A DNA stretch of 64,000 nucleotides from Bacteroides sp. SM23_62_1 (GCA_001304505.1 LJUQ01000001.1:855-64854), one strand, 5' to 3'; numbered from the stretch's first letter, positions 1 through 64,000 are shown. Numbers and translations are program-made. The notes: generated from the letters alone by a model not told the origin.

Positions 1-72
1 GACTTGAACCCACACAGCATTGCTGCTACTGGTTTTTGAGACCAGCGCGTCTACCAGTTCCGCCATCCGGGC
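1..72 (-). tRNA. tRNA-Leu(CAA), 3' end cut by the window edge
   Basis: Reverse complement reads GCCCGGATGGCGGAACTGGTAGACGCGCTGGTCTCAAAAACCAGTAGCAGCAATGCTGTGTGGGTTCAAGTC. Anticodon stem CTGGT/ACCAG with loop CTCAAAA gives anticodon CAA. The long variable arm is typical of type II Leu tRNA, and the T-arm GGTTCAAGTC runs to position 1. Confidence 0.85.
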
Positions 73-74
73 TA

Positions 75-205
75 TTTGGTTACTGGTTTCTGGTTGGTGT
101 GTGTAAAGGGATAGTGTGAGGGCCTGATTCCTGGTTTTTAGTTGGTGGGGGTGTGGGCAAATAGTTCCTGGTTCTCGGTTCACGGTTCCTGGTGTGTGCG
201 AGTAA
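75..205. repeat. G/T-rich degenerate direct repeats (about 3 units with TTCCTGGTT...GGTGTGTG cores)
   Basis: Units by eye: tactggtttctggttggtgtgtg, ttcctggtttttagttggtgggggtgtggg, ttcctggttctcggttcacggttcctggtgtgtgcg. They lie between the tRNA-Leu 5' end and the ALDH gene. Confidence 0.35.
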
Positions 206-342
206 AAAGCGTGAGTCAGAAAAGAGTGTACGAAGATAATGGAATATTGGATTCGAGGCAAATAATTTCTGCCGGATAGGGATAGATGATATTTAAATTC
301 ATGTATTTTTATGATTATTATGTTAATTAAATTATATTGATT

Positions 343-1908
343 ATGAACAATAATTATCTGCCAGAATTTGATATACCGGGCATGCTTGGCCGTCTTGGCA
401 TAAGAGAAAATAATCCGGGAGCTACCACAGGAACTGAATGGATAGATACGTCGGGAATTGTCACAGAAAGTATATCTCCAATCAATGGAAAATCAATTGC
501 AGCAATCCGGAATGTCACCCCGGATGAATTCGAAAGAGTGATGCATAATGCCTGGCAGGCATTCCAGGTATGGAGAAACATCCCTGCTCCGAGAAGGGGA
601 GAAGTGGTACGACAAATAGGAAATGTTCTTCGTGATTACAAGGATGATCTGGGGAAATTGGTAACTCTGGAGATGGGTAAAATTATTCAGGAAGGTCTTG
701 GTGAGGTACAGGAAATGATTGATATCTGTGATTTTGCAGTAGGCCAATCCAGGCAGCTCTATGGATATACAATGCAATCTGAACGGCCCCGGCATAAAAT
801 GTATGAACAGTATCATCCTCTGGGTATTGTAGGCCTGATCACATCATTTAATTTTCCTGTAGCGGTCTGGGCCTGGAACGCGATGATTGCTGCCGTTGCT
901 GGAGATGTAATTGTATGGAAACCCAGTTCAAAAACACCACTTACTGCAATTGCAACGCAAAATATTATAAGTAACGTTTTAAAAGAAAACAATGTACCTG
1001 AAGGAGTCTTTAATCTTGTTGTTGCTAAATCATCGGTCCTGGGGGATAATTTTCTTGAGGATCAAAGGTTATCGTTAATATCTTTAACGGGCTCAACAGC
1101 AGCAGGTAAGAAAGCAGCTGCCATTGTTGCAAAGCGACTGGGGAAAACAATCCTTGAGCTGGGAGGTAATAATGCCATCATTGTGTCACACCATGTAGAT
1201 CTTGAAATGGCAATCCCGGCTATTGTTTTCGGCTCTATCGGAACAGCCGGGCAGCGTTGTACAACAACCCGGAGACTGATTATACAAAAAAAGGTATATA
1301 GCCAGGTAAAAAATGCTTTAATAAAAGCGTACAATAGTGCAGCCGAACGTATAGGTAATCCACTTGACCCTTCGGTCCTGATAGGACCACTGGTCGACAT
1401 CCATGCTGTGAACGCTTTCTCTTCAGCACTTGAGAAGGTAAAAAAAGAGGGAGGTAAGATAATTTTTGGAGGACAGATCCTGAAAGGAGAGAAATATTCA
1501 TCAGGAAATTATGTTGTCCCTGCACTTGTTGAAGCTGAGAACCATTATGATATTGTACAGGAAGAAACATTTGCCCCGATACTATATCTTATACAATATA
1601 ATACCATTGACGAAGCCATAGAGATGAACAATAATGTGCCGCAGGGTTTGTCATCAGCCATCTTTACACTGAATATCCGTGAGGCAGAACAATTCCTGTC
1701 GGGCATGGGCAGTGATTGCGGTATAGCCAATGTGAATATTGGTACCTCCGGGGCTGAGATAGGAGGGGCTTTTGGTGGAGAGAAAGATACCGGAGGAGGA
1801 AGGGAATCCGGATCGGATGCATGGAAGGCATATATGAGAAGACAAACCAATACGATTAATTGGGGTTCGGAACTGCCACTGGCACAGGGGATAGAATTTA
1901 ACATATAG
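343..1908 (+). CDS. NAD-dependent aldehyde dehydrogenase, ALDH7 / alpha-aminoadipic (piperideine-6-carboxylate) semialdehyde dehydrogenase-like
   Basis: About 520 aa ORF with ALDH hallmarks: WKPS, ELGGNN, and the catalytic Cys context GQRCTTTRR. The N-terminus resembles the antiquitin family. First ATG is at 343; the track start at 337 is TTG. Confidence 0.85.
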   Translation: MNNNYLPEFDIPGMLGRLGIRENNPGATTGTEWIDTSGIVTESISPINGKSIAAIRNVTPDEFERVMHNAWQAFQVWRNIPAPRRGEVVRQIGNVLRDYKDDLGKLVTLEMGKIIQEGLGEVQEMIDICDFAVGQSRQLYGYTMQSERPRHKMYEQYHPLGIVGLITSFNFPVAVWAWNAMIAAVAGDVIVWKPSSKTPLTAIATQNIISNVLKENNVPEGVFNLVVAKSSVLGDNFLEDQRLSLISLTGSTAAGKKAAAIVAKRLGKTILELGGNNAIIVSHHVDLEMAIPAIVFGSIGTAGQRCTTTRRLIIQKKVYSQVKNALIKAYNSAAERIGNPLDPSVLIGPLVDIHAVNAFSSALEKVKKEGGKIIFGGQILKGEKYSSGNYVVPALVEAENHYDIVQEETFAPILYLIQYNTIDEAIEMNNNVPQGLSSAIFTLNIREAEQFLSGMGSDCGIANVNIGTSGAEIGGAFGGEKDTGGGRESGSDAWKAYMRRQTNTINWGSELPLAQGIEFNI

Positions 1909-1909
1909 C

Positions 1910-1939
1910 AGAACAGGGACCCGCAAAGCCCCCTGTTCT
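1910..1939. terminator. Hairpin between the convergent ALDH and dxs genes
   Basis: 9-bp stem agaacaggg / ccctgttct with a 12-nt loop, exactly between the two stop codons. The flanking U-tract is weak. Confidence 0.5.
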
Positions 1940-1940
1940 T

Positions 1941-3875
1941 CTAAATTGCTTTTGAATATACTTTCAGTTTGATCATCTCCTTTACGGCCCTTATGATTCC
2001 CTCCTCATCATAACCACATTCATGATAAAGTTCCTGCTGTGTGCCATGATCGATAAAACGATCAGGAACACCAAGGCGCCTGATGCTGGCTTGCAGGTTG
2101 TGATCACTCATGTATTCAATGACAGCACTACCAAAACCGCCTGTGATAATACCATCCTCAACCGTGATAATCTGTGAAAACTTTTTGAATATTTTTTTCA
2201 ATAAAGTTTCATCAAGTGGTTTGACGAAACGCATGTCATAGTGAGCTGCATGAATATTTTCGAATTCAAGCTTTTCACAGGCAGAGGCAGCGAAATTACC
2301 AACGTGGCCGATAGTCAGTATAGCTATGTCATTTCCTTTCCGTAATTCCCTGCCCTTACCGATCTCTATTTCGGTAAATGGTTTTTGCCAGTCGGGTATT
2401 ACGCCGTAACCCCGCGGGTAACGAATAGAAAACGGACCATGGTTCTTAAACTGAGCCGTATACATAAGGTTTCGAAGCTCCGTTTCATTCATCGGTGCTG
2501 AGACGATTATATTCGGGATGGATCTCATATAGGCAAAGTCGAATACACCATGGTGGGTGGCACCATCATCACCCACAAGTCCTCCACGGTCGAGACAGAA
2601 TACCACATGAAGGTTCTGGATAGCAACGTCATGTATGATCTGGTCATAGGAGCGCTGCATAAATGAGGAATAGATGTTACAATACGGGATCATACCTTCT
2701 GTAGCCAATCCAGCAGAAAAAGTGACAGCATGTTGTTCGGCAATACCTACATCGAAAGTGCGATCAGGCATTTCATCCATCATGATTTTCAGGGATGACC
2801 CGGTAGGCATGGCAGGAGTGATGCCGATGATCTTTTCATTTTTCCTCGCAAGTTCAAGCAGTGTAACACCGAAAACATCCTGGTATCTTGGTGGTTGAGG
2901 TTTGGAGGGGTGAATATGAATGATCTTACCGGTTTTTTTATTGAACTTTCCAGGGGAATGATAGGCAGTCTGATTCAGTTCAGCCTGAGGAAATCCTTTC
3001 CCTTTTTTTGTTTTACAATGGAGGAGCTTTGGCCCCTGAATATTCATAAGGTCTTTTAATACATCCACCAGGTGAAGCACATCATGCCCGTCAATTGGCC
3101 CGAAATACCTGAAATTGAGGGATTCAAATAAATTGCTGTGCTTCAGGAATATAGATTTAACACCATGCTCGATCTGTTGTGCATAACGCTGGGCATTTGG
3201 ACCTAATTTACTGATCGCACCAAGCAGATTCCAAACTTCATTCCTGACACGGTTATAAGTTTTTGATGTTGTAATATCTAACAGGTATTCTTTGATAGCA
3301 CCAACATTGGGATCAATTGCAATATTATTGTCATTTAAAATTACCAGTAGATTCGTTTTCTCAATGCCTGCATTATTTAATCCCTCAAAAGCCAATCCTC
3401 CGGTCAGGGATCCATCACCAATAACAGCCACCACCTGCCGGTCTTCGATCCTGTTAAATTTTGATGCAACAGCTATACCCAGTGCAGCAGAAATAGAAGT
3501 TGATGCATGTCCGACGCCAAATGGGTCAAATTTACTTTCGGATATTCTGGGAAAACCACTGATCCCTTTGTATTTTCGATTGGTGGGGAAAACCTTTCGG
3601 CGGCCGGTAAGGATCTTATGTCCGTATGCCTGATGACCTACATCCCAGATAATTTTATCGTATGGTGCATTGAAAACATAATGAAGCGCAACAGTAAGTT
3701 CTACAACACCAAGACTGGAGGCAAAATGACCGGGATTAGAAGATACAATGTCAATAATAAACTGCCTCAATTCTCCACATAACAATACAAGTTCATCGGG
3801 ACTAAGCTTTTTCAGATCCGACGGGTATTCTATATGATCCAGTATGGGATACTTCTTTCCAGACAAACCTATCAA
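1941..3875 (-). CDS. dxs: 1-deoxy-D-xylulose-5-phosphate synthase
   Basis: 644 aa with the full-length DXS pattern: GHxxxS SLGV, the thiamine-PP motif GDGSLTGG, and transketolase-like pyrimidine and C-terminal domains. The apparent start codon is TTG. Confidence 0.95.
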   Translation of the reverse strand: MIGLSGKKYPILDHIEYPSDLKKLSPDELVLLCGELRQFIIDIVSSNPGHFASSLGVVELTVALHYVFNAPYDKIIWDVGHQAYGHKILTGRRKVFPTNRKYKGISGFPRISESKFDPFGVGHASTSISAALGIAVASKFNRIEDRQVVAVIGDGSLTGGLAFEGLNNAGIEKTNLLVILNDNNIAIDPNVGAIKEYLLDITTSKTYNRVRNEVWNLLGAISKLGPNAQRYAQQIEHGVKSIFLKHSNLFESLNFRYFGPIDGHDVLHLVDVLKDLMNIQGPKLLHCKTKKGKGFPQAELNQTAYHSPGKFNKKTGKIIHIHPSKPQPPRYQDVFGVTLLELARKNEKIIGITPAMPTGSSLKIMMDEMPDRTFDVGIAEQHAVTFSAGLATEGMIPYCNIYSSFMQRSYDQIIHDVAIQNLHVVFCLDRGGLVGDDGATHHGVFDFAYMRSIPNIIVSAPMNETELRNLMYTAQFKNHGPFSIRYPRGYGVIPDWQKPFTEIEIGKGRELRKGNDIAILTIGHVGNFAASACEKLEFENIHAAHYDMRFVKPLDETLLKKIFKKFSQIITVEDGIITGGFGSAVIEYMSDHNLQASIRRLGVPDRFIDHGTQQELYHECGYDEEGIIRAVKEMIKLKVYSKAI

Positions 3876-4030
3876 GATTTATACTCCAAAGATAGGGAGT
3901 ATTTTTTTAATGATAAATTGATTGTAAAAATATTCGTTTTCTTGTTCAGTTAATAACTATTAAATATCACTTTTTATTCGTCTGTCTTATTTTTTTAAAT
4001 TTCGCTCTGAATCAGAACAATCAGGCTATT

Positions 4031-5047
4031 ATGAAAAAAACGGGGAAAATACTATTTATGATAACGTTTTTCTGGTCCATTTTCTTTTTCAATTCTTGTG
4101 TTCCGATAGCAAAATTCCATGAACTGGAAGATAAGAACAAGAAAATCGATGCAGAACGTGAAAAATTCCTTGAGCAAAGTGAGGTGCTCTCTGTCGATAA
4201 TGCGGAGATGAATTCAAAAATATCTTTATTGGAGGAAGAACTTGAAGCATTAGAAACAAAAACCGAAGAAACAAAGAAATCCTACGATAAACTCTCTGAC
4301 GATTATGCTGATCTTACCAGGCGTTATGAAGATCTTCAACAGACACAGGAAGCAATTATTACCGGCCATTCCAGAGAGACACGAAGATTGCTTACGGAGC
4401 TGCAAGGCACACAGGAGGAACTTCAGTTAAAAGAAGACAGGTTAAAAGAGCTTGAACAGAATGTTGGTGACAGGATGCGCGATCTTGAAAAACTCCGTTC
4501 AGAATTAAATGAAAGGAACCAGCGGCTCATTGAAATGGAAAGCATTATGTATGCAAAAGATTCACTGATGAGAACATTGAAGAACACCATTGCGGAAGCG
4601 CTTTATGGATTTCAACAGGATGGGCTATCTGTGTCTGTGAGAAATGGTAAAGTGTATGTTTCGATGGAAGAAAAACTTCTTTTCAAAACCGGCAGTATAG
4701 AGGTGGATCCAAGAGGTGTAAGTGCCCTGAGAAAACTTGCACCGATTCTGGAAAACACTCCGGATATTTTCATCACCGTTGAAGGCCATACAGATGATGT
4801 TCCGGTAAGGAGCAATCCTTCCTACCATGATAACTGGGATCTGAGTGTAAAAAGGGCTACTTCCATTGTAAGAATTCTGCTGGATAATTCCAGTATTGAC
4901 CCGGAACGGTTCATTGCCTCCGGAAGAGGAGAATACCTGCCAGTAGATTCGTCGAATACCCCTGAAGCCAGACAAAAAAACAGGCGGACAGAGATTATTC
5001 TGACTCCAGACCTGGACGAACTATACCAGCTACTGGAGTCAGATTAA
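4031..5047 (+). CDS. OmpA/MotB-family lipoprotein with a long coiled-coil N-terminal half
   Basis: Signal peptide plus Cys (FFFNSC), an E/K/L-rich coiled coil, and a C-terminal OmpA-like peptidoglycan-binding domain (TVEGHTDDVP ... NWDLSVKRA ... NRRTEI). Confidence 0.85.
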   Translation: MKKTGKILFMITFFWSIFFFNSCVPIAKFHELEDKNKKIDAEREKFLEQSEVLSVDNAEMNSKISLLEEELEALETKTEETKKSYDKLSDDYADLTRRYEDLQQTQEAIITGHSRETRRLLTELQGTQEELQLKEDRLKELEQNVGDRMRDLEKLRSELNERNQRLIEMESIMYAKDSLMRTLKNTIAEALYGFQQDGLSVSVRNGKVYVSMEEKLLFKTGSIEVDPRGVSALRKLAPILENTPDIFITVEGHTDDVPVRSNPSYHDNWDLSVKRATSIVRILLDNSSIDPERFIASGRGEYLPVDSSNTPEARQKNRRTEIILTPDLDELYQLLESD

Positions 5048-5164
5048 CGATAAATTAAAATTTCAAAATCTATTCTTTGTACTCTTACTGAATGATATAA
5101 CAATTGGTGTCGTTTTTACCCGTCTGTCTGCTTTGCAGGCATGGAATTGTGTCAGAACTAATTT

Positions 5165-5267
5165 TTCACGCAAAGAACGCAAAGAAAGCGTCAAGTTTGA
5201 AAAGATCATATGTCTGTTAATCAAAGCTTTGCTATCTTTGTGAAGACTTAGCGGACTTTACGTGAAG
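5165..5267. repeat. 11-nt-periodic CACGCAAAG-type inverted repeat (long imperfect hairpin)
   Basis: Left arm ttcacgcaaagaacgcaaagaaagcgtcaag. The right arm reverse-complements to cttcacgtaaagtccgctaagtcttcacaaag. Same architecture as the loci at 17751 and 38463. Confidence 0.55.
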
Positions 5268-5360
5268 CCTTAAATGAAATTAGGATACCCCCCACACAGT
5301 AGGGGTGGTGGTAAAAATAGTCCTGACTGAATATTTTTTATACCCTAAATTATTCATCAG

Positions 5361-6371
5361 ATGTTTCAATATATGACTTTCCTGCCCAGATTATCTTTAA
5401 AAAAGATCTGGAATTTCATATTAATTGAAATTTCCTTCATTGTTTCAGGAATCGTTAAAAAACCTGTTGTTTGGGGAGTCCCATACACAATCACGATTGA
5501 ACCAACAATCCTGTGTGACCTGAAATGCCCGCAATGTCATACTGGTGCCGGAATGATAATCAGGCAGAATAAATCAATTGATTATGAACACTATAGAAGC
5601 ATCATTAATGAAATGAAATTAACCACTATCTGCCTGATCCTGTATTTTCAAGGGGAGCCCTTCCTACATGAAAAAATCTTCGATATGATCAGATTTGCCG
5701 CAACCAGTAATATATTTACAGTCACTTCTACAAATGGGCAGCATCTGATTGGGAGAAATCCGGAAATGATCATCCAATCCGGGTTGGACAGGCTTATCAT
5801 TTCTATTGATGGGGCCGATCAATCGACATATGAGAAATACAGGCGTGGTGGTACATTGAAGAAATTATTGGATGGAGCCAGGCAATTATCGGATCTTAAA
5901 AAGAAAAGCTCATCAGTGAAACCAGAAATTATATTTCAGTTTCTTATTTTCAGATATAATGAAAAGCAGGTGAAAGATATAAAAAGACTAGGTAAAATAA
6001 ACGGTACCGATAAGATCTGGATTAAAACAGCACAAATAATCACACCGGATGATGGGGTGGATCTTATACCGCAAAATCCCGGATATTCCAGGTATGAAAT
6101 AGATGGCAGGAGTTCATTAAGATTAAAAGGTAAATTAAAAAACCGGTGTCACAGGCTCTGGAGAACAATGGTTATTACCACAGATGGTTTTGTGGTTCCA
6201 TGTTGTTTTGATAAAAATGCAAACTACAAATTGGGGAATCTGAAGGAACAAAGTGTTCTGGAAATATGGAAAAATCAGGAATACATGAATTTCAGGAAAA
6301 AAATATTAAAAAACAGGCAGGAGATTAATATATGTAATAATTGTACGGAAGGAGTGAAGGTTTATATATAA
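5361..6371 (+). CDS. Radical SAM protein with a C-terminal SPASM-like Cys cluster
   Basis: CDLKCPQC (CxxxCxxC) near the N-terminus, then a Cys-rich tail CHRLW...VVPCCFD...CNNC. An N-terminal hydrophobic segment is present. Confidence 0.8.
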   Translation: MFQYMTFLPRLSLKKIWNFILIEISFIVSGIVKKPVVWGVPYTITIEPTILCDLKCPQCHTGAGMIIRQNKSIDYEHYRSIINEMKLTTICLILYFQGEPFLHEKIFDMIRFAATSNIFTVTSTNGQHLIGRNPEMIIQSGLDRLIISIDGADQSTYEKYRRGGTLKKLLDGARQLSDLKKKSSSVKPEIIFQFLIFRYNEKQVKDIKRLGKINGTDKIWIKTAQIITPDDGVDLIPQNPGYSRYEIDGRSSLRLKGKLKNRCHRLWRTMVITTDGFVVPCCFDKNANYKLGNLKEQSVLEIWKNQEYMNFRKKILKNRQEINICNNCTEGVKVYI

Positions 6372-6375
6372 ATTC

Positions 6376-6939
6376 TTAAACGGTCATAATATCTTTTTCT
6401 TTGGCTTCCAGTATTCTATCTATCTGTTCAATAAATTCATCCGTTATTTTTTGAACTACCTCCTGAGCTATTTTCTCTGCATCCTCTGCAAGCCCTTCTT
6501 TTTTCATTTTTTTGAGTTCTTCATTGGCATCCCGCCGGGCACTTCTTATACCAATTTTGGTATTTTCACCTTCAGTTTTAACCTGTTTAACAAGGTCTCT
6601 TCTTCGCTCTTCAGTAAGGGGAGGAACATTAATACGAATGATTTCACCATTATTAATCGGATTCAGACCAATGTTTGCCTGCATGATTGCTTTTTCAATA
6701 GTTTCTATCATTGATCTGTCCCACGGTTGAATAGCAAGGGTTCGTGGATCTGGTGTTCCGATGTTAGATACTTGATTAAGAGGAGTCTGGGCGCCATAGT
6801 AATTAATCATAATTCCATCAAGCATATGGGGATTTGCTTTACCTGCACGGATTATTATGAGTTCATTCTCGAGGTGTGATATAGATTTTTCCATTTTAGC
6901 CCTCGTGTCTTCAAGTATTAACTCAACTAATTCATCCAT
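6376..6939 (-). CDS. frr: Ribosome recycling factor
   Basis: Typical RRF sequence from MDELVELILEDTRAKMEKS to the end. The track ORF begins 37 codons upstream (7050), but that extension has no RRF counterpart. The ATG at 6939 gives about 187 aa. Confidence 0.9.
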   Translation of the reverse strand: MDELVELILEDTRAKMEKSISHLENELIIIRAGKANPHMLDGIMINYYGAQTPLNQVSNIGTPDPRTLAIQPWDRSMIETIEKAIMQANIGLNPINNGEIIRINVPPLTEERRRDLVKQVKTEGENTKIGIRSARRDANEELKKMKKEGLAEDAEKIAQEVVQKITDEFIEQIDRILEAKEKDIMTV

Positions 6940-7111
6940 AGTAATGTTATTTATCAACATAATATGCGACAATGCCTTGTGATTGATAATCAAACATTTG
7001 CGTAGCGCCCATGAATTTCTGATAGCTTTGCAAACAGTATATCCAATCAATACCTGGCAACGTAAACTGCACAGTAGGTTGGGTAATCGTATGTCTGGAG
7101 AGTAAAGATAT

Positions 7112-7822
7112 TTAATTTTTGACTATTGTACCAATTTTGGATCCTGAGACTATCTTTTTCAGATTTCCTTTAGTATTCATATCGAAAACCAGTATGGGAA
7201 GATTATTTTCCATACACAGTGTAAAAGCCGTCAGATCCATTACCTGTAACTGGCGTGCAAGTACTTCATCAAAAGAAATTTCCTCGAATTTTAATGCACT
7301 TTTATCCTTTTCAGGATCGGCAGAATATACTCCATCAACACGTGTTCCTTTTAATAAAACTTCAGCTTTTATTTGAATGGCCCTGAGAGATGCTGCTGTA
7401 TCTGTTGTGAAATATGGATTTCCGGTTCCAAAAGTAAAAATTGCCACTTCCCCGTTTTGAAGAGCATACACTGCTTCATGCTCGTTAAAATGAGTTCCAA
7501 CTGGAGTCATGGATATAGCTGTAAATAAACGTGCTGTTGTTCCGATTTGTTCCAGGGCAGACTGGATTGCCAATCCGTTGATGACTGTTGCCAGCATACC
7601 CATATAATCTCCCTTTATCCTATCAAATCCTTTTTTTGTCCCGGAGAGGCCTCTGAAAATGTTACCACCGCCGATCACAATACCAATTTCAACTCCCATT
7701 TTATTTATTTCTGAAATCTGTTGGGTATATTCAGTTAGTTTGGTTTCATCAATTCCATAACCTTTTTTCCCCATAAGGGCTTCACCACTAAGTTTTAAAA
7801 GTATTCTTTTATATTTGATCAT
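7112..7822 (-). CDS. pyrH: UMP kinase
   Basis: 236 aa. KRILLKLSGEAL N-terminus, GGGNIFRG motif, amino-acid-kinase fold. Classic tsf-pyrH-frr neighbourhood. Confidence 0.95.
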   Translation of the reverse strand: MIKYKRILLKLSGEALMGKKGYGIDETKLTEYTQQISEINKMGVEIGIVIGGGNIFRGLSGTKKGFDRIKGDYMGMLATVINGLAIQSALEQIGTTARLFTAISMTPVGTHFNEHEAVYALQNGEVAIFTFGTGNPYFTTDTAASLRAIQIKAEVLLKGTRVDGVYSADPEKDKSALKFEEISFDEVLARQLQVMDLTAFTLCMENNLPILVFDMNTKGNLKKIVSGSKIGTIVKN

Positions 7823-7936
7823 TTAATTAATCTTTTATCAGGTAAAATTAAAAAGATTTTAGAGGCTTCCTGCAGGTACGTGGAAATTCCTGCCTTACAG
7901 GACAGGAATTTCCGGATTTTTGAAGAGTATTGGAAC

Positions 7937-7980
7937 AAAAAAACCGCACAGACATTTAATTATGTTCTGTGCGGTTTTTC
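7937..7980 (-). terminator. Rho-independent (bidirectional-looking) terminator downstream of tsf
   Basis: Perfect 10-bp stem accgcacaga / tctgtgcggt with a 13-nt loop. An A-run lies on one side and a T-run on the other, about 20 nt after the tsf stop. Confidence 0.7.
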
Positions 7981-7999
7981 GGATTTTTGCCTTGCAGGA

Positions 8000-8830
8000 T
8001 CAGTCTGTGAGGGCGTATCTGACAAATCCCGTTACAGCCAGATCTTTATCGGCTTCCCGGATGTATTGTTGAACCGTTTTCTTGTTGTCTTTAATAAATT
8101 GCTGGTTGATGAGTGTCCTTTCTTTAAAAAATTTATTCAGTTTCCCCGTTGCTATTTTTTCAAGTATTTCTTCCGGTTTCCCTTCCTGTCGGGCCTGGTC
8201 TTTACCAATTTCAATTTCTTTCTCAATGATATTTCTGGGAACCTGATCCTGGTTAACGGCGACAGGGTCCATGGCAGCTACCTGCATGGCAATATCTTTA
8301 CCTATTTGTGGATCATTTACCGGTTTATTCAGCCCTACCAGACTGGCGAGCTTGTTGCCGGGATGAATGTATGCTGTTACATGTTCGGCTGCCAGTTTCT
8401 GGTAAAAGGAAAGGTCAATTTTTTCACCAATAATACCTATTTGTTCAGTAATGGCATCATTAACAGTCTTACCTGATATTTTATGAGTTTTAAGCATTTC
8501 TAGGTCCTGGGGTTGTTTTTCAAGTGCCAGGTTAAGGATAGAAACTGCAAAGCCAATGAAATCCTGATTCTTTGCCACAAAATCTGTTTCACAATTAAGG
8601 ACAATCATAACGCCGGATTTCATATCACCGGCAACTTTTGAAAGAACGACACCCTGGTTGGCTTCACGATCAGCCCGTTTACTGGCTACAAGCTTACCCT
8701 TTTTCCTGATGATTTCCACTGCCTTGTCGAAATCACCATTGGCTTCCTGTAACGCATGCTTACAGTCCATCATACCGGCTCCGGTAGATTTTCTCAGTTT
8801 AACTATATCAGCAGATGTGATTTCAGCCAT
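8000..8830 (-). CDS. tsf: Translation elongation factor Ts
   Basis: 276 aa. N-terminal UBA-like motif VKLRKSTGAGMMDCKHAL and an EF-Ts dimerisation core. Immediately downstream of rpsB. Confidence 0.95.
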   Translation of the reverse strand: MAEITSADIVKLRKSTGAGMMDCKHALQEANGDFDKAVEIIRKKGKLVASKRADREANQGVVLSKVAGDMKSGVMIVLNCETDFVAKNQDFIGFAVSILNLALEKQPQDLEMLKTHKISGKTVNDAITEQIGIIGEKIDLSFYQKLAAEHVTAYIHPGNKLASLVGLNKPVNDPQIGKDIAMQVAAMDPVAVNQDQVPRNIIEKEIEIGKDQARQEGKPEEILEKIATGKLNKFFKERTLINQQFIKDNKKTVQQYIREADKDLAVTGFVRYALTD

Positions 8831-8856
8831 CTTTAGAAAATTTATAATGTTAGAAT

Positions 8857-9777
8857 TTAAACTTCATCAGATTTTTTTGAAATAGTTTTTCTGGCGGTTG
8901 TTTTCTTTATTTCAATAATTTCCTCGACCAGTTTTTCAGATGATTCCTCATAATCTTCTTCAGCAATTTCTTCGTCTGCTTCTTCTTCCTCAAATTCTCC
9001 CTCTTCTTCAACTTCTTCTGGTTCTTCTTCAAGTTCTTCTTTCATTTCTCCTTTTTTCTCTTTCAGGCTGACTTCTTTTTCTTTTTCAAGCTTCCGCTCA
9101 TTCAACCCTTCTTCGATGGCAGTACATACTACATTGATAATGAGGGAAATTGATTTGGAAGCATCATCGTTAGCCGGTACGGGAAAATCGACAATGTTCG
9201 GATCTGAATTTGTATCAACCATGGCAAAAACAGGTATACTCAAACGTATGGATTCCCGGACAGCAATATATTCCTTTCCGACATCAACAACGAACAAAGC
9301 TGCCGGTAAACGGGTCAGATCAGCAATGCTGCCGAGGTTTTTTTCCAGCTTGGCACGTTGTCTGGTTATCTGTAATCGTTCCCTTTTTGACAGGGTTGAG
9401 AAAGTTCCGTCAGTAGCCATTTTATCTATCGAAGCCATCTTCTTCACAGCTTTCCGTATAGTGGGGAAATTGGTCAGCATACCTCCCGGCCAGCGTTCAG
9501 TTACATATGGCATGTTAATCTGCTTCACTCTCTCTGAGACAATATCTTTAGCCTGTTTTTTGGTTGCAACGAATAGTATTTTACGGCCGGATTTGGCGAT
9601 CTGCTTCATTGCAGCAGCAGCTTCATCCAGTTTAACAATAGTTTTTTGCAGGTCAATAATATGAATCCCGTTTCTTTCCATAAATATATATGGAGCCATA
9701 TTGGGATTCCATTTCCTCTTGAGATGCCCAAAGTGAACACCTGCATTTAATAGTTCTTCAAAAGTTGTTCTAGGCAT
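8857..9777 (-). CDS. rpsB: 30S ribosomal protein S2 with an acidic C-terminal extension
   Basis: The N-terminal 225 aa are canonical S2 (LLNAGVHFGH, ERWPGGMLTN). The last roughly 80 aa are E/K-rich low complexity. Confidence 0.95.
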   Translation of the reverse strand: MPRTTFEELLNAGVHFGHLKRKWNPNMAPYIFMERNGIHIIDLQKTIVKLDEAAAAMKQIAKSGRKILFVATKKQAKDIVSERVKQINMPYVTERWPGGMLTNFPTIRKAVKKMASIDKMATDGTFSTLSKRERLQITRQRAKLEKNLGSIADLTRLPAALFVVDVGKEYIAVRESIRLSIPVFAMVDTNSDPNIVDFPVPANDDASKSISLIINVVCTAIEEGLNERKLEKEKEVSLKEKKGEMKEELEEEPEEVEEEGEFEEEEADEEIAEEDYEESSEKLVEEIIEIKKTTARKTISKKSDEV

Positions 9778-9811
9778 TGAATATAATTATTTGTTTACTT
9801 TCTGATTGATC

Positions 9812-9849
9812 AACTGAAAAGTAGTCCATCCAGCGGAGTCTTTTCAGTT
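9812..9849 (-). terminator. Stem-loop between rpsI and rpsB (possible operon terminator)
   Basis: 10-bp stem aactgaaaag / cttttcagtt with an 18-nt loop. No clear U-tract, so its function is uncertain. Confidence 0.35.
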
Positions 9850-9872
9850 TAGATGCTAAACAAACGATTCCA

Positions 9873-10259
9873 TTAACGTTTACTGAACTGGAATCTTTTT
9901 CTTGCTTTTGGACGGCCTGGTTTTTTCCGCTCAACTTCACGTGGATCCCTGGTCAACAATCCATTTGATTTTAAGAAAGGTTTTTTCTCAGGATCTATTT
10001 TAATAATTGCTCTTGATATTGCTAAACATAATGCTTCAGCCTGCCCGGTCAGGCCTCCACCATCAAGGTTAGCCTTGATATCATATTTACCGGTTACTTC
10101 AGCAAGTGTTAACGGTTGTTCAACAATATACCTGAGTTGATGTGTTGTAAAGTATTCCCTGTAATCCCTGTCATTTACAATGATCTGTCCTTTTCCCTCA
10201 TTGACATATATTCTGGCAACCGCGGATTTTCTTCTCCCTGTTGTATTTACTCCCTCCAT
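9873..10259 (-). CDS. rpsI: 30S ribosomal protein S9
   Basis: 128 aa. GRRKSAVARI N-terminal motif and a basic C-terminus ending KR. Confidence 0.95.
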   Translation of the reverse strand: MEGVNTTGRRKSAVARIYVNEGKGQIIVNDRDYREYFTTHQLRYIVEQPLTLAEVTGKYDIKANLDGGGLTGQAEALCLAISRAIIKIDPEKKPFLKSNGLLTRDPREVERKKPGRPKARKRFQFSKR

Positions 10260-10263
10260 ACTT

Positions 10264-10719
10264 TTATTTAATTGAGTTTAGGGTAATTGTTTTCGGCTGC
10301 TGAGCTTCATGAGGATGTTCCGGACCAACATAAACATAAAGGTTCCTGAACAACTGCCTGCCAAGCCTGTTTCTGGGTAACATCCCTTTCACTGCCTGTT
10401 CAATCAGGGCTGCAGGCCTTTTTTCAAGTAACATCTCAGGAGTTTTGATCTGTTGTCCCCCGGGATAGCCCGTATGGCTGTAATATTGCCTTCCGGTCAG
10501 TTTCTTTCCGGATAACCTGATTTTCTCCGCGTTGATAATTATTACATTATCTCCACAATCAACATGCGGGGTAAAATTTCTTTTATGTTTTCCCCGCAAC
10601 AACCTGGCAGCGGTTGAAGCAAGCCTGCCCAGAATTTGATCTTTTGCATCGATCAGCAACCATTCTTTCTGAACAGTAGTCTTATTAGCAGAAATAGTTT
10701 TATAACTTAAAGTATCCAC
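10264..10719 (-). CDS. rplM: 50S ribosomal protein L13
   Basis: Canonical L13 starts at (V/M)DTLSYKT, giving a GTG start at 10719 and about 151 aa. The track ORF extension to 10782 would overlap the candidate promoter. Confidence 0.9.
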   Translation of the reverse strand: MDTLSYKTISANKTTVQKEWLLIDAKDQILGRLASTAARLLRGKHKRNFTPHVDCGDNVIIINAEKIRLSGKKLTGRQYYSHTGYPGGQQIKTPEMLLEKRPAALIEQAVKGMLPRNRLGRQLFRNLYVYVGPEHPHEAQQPKTITLNSIK

Positions 10720-10771
10720 TTTATGCTGTTTGTTTCCAGTTATATTAATCAATCCCTGAATTTGTGGTTCG

Positions 10772-10805
10772 CAAAAATACAATTATTTTTATTAAATCAA
10801 TAACA
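10772..10805 (-). promoter_or_regulatory. Candidate Bacteroidetes-type promoter for rplM-rpsI
   Basis: On the minus strand, TATTTTTG matches the TAnnTTTG -7 consensus. It is preceded by a TTG 18 nt upstream and lies about 50 nt upstream of the GTG start. Confidence 0.35.
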
Positions 10806-11200
10806 AACGCAATAATTTATTAGGTCATTTACTAAACGATTGTTTATTAATATGTTGTGTAAACATAACGAAAATAACATGAATTAATCTGGTATATGAC
10901 CGGGATGATTTGAAAAAGATAACAGGTTGTAGCTTACATATAATAATTTTTCTTTAACTATAAAGTTCTCGCAGATTTAAGCAAGTATTATCGCAGATCT
11001 CCGCAGATAATTGGTACAACATAACTTTACTTTGCCTGAATCTACGATATAATCTGCAAATAACTTATCCGCCCAAGGTGGAATTCTGTCAGCTTAAAGA
11101 CTGATTTGTGAGAAACGTTTAAAAATATACGAATTGATTTCAGTCCATTTTCAATAGTTATAATTTAAGCATGACTCAAAATATTTAGTTTCAATATCTG

Positions 11201-12853
11201 ATGATCATTAACACTTCAAGGATAACTGAGTTTTTATTGCCGGAAAGAAAATTACCTCACAGGGGAATTTTTCTGCTGGGCCTTGCAACCCTGGCAGCAG
11301 GATTGCCACTATCGGAAACCGTCACCAGCATAGGGGAGGGAATTCTTCTTATAAACTGGTTAGTGGAAGGAAAGTTTGTTGAGAAATGGAAAATACTGAA
11401 GCAACGAAAAAGTCTCTGGCTCATTGCATCTGTGTATATCATACATATTCTTGGTTTAATCATAACTTCTGATTTTGGTTATGCCTTTCATGACCTCAGG
11501 ATAAAATTGCCATATCTCATCCTTCCTCTGATAATCGGGACAACACCGCAGATAGAAAGATATCAGCTCAAATGGATCATTGTAATTTTTTCATTTTTTA
11601 TAACGATAAGTACACTTGTCAGTGCATTCATACTGTTTGAGGTTATCCCATACGATTTTCATAACGTTCATGAAATATCACTGTTTATCAGTCATATCCG
11701 CCTTTCCCTCCTGATTGATATTGCCATTTTCTGCCTGTTGTATTTACTGATATCAAAGGAATTCAGGTTATACCGGTGGGAGTTCAGCGGCTATTTGATA
11801 GTTATGATATGGTTAGTATTTTTTTTGTTTTTGCTTCAATCACTAACCGGCATGATGGTATTCCTGATAACAGGATTTATTTTGTTCTGGATTCGTTTAC
11901 CAAAAATTAGCCATTTAGTATTGAAGTGGTTCCTGGCTGTTATGATGATCACAATGGTTTTAATCGGATGTGCATATATAACAAAATCCATCACCCGCTT
12001 TTATACAATTACAGAACCTGACAGGGAAGATCTGGATTTATATACTGCCAATGGGAATCCATATACGCATGATTTGAATAATTCGGATATAGAAAATGGT
12101 TATTATGTTTGGATATATATCTCTGAAGAGGAATTGAACAAGGAATGGAATAAAATAAGTAAAATGGATTATATTGGTAAAGATGAAATGGGTCATGAAA
12201 TCCGGTTTACAATTATCAGGTATTTGACTTCAAAAGGACTCCGTAAGGATTCAGTAGGGATATCGAAACTGACAACTGAAGACATACATTTTATCGAAGA
12301 AGGTAAAGCTAATTATATTTATGGAAGAAAAACATCTCTGTATGCAAAGCTTTATGAAGTGATCTGGCAGATTGACCGGTTCAGAAAGGGAGGAAATCCT
12401 TCAGGGCATTCAGTTACGCAAAGGATACTTTATCTTCAGGCCGGTATTAACATCATTAAAGAACATTTCTGGCTTGGGGTTGGAACAGGCGATGTATCCG
12501 TGGCTTTCCAGGATTATTATACAGATTCTGATAGTCTGCTCGATCAGAAATGGAGGTTGAGAGCTCATAATCAATATATTACTTTTTTTCTGACGTTCGG
12601 TATTTTCGGCTTTTTATGGATCATATTTTCGTTGGTATACCCTGCCTTCCTCGAAAAAAAATGGTCAGATTATTTTTTTGTTGTTTTTTTCCTGGTTGGA
12701 TTTTTATCCATGATGAATGAAGATACACTTGAAACACACATCGGTATTTCTTTCTTTTCATTCTTTTTTGCTCTTTTTCTTCTTGGAGTGAAAAACAAGG
12801 AGATAGAAAGTAAAAGTAAATCGGCCCAAAAGAATTTATCGGTGATGTGGTAA
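11201..12853 (+). CDS. O-antigen ligase (Wzy_C)-like polytopic membrane protein
   Basis: 550 aa with about 10 or more hydrophobic helices and a large loop. The motif RAHNQYITFFLTFGIFGF is characteristic of O-antigen ligase / Wzy_C family proteins. Confidence 0.7.
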   Translation: MIINTSRITEFLLPERKLPHRGIFLLGLATLAAGLPLSETVTSIGEGILLINWLVEGKFVEKWKILKQRKSLWLIASVYIIHILGLIITSDFGYAFHDLRIKLPYLILPLIIGTTPQIERYQLKWIIVIFSFFITISTLVSAFILFEVIPYDFHNVHEISLFISHIRLSLLIDIAIFCLLYLLISKEFRLYRWEFSGYLIVMIWLVFFLFLLQSLTGMMVFLITGFILFWIRLPKISHLVLKWFLAVMMITMVLIGCAYITKSITRFYTITEPDREDLDLYTANGNPYTHDLNNSDIENGYYVWIYISEEELNKEWNKISKMDYIGKDEMGHEIRFTIIRYLTSKGLRKDSVGISKLTTEDIHFIEEGKANYIYGRKTSLYAKLYEVIWQIDRFRKGGNPSGHSVTQRILYLQAGINIIKEHFWLGVGTGDVSVAFQDYYTDSDSLLDQKWRLRAHNQYITFFLTFGIFGFLWIIFSLVYPAFLEKKWSDYFFVVFFLVGFLSMMNEDTLETHIGISFFSFFFALFLLGVKNKEIESKSKSAQKNLSVMW

Positions 12854-12942
12854 TAGTCTCACTTGTTAAAGGGGAGCAATAGTCTCAATGAATTTAATTG
12901 TAAGTATAGTAGTTAAAGAATAATAGGGATGAGGCAGAGGAG

Positions 12943-12990
12943 GTGTGAAAGTGCAAAAGTGTGAAAGTATAAAGGTATGAAAGTTTATAA
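12943..12990. repeat. 16-nt tandem repeat x3
   Basis: gtgtgaaagtgcaaaa / gtgtgaaagtataaag / gtatgaaagtttataa, contiguous, in an intergenic region. Confidence 0.6.
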
Positions 12991-13221
12991 GTTTTATGGT
13001 ATAATAATGCAAAAGCTGTGACATACTTCCATAACAACTATAAAGTATAGAAGGTCAAACCCAGTTGTTTATCGGGGTATAAGTTCTCGAATGTGCATAA
13101 AAACACTATATCCTCATAAAACTGGATTCCAGGTTAACCTGGTCCCCTGGAAAACTATCATCCTGAATCACTGCGACCAGTGCTTCTTACATAGGATAAA
13201 TGATTATTGTAAAACTCAGTA

Positions 13222-13791
13222 ATGAAGGCATTACATAAACTTGACCATTCCTTCTATCAGCGTGATGTTCTTGAGGTCGCTCCCGATCTGATCGGAAAAT
13301 ATTTGGTCAGGAAGCACAGCAATGGGAGATTATTCAGGAACAGAATTACGGAGGTGGAAGCTTACCGCGGGGAAGAAGACCAGGCATGTCACGCCAGTAA
13401 AGGGAGGACATCACGGACTGAGATTATGTATCATAAAGGAGGTGTGATCTATGTCTACCTGATTTATGGGATGTACTGGATGCTGAATTTTGTAACAGGC
13501 ATGGAAAATATTCCTCAGGCCATACTTATCAGAAGTCTTGAAAATATCCCCGGACCGGGAAGAATAACCAGGGAGTTAGAAATTGACGGATCATTTTATG
13601 GAATAAGCCTTATCAGTTCAGGTAAGATCTGGCTGGAAGGTCATCATGAAAAATATGGGTTCATAACAAAGACGCGTATTGGTGTTGATTATGCAGGAGA
13701 GGTTTGGAAGAATAAGCAGTGGAGGTTTGTCATGGACCCACCCCCCTTTGGTTCCCCCCTCTCTCGGGAGAGAGGGGGGACAGGAGGGTGA
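13222..13791 (+). CDS. DNA-3-methyladenine glycosylase (AAG/MPG family)
   Basis: 189 aa. FYQRDVLEVAPDLIGKYLV, ITEVEAYRGEEDQACHA and YVYLIYGMYWMLN are typical MPG family motifs. The last roughly 18 aa are encoded by a repeat element. Confidence 0.85.
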   Translation: MKALHKLDHSFYQRDVLEVAPDLIGKYLVRKHSNGRLFRNRITEVEAYRGEEDQACHASKGRTSRTEIMYHKGGVIYVYLIYGMYWMLNFVTGMENIPQAILIRSLENIPGPGRITRELEIDGSFYGISLISSGKIWLEGHHEKYGFITKTRIGVDYAGEVWKNKQWRFVMDPPPFGSPLSRERGGTGG

Positions 13792-13793
13792 GT
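13738..13793. repeat. Nested C-rich/G-rich palindromic repeat, copy 1
   Basis: ggacccacccccctttggttcccccctctctcgggagagaggggggacaggagggtgagt. Near-identical layout to copy 4 (54706) and to the reverse complement of copy 3 (21797). Confidence 0.7.
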
Positions 13794-13992
13794 ATGAAAA
13801 TATATTCTCCTGTCTTCGTAACTATTATTATGAAGGATTTTAGTGGGAGTAAGTATGCGATTGTTTTGGACACTATAAGATTAATATTTTAAAACATTGG
13901 CAGATATCATTATTTAAATTTTCTTAAAAAATCCTCCCTATTCATTAAAAATCTGTTTCTTTGTAAGATTTTTAGAAGACACTCCAGGCATC

Positions 13993-16900
13993 ATGAACAG
14001 ATACAGGCTCTATAACAATATTCTCGGATGGATTGTTTTCCTGGTAGCTGCATTTGTTTACCTGTCGACAATTGAGCCCACGGCAAGCTTCTGGGATTGT
14101 GGTGAATTTATCGCCGCATCATTTAAACTGGAGGTAGGGCATCCTCCCGGGGCACCTTTTTTCCTTCTGCTGGGGCGTTTCTTTTCACTTTTTGCAGGTA
14201 GTGATGTGGGTAAGGTAGCCAAAATGATCAATATTCTTTCAGCCCTGGCAAGTGCTTTCACCATCCTGTTCCTTTTCTGGACCATCACACACCTTGCTAG
14301 GAAAATTGTTCTTCAGGGGAATGAAATGACATTAAAAGGAATGATCAATATTTTCTCCTGTGGAATTGTAGGAGCTCTTGCATATACATTTTCAGATACG
14401 TTCTGGTTCTCAGCCGTTGAAGGAGAAGTATATGCCACTTCAAGCCTGTTCACCGCAATTGTTTTCTGGGCTATCCTGAAATGGGAAAACATTGCGGACG
14501 AAAAACATGCAAACAAATGGATCATTTTAATTGCTTTCCTGATGGGCCTTTCGATAGGAGTACACCTGCTCAACCTGCTGGCAATCCCCGCCATAGTATT
14601 TGTATATTATTTCAGGAAATATGAGGTTACTAGGAAAGGTATTATATATTCACTGGCGATCTCGGTATTATTGTTAGCCATTATGCTATACATTATCATA
14701 CCGGGAATCGTGAAACTGGCTTCCGGTTTTGAACTGGTTTTTGTAAATGGTTTCGGGTTACCTTATCAGAGTGGAGTTATTGTATTTATTATTGCCTTAT
14801 TCGTTGGATTTGTATACCTGGTTATCTGGACTCACAGGCAGCAGAGAATTGTTCTGAATACAATTACATTGGCCCTGGCGATGATTGTCATCGGTTATTT
14901 TTCCTATGGCACCGTACTGATCCGTTCTGCAGCCGATCCACCCATGGACCAGAATAATCCGGAAAATGTATTTTCACTGTTATCGTACTTAAACCGTGAG
15001 CAGTATGGTTCAAGCCCGTTATATCATGGTCAGTACTATAATGCACCGATAGTAGAAGTAAATCCCGGGAAAAAAGTTTACACCATGAAGGATGGTAAAT
15101 ATGTCGTAACCTACCAGAGACCAAAAGTTGAGTATGATAATCGGTTTATTACAATTTTCCCTCGGATGTGGAGCACGGATACTGAACATGTGGAAGCTTA
15201 TCAGAAATGGGGAAAGATAAAGGGTATTCCCGTCAATGTCATCAACAGGAATGGTGATTCAGAAATGAGAAGAAAACCAACATTCGGGGAAAATCTCAGG
15301 TTCTTCTTCAGATACCAGGTTGGCCATATGTATTTGCGATATTTTATGTGGAATTTTGCCGGACGACAAAACGATCTGCAGGGGCATGGGGAATTTTTCA
15401 AGGGAAACTGGCTCAGCGGGATCAGGTTCATCGATGAATCCCGGCTGGGACCACAGGATCATCTCCCGGCTTTTATGAACGACAATAAAGCAAGAAATGA
15501 ATATTATATGCTACCTCTCCTGCTTGGGATTATCGGATTAGTTTTTCATTTCCTAAGGAATAGAAAAGATTTCTGGGTGATTACCCTCCTTTTTCTGATG
15601 ACGGGCCTTGCTATCGTTGTCTACCTGAATCAATACCCCTTCCAGCCCAGGGAAAGGGATTACGCATATGCCGCTTCGTTCTATGCATTTACAATCTGGA
15701 TCGGACTGGGAGTTTTAGCTATAGCAGATACCATACAAAAAAAGATACCGGGAATCATCCCCGGACTCCTCACCTTTACTCTTACCCTGGTGGTTGTTCC
15801 GGGAATAATGGCTAAAGAAAACCGGGATGATCACGACCGGTCGGGTCGTTATACTGCCAGAGATTTTGCATGGAACTATCTGAATTCATGTGAACCGAAT
15901 GCAATACTTTTCACCAATGGCGACAATGATACTTTTCCTCTCTGGTATATCCAGGAGGTGGAAGGTGTCAGAACTGATATCCGGGTGTGTAACCTGAGTT
16001 ACCTTGGCGCTGACTGGTATATAGACCAGATGGCGAGAAAAGCATATGATTCCGATGCGCTGCCGTTTGGCATGGGTCATGATCAATACATTATGGGGAA
16101 ACGGGATATGGTTTACCTTGTCGACCGTATCAGCGGTCCGGTCAGGCTGAAAGATGCCATGGATTTTGTACGCAGTGAAGACAGCAGGACAAAAACACTG
16201 GGAAATATCAGGGATAGAATAGATTATATACCTGCAAAAAAATTCGTGATCGAGATAGATACGGCAAGGATTTTTGAAACAAATACACTCAGCAGATCAA
16301 AGGCTGACAGGATTGACAATATGGTATGGGAACTGAATACTGAAGAAATATACAAAAACGGGCTGATGGTCTATGACCTTCTTGATAATAATAACTGGGA
16401 GAGGCCTATTTATTATGCCGTTACCGTAGCAAGGGATCTGTATCTGAATCTACACAACTATTTTCAGCTGGAAGGACTGGCATACAGAATTGTTCCGGTT
16501 TATCAGCCATCGGTGCAGGGACAGCTGGGCCGTCTGGATACCGACCTGATGTATAATAATTTCATCAATAAATTCCGGTGGGGAGGGGTAACCGATAGTA
16601 CTGTTTACCTGGATGAAAATAATCTCAGGATGCTGGCAAATATGCGGAACAACTTTGGAAGGCTTGCACAGGTACTGATAAATGAAGGCAAAAAAGATTC
16701 AGCCAAAGTTGTCCTTGACAGGTGTATGGAGATCCTGCCTCATAGCCGCGTACCATTTGACTATTTCATGCTTCCGGTCATTGAAAATTATTACAGGATT
16801 GGCGATACTGAAACGGCCGGTGATTTCGTTGTACAACTATCTGATGTGATGACGGAAGAAGCCAGGTTCTTTTTGTTAACTGACCGGCGATTGATGGTGG

Positions 16901-17043
16901 ATCTTGATTATGAAAAACAGATCAGGATGCACATATTGCAGGAACTTGTCAGGTTGCCGGAACAATATGGTCAGGAAGAATTAAAGAACAGACAGTTGGA
17001 TATTTTCGAAGAATTTGTAAATTTATACTCTCTTGGCGGTTAG
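13993..17043 (+). CDS. DUF2723-family (TMEM260-like, putative glycosyltransferase) large membrane protein
   Basis: 1016 aa. The N-terminal TASFWDCGEFIA...EVGHPPGAPFF motif is typical of DUF2723. Many TM helices are followed by a soluble helical-repeat C-terminal region. Confidence 0.8.
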   Translation: MNRYRLYNNILGWIVFLVAAFVYLSTIEPTASFWDCGEFIAASFKLEVGHPPGAPFFLLLGRFFSLFAGSDVGKVAKMINILSALASAFTILFLFWTITHLARKIVLQGNEMTLKGMINIFSCGIVGALAYTFSDTFWFSAVEGEVYATSSLFTAIVFWAILKWENIADEKHANKWIILIAFLMGLSIGVHLLNLLAIPAIVFVYYFRKYEVTRKGIIYSLAISVLLLAIMLYIIIPGIVKLASGFELVFVNGFGLPYQSGVIVFIIALFVGFVYLVIWTHRQQRIVLNTITLALAMIVIGYFSYGTVLIRSAADPPMDQNNPENVFSLLSYLNREQYGSSPLYHGQYYNAPIVEVNPGKKVYTMKDGKYVVTYQRPKVEYDNRFITIFPRMWSTDTEHVEAYQKWGKIKGIPVNVINRNGDSEMRRKPTFGENLRFFFRYQVGHMYLRYFMWNFAGRQNDLQGHGEFFKGNWLSGIRFIDESRLGPQDHLPAFMNDNKARNEYYMLPLLLGIIGLVFHFLRNRKDFWVITLLFLMTGLAIVVYLNQYPFQPRERDYAYAASFYAFTIWIGLGVLAIADTIQKKIPGIIPGLLTFTLTLVVVPGIMAKENRDDHDRSGRYTARDFAWNYLNSCEPNAILFTNGDNDTFPLWYIQEVEGVRTDIRVCNLSYLGADWYIDQMARKAYDSDALPFGMGHDQYIMGKRDMVYLVDRISGPVRLKDAMDFVRSEDSRTKTLGNIRDRIDYIPAKKFVIEIDTARIFETNTLSRSKADRIDNMVWELNTEEIYKNGLMVYDLLDNNNWERPIYYAVTVARDLYLNLHNYFQLEGLAYRIVPVYQPSVQGQLGRLDTDLMYNNFINKFRWGGVTDSTVYLDENNLRMLANMRNNFGRLAQVLINEGKKDSAKVVLDRCMEILPHSRVPFDYFMLPVIENYYRIGDTETAGDFVVQLSDVMTEEARFFLLTDRRLMVDLDYEKQIRMHILQELVRLPEQYGQEELKNRQLDIFEEFVNLYSLGG

Positions 17044-17053
17044 TATATAGCAT

Positions 17054-17674
17054 ATGTTTTTTGTAAAGACACCGATATTGTTGATGAAGCTTTTTCCTGA
17101 GCTTATCTGGAGGTTTAAAGAACAGGAGAAGGAGGAGTATAACCATGTCTATCTGACGTTTGATGACGGGCCAACACCTGGGGTAACAACGTGGGTGTTG
17201 GATACACTCAGGGATTATGAAGCAAAAGGTACATTCTTTTGCCTTGGTAAGAATGTTGAGAAGCACCCTGATATATATAAGCGTATCCTTGATGAGGGAC
17301 ACTCGGTCGGAAACCATACATACAGCCATTTGAAAGGATGGCAGATGGACAACACCGAATATTTTAATGATATTGCACTTGCAGGCTCCTTCATCTCATC
17401 GAATCTTTTCAGGCCTCCATATGGAAGGTTTAAAGCATCCCAGATAAAATATCTTTCAGATAACTACCAGATCGTTATGTGGGATGTCCTCAGTCAGGAT
17501 TACAGCATAACGGTATCACCTGAAAAAGTACTCACAAATGTACTGGAAAACGTCAGAGGCGGATCTATTGTTGTGTTCCATGATTCTGTAAAAGCGGAAC
17601 CCAACCTTTCTTATGTACTTCCCAGGGTGCTTGAGAGCCTGAACGAACAATATGAATTCAGGAAGATCGGCTGA
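17054..17674 (+). CDS. Polysaccharide deacetylase (NodB homology domain)
   Basis: 206 aa. TFDDGP, HSVGNHTYSH and RPPYG motifs. Starts 10 nt after the DUF2723 gene. Confidence 0.85.
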   Translation: MFFVKTPILLMKLFPELIWRFKEQEKEEYNHVYLTFDDGPTPGVTTWVLDTLRDYEAKGTFFCLGKNVEKHPDIYKRILDEGHSVGNHTYSHLKGWQMDNTEYFNDIALAGSFISSNLFRPPYGRFKASQIKYLSDNYQIVMWDVLSQDYSITVSPEKVLTNVLENVRGGSIVVFHDSVKAEPNLSYVLPRVLESLNEQYEFRKIG

Positions 17675-17716
17675 CATTGCCCGGTGATGCCGGGCGCCAT
17701 ATATTCTTTGATGCTG

Positions 17717-17745
17717 GTCCGGTTGATAGCCGGACTTTTTTTTTT
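17717..17745 (+). terminator. Rho-independent terminator after the deacetylase gene
   Basis: gtccgg ttgatag ccggac followed by a run of 10 T. Confidence 0.75.
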
Positions 17746-17750
17746 GGCGG

Positions 17751-17840
17751 GTACAGAGGATCACGGAGAATAAGTGAGTTACACAGAGTAACAACTCGTA
17801 AGTTCTCTTATCATCTCTGTGGCTCCCTGTGACCATGATC
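17751..17840. repeat. CACRGAG-type periodic inverted repeat
   Basis: Left arm units acagagg / cacggag / aagtgag / cacagag. The right arm contains ctctgtgg / ccctgtga, the same unit in inverted orientation. Confidence 0.5.
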
Positions 17841-18037
17841 AAGCTTCCAGTAACCTGGATTTAAAGAGTCATAAAATGTTTATGATTTAGGATTAATGAA
17901 TTAACGATTTGCAATTTTAGAAGTTTTTCAGATCATAAATCGTTAATCAACTAATCTCAAATCAAAGATTTTTCCCGGTAAACATTCCTGAGATCCTCAA
18001 TAATTCATTAAGTTTACATAGTAAAATTTATTACCCT

Positions 18038-19324
18038 ATGAACGTACTCATCCTCGGCTCCGGAGGACGGGAACATACCCTGGCCTGGAAAGTGGCACAG
18101 AGCCCGCTATTAAAAAAACTATTTATTGCTCCCGGTAATGCCGGAACACGTGAACCGGGGATAAATGTGGATATCGGGGTGGAAGACTTCGATGCAATCC
18201 GATCATTTGTCCTGAAAGAGCAGATCAATATGGTTGTAGTGGGACCTGAGGCACCACTTGTTGGAGGGATTGTTGATTTTTTCAGAGAAGACCACAGTCT
18301 GAAAAAAGTCCAGGTTATTGGCCCCACCCGGGCTGGGGCCATGCTCGAAGGGAGTAAGAAATTTGCAAAAGAATTTATGACACGCCATAATATACCAACC
18401 GCTAAATTCCAGAACATTACCTTGAATGATTATGACAGGGGGATCGATTACCTGAAGACTATGGAACCTCCCTATGTTTTAAAGGCAGATGGCCTGGCTG
18501 CAGGGAAGGGTGTCCTGATATGTGATTCCATCGCTGAAGCTGAAAAATTGTTGAAGTCCATGCTTGAAGGGATGTTCGGGGAGGCCAGTAAAAATGTGAT
18601 CATTGAAGAATACCTTGCCGGTATTGAACTATCGGTTTTTATACTGACAGATGGGGATTCATATATTATTTTCCCGGAGGCGAAAGACTATAAAAGAATT
18701 GGACAGGGGGATACGGGATTGAATACTGGAGGCATGGGTGCTGTTTCACCCGTTCCTTTTGCAGACAGGGTTTTCCTGAAAAAAGTAGAGGAACGGATCA
18801 TTAAACCTACCGTACAGGGCTTGAAAAAAGAACGGATTAATTACAGGGGCTTTCTCTATTTTGGGTTGATGAATGTGATAGGTAATCCTTATGTGGTGGA
18901 GTACAATGTGAGAATGGGAGATCCTGAGGCTGAGGTCGTCCTCCCCAGGGTATCGTCCGACCTGCTCGAGATGTTCATTGCAGTGGCTGAAAGAAAACTG
19001 AAGAGGAAAAAAATTGAAATTGATAGTCGTACAGTTATTACTGTGATGCTTGTTTCAGGTGGATACCCGGGTAAATATGAAAAAGGAAAGGAAATCCATA
19101 ACCTCAATGACGTGAAAAACAGTATCATATTTCATGCAGGTACTGCTATTTCTGAAGGAAAGATCGTAACAAGCGGAGGAAGGGTTCTGGCTGTGACATC
19201 CTATGGCTCGGATATGATGGAAGCACTTGCCAGGACTTACAGGAATGCTGACCTGATCAATTTTGAAGGTAAATATTGCCGCAGAGATATTGGCTTTGAT
19301 CTTTATGATGAATCCCAAATCTGA
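18038..19324 (+). CDS. purD: Phosphoribosylamine--glycine ligase
   Basis: 428 aa. MNVLILGSGGREH N-terminus, an ATP-grasp core and a GARS C-domain. Confidence 0.95.
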   Translation: MNVLILGSGGREHTLAWKVAQSPLLKKLFIAPGNAGTREPGINVDIGVEDFDAIRSFVLKEQINMVVVGPEAPLVGGIVDFFREDHSLKKVQVIGPTRAGAMLEGSKKFAKEFMTRHNIPTAKFQNITLNDYDRGIDYLKTMEPPYVLKADGLAAGKGVLICDSIAEAEKLLKSMLEGMFGEASKNVIIEEYLAGIELSVFILTDGDSYIIFPEAKDYKRIGQGDTGLNTGGMGAVSPVPFADRVFLKKVEERIIKPTVQGLKKERINYRGFLYFGLMNVIGNPYVVEYNVRMGDPEAEVVLPRVSSDLLEMFIAVAERKLKRKKIEIDSRTVITVMLVSGGYPGKYEKGKEIHNLNDVKNSIIFHAGTAISEGKIVTSGGRVLAVTSYGSDMMEALARTYRNADLINFEGKYCRRDIGFDLYDESQI

Positions 19325-19327
19325 CCA

Positions 19328-20317
19328 TTGCCCATGCTGAAACTGTTCAAGGGTAATCAACCTGCACTGATTGTAATCATTCCGCTTCTCACCGGCCTGA
19401 TCTGGCTCAGATCTTTCATAAATCCCGATAATATCAATATAACCTTTGATCTGTATGAAATGCCCTTCTGGCATTTCATAAATAATGCTTCACAGAACCA
19501 AATAATCATCCGGAAGATTGCAGCATTTATAATATTGATAATTAATGCGTTATGGCTCAGCAGGATCAATACCAGGTTCATTCTCCTCAAAGGACGAACC
19601 TATCTTATGACCCTTTTCTATGGATTCATCTGCAGCACTTATCTCCCCCTGCATGACCTGAATCCGGCACTCCTGGCGGTGACGTTGTTCATTCCATCGA
19701 TAGAGTTATTGCTGGCTTCCTATAAAGAAGAAAAATTATCATATAAATATTTTGAAGCAGCATTACTCATTTCAATTGGGAGCTTTTTTTATTCAAAGGC
19801 TGCTGCTTTCCTGGTAATTATCTGGATTGCTCTGACAATATTAAAAACACCCGGGTGGCGAGAATGGGTTTTTACTATTGTCGGTTTCATTTTGCCCTAT
19901 CTGTTTCTAGTAACTGTTTTATACGTCACCAATAAAAATATACCCGATTATTTCGGAAAAATCGTAATGAATTTTAATATTACCAGGGGATTTGATTATC
20001 TCAACATGCCTGTTGTTATCAATTATGCATTTCTGTTTCTGTTAATCCTGCTGGCCAGTGGTTTAATGATAAGGGTTTACCAGGGATTAAAAATTTATGC
20101 AAGAATATATTACAGGTTTATTTTCTGGATTTTTGTCTTTGTTCTGGGATTATTTTTTGGTTTGTTCAACCACTCTATTGAGTTAATGTACTTTTTTGCC
20201 CTGCCGGTTTCTTATATTCTTACTTTCTATTTTTTCTCAATAAGGTCGAGATTATTTGGAGAGATCCTGTTCGGGATATTTATCGGATTGATTATCCTTG
20301 TGGTAGTGATGAGCTGA
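19328..20317 (+). CDS. Hypothetical polytopic membrane protein
   Basis: 329 aa with about 9 hydrophobic helices. Starts 3 nt after purD. No recognisable catalytic motif. Confidence 0.6.
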   Translation: MPMLKLFKGNQPALIVIIPLLTGLIWLRSFINPDNINITFDLYEMPFWHFINNASQNQIIIRKIAAFIILIINALWLSRINTRFILLKGRTYLMTLFYGFICSTYLPLHDLNPALLAVTLFIPSIELLLASYKEEKLSYKYFEAALLISIGSFFYSKAAAFLVIIWIALTILKTPGWREWVFTIVGFILPYLFLVTVLYVTNKNIPDYFGKIVMNFNITRGFDYLNMPVVINYAFLFLLILLASGLMIRVYQGLKIYARIYYRFIFWIFVFVLGLFFGLFNHSIELMYFFALPVSYILTFYFFSIRSRLFGEILFGIFIGLIILVVVMS

Positions 20318-20323
20318 TTATGA

Positions 20324-20363
20324 ACTCACCCCTATCTCTCTCTAGAGAGGGAAGGGGGTAAGT
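20324..20363. repeat. Nested palindromic repeat, short copy 2
   Basis: actcacccctatctctctctagagagggaagggggtaagt, between convergent genes. Confidence 0.6.
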
Positions 20364-20365
20364 AT

Positions 20366-20800
20366 TCATTTCGTCACATATGACAATATGCCCACTGCCT
20401 GTCCTTCCTTACCTTCCTGGAAAGAGATAAATACATGGTAAATACCGGTTTTCTGGCACATGAAGTTAAAAGGATTATACTCCTCACCTGTATCTTTATT
20501 GTAGGAACTGAATATTAATTTATTACTATCGTATAGCTGAAGAATAGCTTTTCCGTTTGATCCTTCTGCCGTACAGATTGAAAAGCGATAAATATTGTTC
20601 TTGCTTAGCACAAGAGGGTATCTGGCAACAGGAGGGAGCTGGCTGGGTTGTGCAGCTTCCAGAATAACCTGGAAATCTTTTAAATAGGTTGCATCTTTTC
20701 CTGAGTTTGCAGAGCATTGTTCAATAAAATCTGAGCTGAATTGTGGAAATAATTGTGCAGACAGGAATAATGCAAAGAATATCAGTATATATCGTCTCAT
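20366..20800 (-). CDS. Hypothetical secreted protein
   Basis: 144 aa with an N-terminal signal peptide (MRRYILIFFALFLSAQLF). Starts 1 nt after the upstream gene's stop. Confidence 0.5.
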   Translation of the reverse strand: MRRYILIFFALFLSAQLFPQFSSDFIEQCSANSGKDATYLKDFQVILEAAQPSQLPPVARYPLVLSKNNIYRFSICTAEGSNGKAILQLYDSNKLIFSSYNKDTGEEYNPFNFMCQKTGIYHVFISFQEGKEGQAVGILSYVTK

Positions 20801-20801
20801 G

Positions 20802-21707
20802 TCATATAGAAATTAACTGGTTTCTGATTTGTTCTGTTTTACGGATTATATTTTTAAGCTGGTTATCGGTTATATTTACGACACTTTCCTCTTTTTGAAC
20901 AATCATGATCATACCATCCTGTTCTACTGTTTCCGGTTCACCCATTTTATAAGTAATCTCTATATTATCAAATTCATTTTTTAATTCAGACAGGGTTTTG
21001 ATCATATCAGCGATGGCTTCATGGTCTTTATAGTTGTTCAGGATAAGCATAATATTATTCAGGTTTATCTTTTGTTCCCCTATCCTTTCATTAAGCTCAT
21101 TACTCCTTTTTTCTTCAGCAACCTGGGTGACTAAGTACATTCCCTCAATCCATGTCCCGGCAATCATCAGGGCGCTGAGATGGCCACGGTTATTTTCCCT
21201 GAGATAGGAATCCATGTTATTAAAGCTGTTGACAGAGATAAACATCAGAGAGTCGATATTTTCCCGGCTTGTTGCCAGCCTTTTAAGGGTGTTGAAATCA
21301 AAAAACTGGCCGACCTTAAGGCCATCGGCAAGTTTATTGATGGCGGTAAGATAGTCAACAATCTGTGTGCTTTTGTCATAAATATTCAGGTATCCGAGAT
21401 CAGCACCGAACACTCCCAGGCTGTATGCCATCTTAAAGCTTGTATTGTATTTGTCAACGTAATCGGTGGTGGACAGATATTTGGTTGAAAAAGGTATGCC
21501 AAGCTCTTTTATCAGCGCAGCCATTTCAATCGGGGATGATACGTTCTGCACAATTTCCTCAAGGGCTTCACTGGAGATGGTAAGGGTTTCTGTCATCAGC
21601 ACTGAATCAGGAACTTCAAATTCAGCACCCGGCTGTCTTCCCTGCCTGGATTGGCAGGAAAAGAGCACCAGAACAGAAAGATACAGAAAGATTAATTGTC
21701 TGAACAT
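20802..21707 (-). CDS. Hypothetical lipoprotein
   Basis: 301 aa. Signal peptide with a lipobox-like LFSC. Predicted mostly helical, with no known motif. Confidence 0.55.
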   Translation of the reverse strand: MFRQLIFLYLSVLVLFSCQSRQGRQPGAEFEVPDSVLMTETLTISSEALEEIVQNVSSPIEMAALIKELGIPFSTKYLSTTDYVDKYNTSFKMAYSLGVFGADLGYLNIYDKSTQIVDYLTAINKLADGLKVGQFFDFNTLKRLATSRENIDSLMFISVNSFNNMDSYLRENNRGHLSALMIAGTWIEGMYLVTQVAEEKRSNELNERIGEQKINLNNIMLILNNYKDHEAIADMIKTLSELKNEFDNIEITYKMGEPETVEQDGMIMIVQKEESVVNITDNQLKNIIRKTEQIRNQLISI

Positions 21708-21796
21708 GGTATTTGGTAGTTATATGTAAGAAAAACAAAATTAAAAATAATTCTTTTTAATGAAGAGATTGCAATCCGGGTGAAAATTAAATATGT

Positions 21797-21850
21797 ACTC
21801 ACCCCCCTGCCCTCTCTCGAGAGAGAGGGGAGAACCAATGGGGGGTAAGT
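21797..21850. repeat. Nested palindromic repeat, copy 3 (inverted orientation)
   Basis: actcacccccctgccctctctcgagagagaggggagaaccaatggggggtaagt. Its reverse complement aligns with copies 1 and 4, including the TTGGTTC core. Confidence 0.7.
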
Positions 21851-21858
21851 CCTGAATC

Positions 21859-24800
21859 TTAGTTTTTCCGGAATCCCTGTACAAGTTTTTTTAAAAGGTC
21901 TAAATACAAGGTGATGTAGAAAAGGATGGTCAGAAACCAGATAAATCCCATATTGAACCAGTATGTATCAAAGTACCTTCCTAAAAAATATTTTCTTGGT
22001 GCAAAGAAATGGGATCTGAAGCCAAACCAGTTCCGGGGGAAAGGATCCTTATAAACAGGATCGATCTGCTGAATAAGTCCGTTCCTGTATTCAACCATCT
22101 TATTCTTTTCAAAGACTTTTCTCACATGTTCCTCAACGGTCTCATTATGATACATATCCTTCATGCGGTTGTATAATCCCGGTCTTTGTTCCATAAAGTA
22201 CATAACCATATTTTCTCTCTGGTTCGTAGCCGTCACAAATTCCCTGGAATAGTGTTCATCCAGTTTTTCAAGATGAAGCTTAATCTGGTCTAGTAATTTC
22301 CCGTTTATCTTTTCCGGTGAAATATCTTCAACATTTTGAAAAATTATATCAGGAACGAGAATATTTTCCTTGCTGATCTCATTTTTCAGGAGTACCAGAT
22401 CATTTATTGTTTCACTAACAGAACCTTTCAAGTCAAATTCATCTCTGTTTTTTTCGAGGCGGTTGTTTAATTCAGGAAGCAGATATACCTGTTTAAAATC
22501 CGCAACACTTTCAGCCTTTTTAATAGGATAGAATTGTTTTTGAAACTGATTATCCTTGAACTGGCGTACCATCAGTGCTTCATATGACCACTTTGTTGGC
22601 ATAATTTCAGCGATCCAGGGAACCTTATCAACGCTACCGACAACCCTGTTGAGCTTATCAAAACTGAACATGGCGCCACTCAGCACCATCATGGGGATCA
22701 TGATAAGGGGGATGATGATATAAATGGTGATTGCTGAATTAAAAGAAGCTGAAACATTTAAACCGATCAGGTTGGCACATGCTGCCGTAGTAAAGAGGGC
22801 AAACCAGTAATAAAATGTCATTCCATTAATGCCAAGAACGGTATTCCCGATAAGGATATATGTAATTGCCTGTATTGCTGAGATTAGAAAAAGGATAAGA
22901 ATCTTGGATAATAAATAGGATGATTTACTCAGACTGAGAAATGATTCGCGTTTCAACATTTTTCTGTCTCTGAAAATCTCTTCTGCGCTGACAGTAAGTC
23001 CGAGAAAGAGAGCAACGATCAGGCTCATAAAAATGTAAACAGGAATATTTTCATTTTCTCTGAAGATATATATATCGGAATTAGGATCGGCAATATAGCG
23101 GATGATATAGGACAGGATGAATCCAAGGACCGGCGCTTCAAGCATGGTTAGCAGGACATACTGCCGGTTGCTTATTTTGGAAAGGAAATCCCGGATTGAG
23201 AAAATTCCGAATTGTGATAACCAGCCAGGAATCCGCAGGTTCCTGGGTGGTGATTCAGTAACAATTTCCGTGGTGGTAATCTTCTCCTGCTCAGAAAAAG
23301 TTCTCGCCCAGGTTTCGGGTATCATTTTCCGTTCCTCGGTATCATTACCAAACTCATCCACCACACGGGATTCAATGATATTAAAGATCATCTCAGGATT
23401 AACATTACCACAGACAGGGCATTCACCGATATCACTGTTTATCTGGGCATCGATCCTTTTGAAATACATAATTGCTTCAACCGGATTACCATAATAGATA
23501 AGGTATCCTCCGATATCCAGGAAAACAATATTGTCAAACATCTTAAAGATCTCGGAAGAGGGTTGGTGGATGACTACGAACACAAGTTTTCCTTTCAGAG
23601 CCAGTTCACGCAGGAGATCCATCACGTTCTCTGAATCTCTTGAAGATAATCCGGATGTTGGCTCATCAACAAATAATATGGAAGGTTCCCGTATCAGTTC
23701 CAGCGCAATATTCAAACGTTTTCTCTGGCCTCCGGAAATGAATTTGTTAAAAGGTGATCCAACCTTCAGGTCCCTGATCTCTCCGAGGCCCAGACTTGCC
23801 AGTGTTTTATCGGTTAATTCCCGGATCTCTTCATTTGTCTTATCCCGGAAACAAAGTTTTGCATTAAAGTATAAGTTCTGAAAAACTGTGAGCTCCTCAA
23901 TCAGAAGATCATCCTGCGGGATCAGTCCGATTACTCCCTGAAGTTTTGCCTTATCCTGGTAAAGATCAACACCATTTATAATAATACTGCCGGTGGTGGG
24001 TGGTGTAAGGCCTGATAATATATTCAGCAGGGTTGTTTTGCCCGATCCGCTGGATCCCATAATACCAATAAGTTTGCCCTGTCCTTCTGAGAAGTTGATG
24101 TTCCTGATACCGGGTACACCATCAGGGAAGAGATAAGTGATATCCTGAACCTGGTAAGAGATCCGTATGGTGGTTTTATCTTGGAGATAATGTGAGGCAA
24201 CATCGCTGTAATAGACAGGCATGCCTTTTGGTAGTTTGACTGTACTACCACTGGCGAACAGGTAAATCCTCCTGTTACTGATGATCAGGCCATTCAGATA
24301 AATGTCTTCGTTACCTGTATATTTAATAAAATATAATCCGACACTGGGGATCATCAGGATAATTATCTCACCATCGATCTTTTCTGTTGGGATGTGAAGG
24401 AAATCAGGTGGGATATCCCCGTCATCATTAATAACCAGAAAATTCTTCCCATTAATCTTTTCAGGAGAATTTCCTGTTACAAAATATTCTATGTCGGCTT
24501 TTTCATTTTTATCAATCTTGAACACTTCAGCCACCGTTGTGATGATGGCCATTCTCTGATCGGTGAATTTTCTATTCGCGTTTACCAGCTCATACAACCT
24601 GACCAGTACAATTACTTTCTGTGTCTGGTTAAGTGTACTGGTAATTTTTTTACAGATACCAAGAATCTTTACAGAATCGAGAACAGAAGTGAGCTTGATT
24701 TCTCTTGATCCCGAATTATCTTGATCAAGGTCATTTAAACCGGCATATTCTTTAAAAAGTGAATAATATTCATCATATTTAGTATCTGCTATCTGCCTTT

Positions 24801-24906
24801 TAAGGAAACTCCTGACATACCTTTGCTCTTCTTCCTCCACTCCACCATCCTGCTTGGTGATAAGTGCGAAAAGTTGCATCAGGGCTTTCAGGATCTCCTC
24901 ACTCAT
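21859..24906 (-). CDS. ABCG-like fused ABC transporter (ATPase + ABC-2 permease) with a 260-aa N-terminal regulatory extension
   Basis: 1015 aa. Walker A GSSGSGKTT, signature SGGQRKR, Walker B ILFVDEPTSGLS, then about 6 TM helices. The N-terminus has a helical TerB-like segment followed by a beta-rich FHA-like segment (IYLNG...GSTVKL); both N-terminal assignments are tentative. Confidence 0.85.
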   Translation of the reverse strand: MSEEILKALMQLFALITKQDGGVEEEEQRYVRSFLKRQIADTKYDEYYSLFKEYAGLNDLDQDNSGSREIKLTSVLDSVKILGICKKITSTLNQTQKVIVLVRLYELVNANRKFTDQRMAIITTVAEVFKIDKNEKADIEYFVTGNSPEKINGKNFLVINDDGDIPPDFLHIPTEKIDGEIIILMIPSVGLYFIKYTGNEDIYLNGLIISNRRIYLFASGSTVKLPKGMPVYYSDVASHYLQDKTTIRISYQVQDITYLFPDGVPGIRNINFSEGQGKLIGIMGSSGSGKTTLLNILSGLTPPTTGSIIINGVDLYQDKAKLQGVIGLIPQDDLLIEELTVFQNLYFNAKLCFRDKTNEEIRELTDKTLASLGLGEIRDLKVGSPFNKFISGGQRKRLNIALELIREPSILFVDEPTSGLSSRDSENVMDLLRELALKGKLVFVVIHQPSSEIFKMFDNIVFLDIGGYLIYYGNPVEAIMYFKRIDAQINSDIGECPVCGNVNPEMIFNIIESRVVDEFGNDTEERKMIPETWARTFSEQEKITTTEIVTESPPRNLRIPGWLSQFGIFSIRDFLSKISNRQYVLLTMLEAPVLGFILSYIIRYIADPNSDIYIFRENENIPVYIFMSLIVALFLGLTVSAEEIFRDRKMLKRESFLSLSKSSYLLSKILILFLISAIQAITYILIGNTVLGINGMTFYYWFALFTTAACANLIGLNVSASFNSAITIYIIIPLIMIPMMVLSGAMFSFDKLNRVVGSVDKVPWIAEIMPTKWSYEALMVRQFKDNQFQKQFYPIKKAESVADFKQVYLLPELNNRLEKNRDEFDLKGSVSETINDLVLLKNEISKENILVPDIIFQNVEDISPEKINGKLLDQIKLHLEKLDEHYSREFVTATNQRENMVMYFMEQRPGLYNRMKDMYHNETVEEHVRKVFEKNKMVEYRNGLIQQIDPVYKDPFPRNWFGFRSHFFAPRKYFLGRYFDTYWFNMGFIWFLTILFYITLYLDLLKKLVQGFRKN

Positions 24907-24962
24907 GGTTATTCAATATTTAATGCACTTAATATTGTAGGATTAAATACTATTAGAATATC

Positions 24963-25337
24963 TCAATAGCTTATTATTTCAAAAGGAATCCTGATCATTT
25001 CCGAGTATTCCATTCCGGCTTCCTGCATGTCTTCATCATCTTCCAGATAGAACCATTTTACCAGCACATCATGGCCTTCTTCAATCATTTCCTCAAACAT
25101 TGTAAGAATATCGAGTATTACTTTGGATGAGGCTGTATTAAAATAGGTCAGTTTGAAGTTAAAAACTGTTTTTTGAGCCGGATTATGTGCATATTCCTCA
25201 ATCCACCTGAGGACCGGTTCATAAAATGTATTAACATCTTCCGGAAGTGATCTTCCTGCAATTTCAAAAAATTCATTATCCACATCAAGTATTACCTGCG
25301 GAGTGTCATCTGTTTTATCAATTTTCAATGGTTCCAT
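24963..25337 (-). CDS. DUF1987 / SiaC-like partner-switch phosphoprotein
   Basis: 124 aa. TPQVILD...EIAGRSLPEDVNTFYEPVLRWIEEY and KLTYFNTASSK are hallmark DUF1987 motifs. Confidence 0.75.
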   Translation of the reverse strand: MEPLKIDKTDDTPQVILDVDNEFFEIAGRSLPEDVNTFYEPVLRWIEEYAHNPAQKTVFNFKLTYFNTASSKVILDILTMFEEMIEEGHDVLVKWFYLEDDEDMQEAGMEYSEMIRIPFEIISY

Positions 25338-25347
25338 GAGGGGAATT

Positions 25348-25932
25348 TTATTTAATTCTGGGTATGATGGCTGTTAAAAGAAAAAAAGATAATTTATCCG
25401 TTAAGGGCAGAAAATGATATTCAAGTTTGTTCCCGGTTTTTCGCCGTATATCTATCAGTCCAAGGCCTGCTCCCCCTTTCTCTGACAGGGTTCCATCCCT
25501 CATTTGTTTCATATAAAGATCTTTCAGATGGGAATCATCCATTTCATTAATATTGTCTAACATTTCTGTTAATACCAATATTTTCTCCTTTAAAACAGCA
25601 TTCCCGGTTGTGATCTGAAAAGCTTCAGCAGTGTTGCTCACCAGGAAAATTCCTTTTCCAGAATAAAGATAATTGCCTGATTCGTAAACATCGGCATGTC
25701 TGCTGATATTTTGAAGGCATTCAACCAAAACATGAAAAACAACACGCTGAACACTGGCTGCTTCCTCATTTTCTTCCATTTGAGCTTCGGCCAGGGAGAT
25801 GAAAGCTTTGGTTATCTGATGGGTAATCTTACCCTCATAAACCAGCTTTATTTCATTTGTCTTCATCGACTGGTAGAGATCGAAGACATATTCAAGAAAA
25901 CCGGTTATTTCCTGTTTGGGTTTTGCTGGCAT
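25348..25932 (-). CDS. SiaB-like protein kinase (HATPase-fold, anti-sigma-kinase-like)
   Basis: 194 aa. YEGKITHQI...VFHVLVECLQNISRHA...GGAGLGLIDIRRKTG resembles the SiaB/DUF6272 family. Sits 10 nt upstream of the DUF1987 gene. Confidence 0.7.
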   Translation of the reverse strand: MPAKPKQEITGFLEYVFDLYQSMKTNEIKLVYEGKITHQITKAFISLAEAQMEENEEAASVQRVVFHVLVECLQNISRHADVYESGNYLYSGKGIFLVSNTAEAFQITTGNAVLKEKILVLTEMLDNINEMDDSHLKDLYMKQMRDGTLSEKGGAGLGLIDIRRKTGNKLEYHFLPLTDKLSFFLLTAIIPRIK

Positions 25933-26330
25933 TATTATGTTTGTGTTGAGACTAAATTAGTAAAATTAATAGAATGAGGTTAAAATACCGGTGGTGTCTT
26001 AGACTAATTGGCTTTGGATTTTTTCATTCCCTCATCCCGCTATGTGAATTTGGGGCGTTATCATAACTTAGAAATTTGGAATTATTTCTATTACAAGGCT
26101 TTTAAAAAATTCTCTCAGATCAACCTGGGTCTGACACGGCTCCGCCTGGGGCGGAATCCCTGCCTGCTCCGAAGGCTGGCCGATTTGGCATACAGGTACG
26201 AGAAATAATTAATTGTTTTCACCAATACATTGACATGGAGTTGTTTTACAGCCCTATACAGAGAGGGTAATAAATGTTTCCTGATTTGCAACAAACCAAT
26301 CAAGCTTTCAAGAGATTAACTGGCTTTAAA

Positions 26331-28958
26331 TTAGAACTCAATCCCTATTATCAGCACATCATCAATCTGTTTTGCATTGCCCATCCATTCTTCGAAATCC
26401 TGTCTGAAGTGATGATAATACTGATTCATTGTAAAATGATGGTTTTTGGAAATAATATCACGTATTCTTCCTGGAGCATATTTTTTATTTTCCGGACCAC
26501 CCAGTTGATCAGGCAAACCATCGGTATAGAAAAAAATCTTATCTCCCGGCTGGTATTGAACAACATGATTTGTAAAATTCTCTTCAGCTCTTTTTTTACT
26601 TGGTATTCCTCCAATGGCCTTACGATCCCCTTTATATTCAATAAGTTCTTTATTTCTTAACAGGTAAAGTGGGCGGTGTGCACCTGAAAACTGAAGTTCC
26701 TGTCTGGCCGGAATAATTTTTAGGAATGCAACATCCATTCCATCCCTGGCATCCGCATCTTCCGAATCCTGCTTCAGGGTGTATCGAACACCCTGATGCA
26801 ACAGGTCACAGATCTCACCTGCTGTATAATCACGGTCACGGTCGACCAGGTTATTCAACAGGAAATATCCAATGAATGATAATAATGCACCCGGCACACC
26901 ATGGCCGGTACAGTCAACCGCTGCCAGGTAAATAACATCTGATTTTGGGAAAAACCACGGGAAATCGCCACTGATTACATCCCTTGGTTTATAATAAATA
27001 AATGAACGTGAAAAATGTTTCTGTATTTGTTTTATCCCTGGTAATATACTGCTCTGGATACGCTGGGCATAGTTGATACTATCCTCTATCTTCCTGTTCT
27101 TTATCTGGAGTTCCTGTTCAATGCGTTTTGCCTCTGTGATATCATGCCCCACAAATAGAATAGTTTCAAGTTCATGGTCGCTGAATTCAGGTATCGCATC
27201 AATACTCATAATCCTTTCTGAGTGCTTTTCTCCAATAGTAAGGGGGATGGTCAGCAACTGATTACTTTTAACCGGGTTTGATTTTATTGAGTGAAGAGTC
27301 TTGTTGAAATAATCTCCCAGAATATCCGGAAGCTCAATTTCCGAAATATTTTTGTTGATTATGTTTTTGGGTTGATTACTGGTATAATCTTCAATTACAG
27401 GATTGGCATAATAGAACCTTCCTTCCAGGCTGAGCCGGATAATCATGTCGAGGCTGTTTTCAGATAATGATTGCATCCTGGTTCTCATACGCTCTTCTTT
27501 TTCTGCTCGGCGCTTCTCGGTGATGTCACGTGAATTCAAAATAATTCCATTTAAAGCTGGATCATCAATGCGGTTTCTTGCTGTTGTTTCGAGAAAAACA
27601 ATCTGACCATCCTTCCTGACGAAAGTATATTGTATCGTAGGAAATTCATCAGGATTTTCAATAATATGTTGAAAAAGTGATTTCAGGTTGGATTGACCTT
27701 CCAGTGAAAGACGTTCAAAATCTTTTCCTTTCATCATTTCTTCCGGGGAGTAACCAAGAATGTTCAGGACAGAAGGGCTTATGTAAATGATTTTTAGATC
27801 TTTATCATATATGGAGATAATCTCACTGGCATTTTCAAGCAACCAGTGCAATCTTTTCTGGGCATTTTCCACCTCAAGAATCTTAGCTTCCAGTTGCTGG
27901 TTCGTTTTTTGTAATTCTTTCTGAGTGGCCTCCATGATCTCGGCGTTTTCCCGCAACTGTTCCTCATTCTGCTTTAATTCAAGCGTCATCTTCTGCGATT
28001 CTGCAAGCAGTTGTTCAGTTTTCTGGTTAATCCTGAGATTGAATACTGTTCTGGCAATGATCTCACTTAATTCTTTTACCAGCGTAATAGTCAGGTCAGG
28101 GATCGTTTCATGGAGTGATGTTATCTCCATAACACCCTGCAGATGATCGTCTGAAATCAAGGGTACCAGTAATAGGCTGGATGGTTTTTTATCACCCAGT
28201 AAACCGGATGAGATGGTAAAGTAGTCTTCCGGGATTTCGGTCCGGTAAATATAGTCCCGTTCATATGCACACTGGCCGATCAATCCGAAACCAAGTGGAA
28301 ACTCGTTTGTCTTGTATTTCTTTCGACTGTAAGCAAACGTTGATAAACTTACAAGCTTATTTGATTCTTCATGGTACAGGTAAATAGCACCTTGAATGGC
28401 ATCAATATATTTTACCAGATGCTCAAGAACATAATCTCCAAGTTCTTCCAGCTTATTATAGATTCTCAGGATATTGGAGATAAGGTTTTTTCCTTCAGAT
28501 ATCCAATTCTGCTCTGATTCTTTCTTGTGATTGGCCAGAAGATTCTCCCTCATTACGAGAAGAGATTTGCCCAGAATATCATGCTCTCCTTCAGGTTCTA
28601 TTCTTATATCATAATTGCCTTCCCCGATTTCTTTTGCAAAATAGGCATTCTTGTTAATGATTTTATCTTTACTATCGATCAGATTCTTGTACACAGAGAT
28701 ATCATAATCCCTTATTTTTAGAAAATAATAAATAACATAAGCCAGCATTACGGGAATAAGGTAAAGAATAAAAATTTCAGGATGGGTTACATGTAACCTG
28801 AGGATTTCGGAAAGACTTATTTTAAGTTGGTGATGAATCAGGATAATAAAAATGGTTAAAAAGGGGAATGCCAGTCCGGTAATGGCAGCAATAATAATTG
28901 CTGTGCGCTTATCTGGTAATTTGATTAAACCATTGGCCTTTTTATCTGGTGTTATCAT
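26331..28958 (-). CDS. Membrane-anchored GAF-PAS-PAS-PP2C (SpoIIE/SiaA-like) serine phosphatase
   Basis: 875 aa. Two N-terminal TM helices, a GAF module (GFGLIGQ...LLLVPL), a Q/E-rich coiled coil and PAS repeats. The C-terminal SpoIIE domain has GDFPWFF...AAVDCTGHGVPGALLS...FYTDGLPDQ. Confidence 0.85.
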   Translation of the reverse strand: MITPDKKANGLIKLPDKRTAIIIAAITGLAFPFLTIFIILIHHQLKISLSEILRLHVTHPEIFILYLIPVMLAYVIYYFLKIRDYDISVYKNLIDSKDKIINKNAYFAKEIGEGNYDIRIEPEGEHDILGKSLLVMRENLLANHKKESEQNWISEGKNLISNILRIYNKLEELGDYVLEHLVKYIDAIQGAIYLYHEESNKLVSLSTFAYSRKKYKTNEFPLGFGLIGQCAYERDYIYRTEIPEDYFTISSGLLGDKKPSSLLLVPLISDDHLQGVMEITSLHETIPDLTITLVKELSEIIARTVFNLRINQKTEQLLAESQKMTLELKQNEEQLRENAEIMEATQKELQKTNQQLEAKILEVENAQKRLHWLLENASEIISIYDKDLKIIYISPSVLNILGYSPEEMMKGKDFERLSLEGQSNLKSLFQHIIENPDEFPTIQYTFVRKDGQIVFLETTARNRIDDPALNGIILNSRDITEKRRAEKEERMRTRMQSLSENSLDMIIRLSLEGRFYYANPVIEDYTSNQPKNIINKNISEIELPDILGDYFNKTLHSIKSNPVKSNQLLTIPLTIGEKHSERIMSIDAIPEFSDHELETILFVGHDITEAKRIEQELQIKNRKIEDSINYAQRIQSSILPGIKQIQKHFSRSFIYYKPRDVISGDFPWFFPKSDVIYLAAVDCTGHGVPGALLSFIGYFLLNNLVDRDRDYTAGEICDLLHQGVRYTLKQDSEDADARDGMDVAFLKIIPARQELQFSGAHRPLYLLRNKELIEYKGDRKAIGGIPSKKRAEENFTNHVVQYQPGDKIFFYTDGLPDQLGGPENKKYAPGRIRDIISKNHHFTMNQYYHHFRQDFEEWMGNAKQIDDVLIIGIEF

Positions 28959-29752
28959 TTTTTCTCCTGATGAGCTTTACGTTTTGTTATGATCCCATTG
29001 GCAATGATTTTGGAAAGGTTTTTCAATGTCCATTCAGCCTGATCGTCGAAATTCTTAAAAGAAGCAAGTTCTATGATACCAATAGTATCCTTATTTACCA
29101 ACAAAGGAACAATTAGCAGATTTATCGGAGAACCGGATCCCAGTCCTGAGACTACAATCATATAATGCTCAGGAATATGATTAATGTTCATGATCGTTTT
29201 GTTCTTTGCTACCTGTCCTGTCAGACCTTCTCCTGCTTTAAATGAAGCCGGTGGCTTTTCTGAAGCCCAGGCAAATGTACTTGAGGCATAGAATTCAGTA
29301 TCTTTTTCATCCTTCAGGTAAAACACTCCCTGCACGATATCAAATTCTTTTGCCAGATTCTGCAGGATCTTCTCAGTATAACCGTCTAAAGATTCCTTAA
29401 AATCTATTTTTGGCACAACGAAAGATGCAAGATCATCAATATCGATGTCGTATGGAGCAATCATAGATTCTATGCCGGATTTAGGAATTTCTTCTGATTC
29501 AATTGCAGTTTCCGGTTTATCCTGGATTGAATGGCCCATATGAATCTCACTGATCTGTAAGATAGAGATCAGGAAAATAACAACACCACAGGCGAAAATC
29601 AGGAAAAGATAAAGGTATATAATATTGCCTATTACCACTTGCTGGTTAAGATTGATATTATTCCATAATGTTATAAAGAGAATGAAGGAACATAATGTAA
29701 GAACGATAAAGGCAATAATCATCAAGGTCCGATATTTATCTTTCCTGAACAT
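28955..29752 (-). CDS. Small membrane-anchored stand-alone GAF protein
   Basis: 265 aa. Two TM helices, then a GAF module (GEGLTGQ...SGLGSGSPINLLIVPL) paralogous to those in the two large sensors. Its stop overlaps the phosphatase start (ATGA). Confidence 0.7.
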   Translation of the reverse strand: MFRKDKYRTLMIIAFIVLTLCSFILFITLWNNINLNQQVVIGNIIYLYLFLIFACGVVIFLISILQISEIHMGHSIQDKPETAIESEEIPKSGIESMIAPYDIDIDDLASFVVPKIDFKESLDGYTEKILQNLAKEFDIVQGVFYLKDEKDTEFYASSTFAWASEKPPASFKAGEGLTGQVAKNKTIMNINHIPEHYMIVVSGLGSGSPINLLIVPLLVNKDTIGIIELASFKNFDDQAEWTLKNLSKIIANGIITKRKAHQEKK

Positions 29753-29759
29753 AAATGAC

Positions 29760-30323
29760 CTATTTTTTTAACAAAGATACAAATTCAATGATCTGATTGG
29801 TATTTAATAATTTGTCTGGTTTTACAGCAGTTAAAGCTGATGTACACATTGTACTTATTTCACAATCATGGGGATCCTGGATTATGCACAGGCCATTATG
29901 TCGTTTTAATTCAGCGAAGCCCTTCGTGCCATCACGGTTGGCACCGGATAAAAGTATTCCGGCCATGTTTTTATGATAGGTGTCAGCTGCTGAGGCAATA
30001 CAAAGGTCAATGGATGGCCTGGAGTGGTATATTGGCTCATCAGTTGAAAGAGAAATTCTGAAATCGTTTTCGATCATCATATGGTAATTTGCAGGAGCAA
30101 GGTAGACAATACCATTACAAACCCGTGTTTTATCTTCAGGTTCAACCACAGGTAATGAGGAATTAGCCTGCAGAACCTCCCGGAAACCCATACTTAACTG
30201 TTTCAACCTGTGCAAGCATAAAAAAACCGGGAAATCAGTATGAACCGGCAAACTCTTAAGGATGCCTGTCACGGTATGAAAACTTCCGGCTGAACCACCT
30301 ATCATCAGGGCATACAAATTCAT
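29760..30323 (-). CDS. cheB: CheB-like protein-glutamate methylesterase, catalytic domain only (no receiver domain)
   Basis: 187 aa. Candidate catalytic Ser in IGGSAGS, His in FLCLHRL and Asp in GANRDG, in the canonical CheB order. Confidence 0.8.
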   Translation of the reverse strand: MNLYALMIGGSAGSFHTVTGILKSLPVHTDFPVFLCLHRLKQLSMGFREVLQANSSLPVVEPEDKTRVCNGIVYLAPANYHMMIENDFRISLSTDEPIYHSRPSIDLCIASAADTYHKNMAGILLSGANRDGTKGFAELKRHNGLCIIQDPHDCEISTMCTSALTAVKPDKLLNTNQIIEFVSLLKK

Positions 30324-31141
30324 GATGTTTTCAAGTATATCTTTTCTTTTGTAAAAATATGACTGAATTGATTTGAAATATCACAATCTTTCAGTGATTC
30401 CATTTCACCAAGGATCAGGTATCCACCATTTTGTAACGCACCTGTCACCCTGTTCAGGATATTATTTTTGAGTTCCTGTTTAAAGGATAACAGCTGATTA
30501 CGTATAAGAATAATATCACACAGACCAGGTATTCCGATGAGATTAAGTGACTGTTTTTTAATTCTGGCATTCTTGATCAATGAGGTTTCACGTTCGATAA
30601 GATTATTTTTTAAGTGAAAATATGAATTAAAATTATTCATGCCTCCCGAACCGTGATAGTTATTTATACTAGCTTCCATTTTATCCTTGAGAAAAATACC
30701 GGAGCTGATTATTTCAAGGCTTCGGTAGCTCAGAGTGGAAGCATGGATGAAAGATCTTGCCATCAGTCCTGTCTCCTCAAGCAAGATGGCGATGGAAAAT
30801 AATTCATCACCGGAAACACAACGTGGCAACCATATTGTTAACAGGTCTGATTTTTCAGATATGGAAGGAAGAATTGTGTTTCTCAGGATCAACCACACAT
30901 CCGGGTCCCTGAACATCTCGGTAGATCCACCGGAAATATCATAAAGAAAATCATCAAAAAAGACTTCATCATCAATAAGCCGATTAATCAGGATTCCTGT
31001 TTTGTTTAAGAAATGTTTATCCAGGATTTTCCTTATCCTGAAGCGCAGGTGGTTGAGTGTATACCCTGACAGGTCAATCTGATAATGACTGTATATAGCT
31101 TTGATCAGGGTATTTGTTTCCTCAATACTGATTCCAAACAT
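30320..31141 (-). CDS. Divergent CheR-like methyltransferase paralogue
   Basis: 273 aa. TEMFRDPDVW and IWLPRCVSGDELFSIAILL match the CheR fold. The SAM-region motifs are altered (ASTLS instead of A[ST]DI; IRNQLLSF instead of CRNVxIYF). ATGA overlap with the cheB-like gene. Confidence 0.7.
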   Translation of the reverse strand: MFGISIEETNTLIKAIYSHYQIDLSGYTLNHLRFRIRKILDKHFLNKTGILINRLIDDEVFFDDFLYDISGGSTEMFRDPDVWLILRNTILPSISEKSDLLTIWLPRCVSGDELFSIAILLEETGLMARSFIHASTLSYRSLEIISSGIFLKDKMEASINNYHGSGGMNNFNSYFHLKNNLIERETSLIKNARIKKQSLNLIGIPGLCDIILIRNQLLSFKQELKNNILNRVTGALQNGGYLILGEMESLKDCDISNQFSHIFTKEKIYLKTS

Positions 31142-31167
31142 TCGTGAAAACCGGAGATTACTGGTGA

Positions 31168-33861
31168 TTATTTTTCGTCTACAATTCTTTTAAGTCTGTC
31201 GATTTCTTTATTTGCTTCTTCAAGAAGTTGATATTTCAATTTTCTTTCGGTGATATCCTGTCCGAGATAGTAAACTTTAAAAATCGCACCATTTTCATCC
31301 TTTACCGGAGTAAATGTGGACATGATCCAGACTTCCTCTCCGGTAGGTTTTGTTCTTCTGATCACACCACTATATGGTTTATCTTTCATGATATCATTCC
31401 AGATCTTTTCAAACTGTTCTCTTTCTGTTCGTTGAAGGAATGTCCGGTTATTCTTTCCGATCATTTCCCTTCTTGAAAAGCCTGTTACTTTTTCAAAATT
31501 CTCATTGACTTCAAGAATCTGACCGGCCGGGGAATATACACATTTAATCAGGGCCTGGTCAACAGCATCACTGAAAGACTGCATTTCAATATTTGCTCTT
31601 TTAATTTCGCCTGACTGTTTTTCAAGTGATTCCTGCTGGATTTTTGTCTCCGTTATATCTATTGCGATATTCAGAACTTTAAATGGGACGCCATCTTTAT
31701 CAGGTATGGGAGCATATGTCTGCTGAAGCCATATTTCATTTCCGGTAAAAAGTTTGATTTTCTCCACTTTGAAAAGCGTTTTTCCCTCCCTCAGCAATTG
31801 CCAGAATTCCTTATAGGTTTCAGTATGCCGGCTAATCCCAAGGATTTCATGGTATTTTTTACCAATGATATGATCCTTATGTGTTTCGAGAAGAAGAAGG
31901 AATTTATCATTGATATTGATAAGTTCCTCATTCATATTATATTCTGCAACCAGTGAGGAATTATGAATAGCGTTGAGGATACCGGAGATCTCTGATTCGC
32001 GCCTTGCTGATTCTTCCTGTGTTACCTGTAATTCTTCTACATGCTGCCTCATCTTCTCTTCCTGTTCAGCCATATCCCGTGCCTGTTGCTGGGATTGTTC
32101 CAGCAACAGGCTGGTTCTCATGGTGATCCTGACAGAAGAGATGGCTGATGCAATGCTCTCACTGATAATTTCAATAAAAAGAACCTCATGTTCCTGAAGG
32201 ATATTTAAGGATGCAATCTCAATAACACCTAACAACTGATCTTCCAGCTTCAGCGGTACCAGAAGCAGACAACGGGGTTTGGTATCACCCAGGCCGGAAG
32301 TTATCCGAAGATATTCTTCCGGGATCTCTGTGAGGAAAATTTTTTGCTTTTCAATAGCACATGTTCCAACAAGACCTTCGCCAAGACGAACAGTATCCGT
32401 AAGGTATTTTTTCCTGTCAAATGCAAAAGCTGCAGCAAGCTCAAGTATATTCTCATCATCCGTATTTGTAAGATAAAGGGCACCAATACTGGCATTAAGA
32501 TATTTTACCAGATTTTGTATAACCTTATCAGCAAGTATGTTGAGATCATTACTGTGAATTCTCAGTATTTCTTCAATTTTTGCCAGTCCTTCGTTGATCC
32601 ATCTTCTTTTTTCACTTTCAGCCTGATGTTTCTGGTCCTCATTCCTTGCAGCCTGGAGATATTTGCCCATTTCAATTAAAGCATTTCCCAGTATATCCTC
32701 CTCGCTAAGTAATGGAAGTGTTACATCTTCCTGTTTCCTGCCTATTTCTCCAGCAAACCTTGCTTTTTCCTTGAGGTTGCCTGTAAAATTACCGAGCATC
32801 ATATTTATTTCGTATATCTCATCGTTTCCCTCGTCAGAAATTTCACCCGGTAACCGGCCCAGAACAAGTGCCTTGATAAAAGAATTTAATCTTCTGAGAG
32901 GATCCTTAATGGAAATGGAAAGAAAAATAGTGTAGGTGATTAAAATTGAAGCCGATAATAAAATCACAATAAAGAGTCCAATTCCAATATTCCTGCTGGC
33001 GGATATTAAATCCTGTTTAAACATCGCATTCAGTGAACTGGCATCTTCAGAAACAATATTACTGAAAGTTCTTATCTGACCCCTGATTCCTTCAAACTGG
33101 GATAATCCGATTTCACGATCAATGATAATAGTATTCTGAATGTACTGGCTTAGATTATTATTATTGTTGTTAACCCGTTGTTTTACAGATGTGCCAGCAA
33201 CAATCTGTGATACAACTAATTCTGAATCAATCAGGGAGTATATCTCTTGCAGTTTATCAGTTAGCTTTTTAGCGAGAGAGTGTGTGGGATTATGAAAATA
33301 TCCCTCAATAAAAATTTCTAATTGCTCTAATTCTGCCTGGAGGACAGGTCTGTTTGCGTTCTCCAGTATTTGAAATAAATCCTCCAAAAGGGATATGACA
33401 TGCCCATGAAGCCCCCAATTACTATATCCTCTTTCCCTTAACTTGGATACTAAGATCTGGAAGGTATTTTCAGTTTTAGAAAGGTTATCAAGAAAAAGTT
33501 CGAGTTTTTGATGTAACAATTCGTTTTTCTGAACAAACCGCTCTGTTTTCAGCTCCTGGACCAGGTTAATGGTTTCAAGATATATCCGGTCGAAATCATC
33601 CATATGCCCACTTCTGCCTGTTTCATAAAAAGCATTGGTGTACTGGTCATATAAAAGCAATCCTGTTATTGAACCGGATAATTGTTTTGAGTTGATGGAT
33701 AGTTCATTTAATCGTTCAGAAAGGGCATAATATTCACGGAATGTGCCCAGGAAACTGAATAATGAAAGACCAATTATCAACCAGAGGATAATGGAAGAGA
33801 CTGTAAGGGTAAAAAATCTTGACCTGATGGATATTTGCCTGAGTGACATTTTATGCTTCAA
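31168..33861 (-). CDS. Membrane sensor with a helical extracytoplasmic domain, HAMP, GAF, coiled coil and two PAS domains; no output domain
   Basis: 897 aa. TM1 at aa 17-40, a 250-aa helical loop, TM2 at aa 292-316. HAMP (PLRRLNSFIKALVLGRLPGE), GAF (GEGLVGT...LLLVPL), a Q/E coiled coil, then PAS repeats up to the stop codon. Confidence 0.8.
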   Translation of the reverse strand: MKHKMSLRQISIRSRFFTLTVSSIILWLIIGLSLFSFLGTFREYYALSERLNELSINSKQLSGSITGLLLYDQYTNAFYETGRSGHMDDFDRIYLETINLVQELKTERFVQKNELLHQKLELFLDNLSKTENTFQILVSKLRERGYSNWGLHGHVISLLEDLFQILENANRPVLQAELEQLEIFIEGYFHNPTHSLAKKLTDKLQEIYSLIDSELVVSQIVAGTSVKQRVNNNNNNLSQYIQNTIIIDREIGLSQFEGIRGQIRTFSNIVSEDASSLNAMFKQDLISASRNIGIGLFIVILLSASILITYTIFLSISIKDPLRRLNSFIKALVLGRLPGEISDEGNDEIYEINMMLGNFTGNLKEKARFAGEIGRKQEDVTLPLLSEEDILGNALIEMGKYLQAARNEDQKHQAESEKRRWINEGLAKIEEILRIHSNDLNILADKVIQNLVKYLNASIGALYLTNTDDENILELAAAFAFDRKKYLTDTVRLGEGLVGTCAIEKQKIFLTEIPEEYLRITSGLGDTKPRCLLLVPLKLEDQLLGVIEIASLNILQEHEVLFIEIISESIASAISSVRITMRTSLLLEQSQQQARDMAEQEEKMRQHVEELQVTQEESARRESEISGILNAIHNSSLVAEYNMNEELININDKFLLLLETHKDHIIGKKYHEILGISRHTETYKEFWQLLREGKTLFKVEKIKLFTGNEIWLQQTYAPIPDKDGVPFKVLNIAIDITETKIQQESLEKQSGEIKRANIEMQSFSDAVDQALIKCVYSPAGQILEVNENFEKVTGFSRREMIGKNNRTFLQRTEREQFEKIWNDIMKDKPYSGVIRRTKPTGEEVWIMSTFTPVKDENGAIFKVYYLGQDITERKLKYQLLEEANKEIDRLKRIVDEK

Positions 33862-33959
33862 ATTAATGTTGCCTTAATATTGCTGGTTGTTAAAAGGTTG
33901 ACCCAGTCCTCCAATACAATAATACTTAATAATTAAGAACATACCCAAAGTAAAAGAGG

Positions 33960-34799
33960 TCATTTTTTAAAATAAGCCTGATTTTTCTTCTCAAATTGTG
34001 ATGCTAAAGGACCCAGAATAGTTTCGTGGACACCTAATACAAGACAGCCAGGGCTGTTCAGGCTATCGTAAAATAATTTAAAGACCTTATTCTGAAGATC
34101 GTAATTAAAATATATAACCACATTTCGGCAAATAATAAAATCATATGATACAGGGAAAGGATTTACATCCTGCACAAGGTTCATTTTTTTATAGACTGGC
34201 TTGTCGATGAGGAAGGGATGTATCTTAATAATATCCCTGGTTTTATCGATGGAGAAATATTTGGAATAATCGACATCCTCGTATTCCCCGGCCTGGTTTT
34301 GTCGGATTACAGCGTCAAAGTTATCAAGATAAGTGAGGTTGAAACGATATTTATAAATCCCGGTTTTAGCCGTTTCAAGAACATCGGGATTAATATCAGT
34401 GGCATATATATTGGCTTTATGGAACAGATCCAGCTCATTTAACATGATCATCATGGAATATACTTCCTGGCCGGTCGAACACCCGGTATGCCAGATGTTA
34501 ATCTCTTTTTTGTCCTTGAACAAAGGAATAATATCATAACGCAGGGAGTTCCAGACTGGCGGATCCCGGAACAATTCGGTAGTATTCACCGTAATATCTT
34601 TTACAATTTTTTCCAGGAAACTTTCATTGTCCTCCAGCCTTTCAATAAATGAATGAAAATCAAGATTGTTGTCAAAAAGGACTTTAGCCAGGCGTCTTTT
34701 TAGCGATTTATCTGAATAATCGGTAAAGTCGTAGCTCGAAAGGTTTCTAACTTTCTCAACAAAAGTATTTAATTCATAATCCTCAATTTCCTGCTGCAT
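33960..34799 (-). CDS. cheR: CheR-type protein-glutamate O-methyltransferase
   Basis: 279 aa. TELFRDPPVW, IWHTGCSTGQEVYSM, ATDINPDVLETAKTGIY and FIICRNVVIYF give the complete canonical CheR motif set. Confidence 0.85.
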   Translation of the reverse strand: MQQEIEDYELNTFVEKVRNLSSYDFTDYSDKSLKRRLAKVLFDNNLDFHSFIERLEDNESFLEKIVKDITVNTTELFRDPPVWNSLRYDIIPLFKDKKEINIWHTGCSTGQEVYSMMIMLNELDLFHKANIYATDINPDVLETAKTGIYKYRFNLTYLDNFDAVIRQNQAGEYEDVDYSKYFSIDKTRDIIKIHPFLIDKPVYKKMNLVQDVNPFPVSYDFIICRNVVIYFNYDLQNKVFKLFYDSLNSPGCLVLGVHETILGPLASQFEKKNQAYFKK

Positions 34800-34906
34800 G
34801 GAAAGTAATCATTGCATAAATGTAAAGCTAATGAATATAATGATTATCAGCAATCAGATCAGGATTATTGTAGGGTATAAAAATCTGTACAATCCCACAT
34901 TTTTTC

Positions 34907-34914
34907 TATATTTG
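34907..34914 (+). promoter_or_regulatory. Candidate -7 box (TATATTTG) for purQ
   Basis: Exact match to the Bacteroidetes TAnnTTTG consensus, 18 nt upstream of the purQ ATG. The -33 element is unclear. Confidence 0.3.
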
Positions 34915-34931
34915 AGAACAAATATTTGTGC

Positions 34932-35627
34932 ATGAAATTTGGAGTTATAATTTTCCCGGGATCAAACTGTGACCATGATATGATTTATGTATTAAGAAAT
35001 ATTATGGAACAACAGGTTGTTGAGTTATGGCACAAAGACACCGATCTTCAGGGGATTGGTGCGATAATACTACCAGGAGGGTTTTCGTATGGTGATTATC
35101 TTCGTTCAGGTGCGATAGCCCGGTATTCACCAATCATGGATCATGTAATCAGGTTTGCCAATAATGGTGGATTTGTTTTTGGTGTTTGTAACGGATTTCA
35201 AATTTTATGTGAAGCCGGTTTATTACCGGGAGCACTACTGCATAACAGTAACCAGAAATTTGTTTGCAAAAATGTTTTTATCAAATCAGATAACAATAGT
35301 ACTGTAATCACATCTTTACTGGATAAAAGTAAGGCATACAAAATACCCATTGCTCATGCTGAGGGGAGATATTATGCTGATGAAGAGACATTGAAAAATA
35401 TGAGGCAGAACTATCAAATCCTTTTCCGGTATTGCAATGTAAATGGTATCGTTACGGAAGAAGCCAATCCAAACGGTTCGATGGATAATATTGCGGGCGT
35501 TTGTAACGAACATAAAAATGTTTACGGGATGATGCCTCATCCTGAAAGGGCTGCTGACGATGAACTGGGAAATACTGATGGACGGGCGATCTTTGAATCT
35601 ATTCTGAATATGGTAAGGGTAAAATGA
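34932..35627 (+). CDS. purQ: Phosphoribosylformylglycinamidine synthase, glutaminase subunit
   Basis: About 231 aa. MKFGVIIFPGSNCDHD N-terminus, GGFSYGD, catalytic GVCNGFQ and a MPHPER C-terminal motif. The ATG at 34932 is preferred over the TTG at 34926. Confidence 0.9.
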   Translation: MKFGVIIFPGSNCDHDMIYVLRNIMEQQVVELWHKDTDLQGIGAIILPGGFSYGDYLRSGAIARYSPIMDHVIRFANNGGFVFGVCNGFQILCEAGLLPGALLHNSNQKFVCKNVFIKSDNNSTVITSLLDKSKAYKIPIAHAEGRYYADEETLKNMRQNYQILFRYCNVNGIVTEEANPNGSMDNIAGVCNEHKNVYGMMPHPERAADDELGNTDGRAIFESILNMVRVK

Positions 35628-35629
35628 GT

Positions 35630-36259
35630 CTATTTCTTCAGATGGTAACTGGCAGCATTTTCGTCAAAAGCCATTTCTATTACTTCAAATAAAACAAGAT
35701 TGACCAGAATATCCTCTGCCTTTCTTCTTGGAATCTTGGCTATTCTACAAAATTTTGAAAGAGAAACCTGTTGATTCATGCTCAGGTAATCGAGCAGAAT
35801 CTTCTCACGATCACCGTATTTCAGGTATATCCCTTTTTTCCTTTTTTCTCTTTCCCAGATTTTCAGCAATACCCTGGTTGCTAAAATATTCTGATCTTTA
35901 ATCCGGACATATGCCAGCCATTTCCCCTCTTTTGAAAGGGCAAAATAGGGTCTTTTTTCTGCTTTCGGAATATCAATTTCAAGAATGGTCTTTCCATTGA
36001 TATCCCATTTACGACTCAGAAAATGAACTTCAGGTTTGCAATATAGCTGGGCAGCAGCTTCTATCATATGATATTCTTCTTCCGACTGAATACCGGTTAT
36101 GTTTCCATTATCCTTAACACCAATCAATAGTTTCCCTCCTTCAGTGTTGGAGAAAGCAATCAGAGTTCGGGCAATTTTTCGTGCATCACTGATTTCATAT
36201 TTGAAATCCAGTGTCAGGCCCTCTCCCTGGCTGATCAGTTGACGGATATAACGACTCAT
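35630..36259 (-). CDS. AlbA_2 (Schlafen-like / divergent AAA-4) domain protein with a C-terminal wHTH-like region
   Basis: 209 aa. EGLTLDFKYEISD...IAFSNTEGGKLLIGVKDNGNITGI is the typical AlbA_2 motif. Confidence 0.65.
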   Translation of the reverse strand: MSRYIRQLISQGEGLTLDFKYEISDARKIARTLIAFSNTEGGKLLIGVKDNGNITGIQSEEEYHMIEAAAQLYCKPEVHFLSRKWDINGKTILEIDIPKAEKRPYFALSKEGKWLAYVRIKDQNILATRVLLKIWEREKRKKGIYLKYGDREKILLDYLSMNQQVSLSKFCRIAKIPRRKAEDILVNLVLFEVIEMAFDENAASYHLKK

Positions 36260-36395
36260 AGGTTATACATGGGATATCAATGCAGATATTGCCACTTTAA
36301 TATTTGTTTAATTATGGTTACTTTAGCTAAAATACATGATAAATATTAAACAGAATATTCTTCCTTATCAGTTTTCTTTTTTTTAGACAAATAAT

Positions 36396-38435
36396 ATGAT
36401 TTCACCGGGTGGTAATATTCCTGCAATCGGGGCCCAGGTGTGGCTGGAGCCTTTGCAATCGGTCGAAGAGATTAATACATGGTTTAAAATCCTTTCCGAT
36501 CATCATATGTCATGTGCACGGCTTTTTATTATGTGGAATTATATAGAAATGAAAAAGGGACGATGGGATTTTACACTGTACGACATGGCCTTTGAAGCTG
36601 CCTTGCAATATGATTTAAAAATTCAGGCAACACTGACTGCCAATCATGGGCCAGCTCACCAGGATAAAAACTTCTGGTATCACAACCAGGGAGGTACCAT
36701 TTTAACCAGGAGAGAGCAGTTACCGAAAGCTGAAATCTATATTCAGAAAACAGTCGAACACTACAAATCTCATCCTGCACTTGACAACTGGTGGTTGCAG
36801 AATGAGCCGGGGCAGCCTGCTACCCATGATGAACTTGCAATGGAACAATTCAGGATTTGGCTGAAAGATAAATATTTAAACATAGATTCCCTCAATCAGG
36901 CATGGATTAGCAATTTTAGCTCATTTAATAATATTGATTATCACCCTTCCTGGGATGGGCTTTCAGGATTTTATTCACCACAGCCCTATCATGACTGGAA
37001 TATTTTTTGGAGGGATCATCTTACCTGGTATATGAGATGGATTGCTGAACAGATCGGGAAATATGATACTGTTCATCCTATCCATGTTAATCCCCATGCA
37101 GTTTTTGATATATTACCGAAATATGACCTTCCTGCCTGGCGGGGATTTCTTAATTCACTCGGGGCATCCATTCATCCTTCATGGCACTTCAGGATATTCG
37201 AAAGAGATCAGTATGCATTGGGTGTTTCGGCTGTCTGCCAGATTATCAAAGGTGCTATCGAACCCAAACCGTTCTGGATTTCTGAATTACAGGGTGGCAA
37301 TAATATTTTCAGCAGTTTGCATCCCTTATATCCTGATCCGGAAGATATCGCACAATGGGTCTGGACAGGGATAGGATCGGGAGCGGATAAGATTATATTC
37401 TGGTGTTTGAATGCCAGAAGGATGGGGGATGAAGCAGGCGAATGGTCAATGCTCGACTACCAGGGGAATCCTTCCGAACGATTAATAGAAGCCGGACGGA
37501 TTGCCTCAGTTATGAATGAAAATAAGGATTTCTTTGGGGGTGCCCGGCCAGTATCATCGTCTGTAACTATTATACTCAGTCCGGAAACAATGCTTGTCGA
37601 GAACAGACAGGACCATTTCAAAGACATCCCGGGACGAACATCAAATGCCCATATTCTATCAGCTCTGGCATATTATGAAACCCTGACGGAACTGGGTATG
37701 TCTCCCCAAATAAAACAGGCAAATGATTTTAACTGGTCCGGTAAGAGAAGTAAAAAACAGGTGGTTATCCTTCCCAACATGACCTGCATACCCTCACAAC
37801 TGGTTCATGAACTTGAAACATTTGTAAGTAATGGGAATAAACTTATTATTTCTGGATTGACCGGGTATTTTGATGAATCTGAGAATAATGTGATTCAAAC
37901 CGGATTTCCTCTGCAGAACCTGTTTGGAGGGATCATTAAGGAGATAAAGCTGATCCGGGAGATTTTTCCTTATCAATTGAATGGCTTGAATCATTCTATA
38001 CCTGTTCATATGTGGGAAACAGAAATCCTTCCGACTACAGGCAGGATTGAAGGCAAATCAGGTGATAAGGTCATTGCACTGAGGAATCAATTTGGGGAAG
38101 GGGAAGTATTATGGATCCCCGCAATGATCGGATTGGGAGCATGGCTTGATGATAACAAATCTCTCGCGGAATTACTGATCAATGAAGGATTATTATACCT
38201 CGACAAATTTTCTTTCGGTGACCATTACCCCGGCATACTCATGAAAGTAATGGAAAACGGAAATGATTATTTATTTGTAATTGTAAACGGAACAGAAAAT
38301 AGTAAGGATATCATGATAAAACCCATGGATTATATTAAAACACACTTTCTTCGTGGTAAAATGATTTCCAATATTCCGGAAACAATACATATAGAAGGAC
38401 GGGAAACACTGGTTTTTAAGTATAGAACTGGTTAA
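36396..38435 (+). CDS. GH42-like glycoside hydrolase (beta-galactosidase family), apparently cytoplasmic
   Basis: 679 aa TIM-barrel-like N-terminus with WWLQNEPG (acid/base candidate) and WISELQGG (nucleophile candidate), plus a trimerisation-like middle domain. No signal peptide is visible. Confidence 0.7.
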   Translation: MISPGGNIPAIGAQVWLEPLQSVEEINTWFKILSDHHMSCARLFIMWNYIEMKKGRWDFTLYDMAFEAALQYDLKIQATLTANHGPAHQDKNFWYHNQGGTILTRREQLPKAEIYIQKTVEHYKSHPALDNWWLQNEPGQPATHDELAMEQFRIWLKDKYLNIDSLNQAWISNFSSFNNIDYHPSWDGLSGFYSPQPYHDWNIFWRDHLTWYMRWIAEQIGKYDTVHPIHVNPHAVFDILPKYDLPAWRGFLNSLGASIHPSWHFRIFERDQYALGVSAVCQIIKGAIEPKPFWISELQGGNNIFSSLHPLYPDPEDIAQWVWTGIGSGADKIIFWCLNARRMGDEAGEWSMLDYQGNPSERLIEAGRIASVMNENKDFFGGARPVSSSVTIILSPETMLVENRQDHFKDIPGRTSNAHILSALAYYETLTELGMSPQIKQANDFNWSGKRSKKQVVILPNMTCIPSQLVHELETFVSNGNKLIISGLTGYFDESENNVIQTGFPLQNLFGGIIKEIKLIREIFPYQLNGLNHSIPVHMWETEILPTTGRIEGKSGDKVIALRNQFGEGEVLWIPAMIGLGAWLDDNKSLAELLINEGLLYLDKFSFGDHYPGILMKVMENGNDYLFVIVNGTENSKDIMIKPMDYIKTHFLRGKMISNIPETIHIEGRETLVFKYRTG

Positions 38436-38462
38436 TAAAGATGTTTTATTTAAAGACTTATA

Positions 38463-38562
38463 AACCACAAAGGTGCACAAAGGGTAACACAAAGGTACAA
38501 TGAGGTTAACTTTAATACTCCTTTGTGTACCTTAGTGCAATCCTTTGTATTCCTTAGTGGTT
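38463..38562. repeat. CACAAAGG-type 11-nt-periodic inverted repeat (about 44-nt arms)
   Basis: Left arm aaccacaaaggtgcacaaagggtaacacaaaggtaca. The reverse complement of the right arm is aaccactaaggaatacaaaggattgcactaaggtaca. Confidence 0.6.
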
Positions 38563-38678
38563 AAATAAAATTTAAGCCAATCAATGATATTAAATATTAA
38601 TTGAGAAACTTGAGATTCATCTTTATATGGATATCTGATTTTTCAAAAAAATACTATAAAATATATTTTCGATTGCCT

Positions 38679-40460
38679 ATGATTAAAAATTACCTGTTTC
38701 TATTTGTTTGTCTGGTACTTTTATATGGATGTAAAGAAAAGTCAAAAATTCAAAACACAAATTCACCAAATATTATACTGATCATAACCGATGACCAGGG
38801 ATATGGGGATTTTGGATTTTATGGAAACCCACATGTCAAAACACCTTTCCTTGACAGTCTTGCCAGAATCAGCATCCGTTTCAACCAGTTTTATGTATGT
38901 CCGGTATGTGCGCCAACAAGAGCCGGGTTGATGACAGGCCGGTATGCTCTGTGCACGGGAGTTTATGATACCTATAACGGTGGGGCGATCATGCATACTG
39001 ATGAGGTAACGCTGGCAGAGATACTGAAAGATGGCGGGTATTCAACAGGAATTTTTGGTAAGTGGCACCTGGGCGACAGTTATCCATTTCGACCAGCAGA
39101 TCAGGGTTTTCAGACTTCCCTTGTTCACCATGCTGGAGGTATAGGCCAACCTGGTGATCATTTTAACAATTTTATCAGAACCGACAGCAGTTACTTTAAC
39201 CCTGTCCTGTTCAGGGATGGGAAAGAAGTGGAAACTCAAGGGTATTGCTCCGATATTTTTACCAGGGCAGCAATTGATTTTATAGAAAAAGTTACCAGGG
39301 ATCAGAATAATAAGCCATTTTTCCTTTATCTGGCTTATAATGCACCCCATACCCCGTTGCAGCTTCCAGGGGAATATTCAGACATGTATAAAGATGTTGA
39401 TATCACTTCAGGAGATTATCCTGATAGAGGAAAATTTCCGGAGATGAATGCAAGAGATATTGAGGATGCAAGAAGGGTATATGGTATGGTAACAAATATC
39501 GATGACAATCTACGGTTGCTTTTCAATAAACTTGCTGAACTAGAGCTAGTTGAACAGACTCTTATCATATTCCTCACAGATAATGGACCACAACAACGAC
39601 GGTATACAGCCGGTTTCAGAGAACGGAAGGGATCGGTGTATGAAGGAGGCATAAGGGTTCCCAGTTTCTGGTATTGGAAAGGAAATTTAACAAGTGACTT
39701 TGATATTGATGATCCGGCAGCCAATATTGATGTTCTGCCAACAATACTCGATCTGTGCGGTATTGATGTCCCCAATGAACTTAAGCTGAACGGACGAAGC
39801 CTGGTGCCACTTATTATGCAGGAAGCAGATGCATTACCGGAACGGATTTTATTTTTCGAATGGCAGAGAGGCTTCACCGAACCATATCGCAATATTGCAG
39901 TCAGGAAAGGTAATTACAAAGTGGTTGGGAATATTGAATATTTCGAAGATCCTGTCAGGCTTGAGTTGTATCATATCTCAGATGATCCCTATGAATTGAG
40001 TGATATCAGCACAAAGAATCCTGAAATGGTTAATATGCTTAAAAATGAATTCGATCGGTGGTATTCTGAAGTAATTACAGGTGAAAAACTGGTTAATCCA
40101 CCAAGAATCATTATAGGCTCTGACCACGAAAATCCCGTTATCCTGAACAGGAACGACTGGAAGAGTGCAAAAGCGAAACTATGGAATTCTCCGGATGCAT
40201 ATGGTTACTGGGATGTGACATTTGCCACAGATGGATTGTATGATGTGAAAATCCAGTTTGCTGATCATTTAAGCAGGGCAGGAAGGATTTACATCAGGGC
40301 AGGAACGGTGCAAAGAAGCCGGGCGAACCAGGATACCACAACCAGCCACATTATACTGCCTGATATCCCGTTCAGGGAAGGAGATTATATGTTTGAAACA
40401 TGGTATGAGTCATGGGGCGGGATATATACACCCGTATTTGTGAAGATAAAGAAAAAATAA
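38679..40460 (+). CDS. Sulfatase (arylsulfatase A family) lipoprotein
   Basis: LIITDDQGYGD metal site and the CAPTRAGLMTGR formylglycine motif. The lipobox LLYGC follows the ATG at 38679; the track start at 38601 adds a non-signal extension. Confidence 0.85.
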   Translation: MIKNYLFLFVCLVLLYGCKEKSKIQNTNSPNIILIITDDQGYGDFGFYGNPHVKTPFLDSLARISIRFNQFYVCPVCAPTRAGLMTGRYALCTGVYDTYNGGAIMHTDEVTLAEILKDGGYSTGIFGKWHLGDSYPFRPADQGFQTSLVHHAGGIGQPGDHFNNFIRTDSSYFNPVLFRDGKEVETQGYCSDIFTRAAIDFIEKVTRDQNNKPFFLYLAYNAPHTPLQLPGEYSDMYKDVDITSGDYPDRGKFPEMNARDIEDARRVYGMVTNIDDNLRLLFNKLAELELVEQTLIIFLTDNGPQQRRYTAGFRERKGSVYEGGIRVPSFWYWKGNLTSDFDIDDPAANIDVLPTILDLCGIDVPNELKLNGRSLVPLIMQEADALPERILFFEWQRGFTEPYRNIAVRKGNYKVVGNIEYFEDPVRLELYHISDDPYELSDISTKNPEMVNMLKNEFDRWYSEVITGEKLVNPPRIIIGSDHENPVILNRNDWKSAKAKLWNSPDAYGYWDVTFATDGLYDVKIQFADHLSRAGRIYIRAGTVQRSRANQDTTTSHIILPDIPFREGDYMFETWYESWGGIYTPVFVKIKKK

Positions 40461-40554
40461 ATTTTGACTATCTCCTGCATTAACTAAATTTATATTCTGT
40501 ATCCTCTGCGGTTAAAAATCTATGCATTCTGTGGTTAATAAAAAAATAGAAATT

Positions 40555-41979
40555 ATGAAAATCAAAAATTTACTTTTCGTTTTTACCGTCTTATTTGTAT
40601 TCGTAACCTGCACATCTGACAGGGATGCAAGAAAAATCCAACCCCGTCAGGATGACAAACGTCCGAATATTGTAATCATCTATTGTGATGATCTGGGATA
40701 CGGAGACCTGGGATGCTTCGGTGCGAATGATATCAAGACACCGAATATCGACAGGATGGCTTCTGAAGGGATCAAGTTTACTGAATTTTATTCCGCTTCC
40801 CCGGTATGCAGTCCTTCGCGTGCTGCTTTGCTCACAGGGCGCATACCTCAGAGAATGGGCATTAACAATGTGTTCTTCCCTGAAAGCTATACCGGGATGC
40901 CCCTTGAAGAGATTACTATTGCCCAGGTACTGAAAGATGAAGAGTATGCAACTGGTATAATAGGGAAATGGCATCTCGGGCACATGGAAAAGTTTTTGCC
41001 ATTACAACGTGGATTTGACGAATATTTTGGAATTCCATACAGTAATGATATGGAAAGTGTGGTGTACCTTAGAGGTAATGAAGTTGTGGATTATCATGTA
41101 GATCAGAGATATATAACAAAAACTTATACTGGGGAGGCATTAACCTTCATCGAGAATCACAAAGACGAACCATTCTTTCTTTATATCGCTCATAATATGC
41201 CACATGTGCCTATATATGCATCAGAGGATTTTCTTGGCACTTCTGAAAGAGGTTTATATGGAGATGTTATTCAGGAGATTGACTGGAACGTTGGACAGGT
41301 AATAAAGAAGCTTGAAGAACATAATCTTCTCCAAAACACCCTTATAATCTTTTCGAGTGATAATGGGCCATGGCTGGTAATGGAAGATCATGGTGGTTCA
41401 GCTGGTTATCTGCGGGAAGGGAAACAGTTTACTTTTGAAGGCGGCCAGAGAATTCCAACCCTTGCCATGTGGCCTTCCAGGATCCCTCCGGGTCAAACAT
41501 ATGATGATATGGCCGTTATGATGGATTGGTTTCCTACAATTGCAAATATTGCAGAAGCAGAAATACCTGACGACAGGCCATATGATGGCGTGGATATCAG
41601 CCGGGTCCTCTTTGGAGAAGGGAGAAGGGAGTGGACCGGATTTCTTTATTTTGACCTGGCAGAATTACAGTGTTACAGAGAGGGTGAATGGAAGGTAAAA
41701 CTTCCGTACGAGGGCTATAGTGGTTCAAGGTTAAAGAAAGCTGTACCTCCTCATCCAATGCTCCTGGTGAACCTTAAGAGTGATCCGGGTGAAAAAAACA
41801 ATCTTGCAGAACAGATGCCTGAAAAGTTACAAGATATGCTCAATAAAATGGATAGCGTAAAAAATGCCCTTGGGAAATTACCTCCATCATTAGTTGTTGG
41901 AACAAATTCAGATAACAGCCATCTTGAATATCTGAATATGAAACATGGTGGCCGGAATTACTGGCATAAAAAATGGTAG
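40555..41979 (+). CDS. Sulfatase (arylsulfatase family) lipoprotein
   Basis: VIIYCDDLGYGD and the CSPSRAALLTGR formylglycine motif, plus GKWHLG. Signal peptide plus Cys after the ATG at 40555. Confidence 0.9.
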   Translation: MKIKNLLFVFTVLFVFVTCTSDRDARKIQPRQDDKRPNIVIIYCDDLGYGDLGCFGANDIKTPNIDRMASEGIKFTEFYSASPVCSPSRAALLTGRIPQRMGINNVFFPESYTGMPLEEITIAQVLKDEEYATGIIGKWHLGHMEKFLPLQRGFDEYFGIPYSNDMESVVYLRGNEVVDYHVDQRYITKTYTGEALTFIENHKDEPFFLYIAHNMPHVPIYASEDFLGTSERGLYGDVIQEIDWNVGQVIKKLEEHNLLQNTLIIFSSDNGPWLVMEDHGGSAGYLREGKQFTFEGGQRIPTLAMWPSRIPPGQTYDDMAVMMDWFPTIANIAEAEIPDDRPYDGVDISRVLFGEGRREWTGFLYFDLAELQCYREGEWKVKLPYEGYSGSRLKKAVPPHPMLLVNLKSDPGEKNNLAEQMPEKLQDMLNKMDSVKNALGKLPPSLVVGTNSDNSHLEYLNMKHGGRNYWHKKW

Positions 41980-42041
41980 AACTTATAATTTAAAAATTAA
42001 CGTATTGTCTGTTAAAGGCGATAATATTGATAATTAGATTT

Positions 42042-42074
42042 ATATCAGGCCGCATCGCAGGGGCGACCTGATAT
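42042..42074 (+). terminator. Hairpin downstream of the second sulfatase gene
   Basis: atatcagg(c)cgc ... gcg(a)cctgatat with a 9-nt loop. No U-tract. Confidence 0.4.
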
Positions 42075-42134
42075 AAAACATTAACATTCAATAGTATGCA
42101 TTGTCTAATAGCACATTGCATTAAAAATTAATAT

Positions 42135-42344
42135 ATGTACCCAGCAGTAATCAATAAGTACAATACTATTAACTGGCAGGAGGTACCTATACCAAAACCT
42201 GGGAAATCTGGAGTGCTGGTAAAAGTGACCTTTGCAAGTATTTGCGGAACAGACCAGCATATTTTCTCAGGTGAGTTTCATCCAGGAACCAGGTTACCTC
42301 TAATTCCCGTAACCGGCAACTCCCGAAATGGTAGAAATCTTTGA
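42135..42344 (+). pseudogene. N-terminal remnant of a Zn-dependent (MDR) alcohol / threonine / sorbitol dehydrogenase
   Basis: 69 aa matching only the GroES-like N-terminus (VLVKVTFASICGTDQHIFSGEF). The expected GHE motif and the Rossmann domain are absent, and the frame ends in hairpin-rich sequence. Confidence 0.6.
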
Positions 42345-42458
42345 TTTCTTTGCCATTTCGAGGATGCTCGAAAAAACATTGGCATCCGCCTCAGGCGGAT
42401 AGCCTGTTTTTCGGCACAGTAACCAGCAACAACATTCCTTAGCCTCAGCCTTCTTCTC

Positions 42459-44882
42459 CTATTCATACCTCAGCGTCTTTGCCGGATTCGTATTTGCAGA
42501 TCTTATCGTATGATAGGATATTGTTATCAGTGCAATTGCAACAGCCAGTGTACCGGAGATGATAAAGATCAAAATATGAATGTTGGTCCGGTAAACGAAA
42601 TTATTCAGCCAGAATCTCATAATAATAATGGCTACTGGAACTGAAATAAGGAATGCCCCAAGAACAAGTTTTGTAAAATCGGTTGAAAACAGATATACAA
42701 TTTTAGATACTGATGACCCGAGGGCTTTTCTTATTCCGATTTCATGTATTCTTTGATGTGTACTATAGGAAGCCAGACCAAATAAACCAACACAGGCGAT
42801 TAGTATGGCAAGAAGGGAAAATATAGTAAAGATACGTCCGGAGGCCTGATCATCCTGGTACATATTATTAATATATTCATCATGGAAAAAGTAGGAAAAG
42901 GGTTGTTGAGGGAAGAACTCGGTCCATTTTACTTCAATACTTGCCAAAGTCTCCGGCCAGTTATTTGAATTTGCCCTGATATACAGGAATGTGCCAAAGC
43001 CGTTGGGTCCCGACATACTCTGAAGTACAAACGAATTAAGATCATCATGTAAAGAGTTATAATGAAAATCCTCAATGATACCGATAACTGTGAATTCACG
43101 TAACACATAACCGCCTCCCGTATCAACAGGTTCGATCAGCTTTGCACCAATTGGTTCCTCAAGACCGAATTCTTTTGCAGCCAGTTGATTGATGATCACC
43201 GACAGACTATCATTGAATTGCCTTGAAAATCCACGTCCCTCAATGAGGTTAAGGCCCATTGTTTCGATAAAATCTTCATCAACAACCATACCTCTGGATG
43301 TGATCACATCGGATCCATATTCTTCTGCCTGGATCATGAATCCAAAATAGAATCCACCGGTAATCTGAGTATTGGATGTTGCAGTGTTGATTACTCCCGG
43401 GATTTTCAACAATTCCTGTTTGATTGGTTCCCTGTTATTTGGTAATAGATTACTTCGGACAACAAGAATATTTTCCTTATAAAATCCCAGATTTTTTTTC
43501 TGAAGATAATTCAATTGACTATAGATCAACAATGTAAAAGAGATGAGTGAAATGGAAAGAAAAAACTGAAATATAACCAGACCTTTCCTTGTTAAGGTAC
43601 CTGTTTTCGAAGTAGAAAATTTCCCTTTCAGGATATTTACAGGCCTGAAAGAAGAAAGCACAAAAGCCGGATAGCTGCCTGAAATAATACCTACGGTAAC
43701 GGCAAATCCGAACAAAACGGGCAAAGTAAAAAAATCAAGGTATTTTATGGAAAGTTGTTTACTGGCGAGGTTGTTGAAGGCGGGGAGGGCAACTTCCACA
43801 AACAATAAGGCGAAAATCAGGCTGATAATGGTAATCAGGATAGACTCGGTCATAAATTGTCCGATGAGTCTTGATCTTTCCGAGCCAACAACTTTCCTTA
43901 TTCCGACCTCTTTAGCCCTTTCTGATGAACGTGCAGTCGATAGATTAACAAAATTGATGGATGCGATAATGAGGATAAAAAGTGCTACAGAGATCAGGAT
44001 AATCACATAATTAAAATTCCCATTGGTATCAAGCTCATTGTTAAGATGAGAGTGCAGATGAATACTTGTAAGTGGCTGAAGGAAAAATTCATACCCGTTA
44101 CCTGCTGCAATATAATCATCATATGAAACACCCATCCTGGCCTGGATCTGTCCGGCAGCATGCTGACGCAGCAGGTCCGGTATTTTTGCTTCAACAGCTC
44201 TTGCCTGTGTCCGTGTCTCAATCAGAAGATAGGTATATACAGAAAAAGTAATAAAACTGGGCTGCTGGAGAAATCCGGCTCCGGTTAAACCCCCGATAAA
44301 ATCAAAATGAAAATGGGAATTTTCAGGAACATCTTCACAAACACCAACAACCTGTAACTCCCCGAAAGTAGCAGTCAGTGTTTTTCCGACAGGATCATCA
44401 TCTCCAAAATATTTTTTTGCAGTTGTTTCTGTCAGGATTAATTCCTGCGGATTGCGAAGAATGGTTTTAGGATCCCCGTTTAACAGACGGATAGAAAAAA
44501 AATCAAAGAAATTACTGTCGGCAAGCATAAACCTGCTCTCATTAAATGTTTTTTCCCCGTAAGTAATAGCTGTCTCTCCCTGCCCTTGAAATAACCGGGT
44601 TATGGCCTTTATTTCGGGCATCTCCTGGAACATTACTGGTCCCAGGGAATGGGGCGACAGGGCATAATCTACCTGTGTATCCGGATAATACCTGTGTAGG
44701 ACCAGCCTGTAAATCTGATCTGCCCGTTCATGAAATTTATCATATGAAAATTCATCCTTGACATGCAGAAGGATTAAAAAACAACAGGCCAGCCCGATTG
44801 CCAGCCCGAAAACGTTTACAATAGAAAAAAGCTTATTCCTGAAAATATTTCTCAGGGCAACAATAAGATAGTTCCTAAGCAT
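42459..44882 (-). CDS. FtsX/MacB-like ABC transporter permease (duplicated FtsX domains)
   Basis: 807 aa. MLRNYLIVALRNIFRNK N-terminus, two 4-TM FtsX modules and two large periplasmic domains. No adjacent ATPase gene. Confidence 0.85.
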   Translation of the reverse strand: MLRNYLIVALRNIFRNKLFSIVNVFGLAIGLACCFLILLHVKDEFSYDKFHERADQIYRLVLHRYYPDTQVDYALSPHSLGPVMFQEMPEIKAITRLFQGQGETAITYGEKTFNESRFMLADSNFFDFFSIRLLNGDPKTILRNPQELILTETTAKKYFGDDDPVGKTLTATFGELQVVGVCEDVPENSHFHFDFIGGLTGAGFLQQPSFITFSVYTYLLIETRTQARAVEAKIPDLLRQHAAGQIQARMGVSYDDYIAAGNGYEFFLQPLTSIHLHSHLNNELDTNGNFNYVIILISVALFILIIASINFVNLSTARSSERAKEVGIRKVVGSERSRLIGQFMTESILITIISLIFALLFVEVALPAFNNLASKQLSIKYLDFFTLPVLFGFAVTVGIISGSYPAFVLSSFRPVNILKGKFSTSKTGTLTRKGLVIFQFFLSISLISFTLLIYSQLNYLQKKNLGFYKENILVVRSNLLPNNREPIKQELLKIPGVINTATSNTQITGGFYFGFMIQAEEYGSDVITSRGMVVDEDFIETMGLNLIEGRGFSRQFNDSLSVIINQLAAKEFGLEEPIGAKLIEPVDTGGGYVLREFTVIGIIEDFHYNSLHDDLNSFVLQSMSGPNGFGTFLYIRANSNNWPETLASIEVKWTEFFPQQPFSYFFHDEYINNMYQDDQASGRIFTIFSLLAILIACVGLFGLASYSTHQRIHEIGIRKALGSSVSKIVYLFSTDFTKLVLGAFLISVPVAIIIMRFWLNNFVYRTNIHILIFIISGTLAVAIALITISYHTIRSANTNPAKTLRYE

Positions 44883-45104
44883 ATTGAATCTGTTTTGAGG
44901 TGAGAAAGATTATTTTTGAATCTCAAAAATCGTTCCTATTGGAGGATATTAGAATTTAACTCCCGGGAAAATAGAGATAAATATGAGATAATCAAGGAGA
45001 TGACAGGCAAAGATATGATGGCCACCAAATACCCGCACTGTACGGAATCGTACATCATAGTACGGTTTTGTAATTGTATCACTTTGTAGATCTCATGCAA
45101 TTTC

Positions 45105-45980
45105 TTATAAACTCTTGTGATCCGGTCTGATAAATATTAATTTTTTGATAAAGAATCCTGCAACGAGTAAGATACCCATTAAAATAATAATTACAGGTGA
45201 ACTATTTACGTCAAGTTTTAAAGATAAATATAGTCCTGTACATGCCGACAGAATACCTGCACAAAGAGCAAGATATATTCGACGACTCCATTCTTTAGCG
45301 AAAAGTGCTGAGAACGAGGCAGGGATAATCAGGAAAGCAAATATTGTAAGGATGCCACCAATACGAATAGCTTCAATGATGATAATACCAAAAGTGAAAT
45401 AAAACAGGAAATCCCACTTCCGGTATTGCTTTAACCGCTTTGTTTTATCATGATAAATTTCAGTTAGTTCTATAAAATGTTTACGGAACATAAAATGAAA
45501 TACACCAATTATTGAAACTATCAGTATTAATCTGAACAGGCCGCGCCAGGTTGTCCAGAGCAATGTGCCTGTCATTACATCATGCAGGTGAACATCTCCT
45601 CCTGCTCCCTTGTCAAGTATTATCACAGTTGCTGTAGTTGCTACAGCATAAGTAATCCCGATGAATGCTTCAATAGGGACCCGAATCCTGGGATTTCTCA
45701 GATAGGTAAAAATTATTGCTGCAATCAAACAAAACAGCAGGGAAAAGTTATATGATATAATTTCAGAAAAATGAGGACTGATCGTGAATGCAGCAATATT
45801 ATGAAGTTTATTTTCTATAAAAACTTCAATTATTCCTCCCATTGCAGCGACCTGGGCAAGTGCAATATCGATGAAGATAATCTCCCGTTTGATTACATGG
45901 ATTCCAAAATATGATGTGATAACCAGAAGTACCAGGCTCGCCAGGAAAGGAACAAGTAAAAAAGAAAATGTTTGATGCAT
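45105..45980 (-). CDS. Metal (Zn/Mn/Fe) ABC transporter permease, ABC-3 family
   Basis: 291 aa, about 8-9 TM helices, with the IFIDIALAQVAAMG motif typical of ZnuB/TroD-type permeases. Confidence 0.85.
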   Translation of the reverse strand: MHQTFSFLLVPFLASLVLLVITSYFGIHVIKREIIFIDIALAQVAAMGGIIEVFIENKLHNIAAFTISPHFSEIISYNFSLLFCLIAAIIFTYLRNPRIRVPIEAFIGITYAVATTATVIILDKGAGGDVHLHDVMTGTLLWTTWRGLFRLILIVSIIGVFHFMFRKHFIELTEIYHDKTKRLKQYRKWDFLFYFTFGIIIIEAIRIGGILTIFAFLIIPASFSALFAKEWSRRIYLALCAGILSACTGLYLSLKLDVNSSPVIIILMGILLVAGFFIKKLIFIRPDHKSL

Positions 45981-45997
45981 ATATTCATTTATTTATA

Positions 45998-46825
45998 TCA
46001 TTCACTTATACTGTTTGGTAACATTAATCTGATAAATGCAAGCACAAAAACAAACAAACCCAGGAGACAGACGATTGCAGGACCATTGGATATGTCTAAT
46101 GAATAGGATAACAGGATGCCGATTATTGATCCGGCAATTCCGATGATCCAGCTCCAGATTATTCTTCCACGCCAGTTGCCGGTAAATAATGTTGAAGTTG
46201 CTGCCGGAGCAATCAACAGGATAAATACCAGGAATATACCACCTATAAGGACAGATTTGACAATGACAATACCGAATGTCAGATAAAATAACAGGTCATA
46301 AGCCTTTTCCCTGATTAGATTATTTGTATTCTGATTGTTTAGTGAAATATTTTTAAAAGTTTTTCCGAAAAGAAGGTGGATTATTCCAATCGCAGAAAAT
46401 AAAAGGAAACACTTGAGTACCTTACCCCAGGTTACCCAGAGGATATTACCTGTAATAGTCTTGGTAATATAATTTGAGCCACCCGGAATTTTCTCAGCGA
46501 GCAGCAATGCCAGGGCAAGACCCAGGCAATATATGATGCCAATAACAGCCTCCTGCGGTATGAAAGGTTTTCTGCTTTTTGTCAGAGCAAATAAGGTAAT
46601 AACTAAGAGTGTGAATGTATAGGAAATGAGCTGAACCTGGAATGATTCTTCAGGATATCCTAAAAGTAAGCCGATCATGGTACCAAGAGCTGCGATCTGG
46701 GCAATGGCAATATCAATGAAAATTATTCCCCTGGAAAGGATATGTGTGCCAAAATAACTGAGTATACCGGCAAGTATGACAACCGCTGCGAAAGGAGTGG
46801 CAAGAAATAGTAGATTTTCTATCAT
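45998..46825 (-). CDS. Metal ABC transporter permease, ABC-3 family (second subunit)
   Basis: 275 aa. IFIDIAIAQIAALG, paralogous to the downstream permease. Confidence 0.85.
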   Translation of the reverse strand: MIENLLFLATPFAAVVILAGILSYFGTHILSRGIIFIDIAIAQIAALGTMIGLLLGYPEESFQVQLISYTFTLLVITLFALTKSRKPFIPQEAVIGIIYCLGLALALLLAEKIPGGSNYITKTITGNILWVTWGKVLKCFLLFSAIGIIHLLFGKTFKNISLNNQNTNNLIREKAYDLLFYLTFGIVIVKSVLIGGIFLVFILLIAPAATSTLFTGNWRGRIIWSWIIGIAGSIIGILLSYSLDISNGPAIVCLLGLFVFVLAFIRLMLPNSISE

Positions 46826-46974
46826 AATGATCTTCTGAGTTCTACATACGTTATGTTATTTATTCAGAGCTTTTAATTGTTTATGTTTCTGGTACCGGAA
46901 TTCTTAACTCCAAAGGCCATCCTCTATCTTTAAGTTGGTTATTCTTTTCAGGTGGAAACAGGACATAACTTCTA

Positions 46975-48060
46975 TTATTGAATATTTTCATTAATCTTTT
47001 CGATCCAGTAATCTACAAGCTGGAAATTATCGCGGATCTCAGGAATACCTTCAACAAATAGTGGAAGAAAAAGTGCTTTAATGCCGGTTTTTTCTTCAAT
47101 CATTTGAGGGGATTTTTTTTCAAAATAACTGGCAACAAGCATCAATTTGATATGCTGATCATTGATTAACTGGATCATATTCTGCACGTGTTTGGCAGAT
47201 GGGGGGATTCCTGGCTTAGGTTCAATATACCCGATAACTTCCAGTCCAAATGTTTCAGCAAAATAGGCCCAGTTCTTATGGTAGGCGATTACCTTTTTTC
47301 CGCGAAAAGGTAATGCTTTCCTGAGCCAGCCATCCAGTTTTTCAATTAATTTCTCCCCCTGGTACTCTCTATCCAGAAACGTAAAAAGAGTTTTATTTTC
47401 AAGCAACTGGCAGAGCATATCACCACCAAACAGATCAACCAGTTCATCACCAAATAACGCCCTGTCTACCTTATCATTGAATCTTTTAAGATTTGTTTCG
47501 TAATATGCTGAGTTTGAAGGATCAACTTTGATCAGGCCGGTTGCAATATTTCTGGCAATGATCTTCCAGTTAAGCGGGCCGGTATTAATATGTGGATTTC
47601 CCATCAGGTGGATGTCCCCTTCGGTACGATCGGCTTTCTCGACTTTTTGAACTATCTTAACACCATCAGATACGGAAACAAAACCGATCTCTCCATCCAT
47701 GATTTTAGGATTCCTTGCTTTGTCAAGGATTGTTGTTGACCAGATTTCAAGATCCATGCCAGTAGTGATCCATAAATCAGCCGTATTCAACATCATGGCA
47801 TAACTGGGTTTAGGAGGCACAAAATGAGGATCCTGCTCTCCCTGTGCAATATATTGAATGTCCCCATGTTCTCCTGCTATAAAACCGGCAATGGAAGCAT
47901 AATCTGAAAAGGAGCAGACAATATTAAGCTGTGTATTACGTCCTCCCTGATATCTGTATTGATGTTGATGTTGTTGTTGATGTTGACCATGTAAGGGAAG
48001 AATTGGTGTAAAATAAATTACAGCCAATATAACTTTTATTAACACCTTTGTTTTTTTCAT
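46975..48060 (-). CDS. Metal ABC transporter substrate-binding protein (ZnuA/TroA cluster A-1) with a His/Gln-rich N-terminal tract
   Basis: 361 aa. Signal peptide, then HGQHQQQHQHQYRYQ. DPHFVPP / GNPHIN-type metal ligand motifs and the YHKNWAYFAE motif. Confidence 0.85.
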   Translation of the reverse strand: MKKTKVLIKVILAVIYFTPILPLHGQHQQQHQHQYRYQGGRNTQLNIVCSFSDYASIAGFIAGEHGDIQYIAQGEQDPHFVPPKPSYAMMLNTADLWITTGMDLEIWSTTILDKARNPKIMDGEIGFVSVSDGVKIVQKVEKADRTEGDIHLMGNPHINTGPLNWKIIARNIATGLIKVDPSNSAYYETNLKRFNDKVDRALFGDELVDLFGGDMLCQLLENKTLFTFLDREYQGEKLIEKLDGWLRKALPFRGKKVIAYHKNWAYFAETFGLEVIGYIEPKPGIPPSAKHVQNMIQLINDQHIKLMLVASYFEKKSPQMIEEKTGIKALFLPLFVEGIPEIRDNFQLVDYWIEKINENIQ

Positions 48061-48090
48061 ATCTGCAGTTTAACGTGAATTTAATTAAGC

Positions 48091-49395
48091 TCAATATGCC
48101 TCATGTTTATGTGGTCCCATAGCCCAGACCACCTGGATAATAAATAAATGGTCATTGGGGAATGGGCCGGTCAGATCCTTTCTGATTCCTGTTTCCCGGT
48201 AGTTATACTGATACTGGAACCGGGTGAAGACAAATTCACTTTCCCAGAAATCGAGGCATACTGTAAAATCCCATTCAAACTGGGAAGGATCATAAGGAAT
48301 CTCAGAATAGCCTATTCGTCCGTTTAACCAGAATCTGGCACCCAGCTTGTTCTGTATACTGGAATAGAATCCCATACTCCTGTAATACCCATCCACATAA
48401 CCATGAAAGCTGTACAGGAACTCGTTTTTCCAATCGATTGTCCTGTATTTTTCTCTTCCTACCGGAGCCCATTTGAAGGTAATACCGGCACCAGTAACAT
48501 ATGAAGAATAGTTACCACCCGGTTGGTCATTTTTACCACCGGCACTGCTGAGACGTAATTCTATATAGCTGCTGGGAGACAGATCATAGTAGTTTAATAA
48601 TTGCCCTGTAAAAATAAATTCACCAACTTTTTTATTGGTGAAACTCTGATTATTGTCTCCCATAAGGGCTGATAATTCAATACTGGTTGCATCGGAAAAA
48701 AGGAATTTTGGTAACATGATGATGGAAGCCAGGCCGGCACCGGCAAGCCCTTCCTTTCCAAAAAGGTTGATCAGCCCCTTGGGCCTGTCAAATTGCGGAA
48801 GGGCATGGTCATGGTAACGATTCAGAAAGCCGAATTCAGGGCGGAAAAATCCAGCCTTCAGGTTCATATTTAATGGTAGGTTCAACCATTCAAGGTATAC
48901 CTCGTCAACATCAACACCGGTTCCGGATGTTGCGAAAAATCCTTTACCCCTCGTAAAAGGATCCAGTGGGGCGATAAATGATAATTGCGCTTCCCTCAGA
49001 AAAAACCCGTTATTACCATATATGATCTCACCGGGTGTATTATAATCAGTTTTGTCATAAGTGCTTAGTCCCGCAAAAAAATCGACTCCAAAACTGATAT
49101 TGGGATTCAATCCCTGCTGTTGACGGGCTCCACTGTAGTACCTCTTGGAGATATCCAGCTTTTCTTCTTCAGGTTGGATGGAAAGCTTTTCAGCTTCTTC
49201 AAGAAGCTTTTTGATTTCATCTTCCTCCTGTAGATTTTTCAATTCCTGTTGAAGCTTTTGTACTTCACTTTCAAGAATTTTCATCCGCATAAACAAACTG
49301 TCCTGCCCATCCATCGGAATTTTCAGTGTATCCTGGGAAAAGACAGGATCAATTGAAATAAAAATATTTAATAAAATAATAATTCTAAGTTTCAT
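48091..49395 (-). CDS. Putative outer-membrane beta-barrel (porin-like) protein
   Basis: 434 aa. Signal peptide, a short coiled coil, then alternating hydrophobic/aromatic beta-strand pattern throughout. Operon position is upstream of the SBP. Confidence 0.5.
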   Translation of the reverse strand: MKLRIIILLNIFISIDPVFSQDTLKIPMDGQDSLFMRMKILESEVQKLQQELKNLQEEDEIKKLLEEAEKLSIQPEEEKLDISKRYYSGARQQQGLNPNISFGVDFFAGLSTYDKTDYNTPGEIIYGNNGFFLREAQLSFIAPLDPFTRGKGFFATSGTGVDVDEVYLEWLNLPLNMNLKAGFFRPEFGFLNRYHDHALPQFDRPKGLINLFGKEGLAGAGLASIIMLPKFLFSDATSIELSALMGDNNQSFTNKKVGEFIFTGQLLNYYDLSPSSYIELRLSSAGGKNDQPGGNYSSYVTGAGITFKWAPVGREKYRTIDWKNEFLYSFHGYVDGYYRSMGFYSSIQNKLGARFWLNGRIGYSEIPYDPSQFEWDFTVCLDFWESEFVFTRFQYQYNYRETGIRKDLTGPFPNDHLFIIQVVWAMGPHKHEAY

Positions 49396-49463
49396 TATTT
49401 ACCCTTTTGGGAGACTGAAAAATGAATAATGATTGGTTTATTGATTGAGCGTTCCGTCAGATA

Positions 49464-49829
49464 TCAGAAGTACTGCGCTGGAGGAGCGTGATAGTTTAAC
49501 ACATAGTAGTGTTCTTTGACGGTAAATGTGGAGTTAAAATAAAAAACAACTTTTCGGATTATTGTTCCAGGAAATAATCCGAAAAGAAAAAAAACTAACA
49601 GGACTAACGGGTGACTGATAAGATCGAGCAGAATAAATTCACCTTTATTGTGATGATGTTCAGGATTGGTTTCACCGGCATTTTTATTATATGGATGGGC
49701 ATGAGAAATTTCAATATCACCTGTAAGAATATGTGTATGGGTGTTGACAGTTGCATTGGTTATCAACCAGACCAGAGCTGGTAATATGGACAGGATCAGG
49801 TATTTATACCGCTTATTGATGCAATGCAT
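49464..49829 (-). CDS. Small His-rich membrane protein
   Basis: 121 aa, two hydrophobic segments flanking HTHILTGDIEISHAHPYNKNAGETNPEHHHNKGE. First gene of the metal-uptake operon. Confidence 0.45.
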   Translation of the reverse strand: MHCINKRYKYLILSILPALVWLITNATVNTHTHILTGDIEISHAHPYNKNAGETNPEHHHNKGEFILLDLISHPLVLLVFFLFGLFPGTIIRKVVFYFNSTFTVKEHYYVLNYHAPPAQYF

Positions 49830-50015
49830 GACCGGCGGATATTTTCAATTCCATATAAATATATCAAAAAATAATGAACTATGGTATAATTAGATAAGGT
49901 GAAACAGGAACATTGGGAGCTCTGTTTCATTCATGAATAATTGTTATCTTACGGGGGACAAAAAATGATCCTGCAGAAATATGACAAACTAATAATTAAA
50001 CTGGAGGTATAATAC

Positions 50016-50978
50016 ATGATAAACGAAATCACAGCCCGGGAATTAAATCCCGAACAATTCATCAGTGAAAAAGTTAATGAAATACGTGAAACTGTTGGTA
50101 ATGGAATAGCTATCAATGCACTCTCAGGAGGTGTGGACTCATCGACGGTAACCATGCTTGGCCACAGGGCTCTTGGTGACCGGCTGAAAACAGTGTTTAT
50201 TGATAATAACCTGATGCGTGAGGGAGAGCCTGAAGCAGTTATCAATTCATTCAGGAAACTTGGAGTGAACGTAGAAATTGTTGATGCCAGGGAGGAATTT
50301 CTTACCGCTTTGAAAGGGATTACCGATCCTGAGGAGAAACGTGAAGCGGTTACCCAGACATTTTATAAAAAAGTTTTCGGTCGCATTGTGAAAGGAAGCG
50401 GGGCAAAATTTCTTCTTCAGGGAACTATTCTGACTGATGTAGATGAAACTGTTGCGGGCATCAAGCGTCAGCATAACGTTTTTGAACAACTCGGAATTGA
50501 TCCGCAGGAAGCTTTTGGTTACCGCATTCTGGAACCTCTTATTCAGCTTCGCAAGGATGGGGTGAGGATTATCGGGAAAGCTCTCGGCCTTCCGCAAGGG
50601 TCTTTTGACCGTATTCCCTTTCCTGGCCCTGCACTTGCGGCCAGAATTATCGGGGAAGTAACAAAAGAACGACTGGATACCGTGCGTAAAGCAACTACTA
50701 TTGTTGAAAAGCTCCTGGTTAATACGGGTGCTTTCCAGTATATGGCCATCCTTCACCAGGACCGGGTTACAGGAATGCGTGATAATAAACGTGATTATGG
50801 GCAACAGATTGAAGTACGCTGCTGGGACAGCATAGATGCACGTGTGGCGACACCCACACGGTTACCAATTGACCTGCTGGAAAAGCTTGCCGGGGAGATT
50901 TTGGAAAAGGTACCTGGTATTGTAAGCGTTACATATAATATTGCTCCCAAACCACCATCCACAATGGAGGTAGTGTAA
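50016..50978 (+). CDS. Stand-alone GMP synthase ATP-pyrophosphatase subunit (GuaA subunit B-like; no glutaminase domain)
   Basis: 320 aa. PP-loop SGGVDSS, DPEEKR, QGTILTD, FPGPALAARI, and a C-terminal dimerisation domain ending KPPSTMEVV. Confidence 0.8.
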   Translation: MINEITARELNPEQFISEKVNEIRETVGNGIAINALSGGVDSSTVTMLGHRALGDRLKTVFIDNNLMREGEPEAVINSFRKLGVNVEIVDAREEFLTALKGITDPEEKREAVTQTFYKKVFGRIVKGSGAKFLLQGTILTDVDETVAGIKRQHNVFEQLGIDPQEAFGYRILEPLIQLRKDGVRIIGKALGLPQGSFDRIPFPGPALAARIIGEVTKERLDTVRKATTIVEKLLVNTGAFQYMAILHQDRVTGMRDNKRDYGQQIEVRCWDSIDARVATPTRLPIDLLEKLAGEILEKVPGIVSVTYNIAPKPPSTMEVV

Positions 50979-51009
50979 TATTTATTTTTTTTATATTTGC
51001 GCACGCAAA

Positions 51010-51083
51010 GGGGCATTAGCTCAGTTGGCTAGAGCGCGTGACTGGCAGTCACGAGGTCAGCGGTTCGACCCCGCTATGCTCCA
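51010..51083 (+). tRNA. tRNA-Ala(GGC)
   Basis: Acceptor GGGGCAT / ATGCTCC with a G3:U70 wobble (Ala identity element). Anticodon stem CGTGA/TCACG with loop CTGGCAG. T-arm GGTTCGACCCC. CCA is not encoded. Confidence 0.9.
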
Positions 51084-51084
51084 C

Positions 51085-51125
51085 AAAGCCCAACAGCCGG
51101 AAAATTGTTGGGCTTTGTGTTTTCC
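51085..51125 (+). terminator. Rho-independent terminator after tRNA-Ala
   Basis: Perfect 11-bp stem aaagcccaaca / tgttgggcttt with a 10-nt loop, followed by gtgttttcc. Confidence 0.7.
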
Positions 51126-51420
51126 AACTTTCAGTTCAAACTGGGCGCGAACATAAAGTTAAGTTCGAAACTACAATTAACCTGGTTTATCAATATTCAC
51201 TCGCCCGTTGACTGCCAGTCAGCCGCTGGGCAGACAGGTTACCACGTAATAGAAAACATCTGAAATCAGATGATTCTGGCAGGATTTTTGCTTATATTTT
51301 ATTAGGAAAGAGAGGGTGGATTATGCAGTATAAAGTATTTTCCCGGATTAACTTTGTTCTCCGGATATATTGAATTTATATAGATATTTCATTATATTTA
51401 CCCGTTTAAATAATACAAAA

Positions 51421-52104
51421 ATGGTATCGAAAAAGACTGAAAAAGCAGACCTGGAAAAAAAGAAAGGAGTCTTTCTTCAGATAGGGCTGGTCATTGTACT
51501 GGCAATTATTCTCGTTGCTTTTGAATGGACCAGCAGGCCAAATACTTTGAACACCTTGGGTGAACTGGCAGACCTTGATCTTACAGAAGAAATTATTCCA
51601 ATAACAAGGCAACAGGAAATAAAACCACCTCCGCCACCTGCTCCTCCAAAGGTCACCGAAGTTCTGAATATCGTTGAAGATGATGTACAGATTGAAGACG
51701 AGCTGATCATTGAGGATGCTGAAGCCGACCAGCAGATGCAGATAGATATTATTGAGTTCAGCGAGGAAGAAGAAGTTGTGGAAGAAGAAGTTTTCTTCAT
51801 TGTAGAGGATATGCCCAGTTTTCAGGGCAAGGGACAGGAAGGATTCCGTGAATGGATAGCACAGAATCTCCGGTATCCTGAGATCGCCGCAGAAAATGGG
51901 ATCAGCGGTAAAGTATATGTTCAGTTTGCTGTGAACTCGAAAGGTGAAGTAGTAGATGCAATGGTTGTCAGGGGAGTTGATCCTGCCCTCGATAAGGAAG
52001 CCATCAGGGTGGTTATGTCTTCTCCCAAATGGGAGCCGGGTAAACAAAGAGGGAAACCGGTTAAAGTGCAGTTTACCTTCCCGATTAATTTCGTTTTACA
52101 GTAA
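51421..52104 (+). CDS. TonB-family energy transducer
   Basis: N-terminal TM anchor, a Pro-rich spacer (KPPPPPAPPK), an acidic linker and a C-terminal TonB domain (GISGKVYVQFAV...V...F). The ATG at 51421 is preferred. Confidence 0.85.
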   Translation: MVSKKTEKADLEKKKGVFLQIGLVIVLAIILVAFEWTSRPNTLNTLGELADLDLTEEIIPITRQQEIKPPPPPAPPKVTEVLNIVEDDVQIEDELIIEDAEADQQMQIDIIEFSEEEEVVEEEVFFIVEDMPSFQGKGQEGFREWIAQNLRYPEIAAENGISGKVYVQFAVNSKGEVVDAMVVRGVDPALDKEAIRVVMSSPKWEPGKQRGKPVKVQFTFPINFVLQ

Positions 52105-52183
52105 TTATTAAGATATTAGAAAGAAACCCTGGTGATATATCGGGGTTTTTTTTTATTTTTAGAATAATTATAATTCGAATACC

Positions 52184-53356
52184 ATGAAAAGAATTGCTTA
52201 TCTTTTAATCCTGGCAATCATTCTTTCATCCTGTGCTTCCTCAAAAAAACTTATGGAGAAAGGCAACTATGATGCTGCCATCAACAAAGCGGTGAAGCAA
52301 TTAAGGAAGAAGCCTGATGACTCAAAAGAAGCAGAAATTCTTGACCGTTGTTACAGGATAGCCAATGAGAGGGATCTTGAGCGCATTAAATTTCTGAAAC
52401 TGGAGAATAATCCCAACAATTATGATGAGATTTTCACGCTTTATTCAAGCTTAAAGAACCGCCAGAGTATGGTTCGGACAGTACTGCCGATTAATCTGAA
52501 TGGACGATACATTGAATATGAATATGTGGATTATGATGCCGAGATTGTAACGGCCAAAGGCCTGGCAGCGGATTATTTTTATGAGAATGCCCAGAAACTG
52601 ATGAAACTCGACACCAAGGAAGCATATCGACAGGCATATGATGAACTTGGAAAAGCCAGTGAATATTCCGGAGGTCAGTTTCCCAACCTGGACAACATGA
52701 TGGAAGAGTGCAGGGTAAAGGGGATGAGTCGTGCAATTGTCCTTGTAAACAATATGACTGTTCTGAATATTGATCCCCTGTTCGAAGAAGATCTCCTGGA
52801 AATCAATACGGATAACCTGGAATCTCAATGGGTAGAATATCATTTCAGACACCTCAACGAAGATATTAATTATGATTATACGATATATGTAAACCTGGAA
52901 TCTATTGTAGTCTCCCCTGATAATGTAAAAGAAACAGACAAGATGTATAATAAAAAAGTGGAAGATGGTTTTGAATATGTCCTTGATGCACGTGGTAATG
53001 TTATGAAAGATACTGCAGGGAATGACATTAAAATTCCAAAATATAAAACATTATCCTGTACAGTAATTGAGACAGAACAATTAAAAAGTGTCAGGATAGA
53101 TGGCAATGTTGAATTTTTATCCAATAATCCCAGGAAGCTTATTAAGAGAGAGCCAATTGGTGCCGAGAATGTGTTCAATCATCGTTCAGCCCGGGCAGTT
53201 GGAGATGTGAATGCATTGGATGAAGAGGCTCAGCAACTTATTAAATCGGAATTTATTCCTTTTCCAACAGACATGGAAATGATCTTCAATACAACCCAAA
53301 CACTCAAACCCGCCATTCAGGATGCACTTTACAGGAACAGAAGAGTCATACTCTAG
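52184..53356 (+). CDS. Hypothetical lipoprotein
   Basis: 390 aa with the lipobox ILSSC. No recognisable catalytic motif. Confidence 0.55.
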   Translation: MKRIAYLLILAIILSSCASSKKLMEKGNYDAAINKAVKQLRKKPDDSKEAEILDRCYRIANERDLERIKFLKLENNPNNYDEIFTLYSSLKNRQSMVRTVLPINLNGRYIEYEYVDYDAEIVTAKGLAADYFYENAQKLMKLDTKEAYRQAYDELGKASEYSGGQFPNLDNMMEECRVKGMSRAIVLVNNMTVLNIDPLFEEDLLEINTDNLESQWVEYHFRHLNEDINYDYTIYVNLESIVVSPDNVKETDKMYNKKVEDGFEYVLDARGNVMKDTAGNDIKIPKYKTLSCTVIETEQLKSVRIDGNVEFLSNNPRKLIKREPIGAENVFNHRSARAVGDVNALDEEAQQLIKSEFIPFPTDMEMIFNTTQTLKPAIQDALYRNRRVIL

Positions 53357-53428
53357 TATGGGTAGGCGATTTCTATAAGAAACCTGGTTCTAACAAGACC
53401 ACAGGATTTTAAGAAGGAGTAACTGAAG

Positions 53429-54622
53429 ATGCATGAACCGGTTATTACAAAACCGAAAATTGAAACGGCAATTCTTATCGGCGTTGTTGATAATTCAAAT
53501 GATGAGCAACTTGTCCGGGAATATCTGGATGAGCTGGCTTTTCTAGCAATTACTGCAGGAGTAGAACCTGTGGGCAGATTTACCCAGAAGCTGGAATACC
53601 CCAATCCAAGAACTTTTGTCGGAACAGGTAAGCTTCAGGAAATCAGGGATTTTGTCATTAAGAAGAAAATTGATCTTGTCATATTCGATGATGAATTATC
53701 AGCCAGCCAGATTAGAAATATTGAACGGGAACTGAATTGCAGAATCCTTGACCGGACAAATCTGATCCTTGACATTTTTGCGACAAGAGCAAAGACAGCA
53801 CATGCTAAAACCCAGGTTGAACTGGCACAATACCAGTATCTTCTTCCACGCCTAGCCGGGTTGTGGACCCACCTTGAAAGACAGAGGGGAGGTATTGGCC
53901 TCAGAGGACCCGGTGAAACAGAAATTGAAACAGACAGAAGGGTAATCCGCGACAGAATCGCCAAACTGAAAGATGATCTGGAAAAAATTGACATACAAAA
54001 AAAGACGCAACGACAAAACAGGGGGAAAATGGTTCGGGTGGCGCTGGTTGGATATACAAATGTCGGCAAATCAACCCTGATGAATGTCTTGAGTAAATCG
54101 GATGTTTTTGCTGAGGATAAACTATTTGCAACACTTGATACAACGGTCAGAAAAGTTGTGGTTGAAAACCTCCCCTTCCTGATCTCGGATACCGTAGGAT
54201 TTATTAGAAAACTGCCGCACTCTCTGGTGGAATCCTTTAAATCAACACTGGATGAGGTCAGGGAATCAGATATTCTCCTTCATGTGGTGGATATTTCCCA
54301 TCCCAATTTTGAAGAACAGGTTGAGATTGTTCAGCAAACCCTTTATGAAATTAATGCCAATGATAAACCGGTAATACTCGTATTTAATAAAATTGATGCC
54401 TTTCATTATATTTTGAAAGAATTTGATGACCTTACACCTTTAACAAAGGAAAATCTTAGCCTCGAAGACCTCAAACGTACATGGATGGCACGATGTAATG
54501 GCACATGCGTTTTTATCTCCGCAAAGCACAAAGAAAACATCGAAACTATTAAGGACCTGTTGTACGAAAAGGTTAAAGAAATCCACATACAGCGGTATCC
54601 CTATGATGATTTCTTATACTGA
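53429..54622 (+). CDS. hflX: GTPase HflX
   Basis: 397 aa. HflX N-domain, GGIGLRGPGETEIETDRR, G1 GYTNVGKST, G3 DTVGF and G4 NKID. Confidence 0.9.
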   Translation: MHEPVITKPKIETAILIGVVDNSNDEQLVREYLDELAFLAITAGVEPVGRFTQKLEYPNPRTFVGTGKLQEIRDFVIKKKIDLVIFDDELSASQIRNIERELNCRILDRTNLILDIFATRAKTAHAKTQVELAQYQYLLPRLAGLWTHLERQRGGIGLRGPGETEIETDRRVIRDRIAKLKDDLEKIDIQKKTQRQNRGKMVRVALVGYTNVGKSTLMNVLSKSDVFAEDKLFATLDTTVRKVVVENLPFLISDTVGFIRKLPHSLVESFKSTLDEVRESDILLHVVDISHPNFEEQVEIVQQTLYEINANDKPVILVFNKIDAFHYILKEFDDLTPLTKENLSLEDLKRTWMARCNGTCVFISAKHKENIETIKDLLYEKVKEIHIQRYPYDDFLY

Positions 54623-54705
54623 TTAGTGAACAGCGGAGTGTCTAAGAACCTTTAAAGATCGATTAAAACAAATTTTTGAAACAACTATAGGGACGAGATT
54701 TACGG

Positions 54706-54761
54706 ACTCATCCCTTTTTTGGTTCCCCTTCTCTCTTGAGAGAGGGGGGCAGGGGGCGAGT
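54706..54761. repeat. Nested palindromic repeat, copy 4
   Basis: actcatcccttttttggttccccttctctcttgagagaggggggcagggggcgag. Co-linear with copy 1. Lies between the convergent hflX and asd genes. Confidence 0.7.
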
Positions 54762-54801
54762 CCGGAGAGAAGAAAATAATAGAGATTTTTTGGTACTGTT
54801 A

Positions 54802-55791
54802 TTATAACATCCCCTTCTCCACCAGATACTCCGCTATCTGAATGGCATTTGTGGCAGCACCTTTTCTGAGATTATCCGATACAACCCAGAAATTCAGGCA
54901 TTTCTCCCTTGATTCATCCCTTCGGATCCTGCCAACAAACACTTCATCTTTACCTTCCGCACTACATGGCATGGGATATATATTTTTTGAAGGATCATCC
55001 TGAACAACCACACCGGGAGCGTTTGAAAGAAGTTTGTAAATATCATCCAGGTTAAAATCATTTTCAAATTCAACATTCACAGCTTCCGAATGTCCTCCTA
55101 CCACAGGAACACGAACGGTAGTAGCCGTAACCTGGATGCTGTAGTCATCAAAGATTTTCCTCGTCTCATTCACCATTTTCATTTCTTCTTTTGTATACCC
55201 GTTATCCAGGAAAACATCACATTGAGGAATACAATTCTTATCTATTCTGTGTGGGTATGCCATGACATCCTGTATGCCTGCACGCTCATTCTCGAGCTGA
55301 CGGACTGCTTTTACACCTGTTCCTGTCACTGACTGATAGGTTGAGACGACTATTCTTTTTATCCTGTATTTGAAGTGCAGCGGTGCAAGTGCCATGACCA
55401 TCTGGATGGTTGAACAATTGGGATTTGCAATGATCTTATCTTCAGCGGTTAATACATGACCATTAATTTCCGGGACAACCAGCTTTTTTGTCTTATCCAT
55501 GCGCCATGCCGAAGAGTTATCCACTACTGTGGTTCCCACTTTTGCATACTCCGGCGCCCATTGAAGTGAGGTCTGACCTCCTGCAGAAAAAATTGCCAGG
55601 GCAGGCCGTTTTTCAATCGACTCGGGGATACCAATAACTTTATGCTTTTTGTTTAAAAATTCCACCTCTTTACCTACCGATTTTTCCGATGCAACTGGAT
55701 AAAGGGTTGTAACCGGGAAGTTTCTTTCCTCAAGAACTTTGAGCATCACCTGGCCGACAAGGCCGGTTGCACCAACGACTGCAACTTTCAT
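54802..55791 (-). CDS. asd: Aspartate-semialdehyde dehydrogenase
   Basis: 329 aa. MKVAVVGATGLVGQ N-terminus, active-site NPNCSTIQ and a GAATNAIQIAE C-terminal motif. Confidence 0.95.
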   Translation of the reverse strand: MKVAVVGATGLVGQVMLKVLEERNFPVTTLYPVASEKSVGKEVEFLNKKHKVIGIPESIEKRPALAIFSAGGQTSLQWAPEYAKVGTTVVDNSSAWRMDKTKKLVVPEINGHVLTAEDKIIANPNCSTIQMVMALAPLHFKYRIKRIVVSTYQSVTGTGVKAVRQLENERAGIQDVMAYPHRIDKNCIPQCDVFLDNGYTKEEMKMVNETRKIFDDYSIQVTATTVRVPVVGGHSEAVNVEFENDFNLDDIYKLLSNAPGVVVQDDPSKNIYPMPCSAEGKDEVFVGRIRRDESREKCLNFWVVSDNLRKGAATNAIQIAEYLVEKGML

Positions 55792-56025
55792 TCTTTGATA
55801 CTTTAATTTGGTTAATAATTTGGCTAAGCTGATTAAAATATTGATATTGAGCTATTTGCAGAGCCGACCAGTATTTCAGATAACACTGCAAAAGCATAGA
55901 ACTATCTATCTGTCATTCCTTAATTGTTGGCACCGCATAATAAGTTATAAGTTAAAAACTGTAAGAAAAATATCGATTTTTCTTATAAAAATTTAAGAGT
56001 GCAAAAATTATAATAATATTTTGAA

Positions 56026-57861
56026 ATGAAAAGAGTGATAATAATTTTTTTTCAATTTTCTGTTTTTTGTGCCGGTCAGTTGTATATTGACTATGAACAA
56101 ACCGTTTCTGTGGGTAAATCCAGCCAATTTCATGGTATAAACGAAATGGATCATAAAGGTATTAGTTCAATCCCGGGAGGATATGATTTTATTGGTTATA
56201 TACCTCAAAAAAACGATGTGGTTATCAGCGAGATCATGTCCGATCCCTCACCCGCTGTGGGATTACCTGAATATGAATACATAGAGTTATTCAATCGTTC
56301 CGATTATCACATTAACGTGAATGGGTGGGCCATCGAATGTGGAAAAACAGTAAAGAAATTTCCTGATATTATCATTCCTTCCGGAGAATTCTTACTGCTG
56401 GTTCATGAAGATGCTGAAGAAATGTTCATCATGTGGGGGGATTGTGTTCCATTATTTACATCACGAACAAGCATCCCGAACAATGGTGTATTAATTAAGC
56501 TCTACGATCAAAAAGGTATACTGATCTGCTGGGAGGAATATAGTGATGACTGGTACACTAATACATATTACAGGTCAGGTGGATGGTCAATTGAAAAAAT
56601 AGATCCGGAAAGATTCTGCGGAGGAAAAAATAACTGGAAGGAATCCGTTGATTTAGCAGGAGGCACACCTGGGAGTTTAAACTCGGTAAATGGAGTGAAT
56701 CCTGACACGATCAGGCCAGTAATATCTTATACAGAAATCCCTGAAGATCTTACAATCAGGATTGTTTTCAATGAACCAATGGATAGTTCAACACAGTGTA
56801 TACACCATTATTTTCTTCTTGATCATGATATTGGTTATCCCTCGGAAATCATGTTATATCCCCCCGGGTACCAATCTGTATTATTAAAATTAAGTAAGCC
56901 TTTAAGCCCGGGTATGGTTTATCAGCTTACAGTATCGGATGAGCTAAGGGATTGTGCCGGGAATAAACTTCGTGCCACTGAATCTGTTAAAATTGGAATG
57001 CCTGAATTTCCTGTAAATGGAGATATCCTTATTTCAGAGATCATGTTTGATCCGTTACCCGGGAATGTTGAATTTCTTGAATTATATAATCATTCGGGAA
57101 AAATTATCGATCTGGGCTGTCTTATTATTGCCATGAGAGATCAACAAACCGGTATGATTTCTTCCTGGGTTCCTGTTTATGAAGGGAACAGGTTATTTTT
57201 CCCGGGGGAATTTCTTCTGCTTACTTCAGATATTTACCGTATGATGTCAGGATACAGGATAACAGGAGGGACACTGATTGAAGTACAAGATTTACCCTCT
57301 TTTAATAATAATCAGGGTATTGTGGTAATATTCGATAAATGGTTAAATATTATTGATGAATTTGAATATCACCAGAAGATGCATTTCCCATTGTTAACCC
57401 TGACAAAGGGGATTTCTTTGGAAAGGATTAGTTATGATTCCCCTTCCGATGAACCCGGCAACTGGCATTCTGCTGCTGAGAGTGCAGGATTTTCCACACC
57501 GGGATACATCAATTCTCAATCTGCTGAAAGTGTTGCTCTGTATACGGGCATAAGAATCGCACCGGAAATATTTACACCTGATAATAATGGCAGGGATGAT
57601 CTAGTAAATATTTATTATTCCTTTGACTCCCCGGGAAATTTGATCAGTATCTGGATATTTGATTCGTCAGGCCGGATCATCAGAAGACTTGCAAATAATC
57701 AATTCGTTGGCTTAAAGGGCAGCATAAGCTGGGATGGGATTGATGACCATGGACAACGAGCCGGATTGGGTATTTATCTGTTTTTAATCAGGATTTTTGA
57801 TCTGGAAGGGAGGGTAAGGGAATTCAAACGGACATGTGTATTGTCCGTGGGAGGTAAATAA
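56026..57861 (+). CDS. Secreted protein with two lamin-tail domains (LTD) and a FlgD-Ig/T9SS-like C-terminal domain
   Basis: 611 aa. Two copies of the ISEIM.DP...E(Y/F)(I/L)ELYN LTD motif. C-terminus FTPDNNGRDD...SWDG.DDHG...GIYLF. Confidence 0.7.
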   Translation: MKRVIIIFFQFSVFCAGQLYIDYEQTVSVGKSSQFHGINEMDHKGISSIPGGYDFIGYIPQKNDVVISEIMSDPSPAVGLPEYEYIELFNRSDYHINVNGWAIECGKTVKKFPDIIIPSGEFLLLVHEDAEEMFIMWGDCVPLFTSRTSIPNNGVLIKLYDQKGILICWEEYSDDWYTNTYYRSGGWSIEKIDPERFCGGKNNWKESVDLAGGTPGSLNSVNGVNPDTIRPVISYTEIPEDLTIRIVFNEPMDSSTQCIHHYFLLDHDIGYPSEIMLYPPGYQSVLLKLSKPLSPGMVYQLTVSDELRDCAGNKLRATESVKIGMPEFPVNGDILISEIMFDPLPGNVEFLELYNHSGKIIDLGCLIIAMRDQQTGMISSWVPVYEGNRLFFPGEFLLLTSDIYRMMSGYRITGGTLIEVQDLPSFNNNQGIVVIFDKWLNIIDEFEYHQKMHFPLLTLTKGISLERISYDSPSDEPGNWHSAAESAGFSTPGYINSQSAESVALYTGIRIAPEIFTPDNNGRDDLVNIYYSFDSPGNLISIWIFDSSGRIIRRLANNQFVGLKGSISWDGIDDHGQRAGLGIYLFLIRIFDLEGRVREFKRTCVLSVGGK

Positions 57862-57887
57862 TTGTAAGGGTAGTGTGTGAAAAATTG

Positions 57888-57954
57888 TTTCACCCCCCTC
57901 TGTGTTTCCGACTGCAAGCGTAGGGAGATGGATACTTCGGGGATAGGGGGAGTC
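57888..57954. repeat. Variant of the C-rich/G-rich palindromic repeat, copy 5
   Basis: The outer arms cacccccctc ... ggataggggg agt resemble the family termini, but the interior differs. Confidence 0.45.
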
Positions 57955-57978
57955 TGAAAAAAATATCAGAAGAAGATT

Positions 57979-58788
57979 TTATAAGCCGGTAATCAGTTCC
58001 TTCATGATGAGTGTCATTTTTGGTTCAGCTTCACCGGCAACTTTTTGAACGTCTTCAATTGTTACCTTTACAATTTTATCTGGTATACCGAGATCAGTAA
58101 TAATTGAAATTGCAAAACATATTATTCCCATCTGGTGAGCAACAATAATTTCGGGAACTGTGGACATGCCCACCGTATCTCCGCCGATTGATCTGAAGTA
58201 TTCGTATTCTTTTGGAGTTTCAAGGGTAGGACCGGTAGTTGCAACATAACAGCCCTGTTGAATGCGGATGTTATTTTTCTGTGCAATGGTTACTGCTTTC
58301 CTGATCAAATCTTTATCATATGTGTCGCTCATATCAGGGAACCTTGCCCCAAATTCAGGGTAATGTTTACCAATGAGTGGATTGGGGATCAGGTTTATAT
58401 GATCATTGATGATCATCAGGTCACCAATTGAATATGCCGGATTCACACCTCCGCTGGCATTTGATACAAACAGGTAACGAATTCCAAGATATTTCATGAT
58501 TCTGACCGGAAAGGTAACCTGCTGGGGAGAATAACCTTCATAATAATGGAAACGCCCCTGCATGGCAATAACCTTTCGGTCATTTATTGTTCCAAATATC
58601 AGTTTTCCATGATGACCTTCAACAGTTGATACCGGAAAATGCGGGATTTTCTCATATTCAATAATATGTTGCTGTTGGATTTCTTTTACCATTCCCCCGA
58701 GACCTGTCCCGAGAATAATACCAACTTCAGGTTGAATTAATATTCTTTCTTTTAAAAAGGATACTGTTTCTTTTATTGTCTCTAACAT
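57979..58788 (-). CDS. Purine nucleoside phosphorylase (PNP family I, inosine/guanosine type)
   Basis: 269 aa. GIILGTGLGG phosphate loop, MQGRFHYYEG and VGMSTVPE motifs. Confidence 0.9.
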   Translation of the reverse strand: MLETIKETVSFLKERILIQPEVGIILGTGLGGMVKEIQQQHIIEYEKIPHFPVSTVEGHHGKLIFGTINDRKVIAMQGRFHYYEGYSPQQVTFPVRIMKYLGIRYLFVSNASGGVNPAYSIGDLMIINDHINLIPNPLIGKHYPEFGARFPDMSDTYDKDLIRKAVTIAQKNNIRIQQGCYVATTGPTLETPKEYEYFRSIGGDTVGMSTVPEIIVAHQMGIICFAISIITDLGIPDKIVKVTIEDVQKVAGEAEPKMTLIMKELITGL

Positions 58789-59854
58789 AACTTATGATAT
58801 GATGGTTAAAATGATCCGTATCTTCATTCAGAAAATCTATGTATATGGGAATGTAGTAGAATTTTTCCTTTATCACCGCATCAATATCTGTATATTTCTG
58901 TAAACGCATAGCGTCTTTTTCAGTTGTAAAGATTATTTTTTCATTCCCTGAAAGTGCATGAAAGGCAGATATGATATGGTCAATATCCCTGGGTTTATAG
59001 TCGTGATGATCGGGATAAATTAACTCCGTGATATGTGTTGAATAATTACGGACAAATTTTTTAAAAGACCTAGGATTGGCAATTCCGGCGACCATCATAA
59101 TTTGGGGCTTCATTTTTTTAATCTCTTCCCTTGTTAGAGGATTGCCCGATATCCGAAACACAGGTATTGGATTGTCATCTTTGATTTTTGTAAAGTAAAG
59201 ATGTTGGAAAGGATACAGTTTCAGGTCTTTCACAACAATCCTGCGTTCAATGGGTTTAAGACGATCCGGACATTTCGTAATGAGTATAATATTTGCTCTT
59301 CTTCTTTCGAAAGATTGTTCACGAAGCCTCCCTGCCGGTAAAAGAAAATCTTCCGAAAGCGGACGGTTATAGTCTATCAGCAGTATTGATAACCCGGCTT
59401 TGACTTGCCTGTGTTGGAAAGCATCATCAAGTATAACAACATCAAGTTCCGGGATGTTCTCAGCCAGCTTTTTGATTCCGTGTACCCTTTTTCGATCAAC
59501 AGCAACATGAATCTCAGGAAATTTTTTTTTGATCTGGCGCGGCTCATCACCTATTTCAGCAGCAGTGGAGTTTTCACTGGCTAGAATGAAATGACGTGTT
59601 TTTCTTCTGTACCCCCTGCTTAGTGTTGCTATCTGGAAGTTTTCTCTCAGAAGGCGTATAAGGTGTTCTACATGTGGTGTTTTACCTGTTCCGCCTACCG
59701 TGATATTACCGATGCTGATGATGGGAATATCAAATTCTTTTGATTCAATAATCTGATAATCAAAAAGGAAATTTCTAATGTATATGATGAATCCATATAC
59801 TAGTGAAAATGGATATAAAAGGATAGTCCATCTGTTCTGCGTTCCGGGAAGCAT
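58727..59854 (-). CDS. lpxK: Tetraacyldisaccharide 4'-kinase
   Basis: 375 aa. N-terminal membrane helix and P-loop VGNITVGGTGKTP. Its 3' end overlaps the PNP gene by 62 nt. Confidence 0.85.
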   Translation of the reverse strand: MLPGTQNRWTILLYPFSLVYGFIIYIRNFLFDYQIIESKEFDIPIISIGNITVGGTGKTPHVEHLIRLLRENFQIATLSRGYRRKTRHFILASENSTAAEIGDEPRQIKKKFPEIHVAVDRKRVHGIKKLAENIPELDVVILDDAFQHRQVKAGLSILLIDYNRPLSEDFLLPAGRLREQSFERRRANIILITKCPDRLKPIERRIVVKDLKLYPFQHLYFTKIKDDNPIPVFRISGNPLTREEIKKMKPQIMMVAGIANPRSFKKFVRNYSTHITELIYPDHHDYKPRDIDHIISAFHALSGNEKIIFTTEKDAMRLQKYTDIDAVIKEKFYYIPIYIDFLNEDTDHFNHHIISYVRDNKRNSILFKRKNINST

Positions 59855-60046
59855 AGGATAAAGTGAATGACTAAAATTTAAAATTTGAAATGCCTGAAAT
59901 TAAAGTGTGAACAAAGAGTTCAGGGAAATTATAACAATTTTACTTTTTTCTCATCCCAAGTTTTAGCTCATTTCAATTTTGAACTCATTTCAAATTTAGG
60001 ATTAAGGTATTCATTTTTCTTTTCCTGAGCCTTAGCTTTCTTCTTT

Positions 60047-61810
60047 CTAATACAATTCCACTTCAAACGGGAGCTTTGTCAGTATTCCGGTTGAACTTTC
60101 AAGTTCTTCGAGTTGTTTCAGGTACTTATAATAATCTCCCAATTCTTTCTTAAAGATCCGGGCCCTGGTATTTTCTGATAGTTCTCTCAACAACTGTTCC
60201 AGGGCATTTTCGAGTTTGGGAAGTTCAACAATTCTGTATTTATCAAGCCCTGCCATTTCCGCAGCAATATCAATAGCTGTATTCAATCCGCCGAATACAT
60301 CCACCAGTCCGTTATTAACGGCATTAACTCCGCTCCAGACTCTGCCCTGCCCGATTTGATCAACCTCATCCCATGTCATGTTACGGCCTGCCGATACATG
60401 TGAGACAAAAGTATCATAAACCTTCTCGATACTAAACCTGATTACTTCCTTTTCTTCTCCGGTCAGGGGTCTGAAAATATTACCAAAATCCGCATAAGGA
60501 TTTGTTTTGGCAACATCCACATGTACACCCAATTTTTTATTCATGAATTTCTGGGTATTTGGTAAAATCGCAAAAACACCGATTGATCCTGTGATGGTAT
60601 TGGGATGAGCAACAATCGTATCAGCAGGAGCTATTATATAATATCCTCCGGATGCTGCCACATCTCCAAGTGATGCCACAACGGGTTTTACATTTCTGGC
60701 CAGGTTCAATTCTCTCCAGATCACTTCTGATGGCAGCGCACCTCCACCTCCCGAGTTAACACGGATAACAATTGCCCTGATTGAACTGTCACGTCTTGCC
60801 TGACGGATAGTTTTGGAGATCCTTTCAGAACTGATTGTCCCTTCTCCCATATTCCCACTGATGATGCTGCCATGGGCATAGATCACGGCAATTTTGTCTT
60901 TGGCTAAACCTTTATATTCCCTCTTTTTTGGAGCCTTGGTATATCGTTTCAGTGTGATACTTTTAAGATCTTTCTTCTCCGGAATGCCAGTTCGCTGCTT
61001 CAGCACAGATATCACTTCATCTTTATACAGCAGGCTGTCAACAAGCTGGTGTTTCAAAGCATGCTCTGCACTGCGTATAGTGAATTTATCAGCTAGGGAG
61101 AAAAGGGTTTCCGAAGGGATTTCCCTTGCCTTTCCTATTTCACCCAGCATGTTTTGCCAGATTGATCCAACCCATCCCATGATCTGTTCACGGTTCTCGT
61201 CACTCATCTCATTATACATATAAGGTTCAACAGCTGATTTGTATGTGCCGTGACGGATGACCTGAGCCTCGATTCCGAGCTTATCAAGCGCATCCTTGTA
61301 AAACAGGATTTGTGCACCCAGACCGGTGAATCCCAATTCTCCTGCAGGATTTAAATAAATCTTATCCGAAATGGATGCAAGGTAGTATGCTTTCTGAGTG
61401 TAATAATCACTATAGGTAACAATAAATTTACCTGACTCTTTGAATTCGATTAAAGCATTGCGTATTTCCTCGACTGTGGCAAGGCCGGCATTGATGAATG
61501 ATAATTCCATGTATATCCCGGCAATATTATCGTCATTTTTTGCTTTATCAATATTGTTCAATATGTTATTCAGGCCTAACTGTTTCATTGCTGAAAAACC
61601 ATCAGTAGGGAAAAAATCAAATGGATTTTCTTCAGCCCGTTCAACGATTGTTTCTGCAAGGTCAATATATAAGAGGGTATTTGGTTGCACTTCAACAGGC
61701 TTTTCCTGTGACGATGCAGAGATGATAATGATAAGCAAAAAGAAAAACATGAAAAAGGATACAACAATACCCAGAATTGTTGCAAGAGTGTATTTTAAAA
61801 ATTCTTTCAT
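60047..61810 (-). CDS. sppA: Signal peptide peptidase SppA, 67K type
   Basis: 587 aa. N-terminal TM helix and two ClpP/crotonase-like S49 domains (GDVAASGGYY). Confidence 0.9.
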   Translation of the reverse strand: MKEFLKYTLATILGIVVSFFMFFFLLIIIISASSQEKPVEVQPNTLLYIDLAETIVERAEENPFDFFPTDGFSAMKQLGLNNILNNIDKAKNDDNIAGIYMELSFINAGLATVEEIRNALIEFKESGKFIVTYSDYYTQKAYYLASISDKIYLNPAGELGFTGLGAQILFYKDALDKLGIEAQVIRHGTYKSAVEPYMYNEMSDENREQIMGWVGSIWQNMLGEIGKAREIPSETLFSLADKFTIRSAEHALKHQLVDSLLYKDEVISVLKQRTGIPEKKDLKSITLKRYTKAPKKREYKGLAKDKIAVIYAHGSIISGNMGEGTISSERISKTIRQARRDSSIRAIVIRVNSGGGGALPSEVIWRELNLARNVKPVVASLGDVAASGGYYIIAPADTIVAHPNTITGSIGVFAILPNTQKFMNKKLGVHVDVAKTNPYADFGNIFRPLTGEEKEVIRFSIEKVYDTFVSHVSAGRNMTWDEVDQIGQGRVWSGVNAVNNGLVDVFGGLNTAIDIAAEMAGLDKYRIVELPKLENALEQLLRELSENTRARIFKKELGDYYKYLKQLEELESSTGILTKLPFEVELY

Positions 61811-61955
61811 TGGTTAATGGATTATATCTTAAAAATAAATGATTTCATGATTTTCAAAGATATATAAAATAGTTATGAATGGATTAGCAAATGACTGCTT
61901 TTAAATGTCTGAAAATATTATAAACTTGTGAACCAATTCAGATAAAAATCAATTA

Positions 61956-62444
61956 ATGGCTAGCGTTTATCTCCTGATAGGAGGCAACCTTGGTAACAGG
62001 ATAAAATTGCTGGAAGAAGCCAGGGAAATGATTGCCAGGTCGACAGGTACGATCACCAGAATTTCCTCAATCTATGAAACTGAACCATGGGGATTCATCC
62101 ACAAAAGGTATTTTCTCAACCAGTGCCTGAAAGTCAAAACCTCTCTTCCCCCCTATGATATACTAAAATCAATTAAAAATATAGAAGTGCACTTTGACAG
62201 GAGAAAAAATTCCGGCACATATAAAAGCAGAAGAATGGATATTGATATTTTGTTTTACGATAATATCATTCTTCATGAAGAAGATCTGCAAATTCCTCAT
62301 CCGCTGTTGCAAGAACGCAGGTTTGTCCTAGTTCCGCTAGTGGAAATTCAGCCTGATTTCATACATCCCGTTTTAAATAAGAGTGTCCGTGAACTATTAT
62401 CACAATGTTCGGATAATAAAATTGTAAAATTATACGAAGTGTAA
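61956..62444 (+). CDS. folK: 2-amino-4-hydroxy-6-hydroxymethyldihydropteridine diphosphokinase
   Basis: 162 aa. YLLIGGNLG, SSIYETEPWG, RxxDIDIL and PHP...R.FVL motifs. Confidence 0.9.
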   Translation: MASVYLLIGGNLGNRIKLLEEAREMIARSTGTITRISSIYETEPWGFIHKRYFLNQCLKVKTSLPPYDILKSIKNIEVHFDRRKNSGTYKSRRMDIDILFYDNIILHEEDLQIPHPLLQERRFVLVPLVEIQPDFIHPVLNKSVRELLSQCSDNKIVKLYEV

Positions 62445-62497
62445 TTTTTGAATAATGATAATCTGACCGGTCTCTACTCTGATTATTCAGAAAGATA

Positions 62498-62560
62498 CCA
62501 TGCTCCACGCGCCATGCTCCACGCACCATGCACAACGCTCCATGCACCATGCTCCATGCT
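62498..62560. repeat. 14-nt tandem repeat, about 4.5 copies (CCATGCTCCACGCG)
   Basis: ccatgctccacgcg ccatgctccacgca ccatgcacaacgct ccatgcaccatgct ccatgct, between folK and the converging 303-aa gene. Confidence 0.75.
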
Positions 62561-62561
62561 A

Positions 62562-63473
62562 TCAAAAGAAGATAAATCTTTTTTTCAGGGATATGAATGG
62601 GTAGGATTTTGCGCCAAGCTCTTTAAAGGCTGATACCAGGTTGTATGCTGATGGATTATCAATACTGAGGATAAGGTTTTTCTCGGTGTTTTCTGCTATA
62701 TATTGGTCGATGATCAGGTACAAAGCACCATGATTTATTCCTTCATGATCCGCTGCAGCAGAGTGGATTATCTGACGACCTTTAAAGCGGATGAAAAAAA
62801 CTACAGCACAGAGGTTATTTTCGCGTGTATAGGCACCGTGAATCTCGCCCATCCGGTAGCGGATTACATTGGAAAGAATCTGACGCAAAAATAATAACCA
62901 TGTGGGTTTTATAGGCCTTGAACTGAACCTGTCAAAACGATATATAAACTGTAAAAATTCATGACTGGAGATATTTTGCATAATACTGATCCTGTTTCGC
63001 AATGCAGATTGGATTTTACTTTTTGCATTATCAGAATATTCGTTCTGTATTCTATCATAGGATGAGATCAATTCAAGTTCGGTTGTGTTCTTTCTTTTTT
63101 TTATAGTATTACTGTAAGGAAGTGCATTGAATTTGTTAAACTGGCAGGATTTTATTCCATAGTATGAAGGTATGGCACAAAGGAATTGTTCTGATAATGA
63201 TTCATCCATTATATCTTTTGAGAAGATCCCAAGTTGCCATGTAAGTGCAGGCTGGATAATAACCGGGACAAAATAGCGCCTGGAAACAGGTAGGGGCATA
63301 ACAGAGCGGTAATCTTCTGTAATCAATGCTTCCCATCCAGGGCAGGTAATGTTCAGGTACCAGGAAAGAGGATATATACAGGCATTAACAGAGGAGATAA
63401 TTGTCTCATCCCACAGTGTGAGATCAATCTCATTATTCCTGTAATGATTGATTTTAATAGGATAATCACTCAT
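62562..63473 (-). CDS. Hypothetical protein (possibly a FemAB/GNAT-fold acyltransferase-like protein)
   Basis: 303 aa ORF translationally coupled to radC (4-nt ATGA overlap). The fold assignment is a guess from size and motif spacing only. Confidence 0.4.
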   Translation of the reverse strand: MSDYPIKINHYRNNEIDLTLWDETIISSVNACIYPLSWYLNITCPGWEALITEDYRSVMPLPVSRRYFVPVIIQPALTWQLGIFSKDIMDESLSEQFLCAIPSYYGIKSCQFNKFNALPYSNTIKKRKNTTELELISSYDRIQNEYSDNAKSKIQSALRNRISIMQNISSHEFLQFIYRFDRFSSRPIKPTWLLFLRQILSNVIRYRMGEIHGAYTRENNLCAVVFFIRFKGRQIIHSAAADHEGINHGALYLIIDQYIAENTEKNLILSIDNPSAYNLVSAFKELGAKSYPFISLKKRFIFF

Positions 63474-64000
63474 AACAAACCTTCATCGGCAAAGCTAAAA
63501 TAGGAATTATCCGCTACAATAATATGATCAATCAGGTTGATATCCATAATTTGCGCAGAATCTTTCAGTTTATTGGTTATCCTGATATCTGCATCACTGG
63601 GTTTGAGGTTGCCGGAAGGATGATTGTGACACAGGATGATAGAAGAAGAGAGGCGGTCAACAGCATTTTTAAGTATGATCCTTGTATCTATAACAGTGCC
63701 TGAGATTCCTCCCTGGCTGATTCTAACTCTGTCTAGTACACGGTTGGACCTGCTTAAAAGTAATATCCAGAACTCTTCATGATTAAGATCTCCAAGTAAT
63801 GGCTGAAACAGTTCAAATACATCTTTGCTTCCGGAAATTTTTTCCTCCGGTAACCTGCCCGAGAGATTGCGCCTTCTGCCGAGTTCTATGCAGGCTATTA
63901 TAGCCATTGCCCGTGCAGGCCCGATCCCGGGAATCTTTCTTAAACCTGCCAGATCCAGTTTGCCCAGCTCATGCAGGTTATTACTCACCAGCTTCAGTAC
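63470..64000 (-). CDS. radC: RadC-family JAMM protein, N-terminus beyond the window
   Basis: HhH-like IPGIGPARAMAI and JAMM motif HNHPSG...PSDAD. The frame stays open to position 64000. Confidence 0.85.
   Translation of the reverse strand, partial: VLKLVSNNLHELGKLDLAGLRKIPGIGPARAMAIIACIELGRRRNLSGRLPEEKISGSKDVFELFQPLLGDLNHEEFWILLLSRSNRVLDRVRISQGGISGTVIDTRIILKNAVDRLSSSIILCHNHPSGNLKPSDADIRITNKLKDSAQIMDINLIDHIIVADNSYFSFADEGLL

What the first reader, a model, noticed from the sequence alone, without database searches (positions are those of the whole stretch)
24963..34799. Che-like methylation module (2x CheR, receiver-less CheB) joined to a SiaA/B/C-type partner switch, with no CheA, CheW, MCP or CheY
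Eight co-directional minus-strand genes sit together:
- CheR (33960..34799)
- an output-less HAMP-GAF-PAS membrane sensor (31168..33861)
- a divergent CheR (30320..31141)
- a CheB catalytic domain without a receiver (29760..30323)
- a small TM-GAF protein (28955..29752)
- a TM-GAF-PAS-PP2C phosphatase (26331..28958)
- a SiaB-like kinase (25348..25932)
- a DUF1987/SiaC-like protein (24963..25337)
Two junctions are ATGA start/stop overlaps (30320-30323 and 28955-28958), which argues for translational coupling. Reversible glutamate methylation by CheR/CheB is classically confined to MCP-CheA-CheW arrays, and the window contains none of these. SiaABC-type switches normally control a diguanylate cyclase, and none is present here either. 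My inference is that methylation/demethylation tunes GAF/HAMP sensors that gate a Ser/Thr phosphatase-kinase partner switch. As far as I know that wiring has not been characterised.
Basis: partly seen in the sequence, partly recalled or inferred. Interest (0 to 1): 0.85.

Follow-up and report, generated by a model that had tools for sequence, protein, structure and literature searches.

The report
Methylation-tuned phospho-switch upstream of an ABC exporter
A conserved 11-gene operon of Bacteroidota joins chemotaxis-type methylation enzymes and membrane GAF sensors to a SiaABC-type threonine-phosphorylation switch, and its likely target is a neighbouring ABC exporter rather than a c-di-GMP cyclase; none of this has been tested experimentally.

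Summary
All eight ORFs lie at the stated coordinates. The domain calls hold: CheR, a divergent CheR, a CheB catalytic domain only, TM-GAF, GAF-PAS-PP2C, a SiaB-family kinase and SiaC. Only HAMP was not detected. The 64-kb window holds no CheA, CheW, MCP, receiver or GGDEF gene.

The cluster is not a chance adjacency. Of 62 species-level loci with enough upstream sequence, 53 carry CheB directly upstream of the PP2C-SiaB-SiaC genes, and 48 of them carry both CheRs and the TM-GAF gene, in the same order and tightly packed.

In 67 of 69 loci, SiaC is followed by a TerB-FHA-ABC(G-type) exporter, a lipoprotein and a small secreted protein (window 20366-24906). That exporter trio also occurs alone. 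The signalling genes therefore look like regulatory layers added in front of it.

In Bacillus cereus, the CheR-like RsbM methylates the non-MCP sensor RsbK upstream of a PP2C partner switch.

My reading is a new variant built from known modules. Three things remain inferred: the methyl acceptor, the SiaC target and the exported substrate.

The parts
33960..34799 (-). CheR1: canonical CheR-type glutamate methyltransferase, probably the active enzyme
   Evidence: Pfam CheR 5.6e-34 plus CheR_N. Best PDB hit is B. subtilis CheR 5FTW, 1.8e-28. The motifs TELFRD, GCSTGQE, ATD and CRNVIIYF are conserved in 56 orthologues.
31168..33861 (-). Output-less membrane sensor: 2 TM with a ~240-aa outside loop, a HAMP-like segment, GAF, a coiled coil and 2 PAS. 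An optional member of the operon.
   Evidence: Pfam GAF and PAS; TM segments. Residues 363-888 are collinear with PP2C residues 101-625 (31% identity, 7e-50). A gene of this type lies beside CheB in 36 of 53 CheB-containing loci. HAMP was not detected by Pfam.
30320..31141 (-). CheR2: divergent CheR paralogue, possibly non-catalytic. Its stop overlaps the CheB start (ATGA).
   Evidence: Pfam CheR 7.9e-20. Conservation among 55 orthologues is low. The Asp of 'ATDI' is replaced and 'RNVxIYF' has become 'RNQ...'. Overlap confirmed.
29760..30323 (-). CheB catalytic domain without a receiver (glutamate methylesterase/deamidase)
   Evidence: Pfam CheB_methylest 2.9e-42. It aligns to T. maritima and Salmonella CheB (3SFT, 1CHD), and the GGSAGS Ser, the CLHRL His and the NxDG Asp are conserved in 63 orthologues. 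More than 5000 homologues were found; all of the best 120 are 179-204 aa and carry the CheB domain only.
28955..29752 (-). TM-GAF protein: 2 TM, a variable Glu/Lys-rich linker and GAF, with no output. It always travels with CheB.
   Evidence: Pfam GAF_2 3.5e-11; TM segments. Its GAF is 35% identical to the PP2C GAF. It is present in 52 of 53 CheB-containing loci and in none of the 9 CheB-less ones. It moves with CheR-CheR-CheB in L067. Its stop overlaps the PP2C start.
26331..28958 (-). SiaA-like phosphatase: 2 TM, a HAMP-like segment, GAF, a coiled coil (S-helix), 2 PAS and PP2C
   Evidence: Pfam SpoIIE, PAS and GAF. NCBIfam SiaA model 1.8e-42 over the PP2C domain. The PP2C metal-binding motifs are conserved in 71 aligned sequences.
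25933..26330 (.). Unusually long 398-bp spacer between the PP2C and SiaB genes
   Evidence: In 76 related loci this spacer has a median of 34 bp and a maximum of 162 bp. No Rfam match. The hairpin is not significant.
25348..25932 (-). SiaB-family (GHKL) protein kinase
   Evidence: NCBIfam SiaB_fam_kinase 157.8 bits, cut-off 85. Pfam DUF6272. PDB 6KKO chain A (P. aeruginosa SiaB) 7.5e-10. The N-box (E71, N75) and GGAGLG are invariant.
24963..25337 (-). SiaC-family phosphoprotein, the switch element
   Evidence: Pfam SiaC 1.1e-41. It aligns to P. aeruginosa SiaC (6KKO/6KKP) with N67-T68 matched. 'YFNTASSK' is conserved in at least 95% of 82 aligned sequences. T68 is the SiaB/SiaA site in P. aeruginosa (PMC8457831).
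21859..24906 (-). TerB-FHA-ABC(NBD)-ABC2(TMD) exporter of the ABCG type with a C-terminal extension. The probable target of SiaC.
   Evidence: Pfam TerB, ABC_tran and ABC2_membrane. NCBIfam TIGR00955, 5.7e-76. In the AF2 model, residues 1-144 are a helical TerB-like domain. Residues 155-240 are an FHA fold (pLDDT 90.3), and all top-50 PDB matches are FHA domains. It follows SiaC in 67/69 loci.
20802..21707 (-). Conserved lipoprotein of unknown family (U301)
   Evidence: Lipobox LFSC at Cys18, an invariant Cys. No Pfam, NCBIfam or PDB match. Conserved downstream of the exporter.
20366..20800 (-). Conserved small secreted protein of unknown family (U144)
   Evidence: Signal-peptide-like N-terminus. 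No Pfam match. One base separates it from U301. Conserved in 67/69 loci.

Best explanation
The unit is an 11-gene operon (window 20366-34799, minus strand) built in three layers.

(1) Output layer. This is an ABCG-type exporter whose cytoplasmic N-terminus carries a TerB-like helical domain and a non-canonical FHA-fold domain. It comes with a lipoprotein and a small secreted protein. The trio also exists alone in related genomes.

(2) Switch layer. This is a SiaABC-type partner switch. The GHKL kinase SiaB phosphorylates SiaC on Thr68, and the membrane GAF-PAS-PP2C phosphatase removes the phosphate. One phospho-form of SiaC then most likely binds the TerB-FHA N-terminus of the adjacent exporter and turns transport up or down. 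This parallels P. aeruginosa, where unphosphorylated SiaC binds and activates the adjacent SiaD.

(3) Input layer. Two output-less membrane GAF sensors are paralogous to the sensor half of the phosphatase: the small TM-GAF protein and the optional 897-aa sensor. They probably form mixed oligomers with the phosphatase. CheR1 methylates and the receiver-less CheB demethylates glutamates on one or more of these sensors, which sets the phosphatase's working point. The candidate sites are the coiled coil after the GAF domain and the Glu-rich linker of TM-GAF. CheR2 looks like a degenerate paralogue and may act as an adaptor.

What is shown: gene content, domain identities, catalytic and phospho-site motifs, the FHA fold and conserved synteny.

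What is inferred: who is methylated, that SiaC targets the exporter, and the direction of each effect. The exported substrate is unknown.
For: One unit:
- The order CheR1-(sensor)-CheR2-CheB-TMGAF-PP2C-SiaB-SiaC-ABC-U301-U144 recurs with different flanking genes. It appears in Bacteroidales, Salinivirgaceae, Marinilabiliales-type MAGs and cultured Fulvivirga maritima.
- 53 of 62 upstream-informative loci have CheB, and 67 of 69 downstream-informative loci have the exporter trio.
- Spacers are 30 bp or less at 89-98% of the CheR2/CheB, CheB/TMGAF, TMGAF/PP2C and SiaB/SiaC junctions.

Switch:
- SiaB-family score is above the curated cut-off, and the kinase matches the P. aeruginosa SiaB structure.
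- The SiaC N67-T68 motif aligns to P. aeruginosa SiaC and is conserved in at least 95% of 82 sequences.
- PP2C motifs are conserved.
- Published mechanism: PMC8457831. That paper also proposes that DUF1987 proteins regulate the adjacent protein.

Output:
- The exporter trio occurs without any signalling gene in L089 and L093, in the same wider neighbourhood as the window.
- It occurs with SiaB-SiaC but no PP2C or CheB within about 10 kb upstream in two Carboxylicivirga loci, L078 and L087 (upstream genes of L078 checked).
- It occurs with PP2C-SiaB-SiaC in 7 loci.
- This gives a nested pattern of regulatory layers.
- The FHA fold sits next to a Thr-phosphoprotein switch.

Input:
- TM-GAF co-occurs with CheB in 52/53 loci against 0/9 without CheB, and it relocates together with CheR-CheR-CheB in L067.
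- The three GAF sensors are paralogues.
- CheR1 and CheB keep their catalytic motifs.
- A coiled-coil motif fitting the classical MCP site pattern EExxA(S/T) is present in 45/63 phosphatases of CheB-containing loci against 2/8 without CheB, and in 34/45 sensor orthologues.
- Three loci add CheD and a full-length REC-CheB next to a classical histidine kinase, still without an MCP, CheA or CheW in view.
- Precedent: RsbM methylates the S-helix of the HAMP-GAF sensor RsbK (PMC4574943).
Against: - There are no experimental data for any member.
- The methyl acceptor is not identified. In the window itself the candidate coiled-coil motif is degenerate (PP2C EIMEAT, sensor EELQVT). The CheB+/CheB- contrast is confounded by phylogeny and rests on only 8 CheB-less sequences.
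- The FHA-like domain lacks the conserved Arg and Ser-x-x-His residues that bind phosphothreonine. The TerB-FHA module is also kept in exporters that have no SiaC. It is therefore not a dedicated SiaC dock.
- Whole genomes could not be searched. Canonical chemoreceptor arrays elsewhere are not excluded, and some Bacteroidetes have chemoreceptors.
- The 80 loci examined are the closest relatives among at least 583, so the frequencies are biased towards this architecture.
- A 398-bp spacer splits the operon in the window.
Confidence: 0.5

Rival explanations
1. The CheR and CheB proteins serve ordinary chemoreceptor arrays (MCP-CheA-CheW) encoded elsewhere in the genome. Their position next to the Sia-type switch would then reflect co-regulation or history, not a shared substrate.
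For: Receiver-less CheB proteins are part of canonical F3 chemosensory systems (PMC9239204). Some Bacteroidetes have chemoreceptors (PMC7390727). In L070, L081 and L082 a CheD and a full-length REC-CheB lie just upstream. Whole genomes were not searched.
Against: No MCP, CheA or CheW lies in the 64-kb window or in the annotated 20-kb neighbourhoods. These were checked via Pfam gene tables, and by window scans. The CheR-CheR-CheB-TMGAF block is packed against the phosphatase gene in 53/62 loci, with stop/start overlaps. It moves as a block with the TM-GAF gene. Flanking genes differ between genomes while the block stays.
Confidence: 0.12
2. The methylation enzymes act on a local protein other than the GAF sensors. 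Candidates are SiaC, SiaB or the TerB-FHA N-terminus of the exporter, whose first residues MSEEILKAL are almost invariant. The enzymes would then tune the switch or the transporter directly.
For: The acceptor is unknown. The exporter's N-terminal helix with two glutamates is nearly invariant. The candidate sensor motif is degenerate in the window.
Against: The exporter N-terminus, SiaB and SiaC are equally conserved in loci without CheR/CheB. The only protein whose presence tracks CheB is TM-GAF. Known CheR substrates are long coiled coils of sensors: MCPs (own knowledge) and RsbK.
Confidence: 0.12
3. The partner switch does not control the neighbouring exporter. SiaC would act on a distant target such as a diguanylate cyclase or a transcription factor, and the exporter genes would merely share a transcript or a neighbourhood.
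For: The known SiaC target is a diguanylate cyclase. The TerB-FHA module exists without SiaC and lacks canonical phosphothreonine-binding residues. The spacer between SiaC and the exporter gene is somewhat longer (median 40 bp).
Against: SiaC is followed by the exporter trio in 67/69 loci, including loci that have lost the phosphatase and the CheR/CheB genes. No GGDEF gene is present in the window or in the annotated neighbourhoods.
Confidence: 0.2

Closest known systems
SiaABCD partner switch of Pseudomonas aeruginosa
   Same: It has a membrane PP2C phosphatase (SiaA), a GHKL kinase (SiaB) and the DUF1987 phosphoprotein SiaC with the Asn67-Thr68 site. The target gene lies directly downstream of siaC.
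   Different: There is no diguanylate cyclase here; the downstream gene is a TerB-FHA-ABC exporter. The phosphatase carries GAF and two PAS domains. Two extra output-less GAF sensors and a CheR/CheR/CheB set are attached. The host is Bacteroidota.
RsbK-RsbM-RsbY sigma-B module of Bacillus cereus
   Same: A CheR-type methyltransferase is encoded next to a non-MCP membrane sensor with HAMP and GAF. It methylates that sensor's signalling helix, and the pathway feeds a PP2C phosphatase partner switch (PMC4574943).
   Different: [quoted passage not shown] B. cereus has no dedicated esterase; here CheB is always present. The switch proteins there are RsbV/RsbW and the output is a sigma factor; here they are SiaB/SiaC and probably a transporter.
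Chemosensory pathways, including alternative-function ones such as Wsp (own knowledge) and F3 systems with receiver-less CheB (PMC9239204)
   Same: They use a CheR methyltransferase and a CheB methylesterase with intact catalytic motifs. In three loci CheD and REC-CheB are also present.
   Different: No MCP signalling domain, CheA, CheW or CheY lies in the window or the neighbourhoods. The presumed acceptors are GAF-PAS sensors.
Rv1747 of Mycobacterium tuberculosis: an ABCG-type exporter with N-terminal FHA domains, regulated by Ser/Thr phosphorylation (own knowledge, not checked in the paper library)
   Same: An FHA-fold domain sits N-terminal to an ABC_tran plus ABC2_membrane half-transporter, beside a Thr-phosphorylation system.
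   Different: Here there is one FHA-like domain, preceded by a TerB-like domain. The canonical phosphothreonine-binding residues are not conserved. The kinase is a GHKL SiaB rather than a Hanks-type kinase.
CheB-CheR fusion sensor proteins (uncharacterised, to my knowledge)
   Same: These also place CheB and CheR domains outside MCP arrays in the same genomes. One example is the 1239-aa CheB-CheR-PAS protein in L073.
   Different: They are single polypeptides, typically with kinase outputs. Here the enzymes are separate proteins in an operon with a PP2C switch.

Membership tests
SiaABCD system | SiaB-family GHKL kinase | tested here: met
   NCBIfam NF038262 scores 157.8 bits (cut-off 85). The equivalog NF038264 scores 71 bits, below its cut-off of 225. 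PDB 6KKO_A matches at 7.5e-10.
SiaABCD system | SiaC (DUF1987) with a phosphorylatable Thr68 | tested here: met
   Pfam SiaC 141.6 bits (cut-off 24.5). N67-T68 aligns with P. aeruginosa SiaC and is conserved in at least 95% of 82 aligned sequences. The equivalog model scores 90.8 bits, below its cut-off of 150.
SiaABCD system | SiaA-type membrane PP2C phosphatase | tested here: inconclusive
   The PP2C domain matches the SiaA model at 1.8e-42, but with 145.8 bits against an equivalog cut-off of 700. The architecture differs (GAF and 2 PAS; HAMP not detected).
SiaABCD system | SiaD diguanylate cyclase as the output | tested here: not met
   There is no GGDEF protein in the window or in the annotated neighbourhoods.
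Chemosensory (Che) pathway | CheA kinase, CheW coupling protein and an MCP with a signalling domain | tested here: not met
   None is present in the 64-kb window or in the annotated 20-kb neighbourhoods (same calls). The rest of the genome was not searchable.
Chemosensory (Che) pathway | CheR methyltransferase and CheB methylesterase with catalytic residues | tested here: met
   CheR1 motifs and the CheB Ser/His/Asp positions are conserved. CheR2 is degenerate. CheB lacks a receiver.
RsbK/RsbM/RsbY-type methylated sensor feeding a PP2C switch | CheR-like gene adjacent to a non-MCP GAF sensor upstream of a PP2C partner switch | tested here: met
   Shown by gene order and domain calls.
RsbK/RsbM/RsbY-type methylated sensor feeding a PP2C switch | The sensor is a hybrid histidine kinase, the phosphatase carries a receiver, and RsbV/RsbW/sigma-B is the output | tested here: not met
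   No HisKA, HATPase_c, receiver, STAS or sigma factor is present in the operon.
RsbK/RsbM/RsbY-type methylated sensor feeding a PP2C switch | Glutamate methylation of the sensor's signalling helix | not testable with these tools
   Only a candidate EExxA(S/T) motif in the coiled coil is available.
FHA-regulated ABC exporter (Rv1747 type) | FHA fold N-terminal to an ABCG-type NBD-TMD | tested here: met
   The AF2 domain model has pLDDT 90.3. All top-50 PDB Foldseek hits are FHA domains (probability 0.90-1.00, TM 0.39-0.59). ABC_tran and ABC2_membrane are present.
FHA-regulated ABC exporter (Rv1747 type) | Canonical phosphothreonine-binding residues (Gly-Arg, Ser-x-x-His) | tested here: not met
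   No conserved Arg or His is found at the expected positions in 40- and 75-sequence alignments.

The most novel reading that the evidence does not exclude
Chemotaxis-style reversible glutamate methylation (CheR, CheB, and in some lineages CheD and a kinase-controlled REC-CheB) provides adaptation or set-point control. It acts on a sensor complex that is neither an MCP nor a kinase. That complex is a hetero-oligomer of paralogous membrane GAF proteins built around a PP2C phosphatase. Its only output is the phospho-state of SiaC. SiaC in turn gates an ABC exporter through a TerB plus non-canonical FHA module. In other words, a sensory-adaptation device is grafted onto a Ser/Thr partner switch that controls transport post-translationally.
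Probability: 0.35. Interest if true: 0.8.

Novelty: new variant of a known kind. Interest (0 to 1): 0.68.

Why it matters
If the wiring is as proposed, three general points follow.

1. CheR/CheB adaptation would not be tied to MCP-CheA-CheW arrays. It could be attached, with its own esterase, to GAF-PAS sensors. So far only the one-way RsbM-RsbK case has experimental support.

2. The SiaC/DUF1987 switch, known only as an activator of a diguanylate cyclase, would have a second and very different class of target, a transporter. This fits the published suggestion that DUF1987 proteins regulate whatever is encoded next to them.

3. It would give a handle on an uncharacterised exporter that is widespread in Bacteroidota. 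Relatives of the SiaB-like kinase were found in at least 583 species-level genomes, and the TerB-FHA module forms 367 clusters at 50% identity.

A cultured organism with a complete genome, Fulvivirga maritima, carries the system, so the questions can be tested directly.

Tried and rejected
- HAMP. Pfam does not detect it in the 897-aa sensor or the phosphatase, even on the isolated segment at E<=10. I kept it only as 'HAMP-like by eye'.
- The 897-aa sensor's outside domain, the lipoprotein U301 and the secreted U144 have no Pfam, NCBIfam or PDB sequence match. The exporter's C-terminal extension has no Pfam match.
- Anti-phage defence: no PADLOC hit for ten of the eleven operon proteins; the exporter was not submitted.
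- RNA elements: no Rfam family in the operon. The hairpin in the 398-bp spacer is not better than shuffles (z -1.2).
- Methylation-site test. The CheB+ versus CheB- contrast for the coiled-coil motif goes the expected way (45/63 against 2/8). It is confounded by phylogeny, and the window's own copies are degenerate. I treat it as a lead only.
- A stand-alone TerB gene upstream of SiaB might have been a general feature. It occurs only in L078.
- Canonical phosphothreonine binding by the FHA-like domain was rejected on the alignments.
- Literature. I found no paper linking DUF1987/SiaC with CheR, or SiaB/SiaC with an ABC transporter or Bacteroidetes. Wuichet and Zhulin 2010 is not held.
- Whether CheA, CheW or MCP genes exist elsewhere in these genomes could not be tested.
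Full report
**1. Observation**

The eight minus-strand ORFs are at exactly the coordinates given. Profile searches confirm the domain calls.

| Coordinates | Result |
|---|---|
| 33960-34799 | CheR (5.6e-34) plus CheR_N |
| 31168-33861 | 2 TM, GAF, 2 PAS, no output domain |
| 30320-31141 | weaker CheR match (7.9e-20) |
| 29760-30323 | CheB methylesterase domain only (2.9e-42), no receiver |
| 28955-29752 | 2 TM plus GAF |
| 26331-28958 | 2 TM, GAF, 2 PAS, SpoIIE/PP2C; the phosphatase part matches NCBI's SiaA model at 1.8e-42 |
| 25348-25932 | Pfam DUF6272; 157.8 bits against NCBIfam 'SiaB family protein kinase' (cut-off 85) |
| 24963-25337 | SiaC/DUF1987 (1.1e-41) |

- Both ATGA stop/start overlaps are in the sequence.
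- HAMP is the one label I could not confirm. Pfam finds none, even on the isolated segment.
- I scanned every ORF of 90 aa or more in the window. None is CheA, CheW, an MCP, a receiver protein or a GGDEF protein.
- The source is the estuary-sediment MAG 'Bacteroides sp. SM23_62_1'.

**2. The cluster is a conserved unit, and it is longer than reported**

I looked at the neighbourhoods of CheB homologues. I also scanned one genome per species with an alignment of the SiaB-like kinase. That scan found at least 583 genomes with a relative, and I examined the closest 80. The 11 window proteins were then mapped onto all loci.

- Of 69 loci with enough downstream sequence, 67 have SiaC followed by the same three genes as in the window. 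These are a 1015-aa TerB/ABC/ABC2 fusion (21859-24906), a 301-aa protein (20802-21707) and a 144-aa protein (20366-20800).
- Of 62 loci with enough upstream sequence, 53 have CheB directly upstream of the phosphatase. Of these 53, 48 have CheR1, CheR2, CheB and TM-GAF together, and 36 have an 897-aa-type sensor gene alongside.
- Flanking genes differ from genome to genome, while the block stays the same.
- Genes are tightly packed: 30 bp or less at 98% of CheR2/CheB junctions, 97% of CheB/TM-GAF, 89% of TM-GAF/PP2C and 89% of SiaB/SiaC.
- The cultured Cytophagales species Fulvivirga maritima (complete genome CP089980.1) has the same arrangement, with one CheR and a split exporter.

**3. Nested architectures**

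The exporter trio occurs in four settings.

- It occurs alone in L089 and L093. Their wider neighbourhood matches the window: DUF6427, purD, polysaccharide deacetylase and a TMEM260-like gene.
- It occurs with SiaB-SiaC but no PP2C or CheB within about 10 kb upstream in two Carboxylicivirga loci, L078 and L087. The upstream genes of L078 were examined directly.
- It occurs with phosphatase-SiaB-SiaC in 7 loci.
- It occurs with the full set, which is the majority.

L091 and L093 both have an LPG-synthase gene just upstream of the block. The eight-gene signalling cassette lies in between in one and is missing in the other. The simplest reading is an exporter unit with regulatory layers added in front of it.

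**4. The switch**

- The kinase keeps the GHKL N-box and GGAGLG motifs and matches the P. aeruginosa SiaB structure 6KKO.
- SiaC aligns along its whole length with P. aeruginosa SiaC. Asn67-Thr68 is matched, and 'YFNTASSK' is conserved in at least 95% of 82 aligned sequences.
- In P. aeruginosa, Thr68 is phosphorylated by SiaB and dephosphorylated by SiaA. Only unphosphorylated SiaC binds the stalk helices of SiaD, the protein encoded next to it. The authors suggest that DUF1987 proteins generally regulate the adjacent protein (PMC8457831).
- The PP2C metal-binding motifs are conserved.

**5. The likely output**

- The transporter belongs to the ABCG-like NBD-TMD type (TIGR00955, 5.7e-76).
- An AlphaFold model of its first 260 residues (pLDDT 82.5) shows two domains. 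The helical domain matches the TerB-like protein PG1108. The beta domain matches FHA domains.
- A model of the beta domain alone (pLDDT 90.3) gives only FHA domains among the top 50 PDB matches, with probability 0.90-1.00 and TM 0.39-0.59. These include Rad53 FHA1, MEK1, kinesin-3 FHAs and the N-terminal FHA of the type VII secretion ATPase EssC.
- The residues that bind phosphothreonine in canonical FHA domains are not conserved. I therefore call it an FHA fold, not a proven phosphothreonine reader.
- The TerB-FHA module forms a family of 367 clusters at 50% identity. In full-length members of 990-1160 aa it is always at the N-terminus.
- The 301-aa protein has a lipobox with an invariant Cys18. 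The 144-aa protein has a signal-peptide-like N-terminus. Neither matches any known family.

**6. The input layer**

- CheR1 keeps all the CheR SAM-binding and catalytic motifs in 56 orthologues.
- CheR2 is poorly conserved and has lost the Asp of 'ATDI' and the 'RNVxIYF' motif. It may not be catalytic.
- CheB keeps the Ser/His/Asp positions that align with solved CheB structures.
- The three GAF proteins are paralogues. The 897-aa sensor (residues 363-888) is collinear with the sensor half of the phosphatase (31% identity, 7e-50). The TM-GAF GAF domain is 35% identical to the phosphatase GAF. Mixed oligomers are therefore plausible.
- TM-GAF is the only protein whose presence tracks CheB: 52/53 with CheB against 0/9 without. 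In L067 it moves together with CheR-CheR-CheB to the other side of the operon.
- A motif fitting the classical MCP methylation pattern Glu-Glu-x-x-Ala-Ser/Thr (own knowledge) sits in the coiled coil after the GAF domain. It is present in 45/63 phosphatases of CheB-containing loci (41 are EEMRAT) against 2/8 without CheB, and in 34/45 sensor orthologues. It occurs only once elsewhere in the 11 window proteins.
- This motif is a lead only. The contrast is confounded by phylogeny, and the window's own copies are degenerate (EIMEAT, EELQVT).
- In three loci, including a complete Saccharicrinis chromosome, the operon is preceded by a classical histidine-kinase C-terminus, CheD and a full-length REC-CheB. 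This is a richer Che-type toolkit, still with no MCP, CheA or CheW in view.

**7. Comparison with what is known**

The closest characterised systems are these.

- SiaABCD has the same switch but a different output.
- B. cereus RsbK-RsbM-RsbY is the key precedent. The CheR-like RsbM methylates the signalling helix of the CHASE3-HAMP-GAF sensor RsbK, and the pathway drives a PP2C partner switch. The authors note that RsbM has no partner esterase (PMC4574943).

Receiver-less CheB is also known in canonical F3 systems. What I did not find described in ten full-text searches is this combination:

- a dedicated CheR plus CheB pair;
- GAF-PAS sensors fused directly to a PP2C;
- SiaB/SiaC;
- an ABC exporter as the neighbour and likely target.

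The output module resembles M. tuberculosis Rv1747, an FHA-carrying ABCG-type exporter under Ser/Thr-phosphorylation control. That comparison rests on my own knowledge and was not checked in the library.

**8. Limits**

- Nothing here is experimental.
- The methyl acceptor, the SiaC target, the sign of each step and the transported substrate are all inferred.
- Whole genomes could not be searched, and some Bacteroidetes do have chemoreceptors. Rival 1 is therefore not excluded.
- The 80 loci are the closest relatives of the query, so the frequencies are biased.
- In the window, the phosphatase and kinase genes are separated by 398 bp, against a maximum of 162 bp in 76 other loci. An internal promoter or a small insertion is possible there.

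**9. Verdict**

This is a real, widely conserved operon. I rate it a new variant assembled from known modules. Interest 0.68.

Noticed in passing
window 25933-26330: The spacer between the phosphatase and SiaB genes is 398 bp. In 76 related loci it has a median of 34 bp and a maximum of 162 bp. It holds a GC-rich hairpin that is unique in the window, has no Rfam match and is not more stable than shuffles.
   Followed up: partly
L093 10001-14507 and L089 10001-14518: The TerB-FHA-ABC exporter and the small secreted protein (plus the lipoprotein in L093) occur without any SiaB, SiaC, PP2C, CheR or CheB gene. The wider neighbourhood matches the window (DUF6427, purD, deacetylase, TMEM260-like). 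L091 and L093 share the upstream LPG-synthase gene, so the signalling cassette behaves as an insertion/deletion unit.
   Followed up: partly
L070 15-2267, L081 37-2278, L082 34-2339: In a Saccharicrinis chromosome and two MAGs the operon is preceded by the C-terminus of a classical histidine kinase, CheD and a full-length REC-CheB (364 aa). These loci therefore carry two CheB genes.
   Followed up: partly
L073 15713-20023 (similar hits in L075): A receiver protein and a 1239-aa CheB-CheR-PAS fusion protein lie just downstream of the operon.
   Followed up: partly
L067 16057-19100 (minus strand): The CheR1-CheR2-CheB-TMGAF block sits downstream of the exporter genes on the opposite strand, not upstream of the phosphatase. 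It moved as one block.
   Followed up: no
L069 about 3229 and L076 about 2035 (minus strand): A divergently transcribed CheR1-like gene (45% identity) lies upstream of the sensor and phosphatase genes, with no CheB in the 20-kb locus. This orphan methyltransferase arrangement recalls RsbM.
   Followed up: no
L078 9258-9632: Carboxylicivirga linearis has a stand-alone 124-aa TerB protein directly upstream of SiaB and no PP2C gene there. This was not seen in any other locus.
   Followed up: yes
window 13993-20317: A TMEM260-like O-mannosyltransferase, a polysaccharide deacetylase, purD and a DUF6427 protein lie next to the operon's 3' end. They recur next to the exporter genes in L004, L005, L089 and L093. 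An envelope-related neighbourhood is possible.
   Followed up: no
window 35630-36259; 36396-41979; 48091-49395; 52184-53356: These regions hold a Schlafen AlbA_2 protein, a GH42 beta-galactosidase with two sulfatases, and two proteins of 434 and 390 aa without any Pfam family.
   Followed up: no
output: The word-indexed protein search with the exporter's first 260 residues returned only proteins of 452 aa or less (fragments or split genes). The exhaustive search found many full-length 990-1160-aa members. The first list is therefore not representative of the family's architecture.
   Followed up: yes
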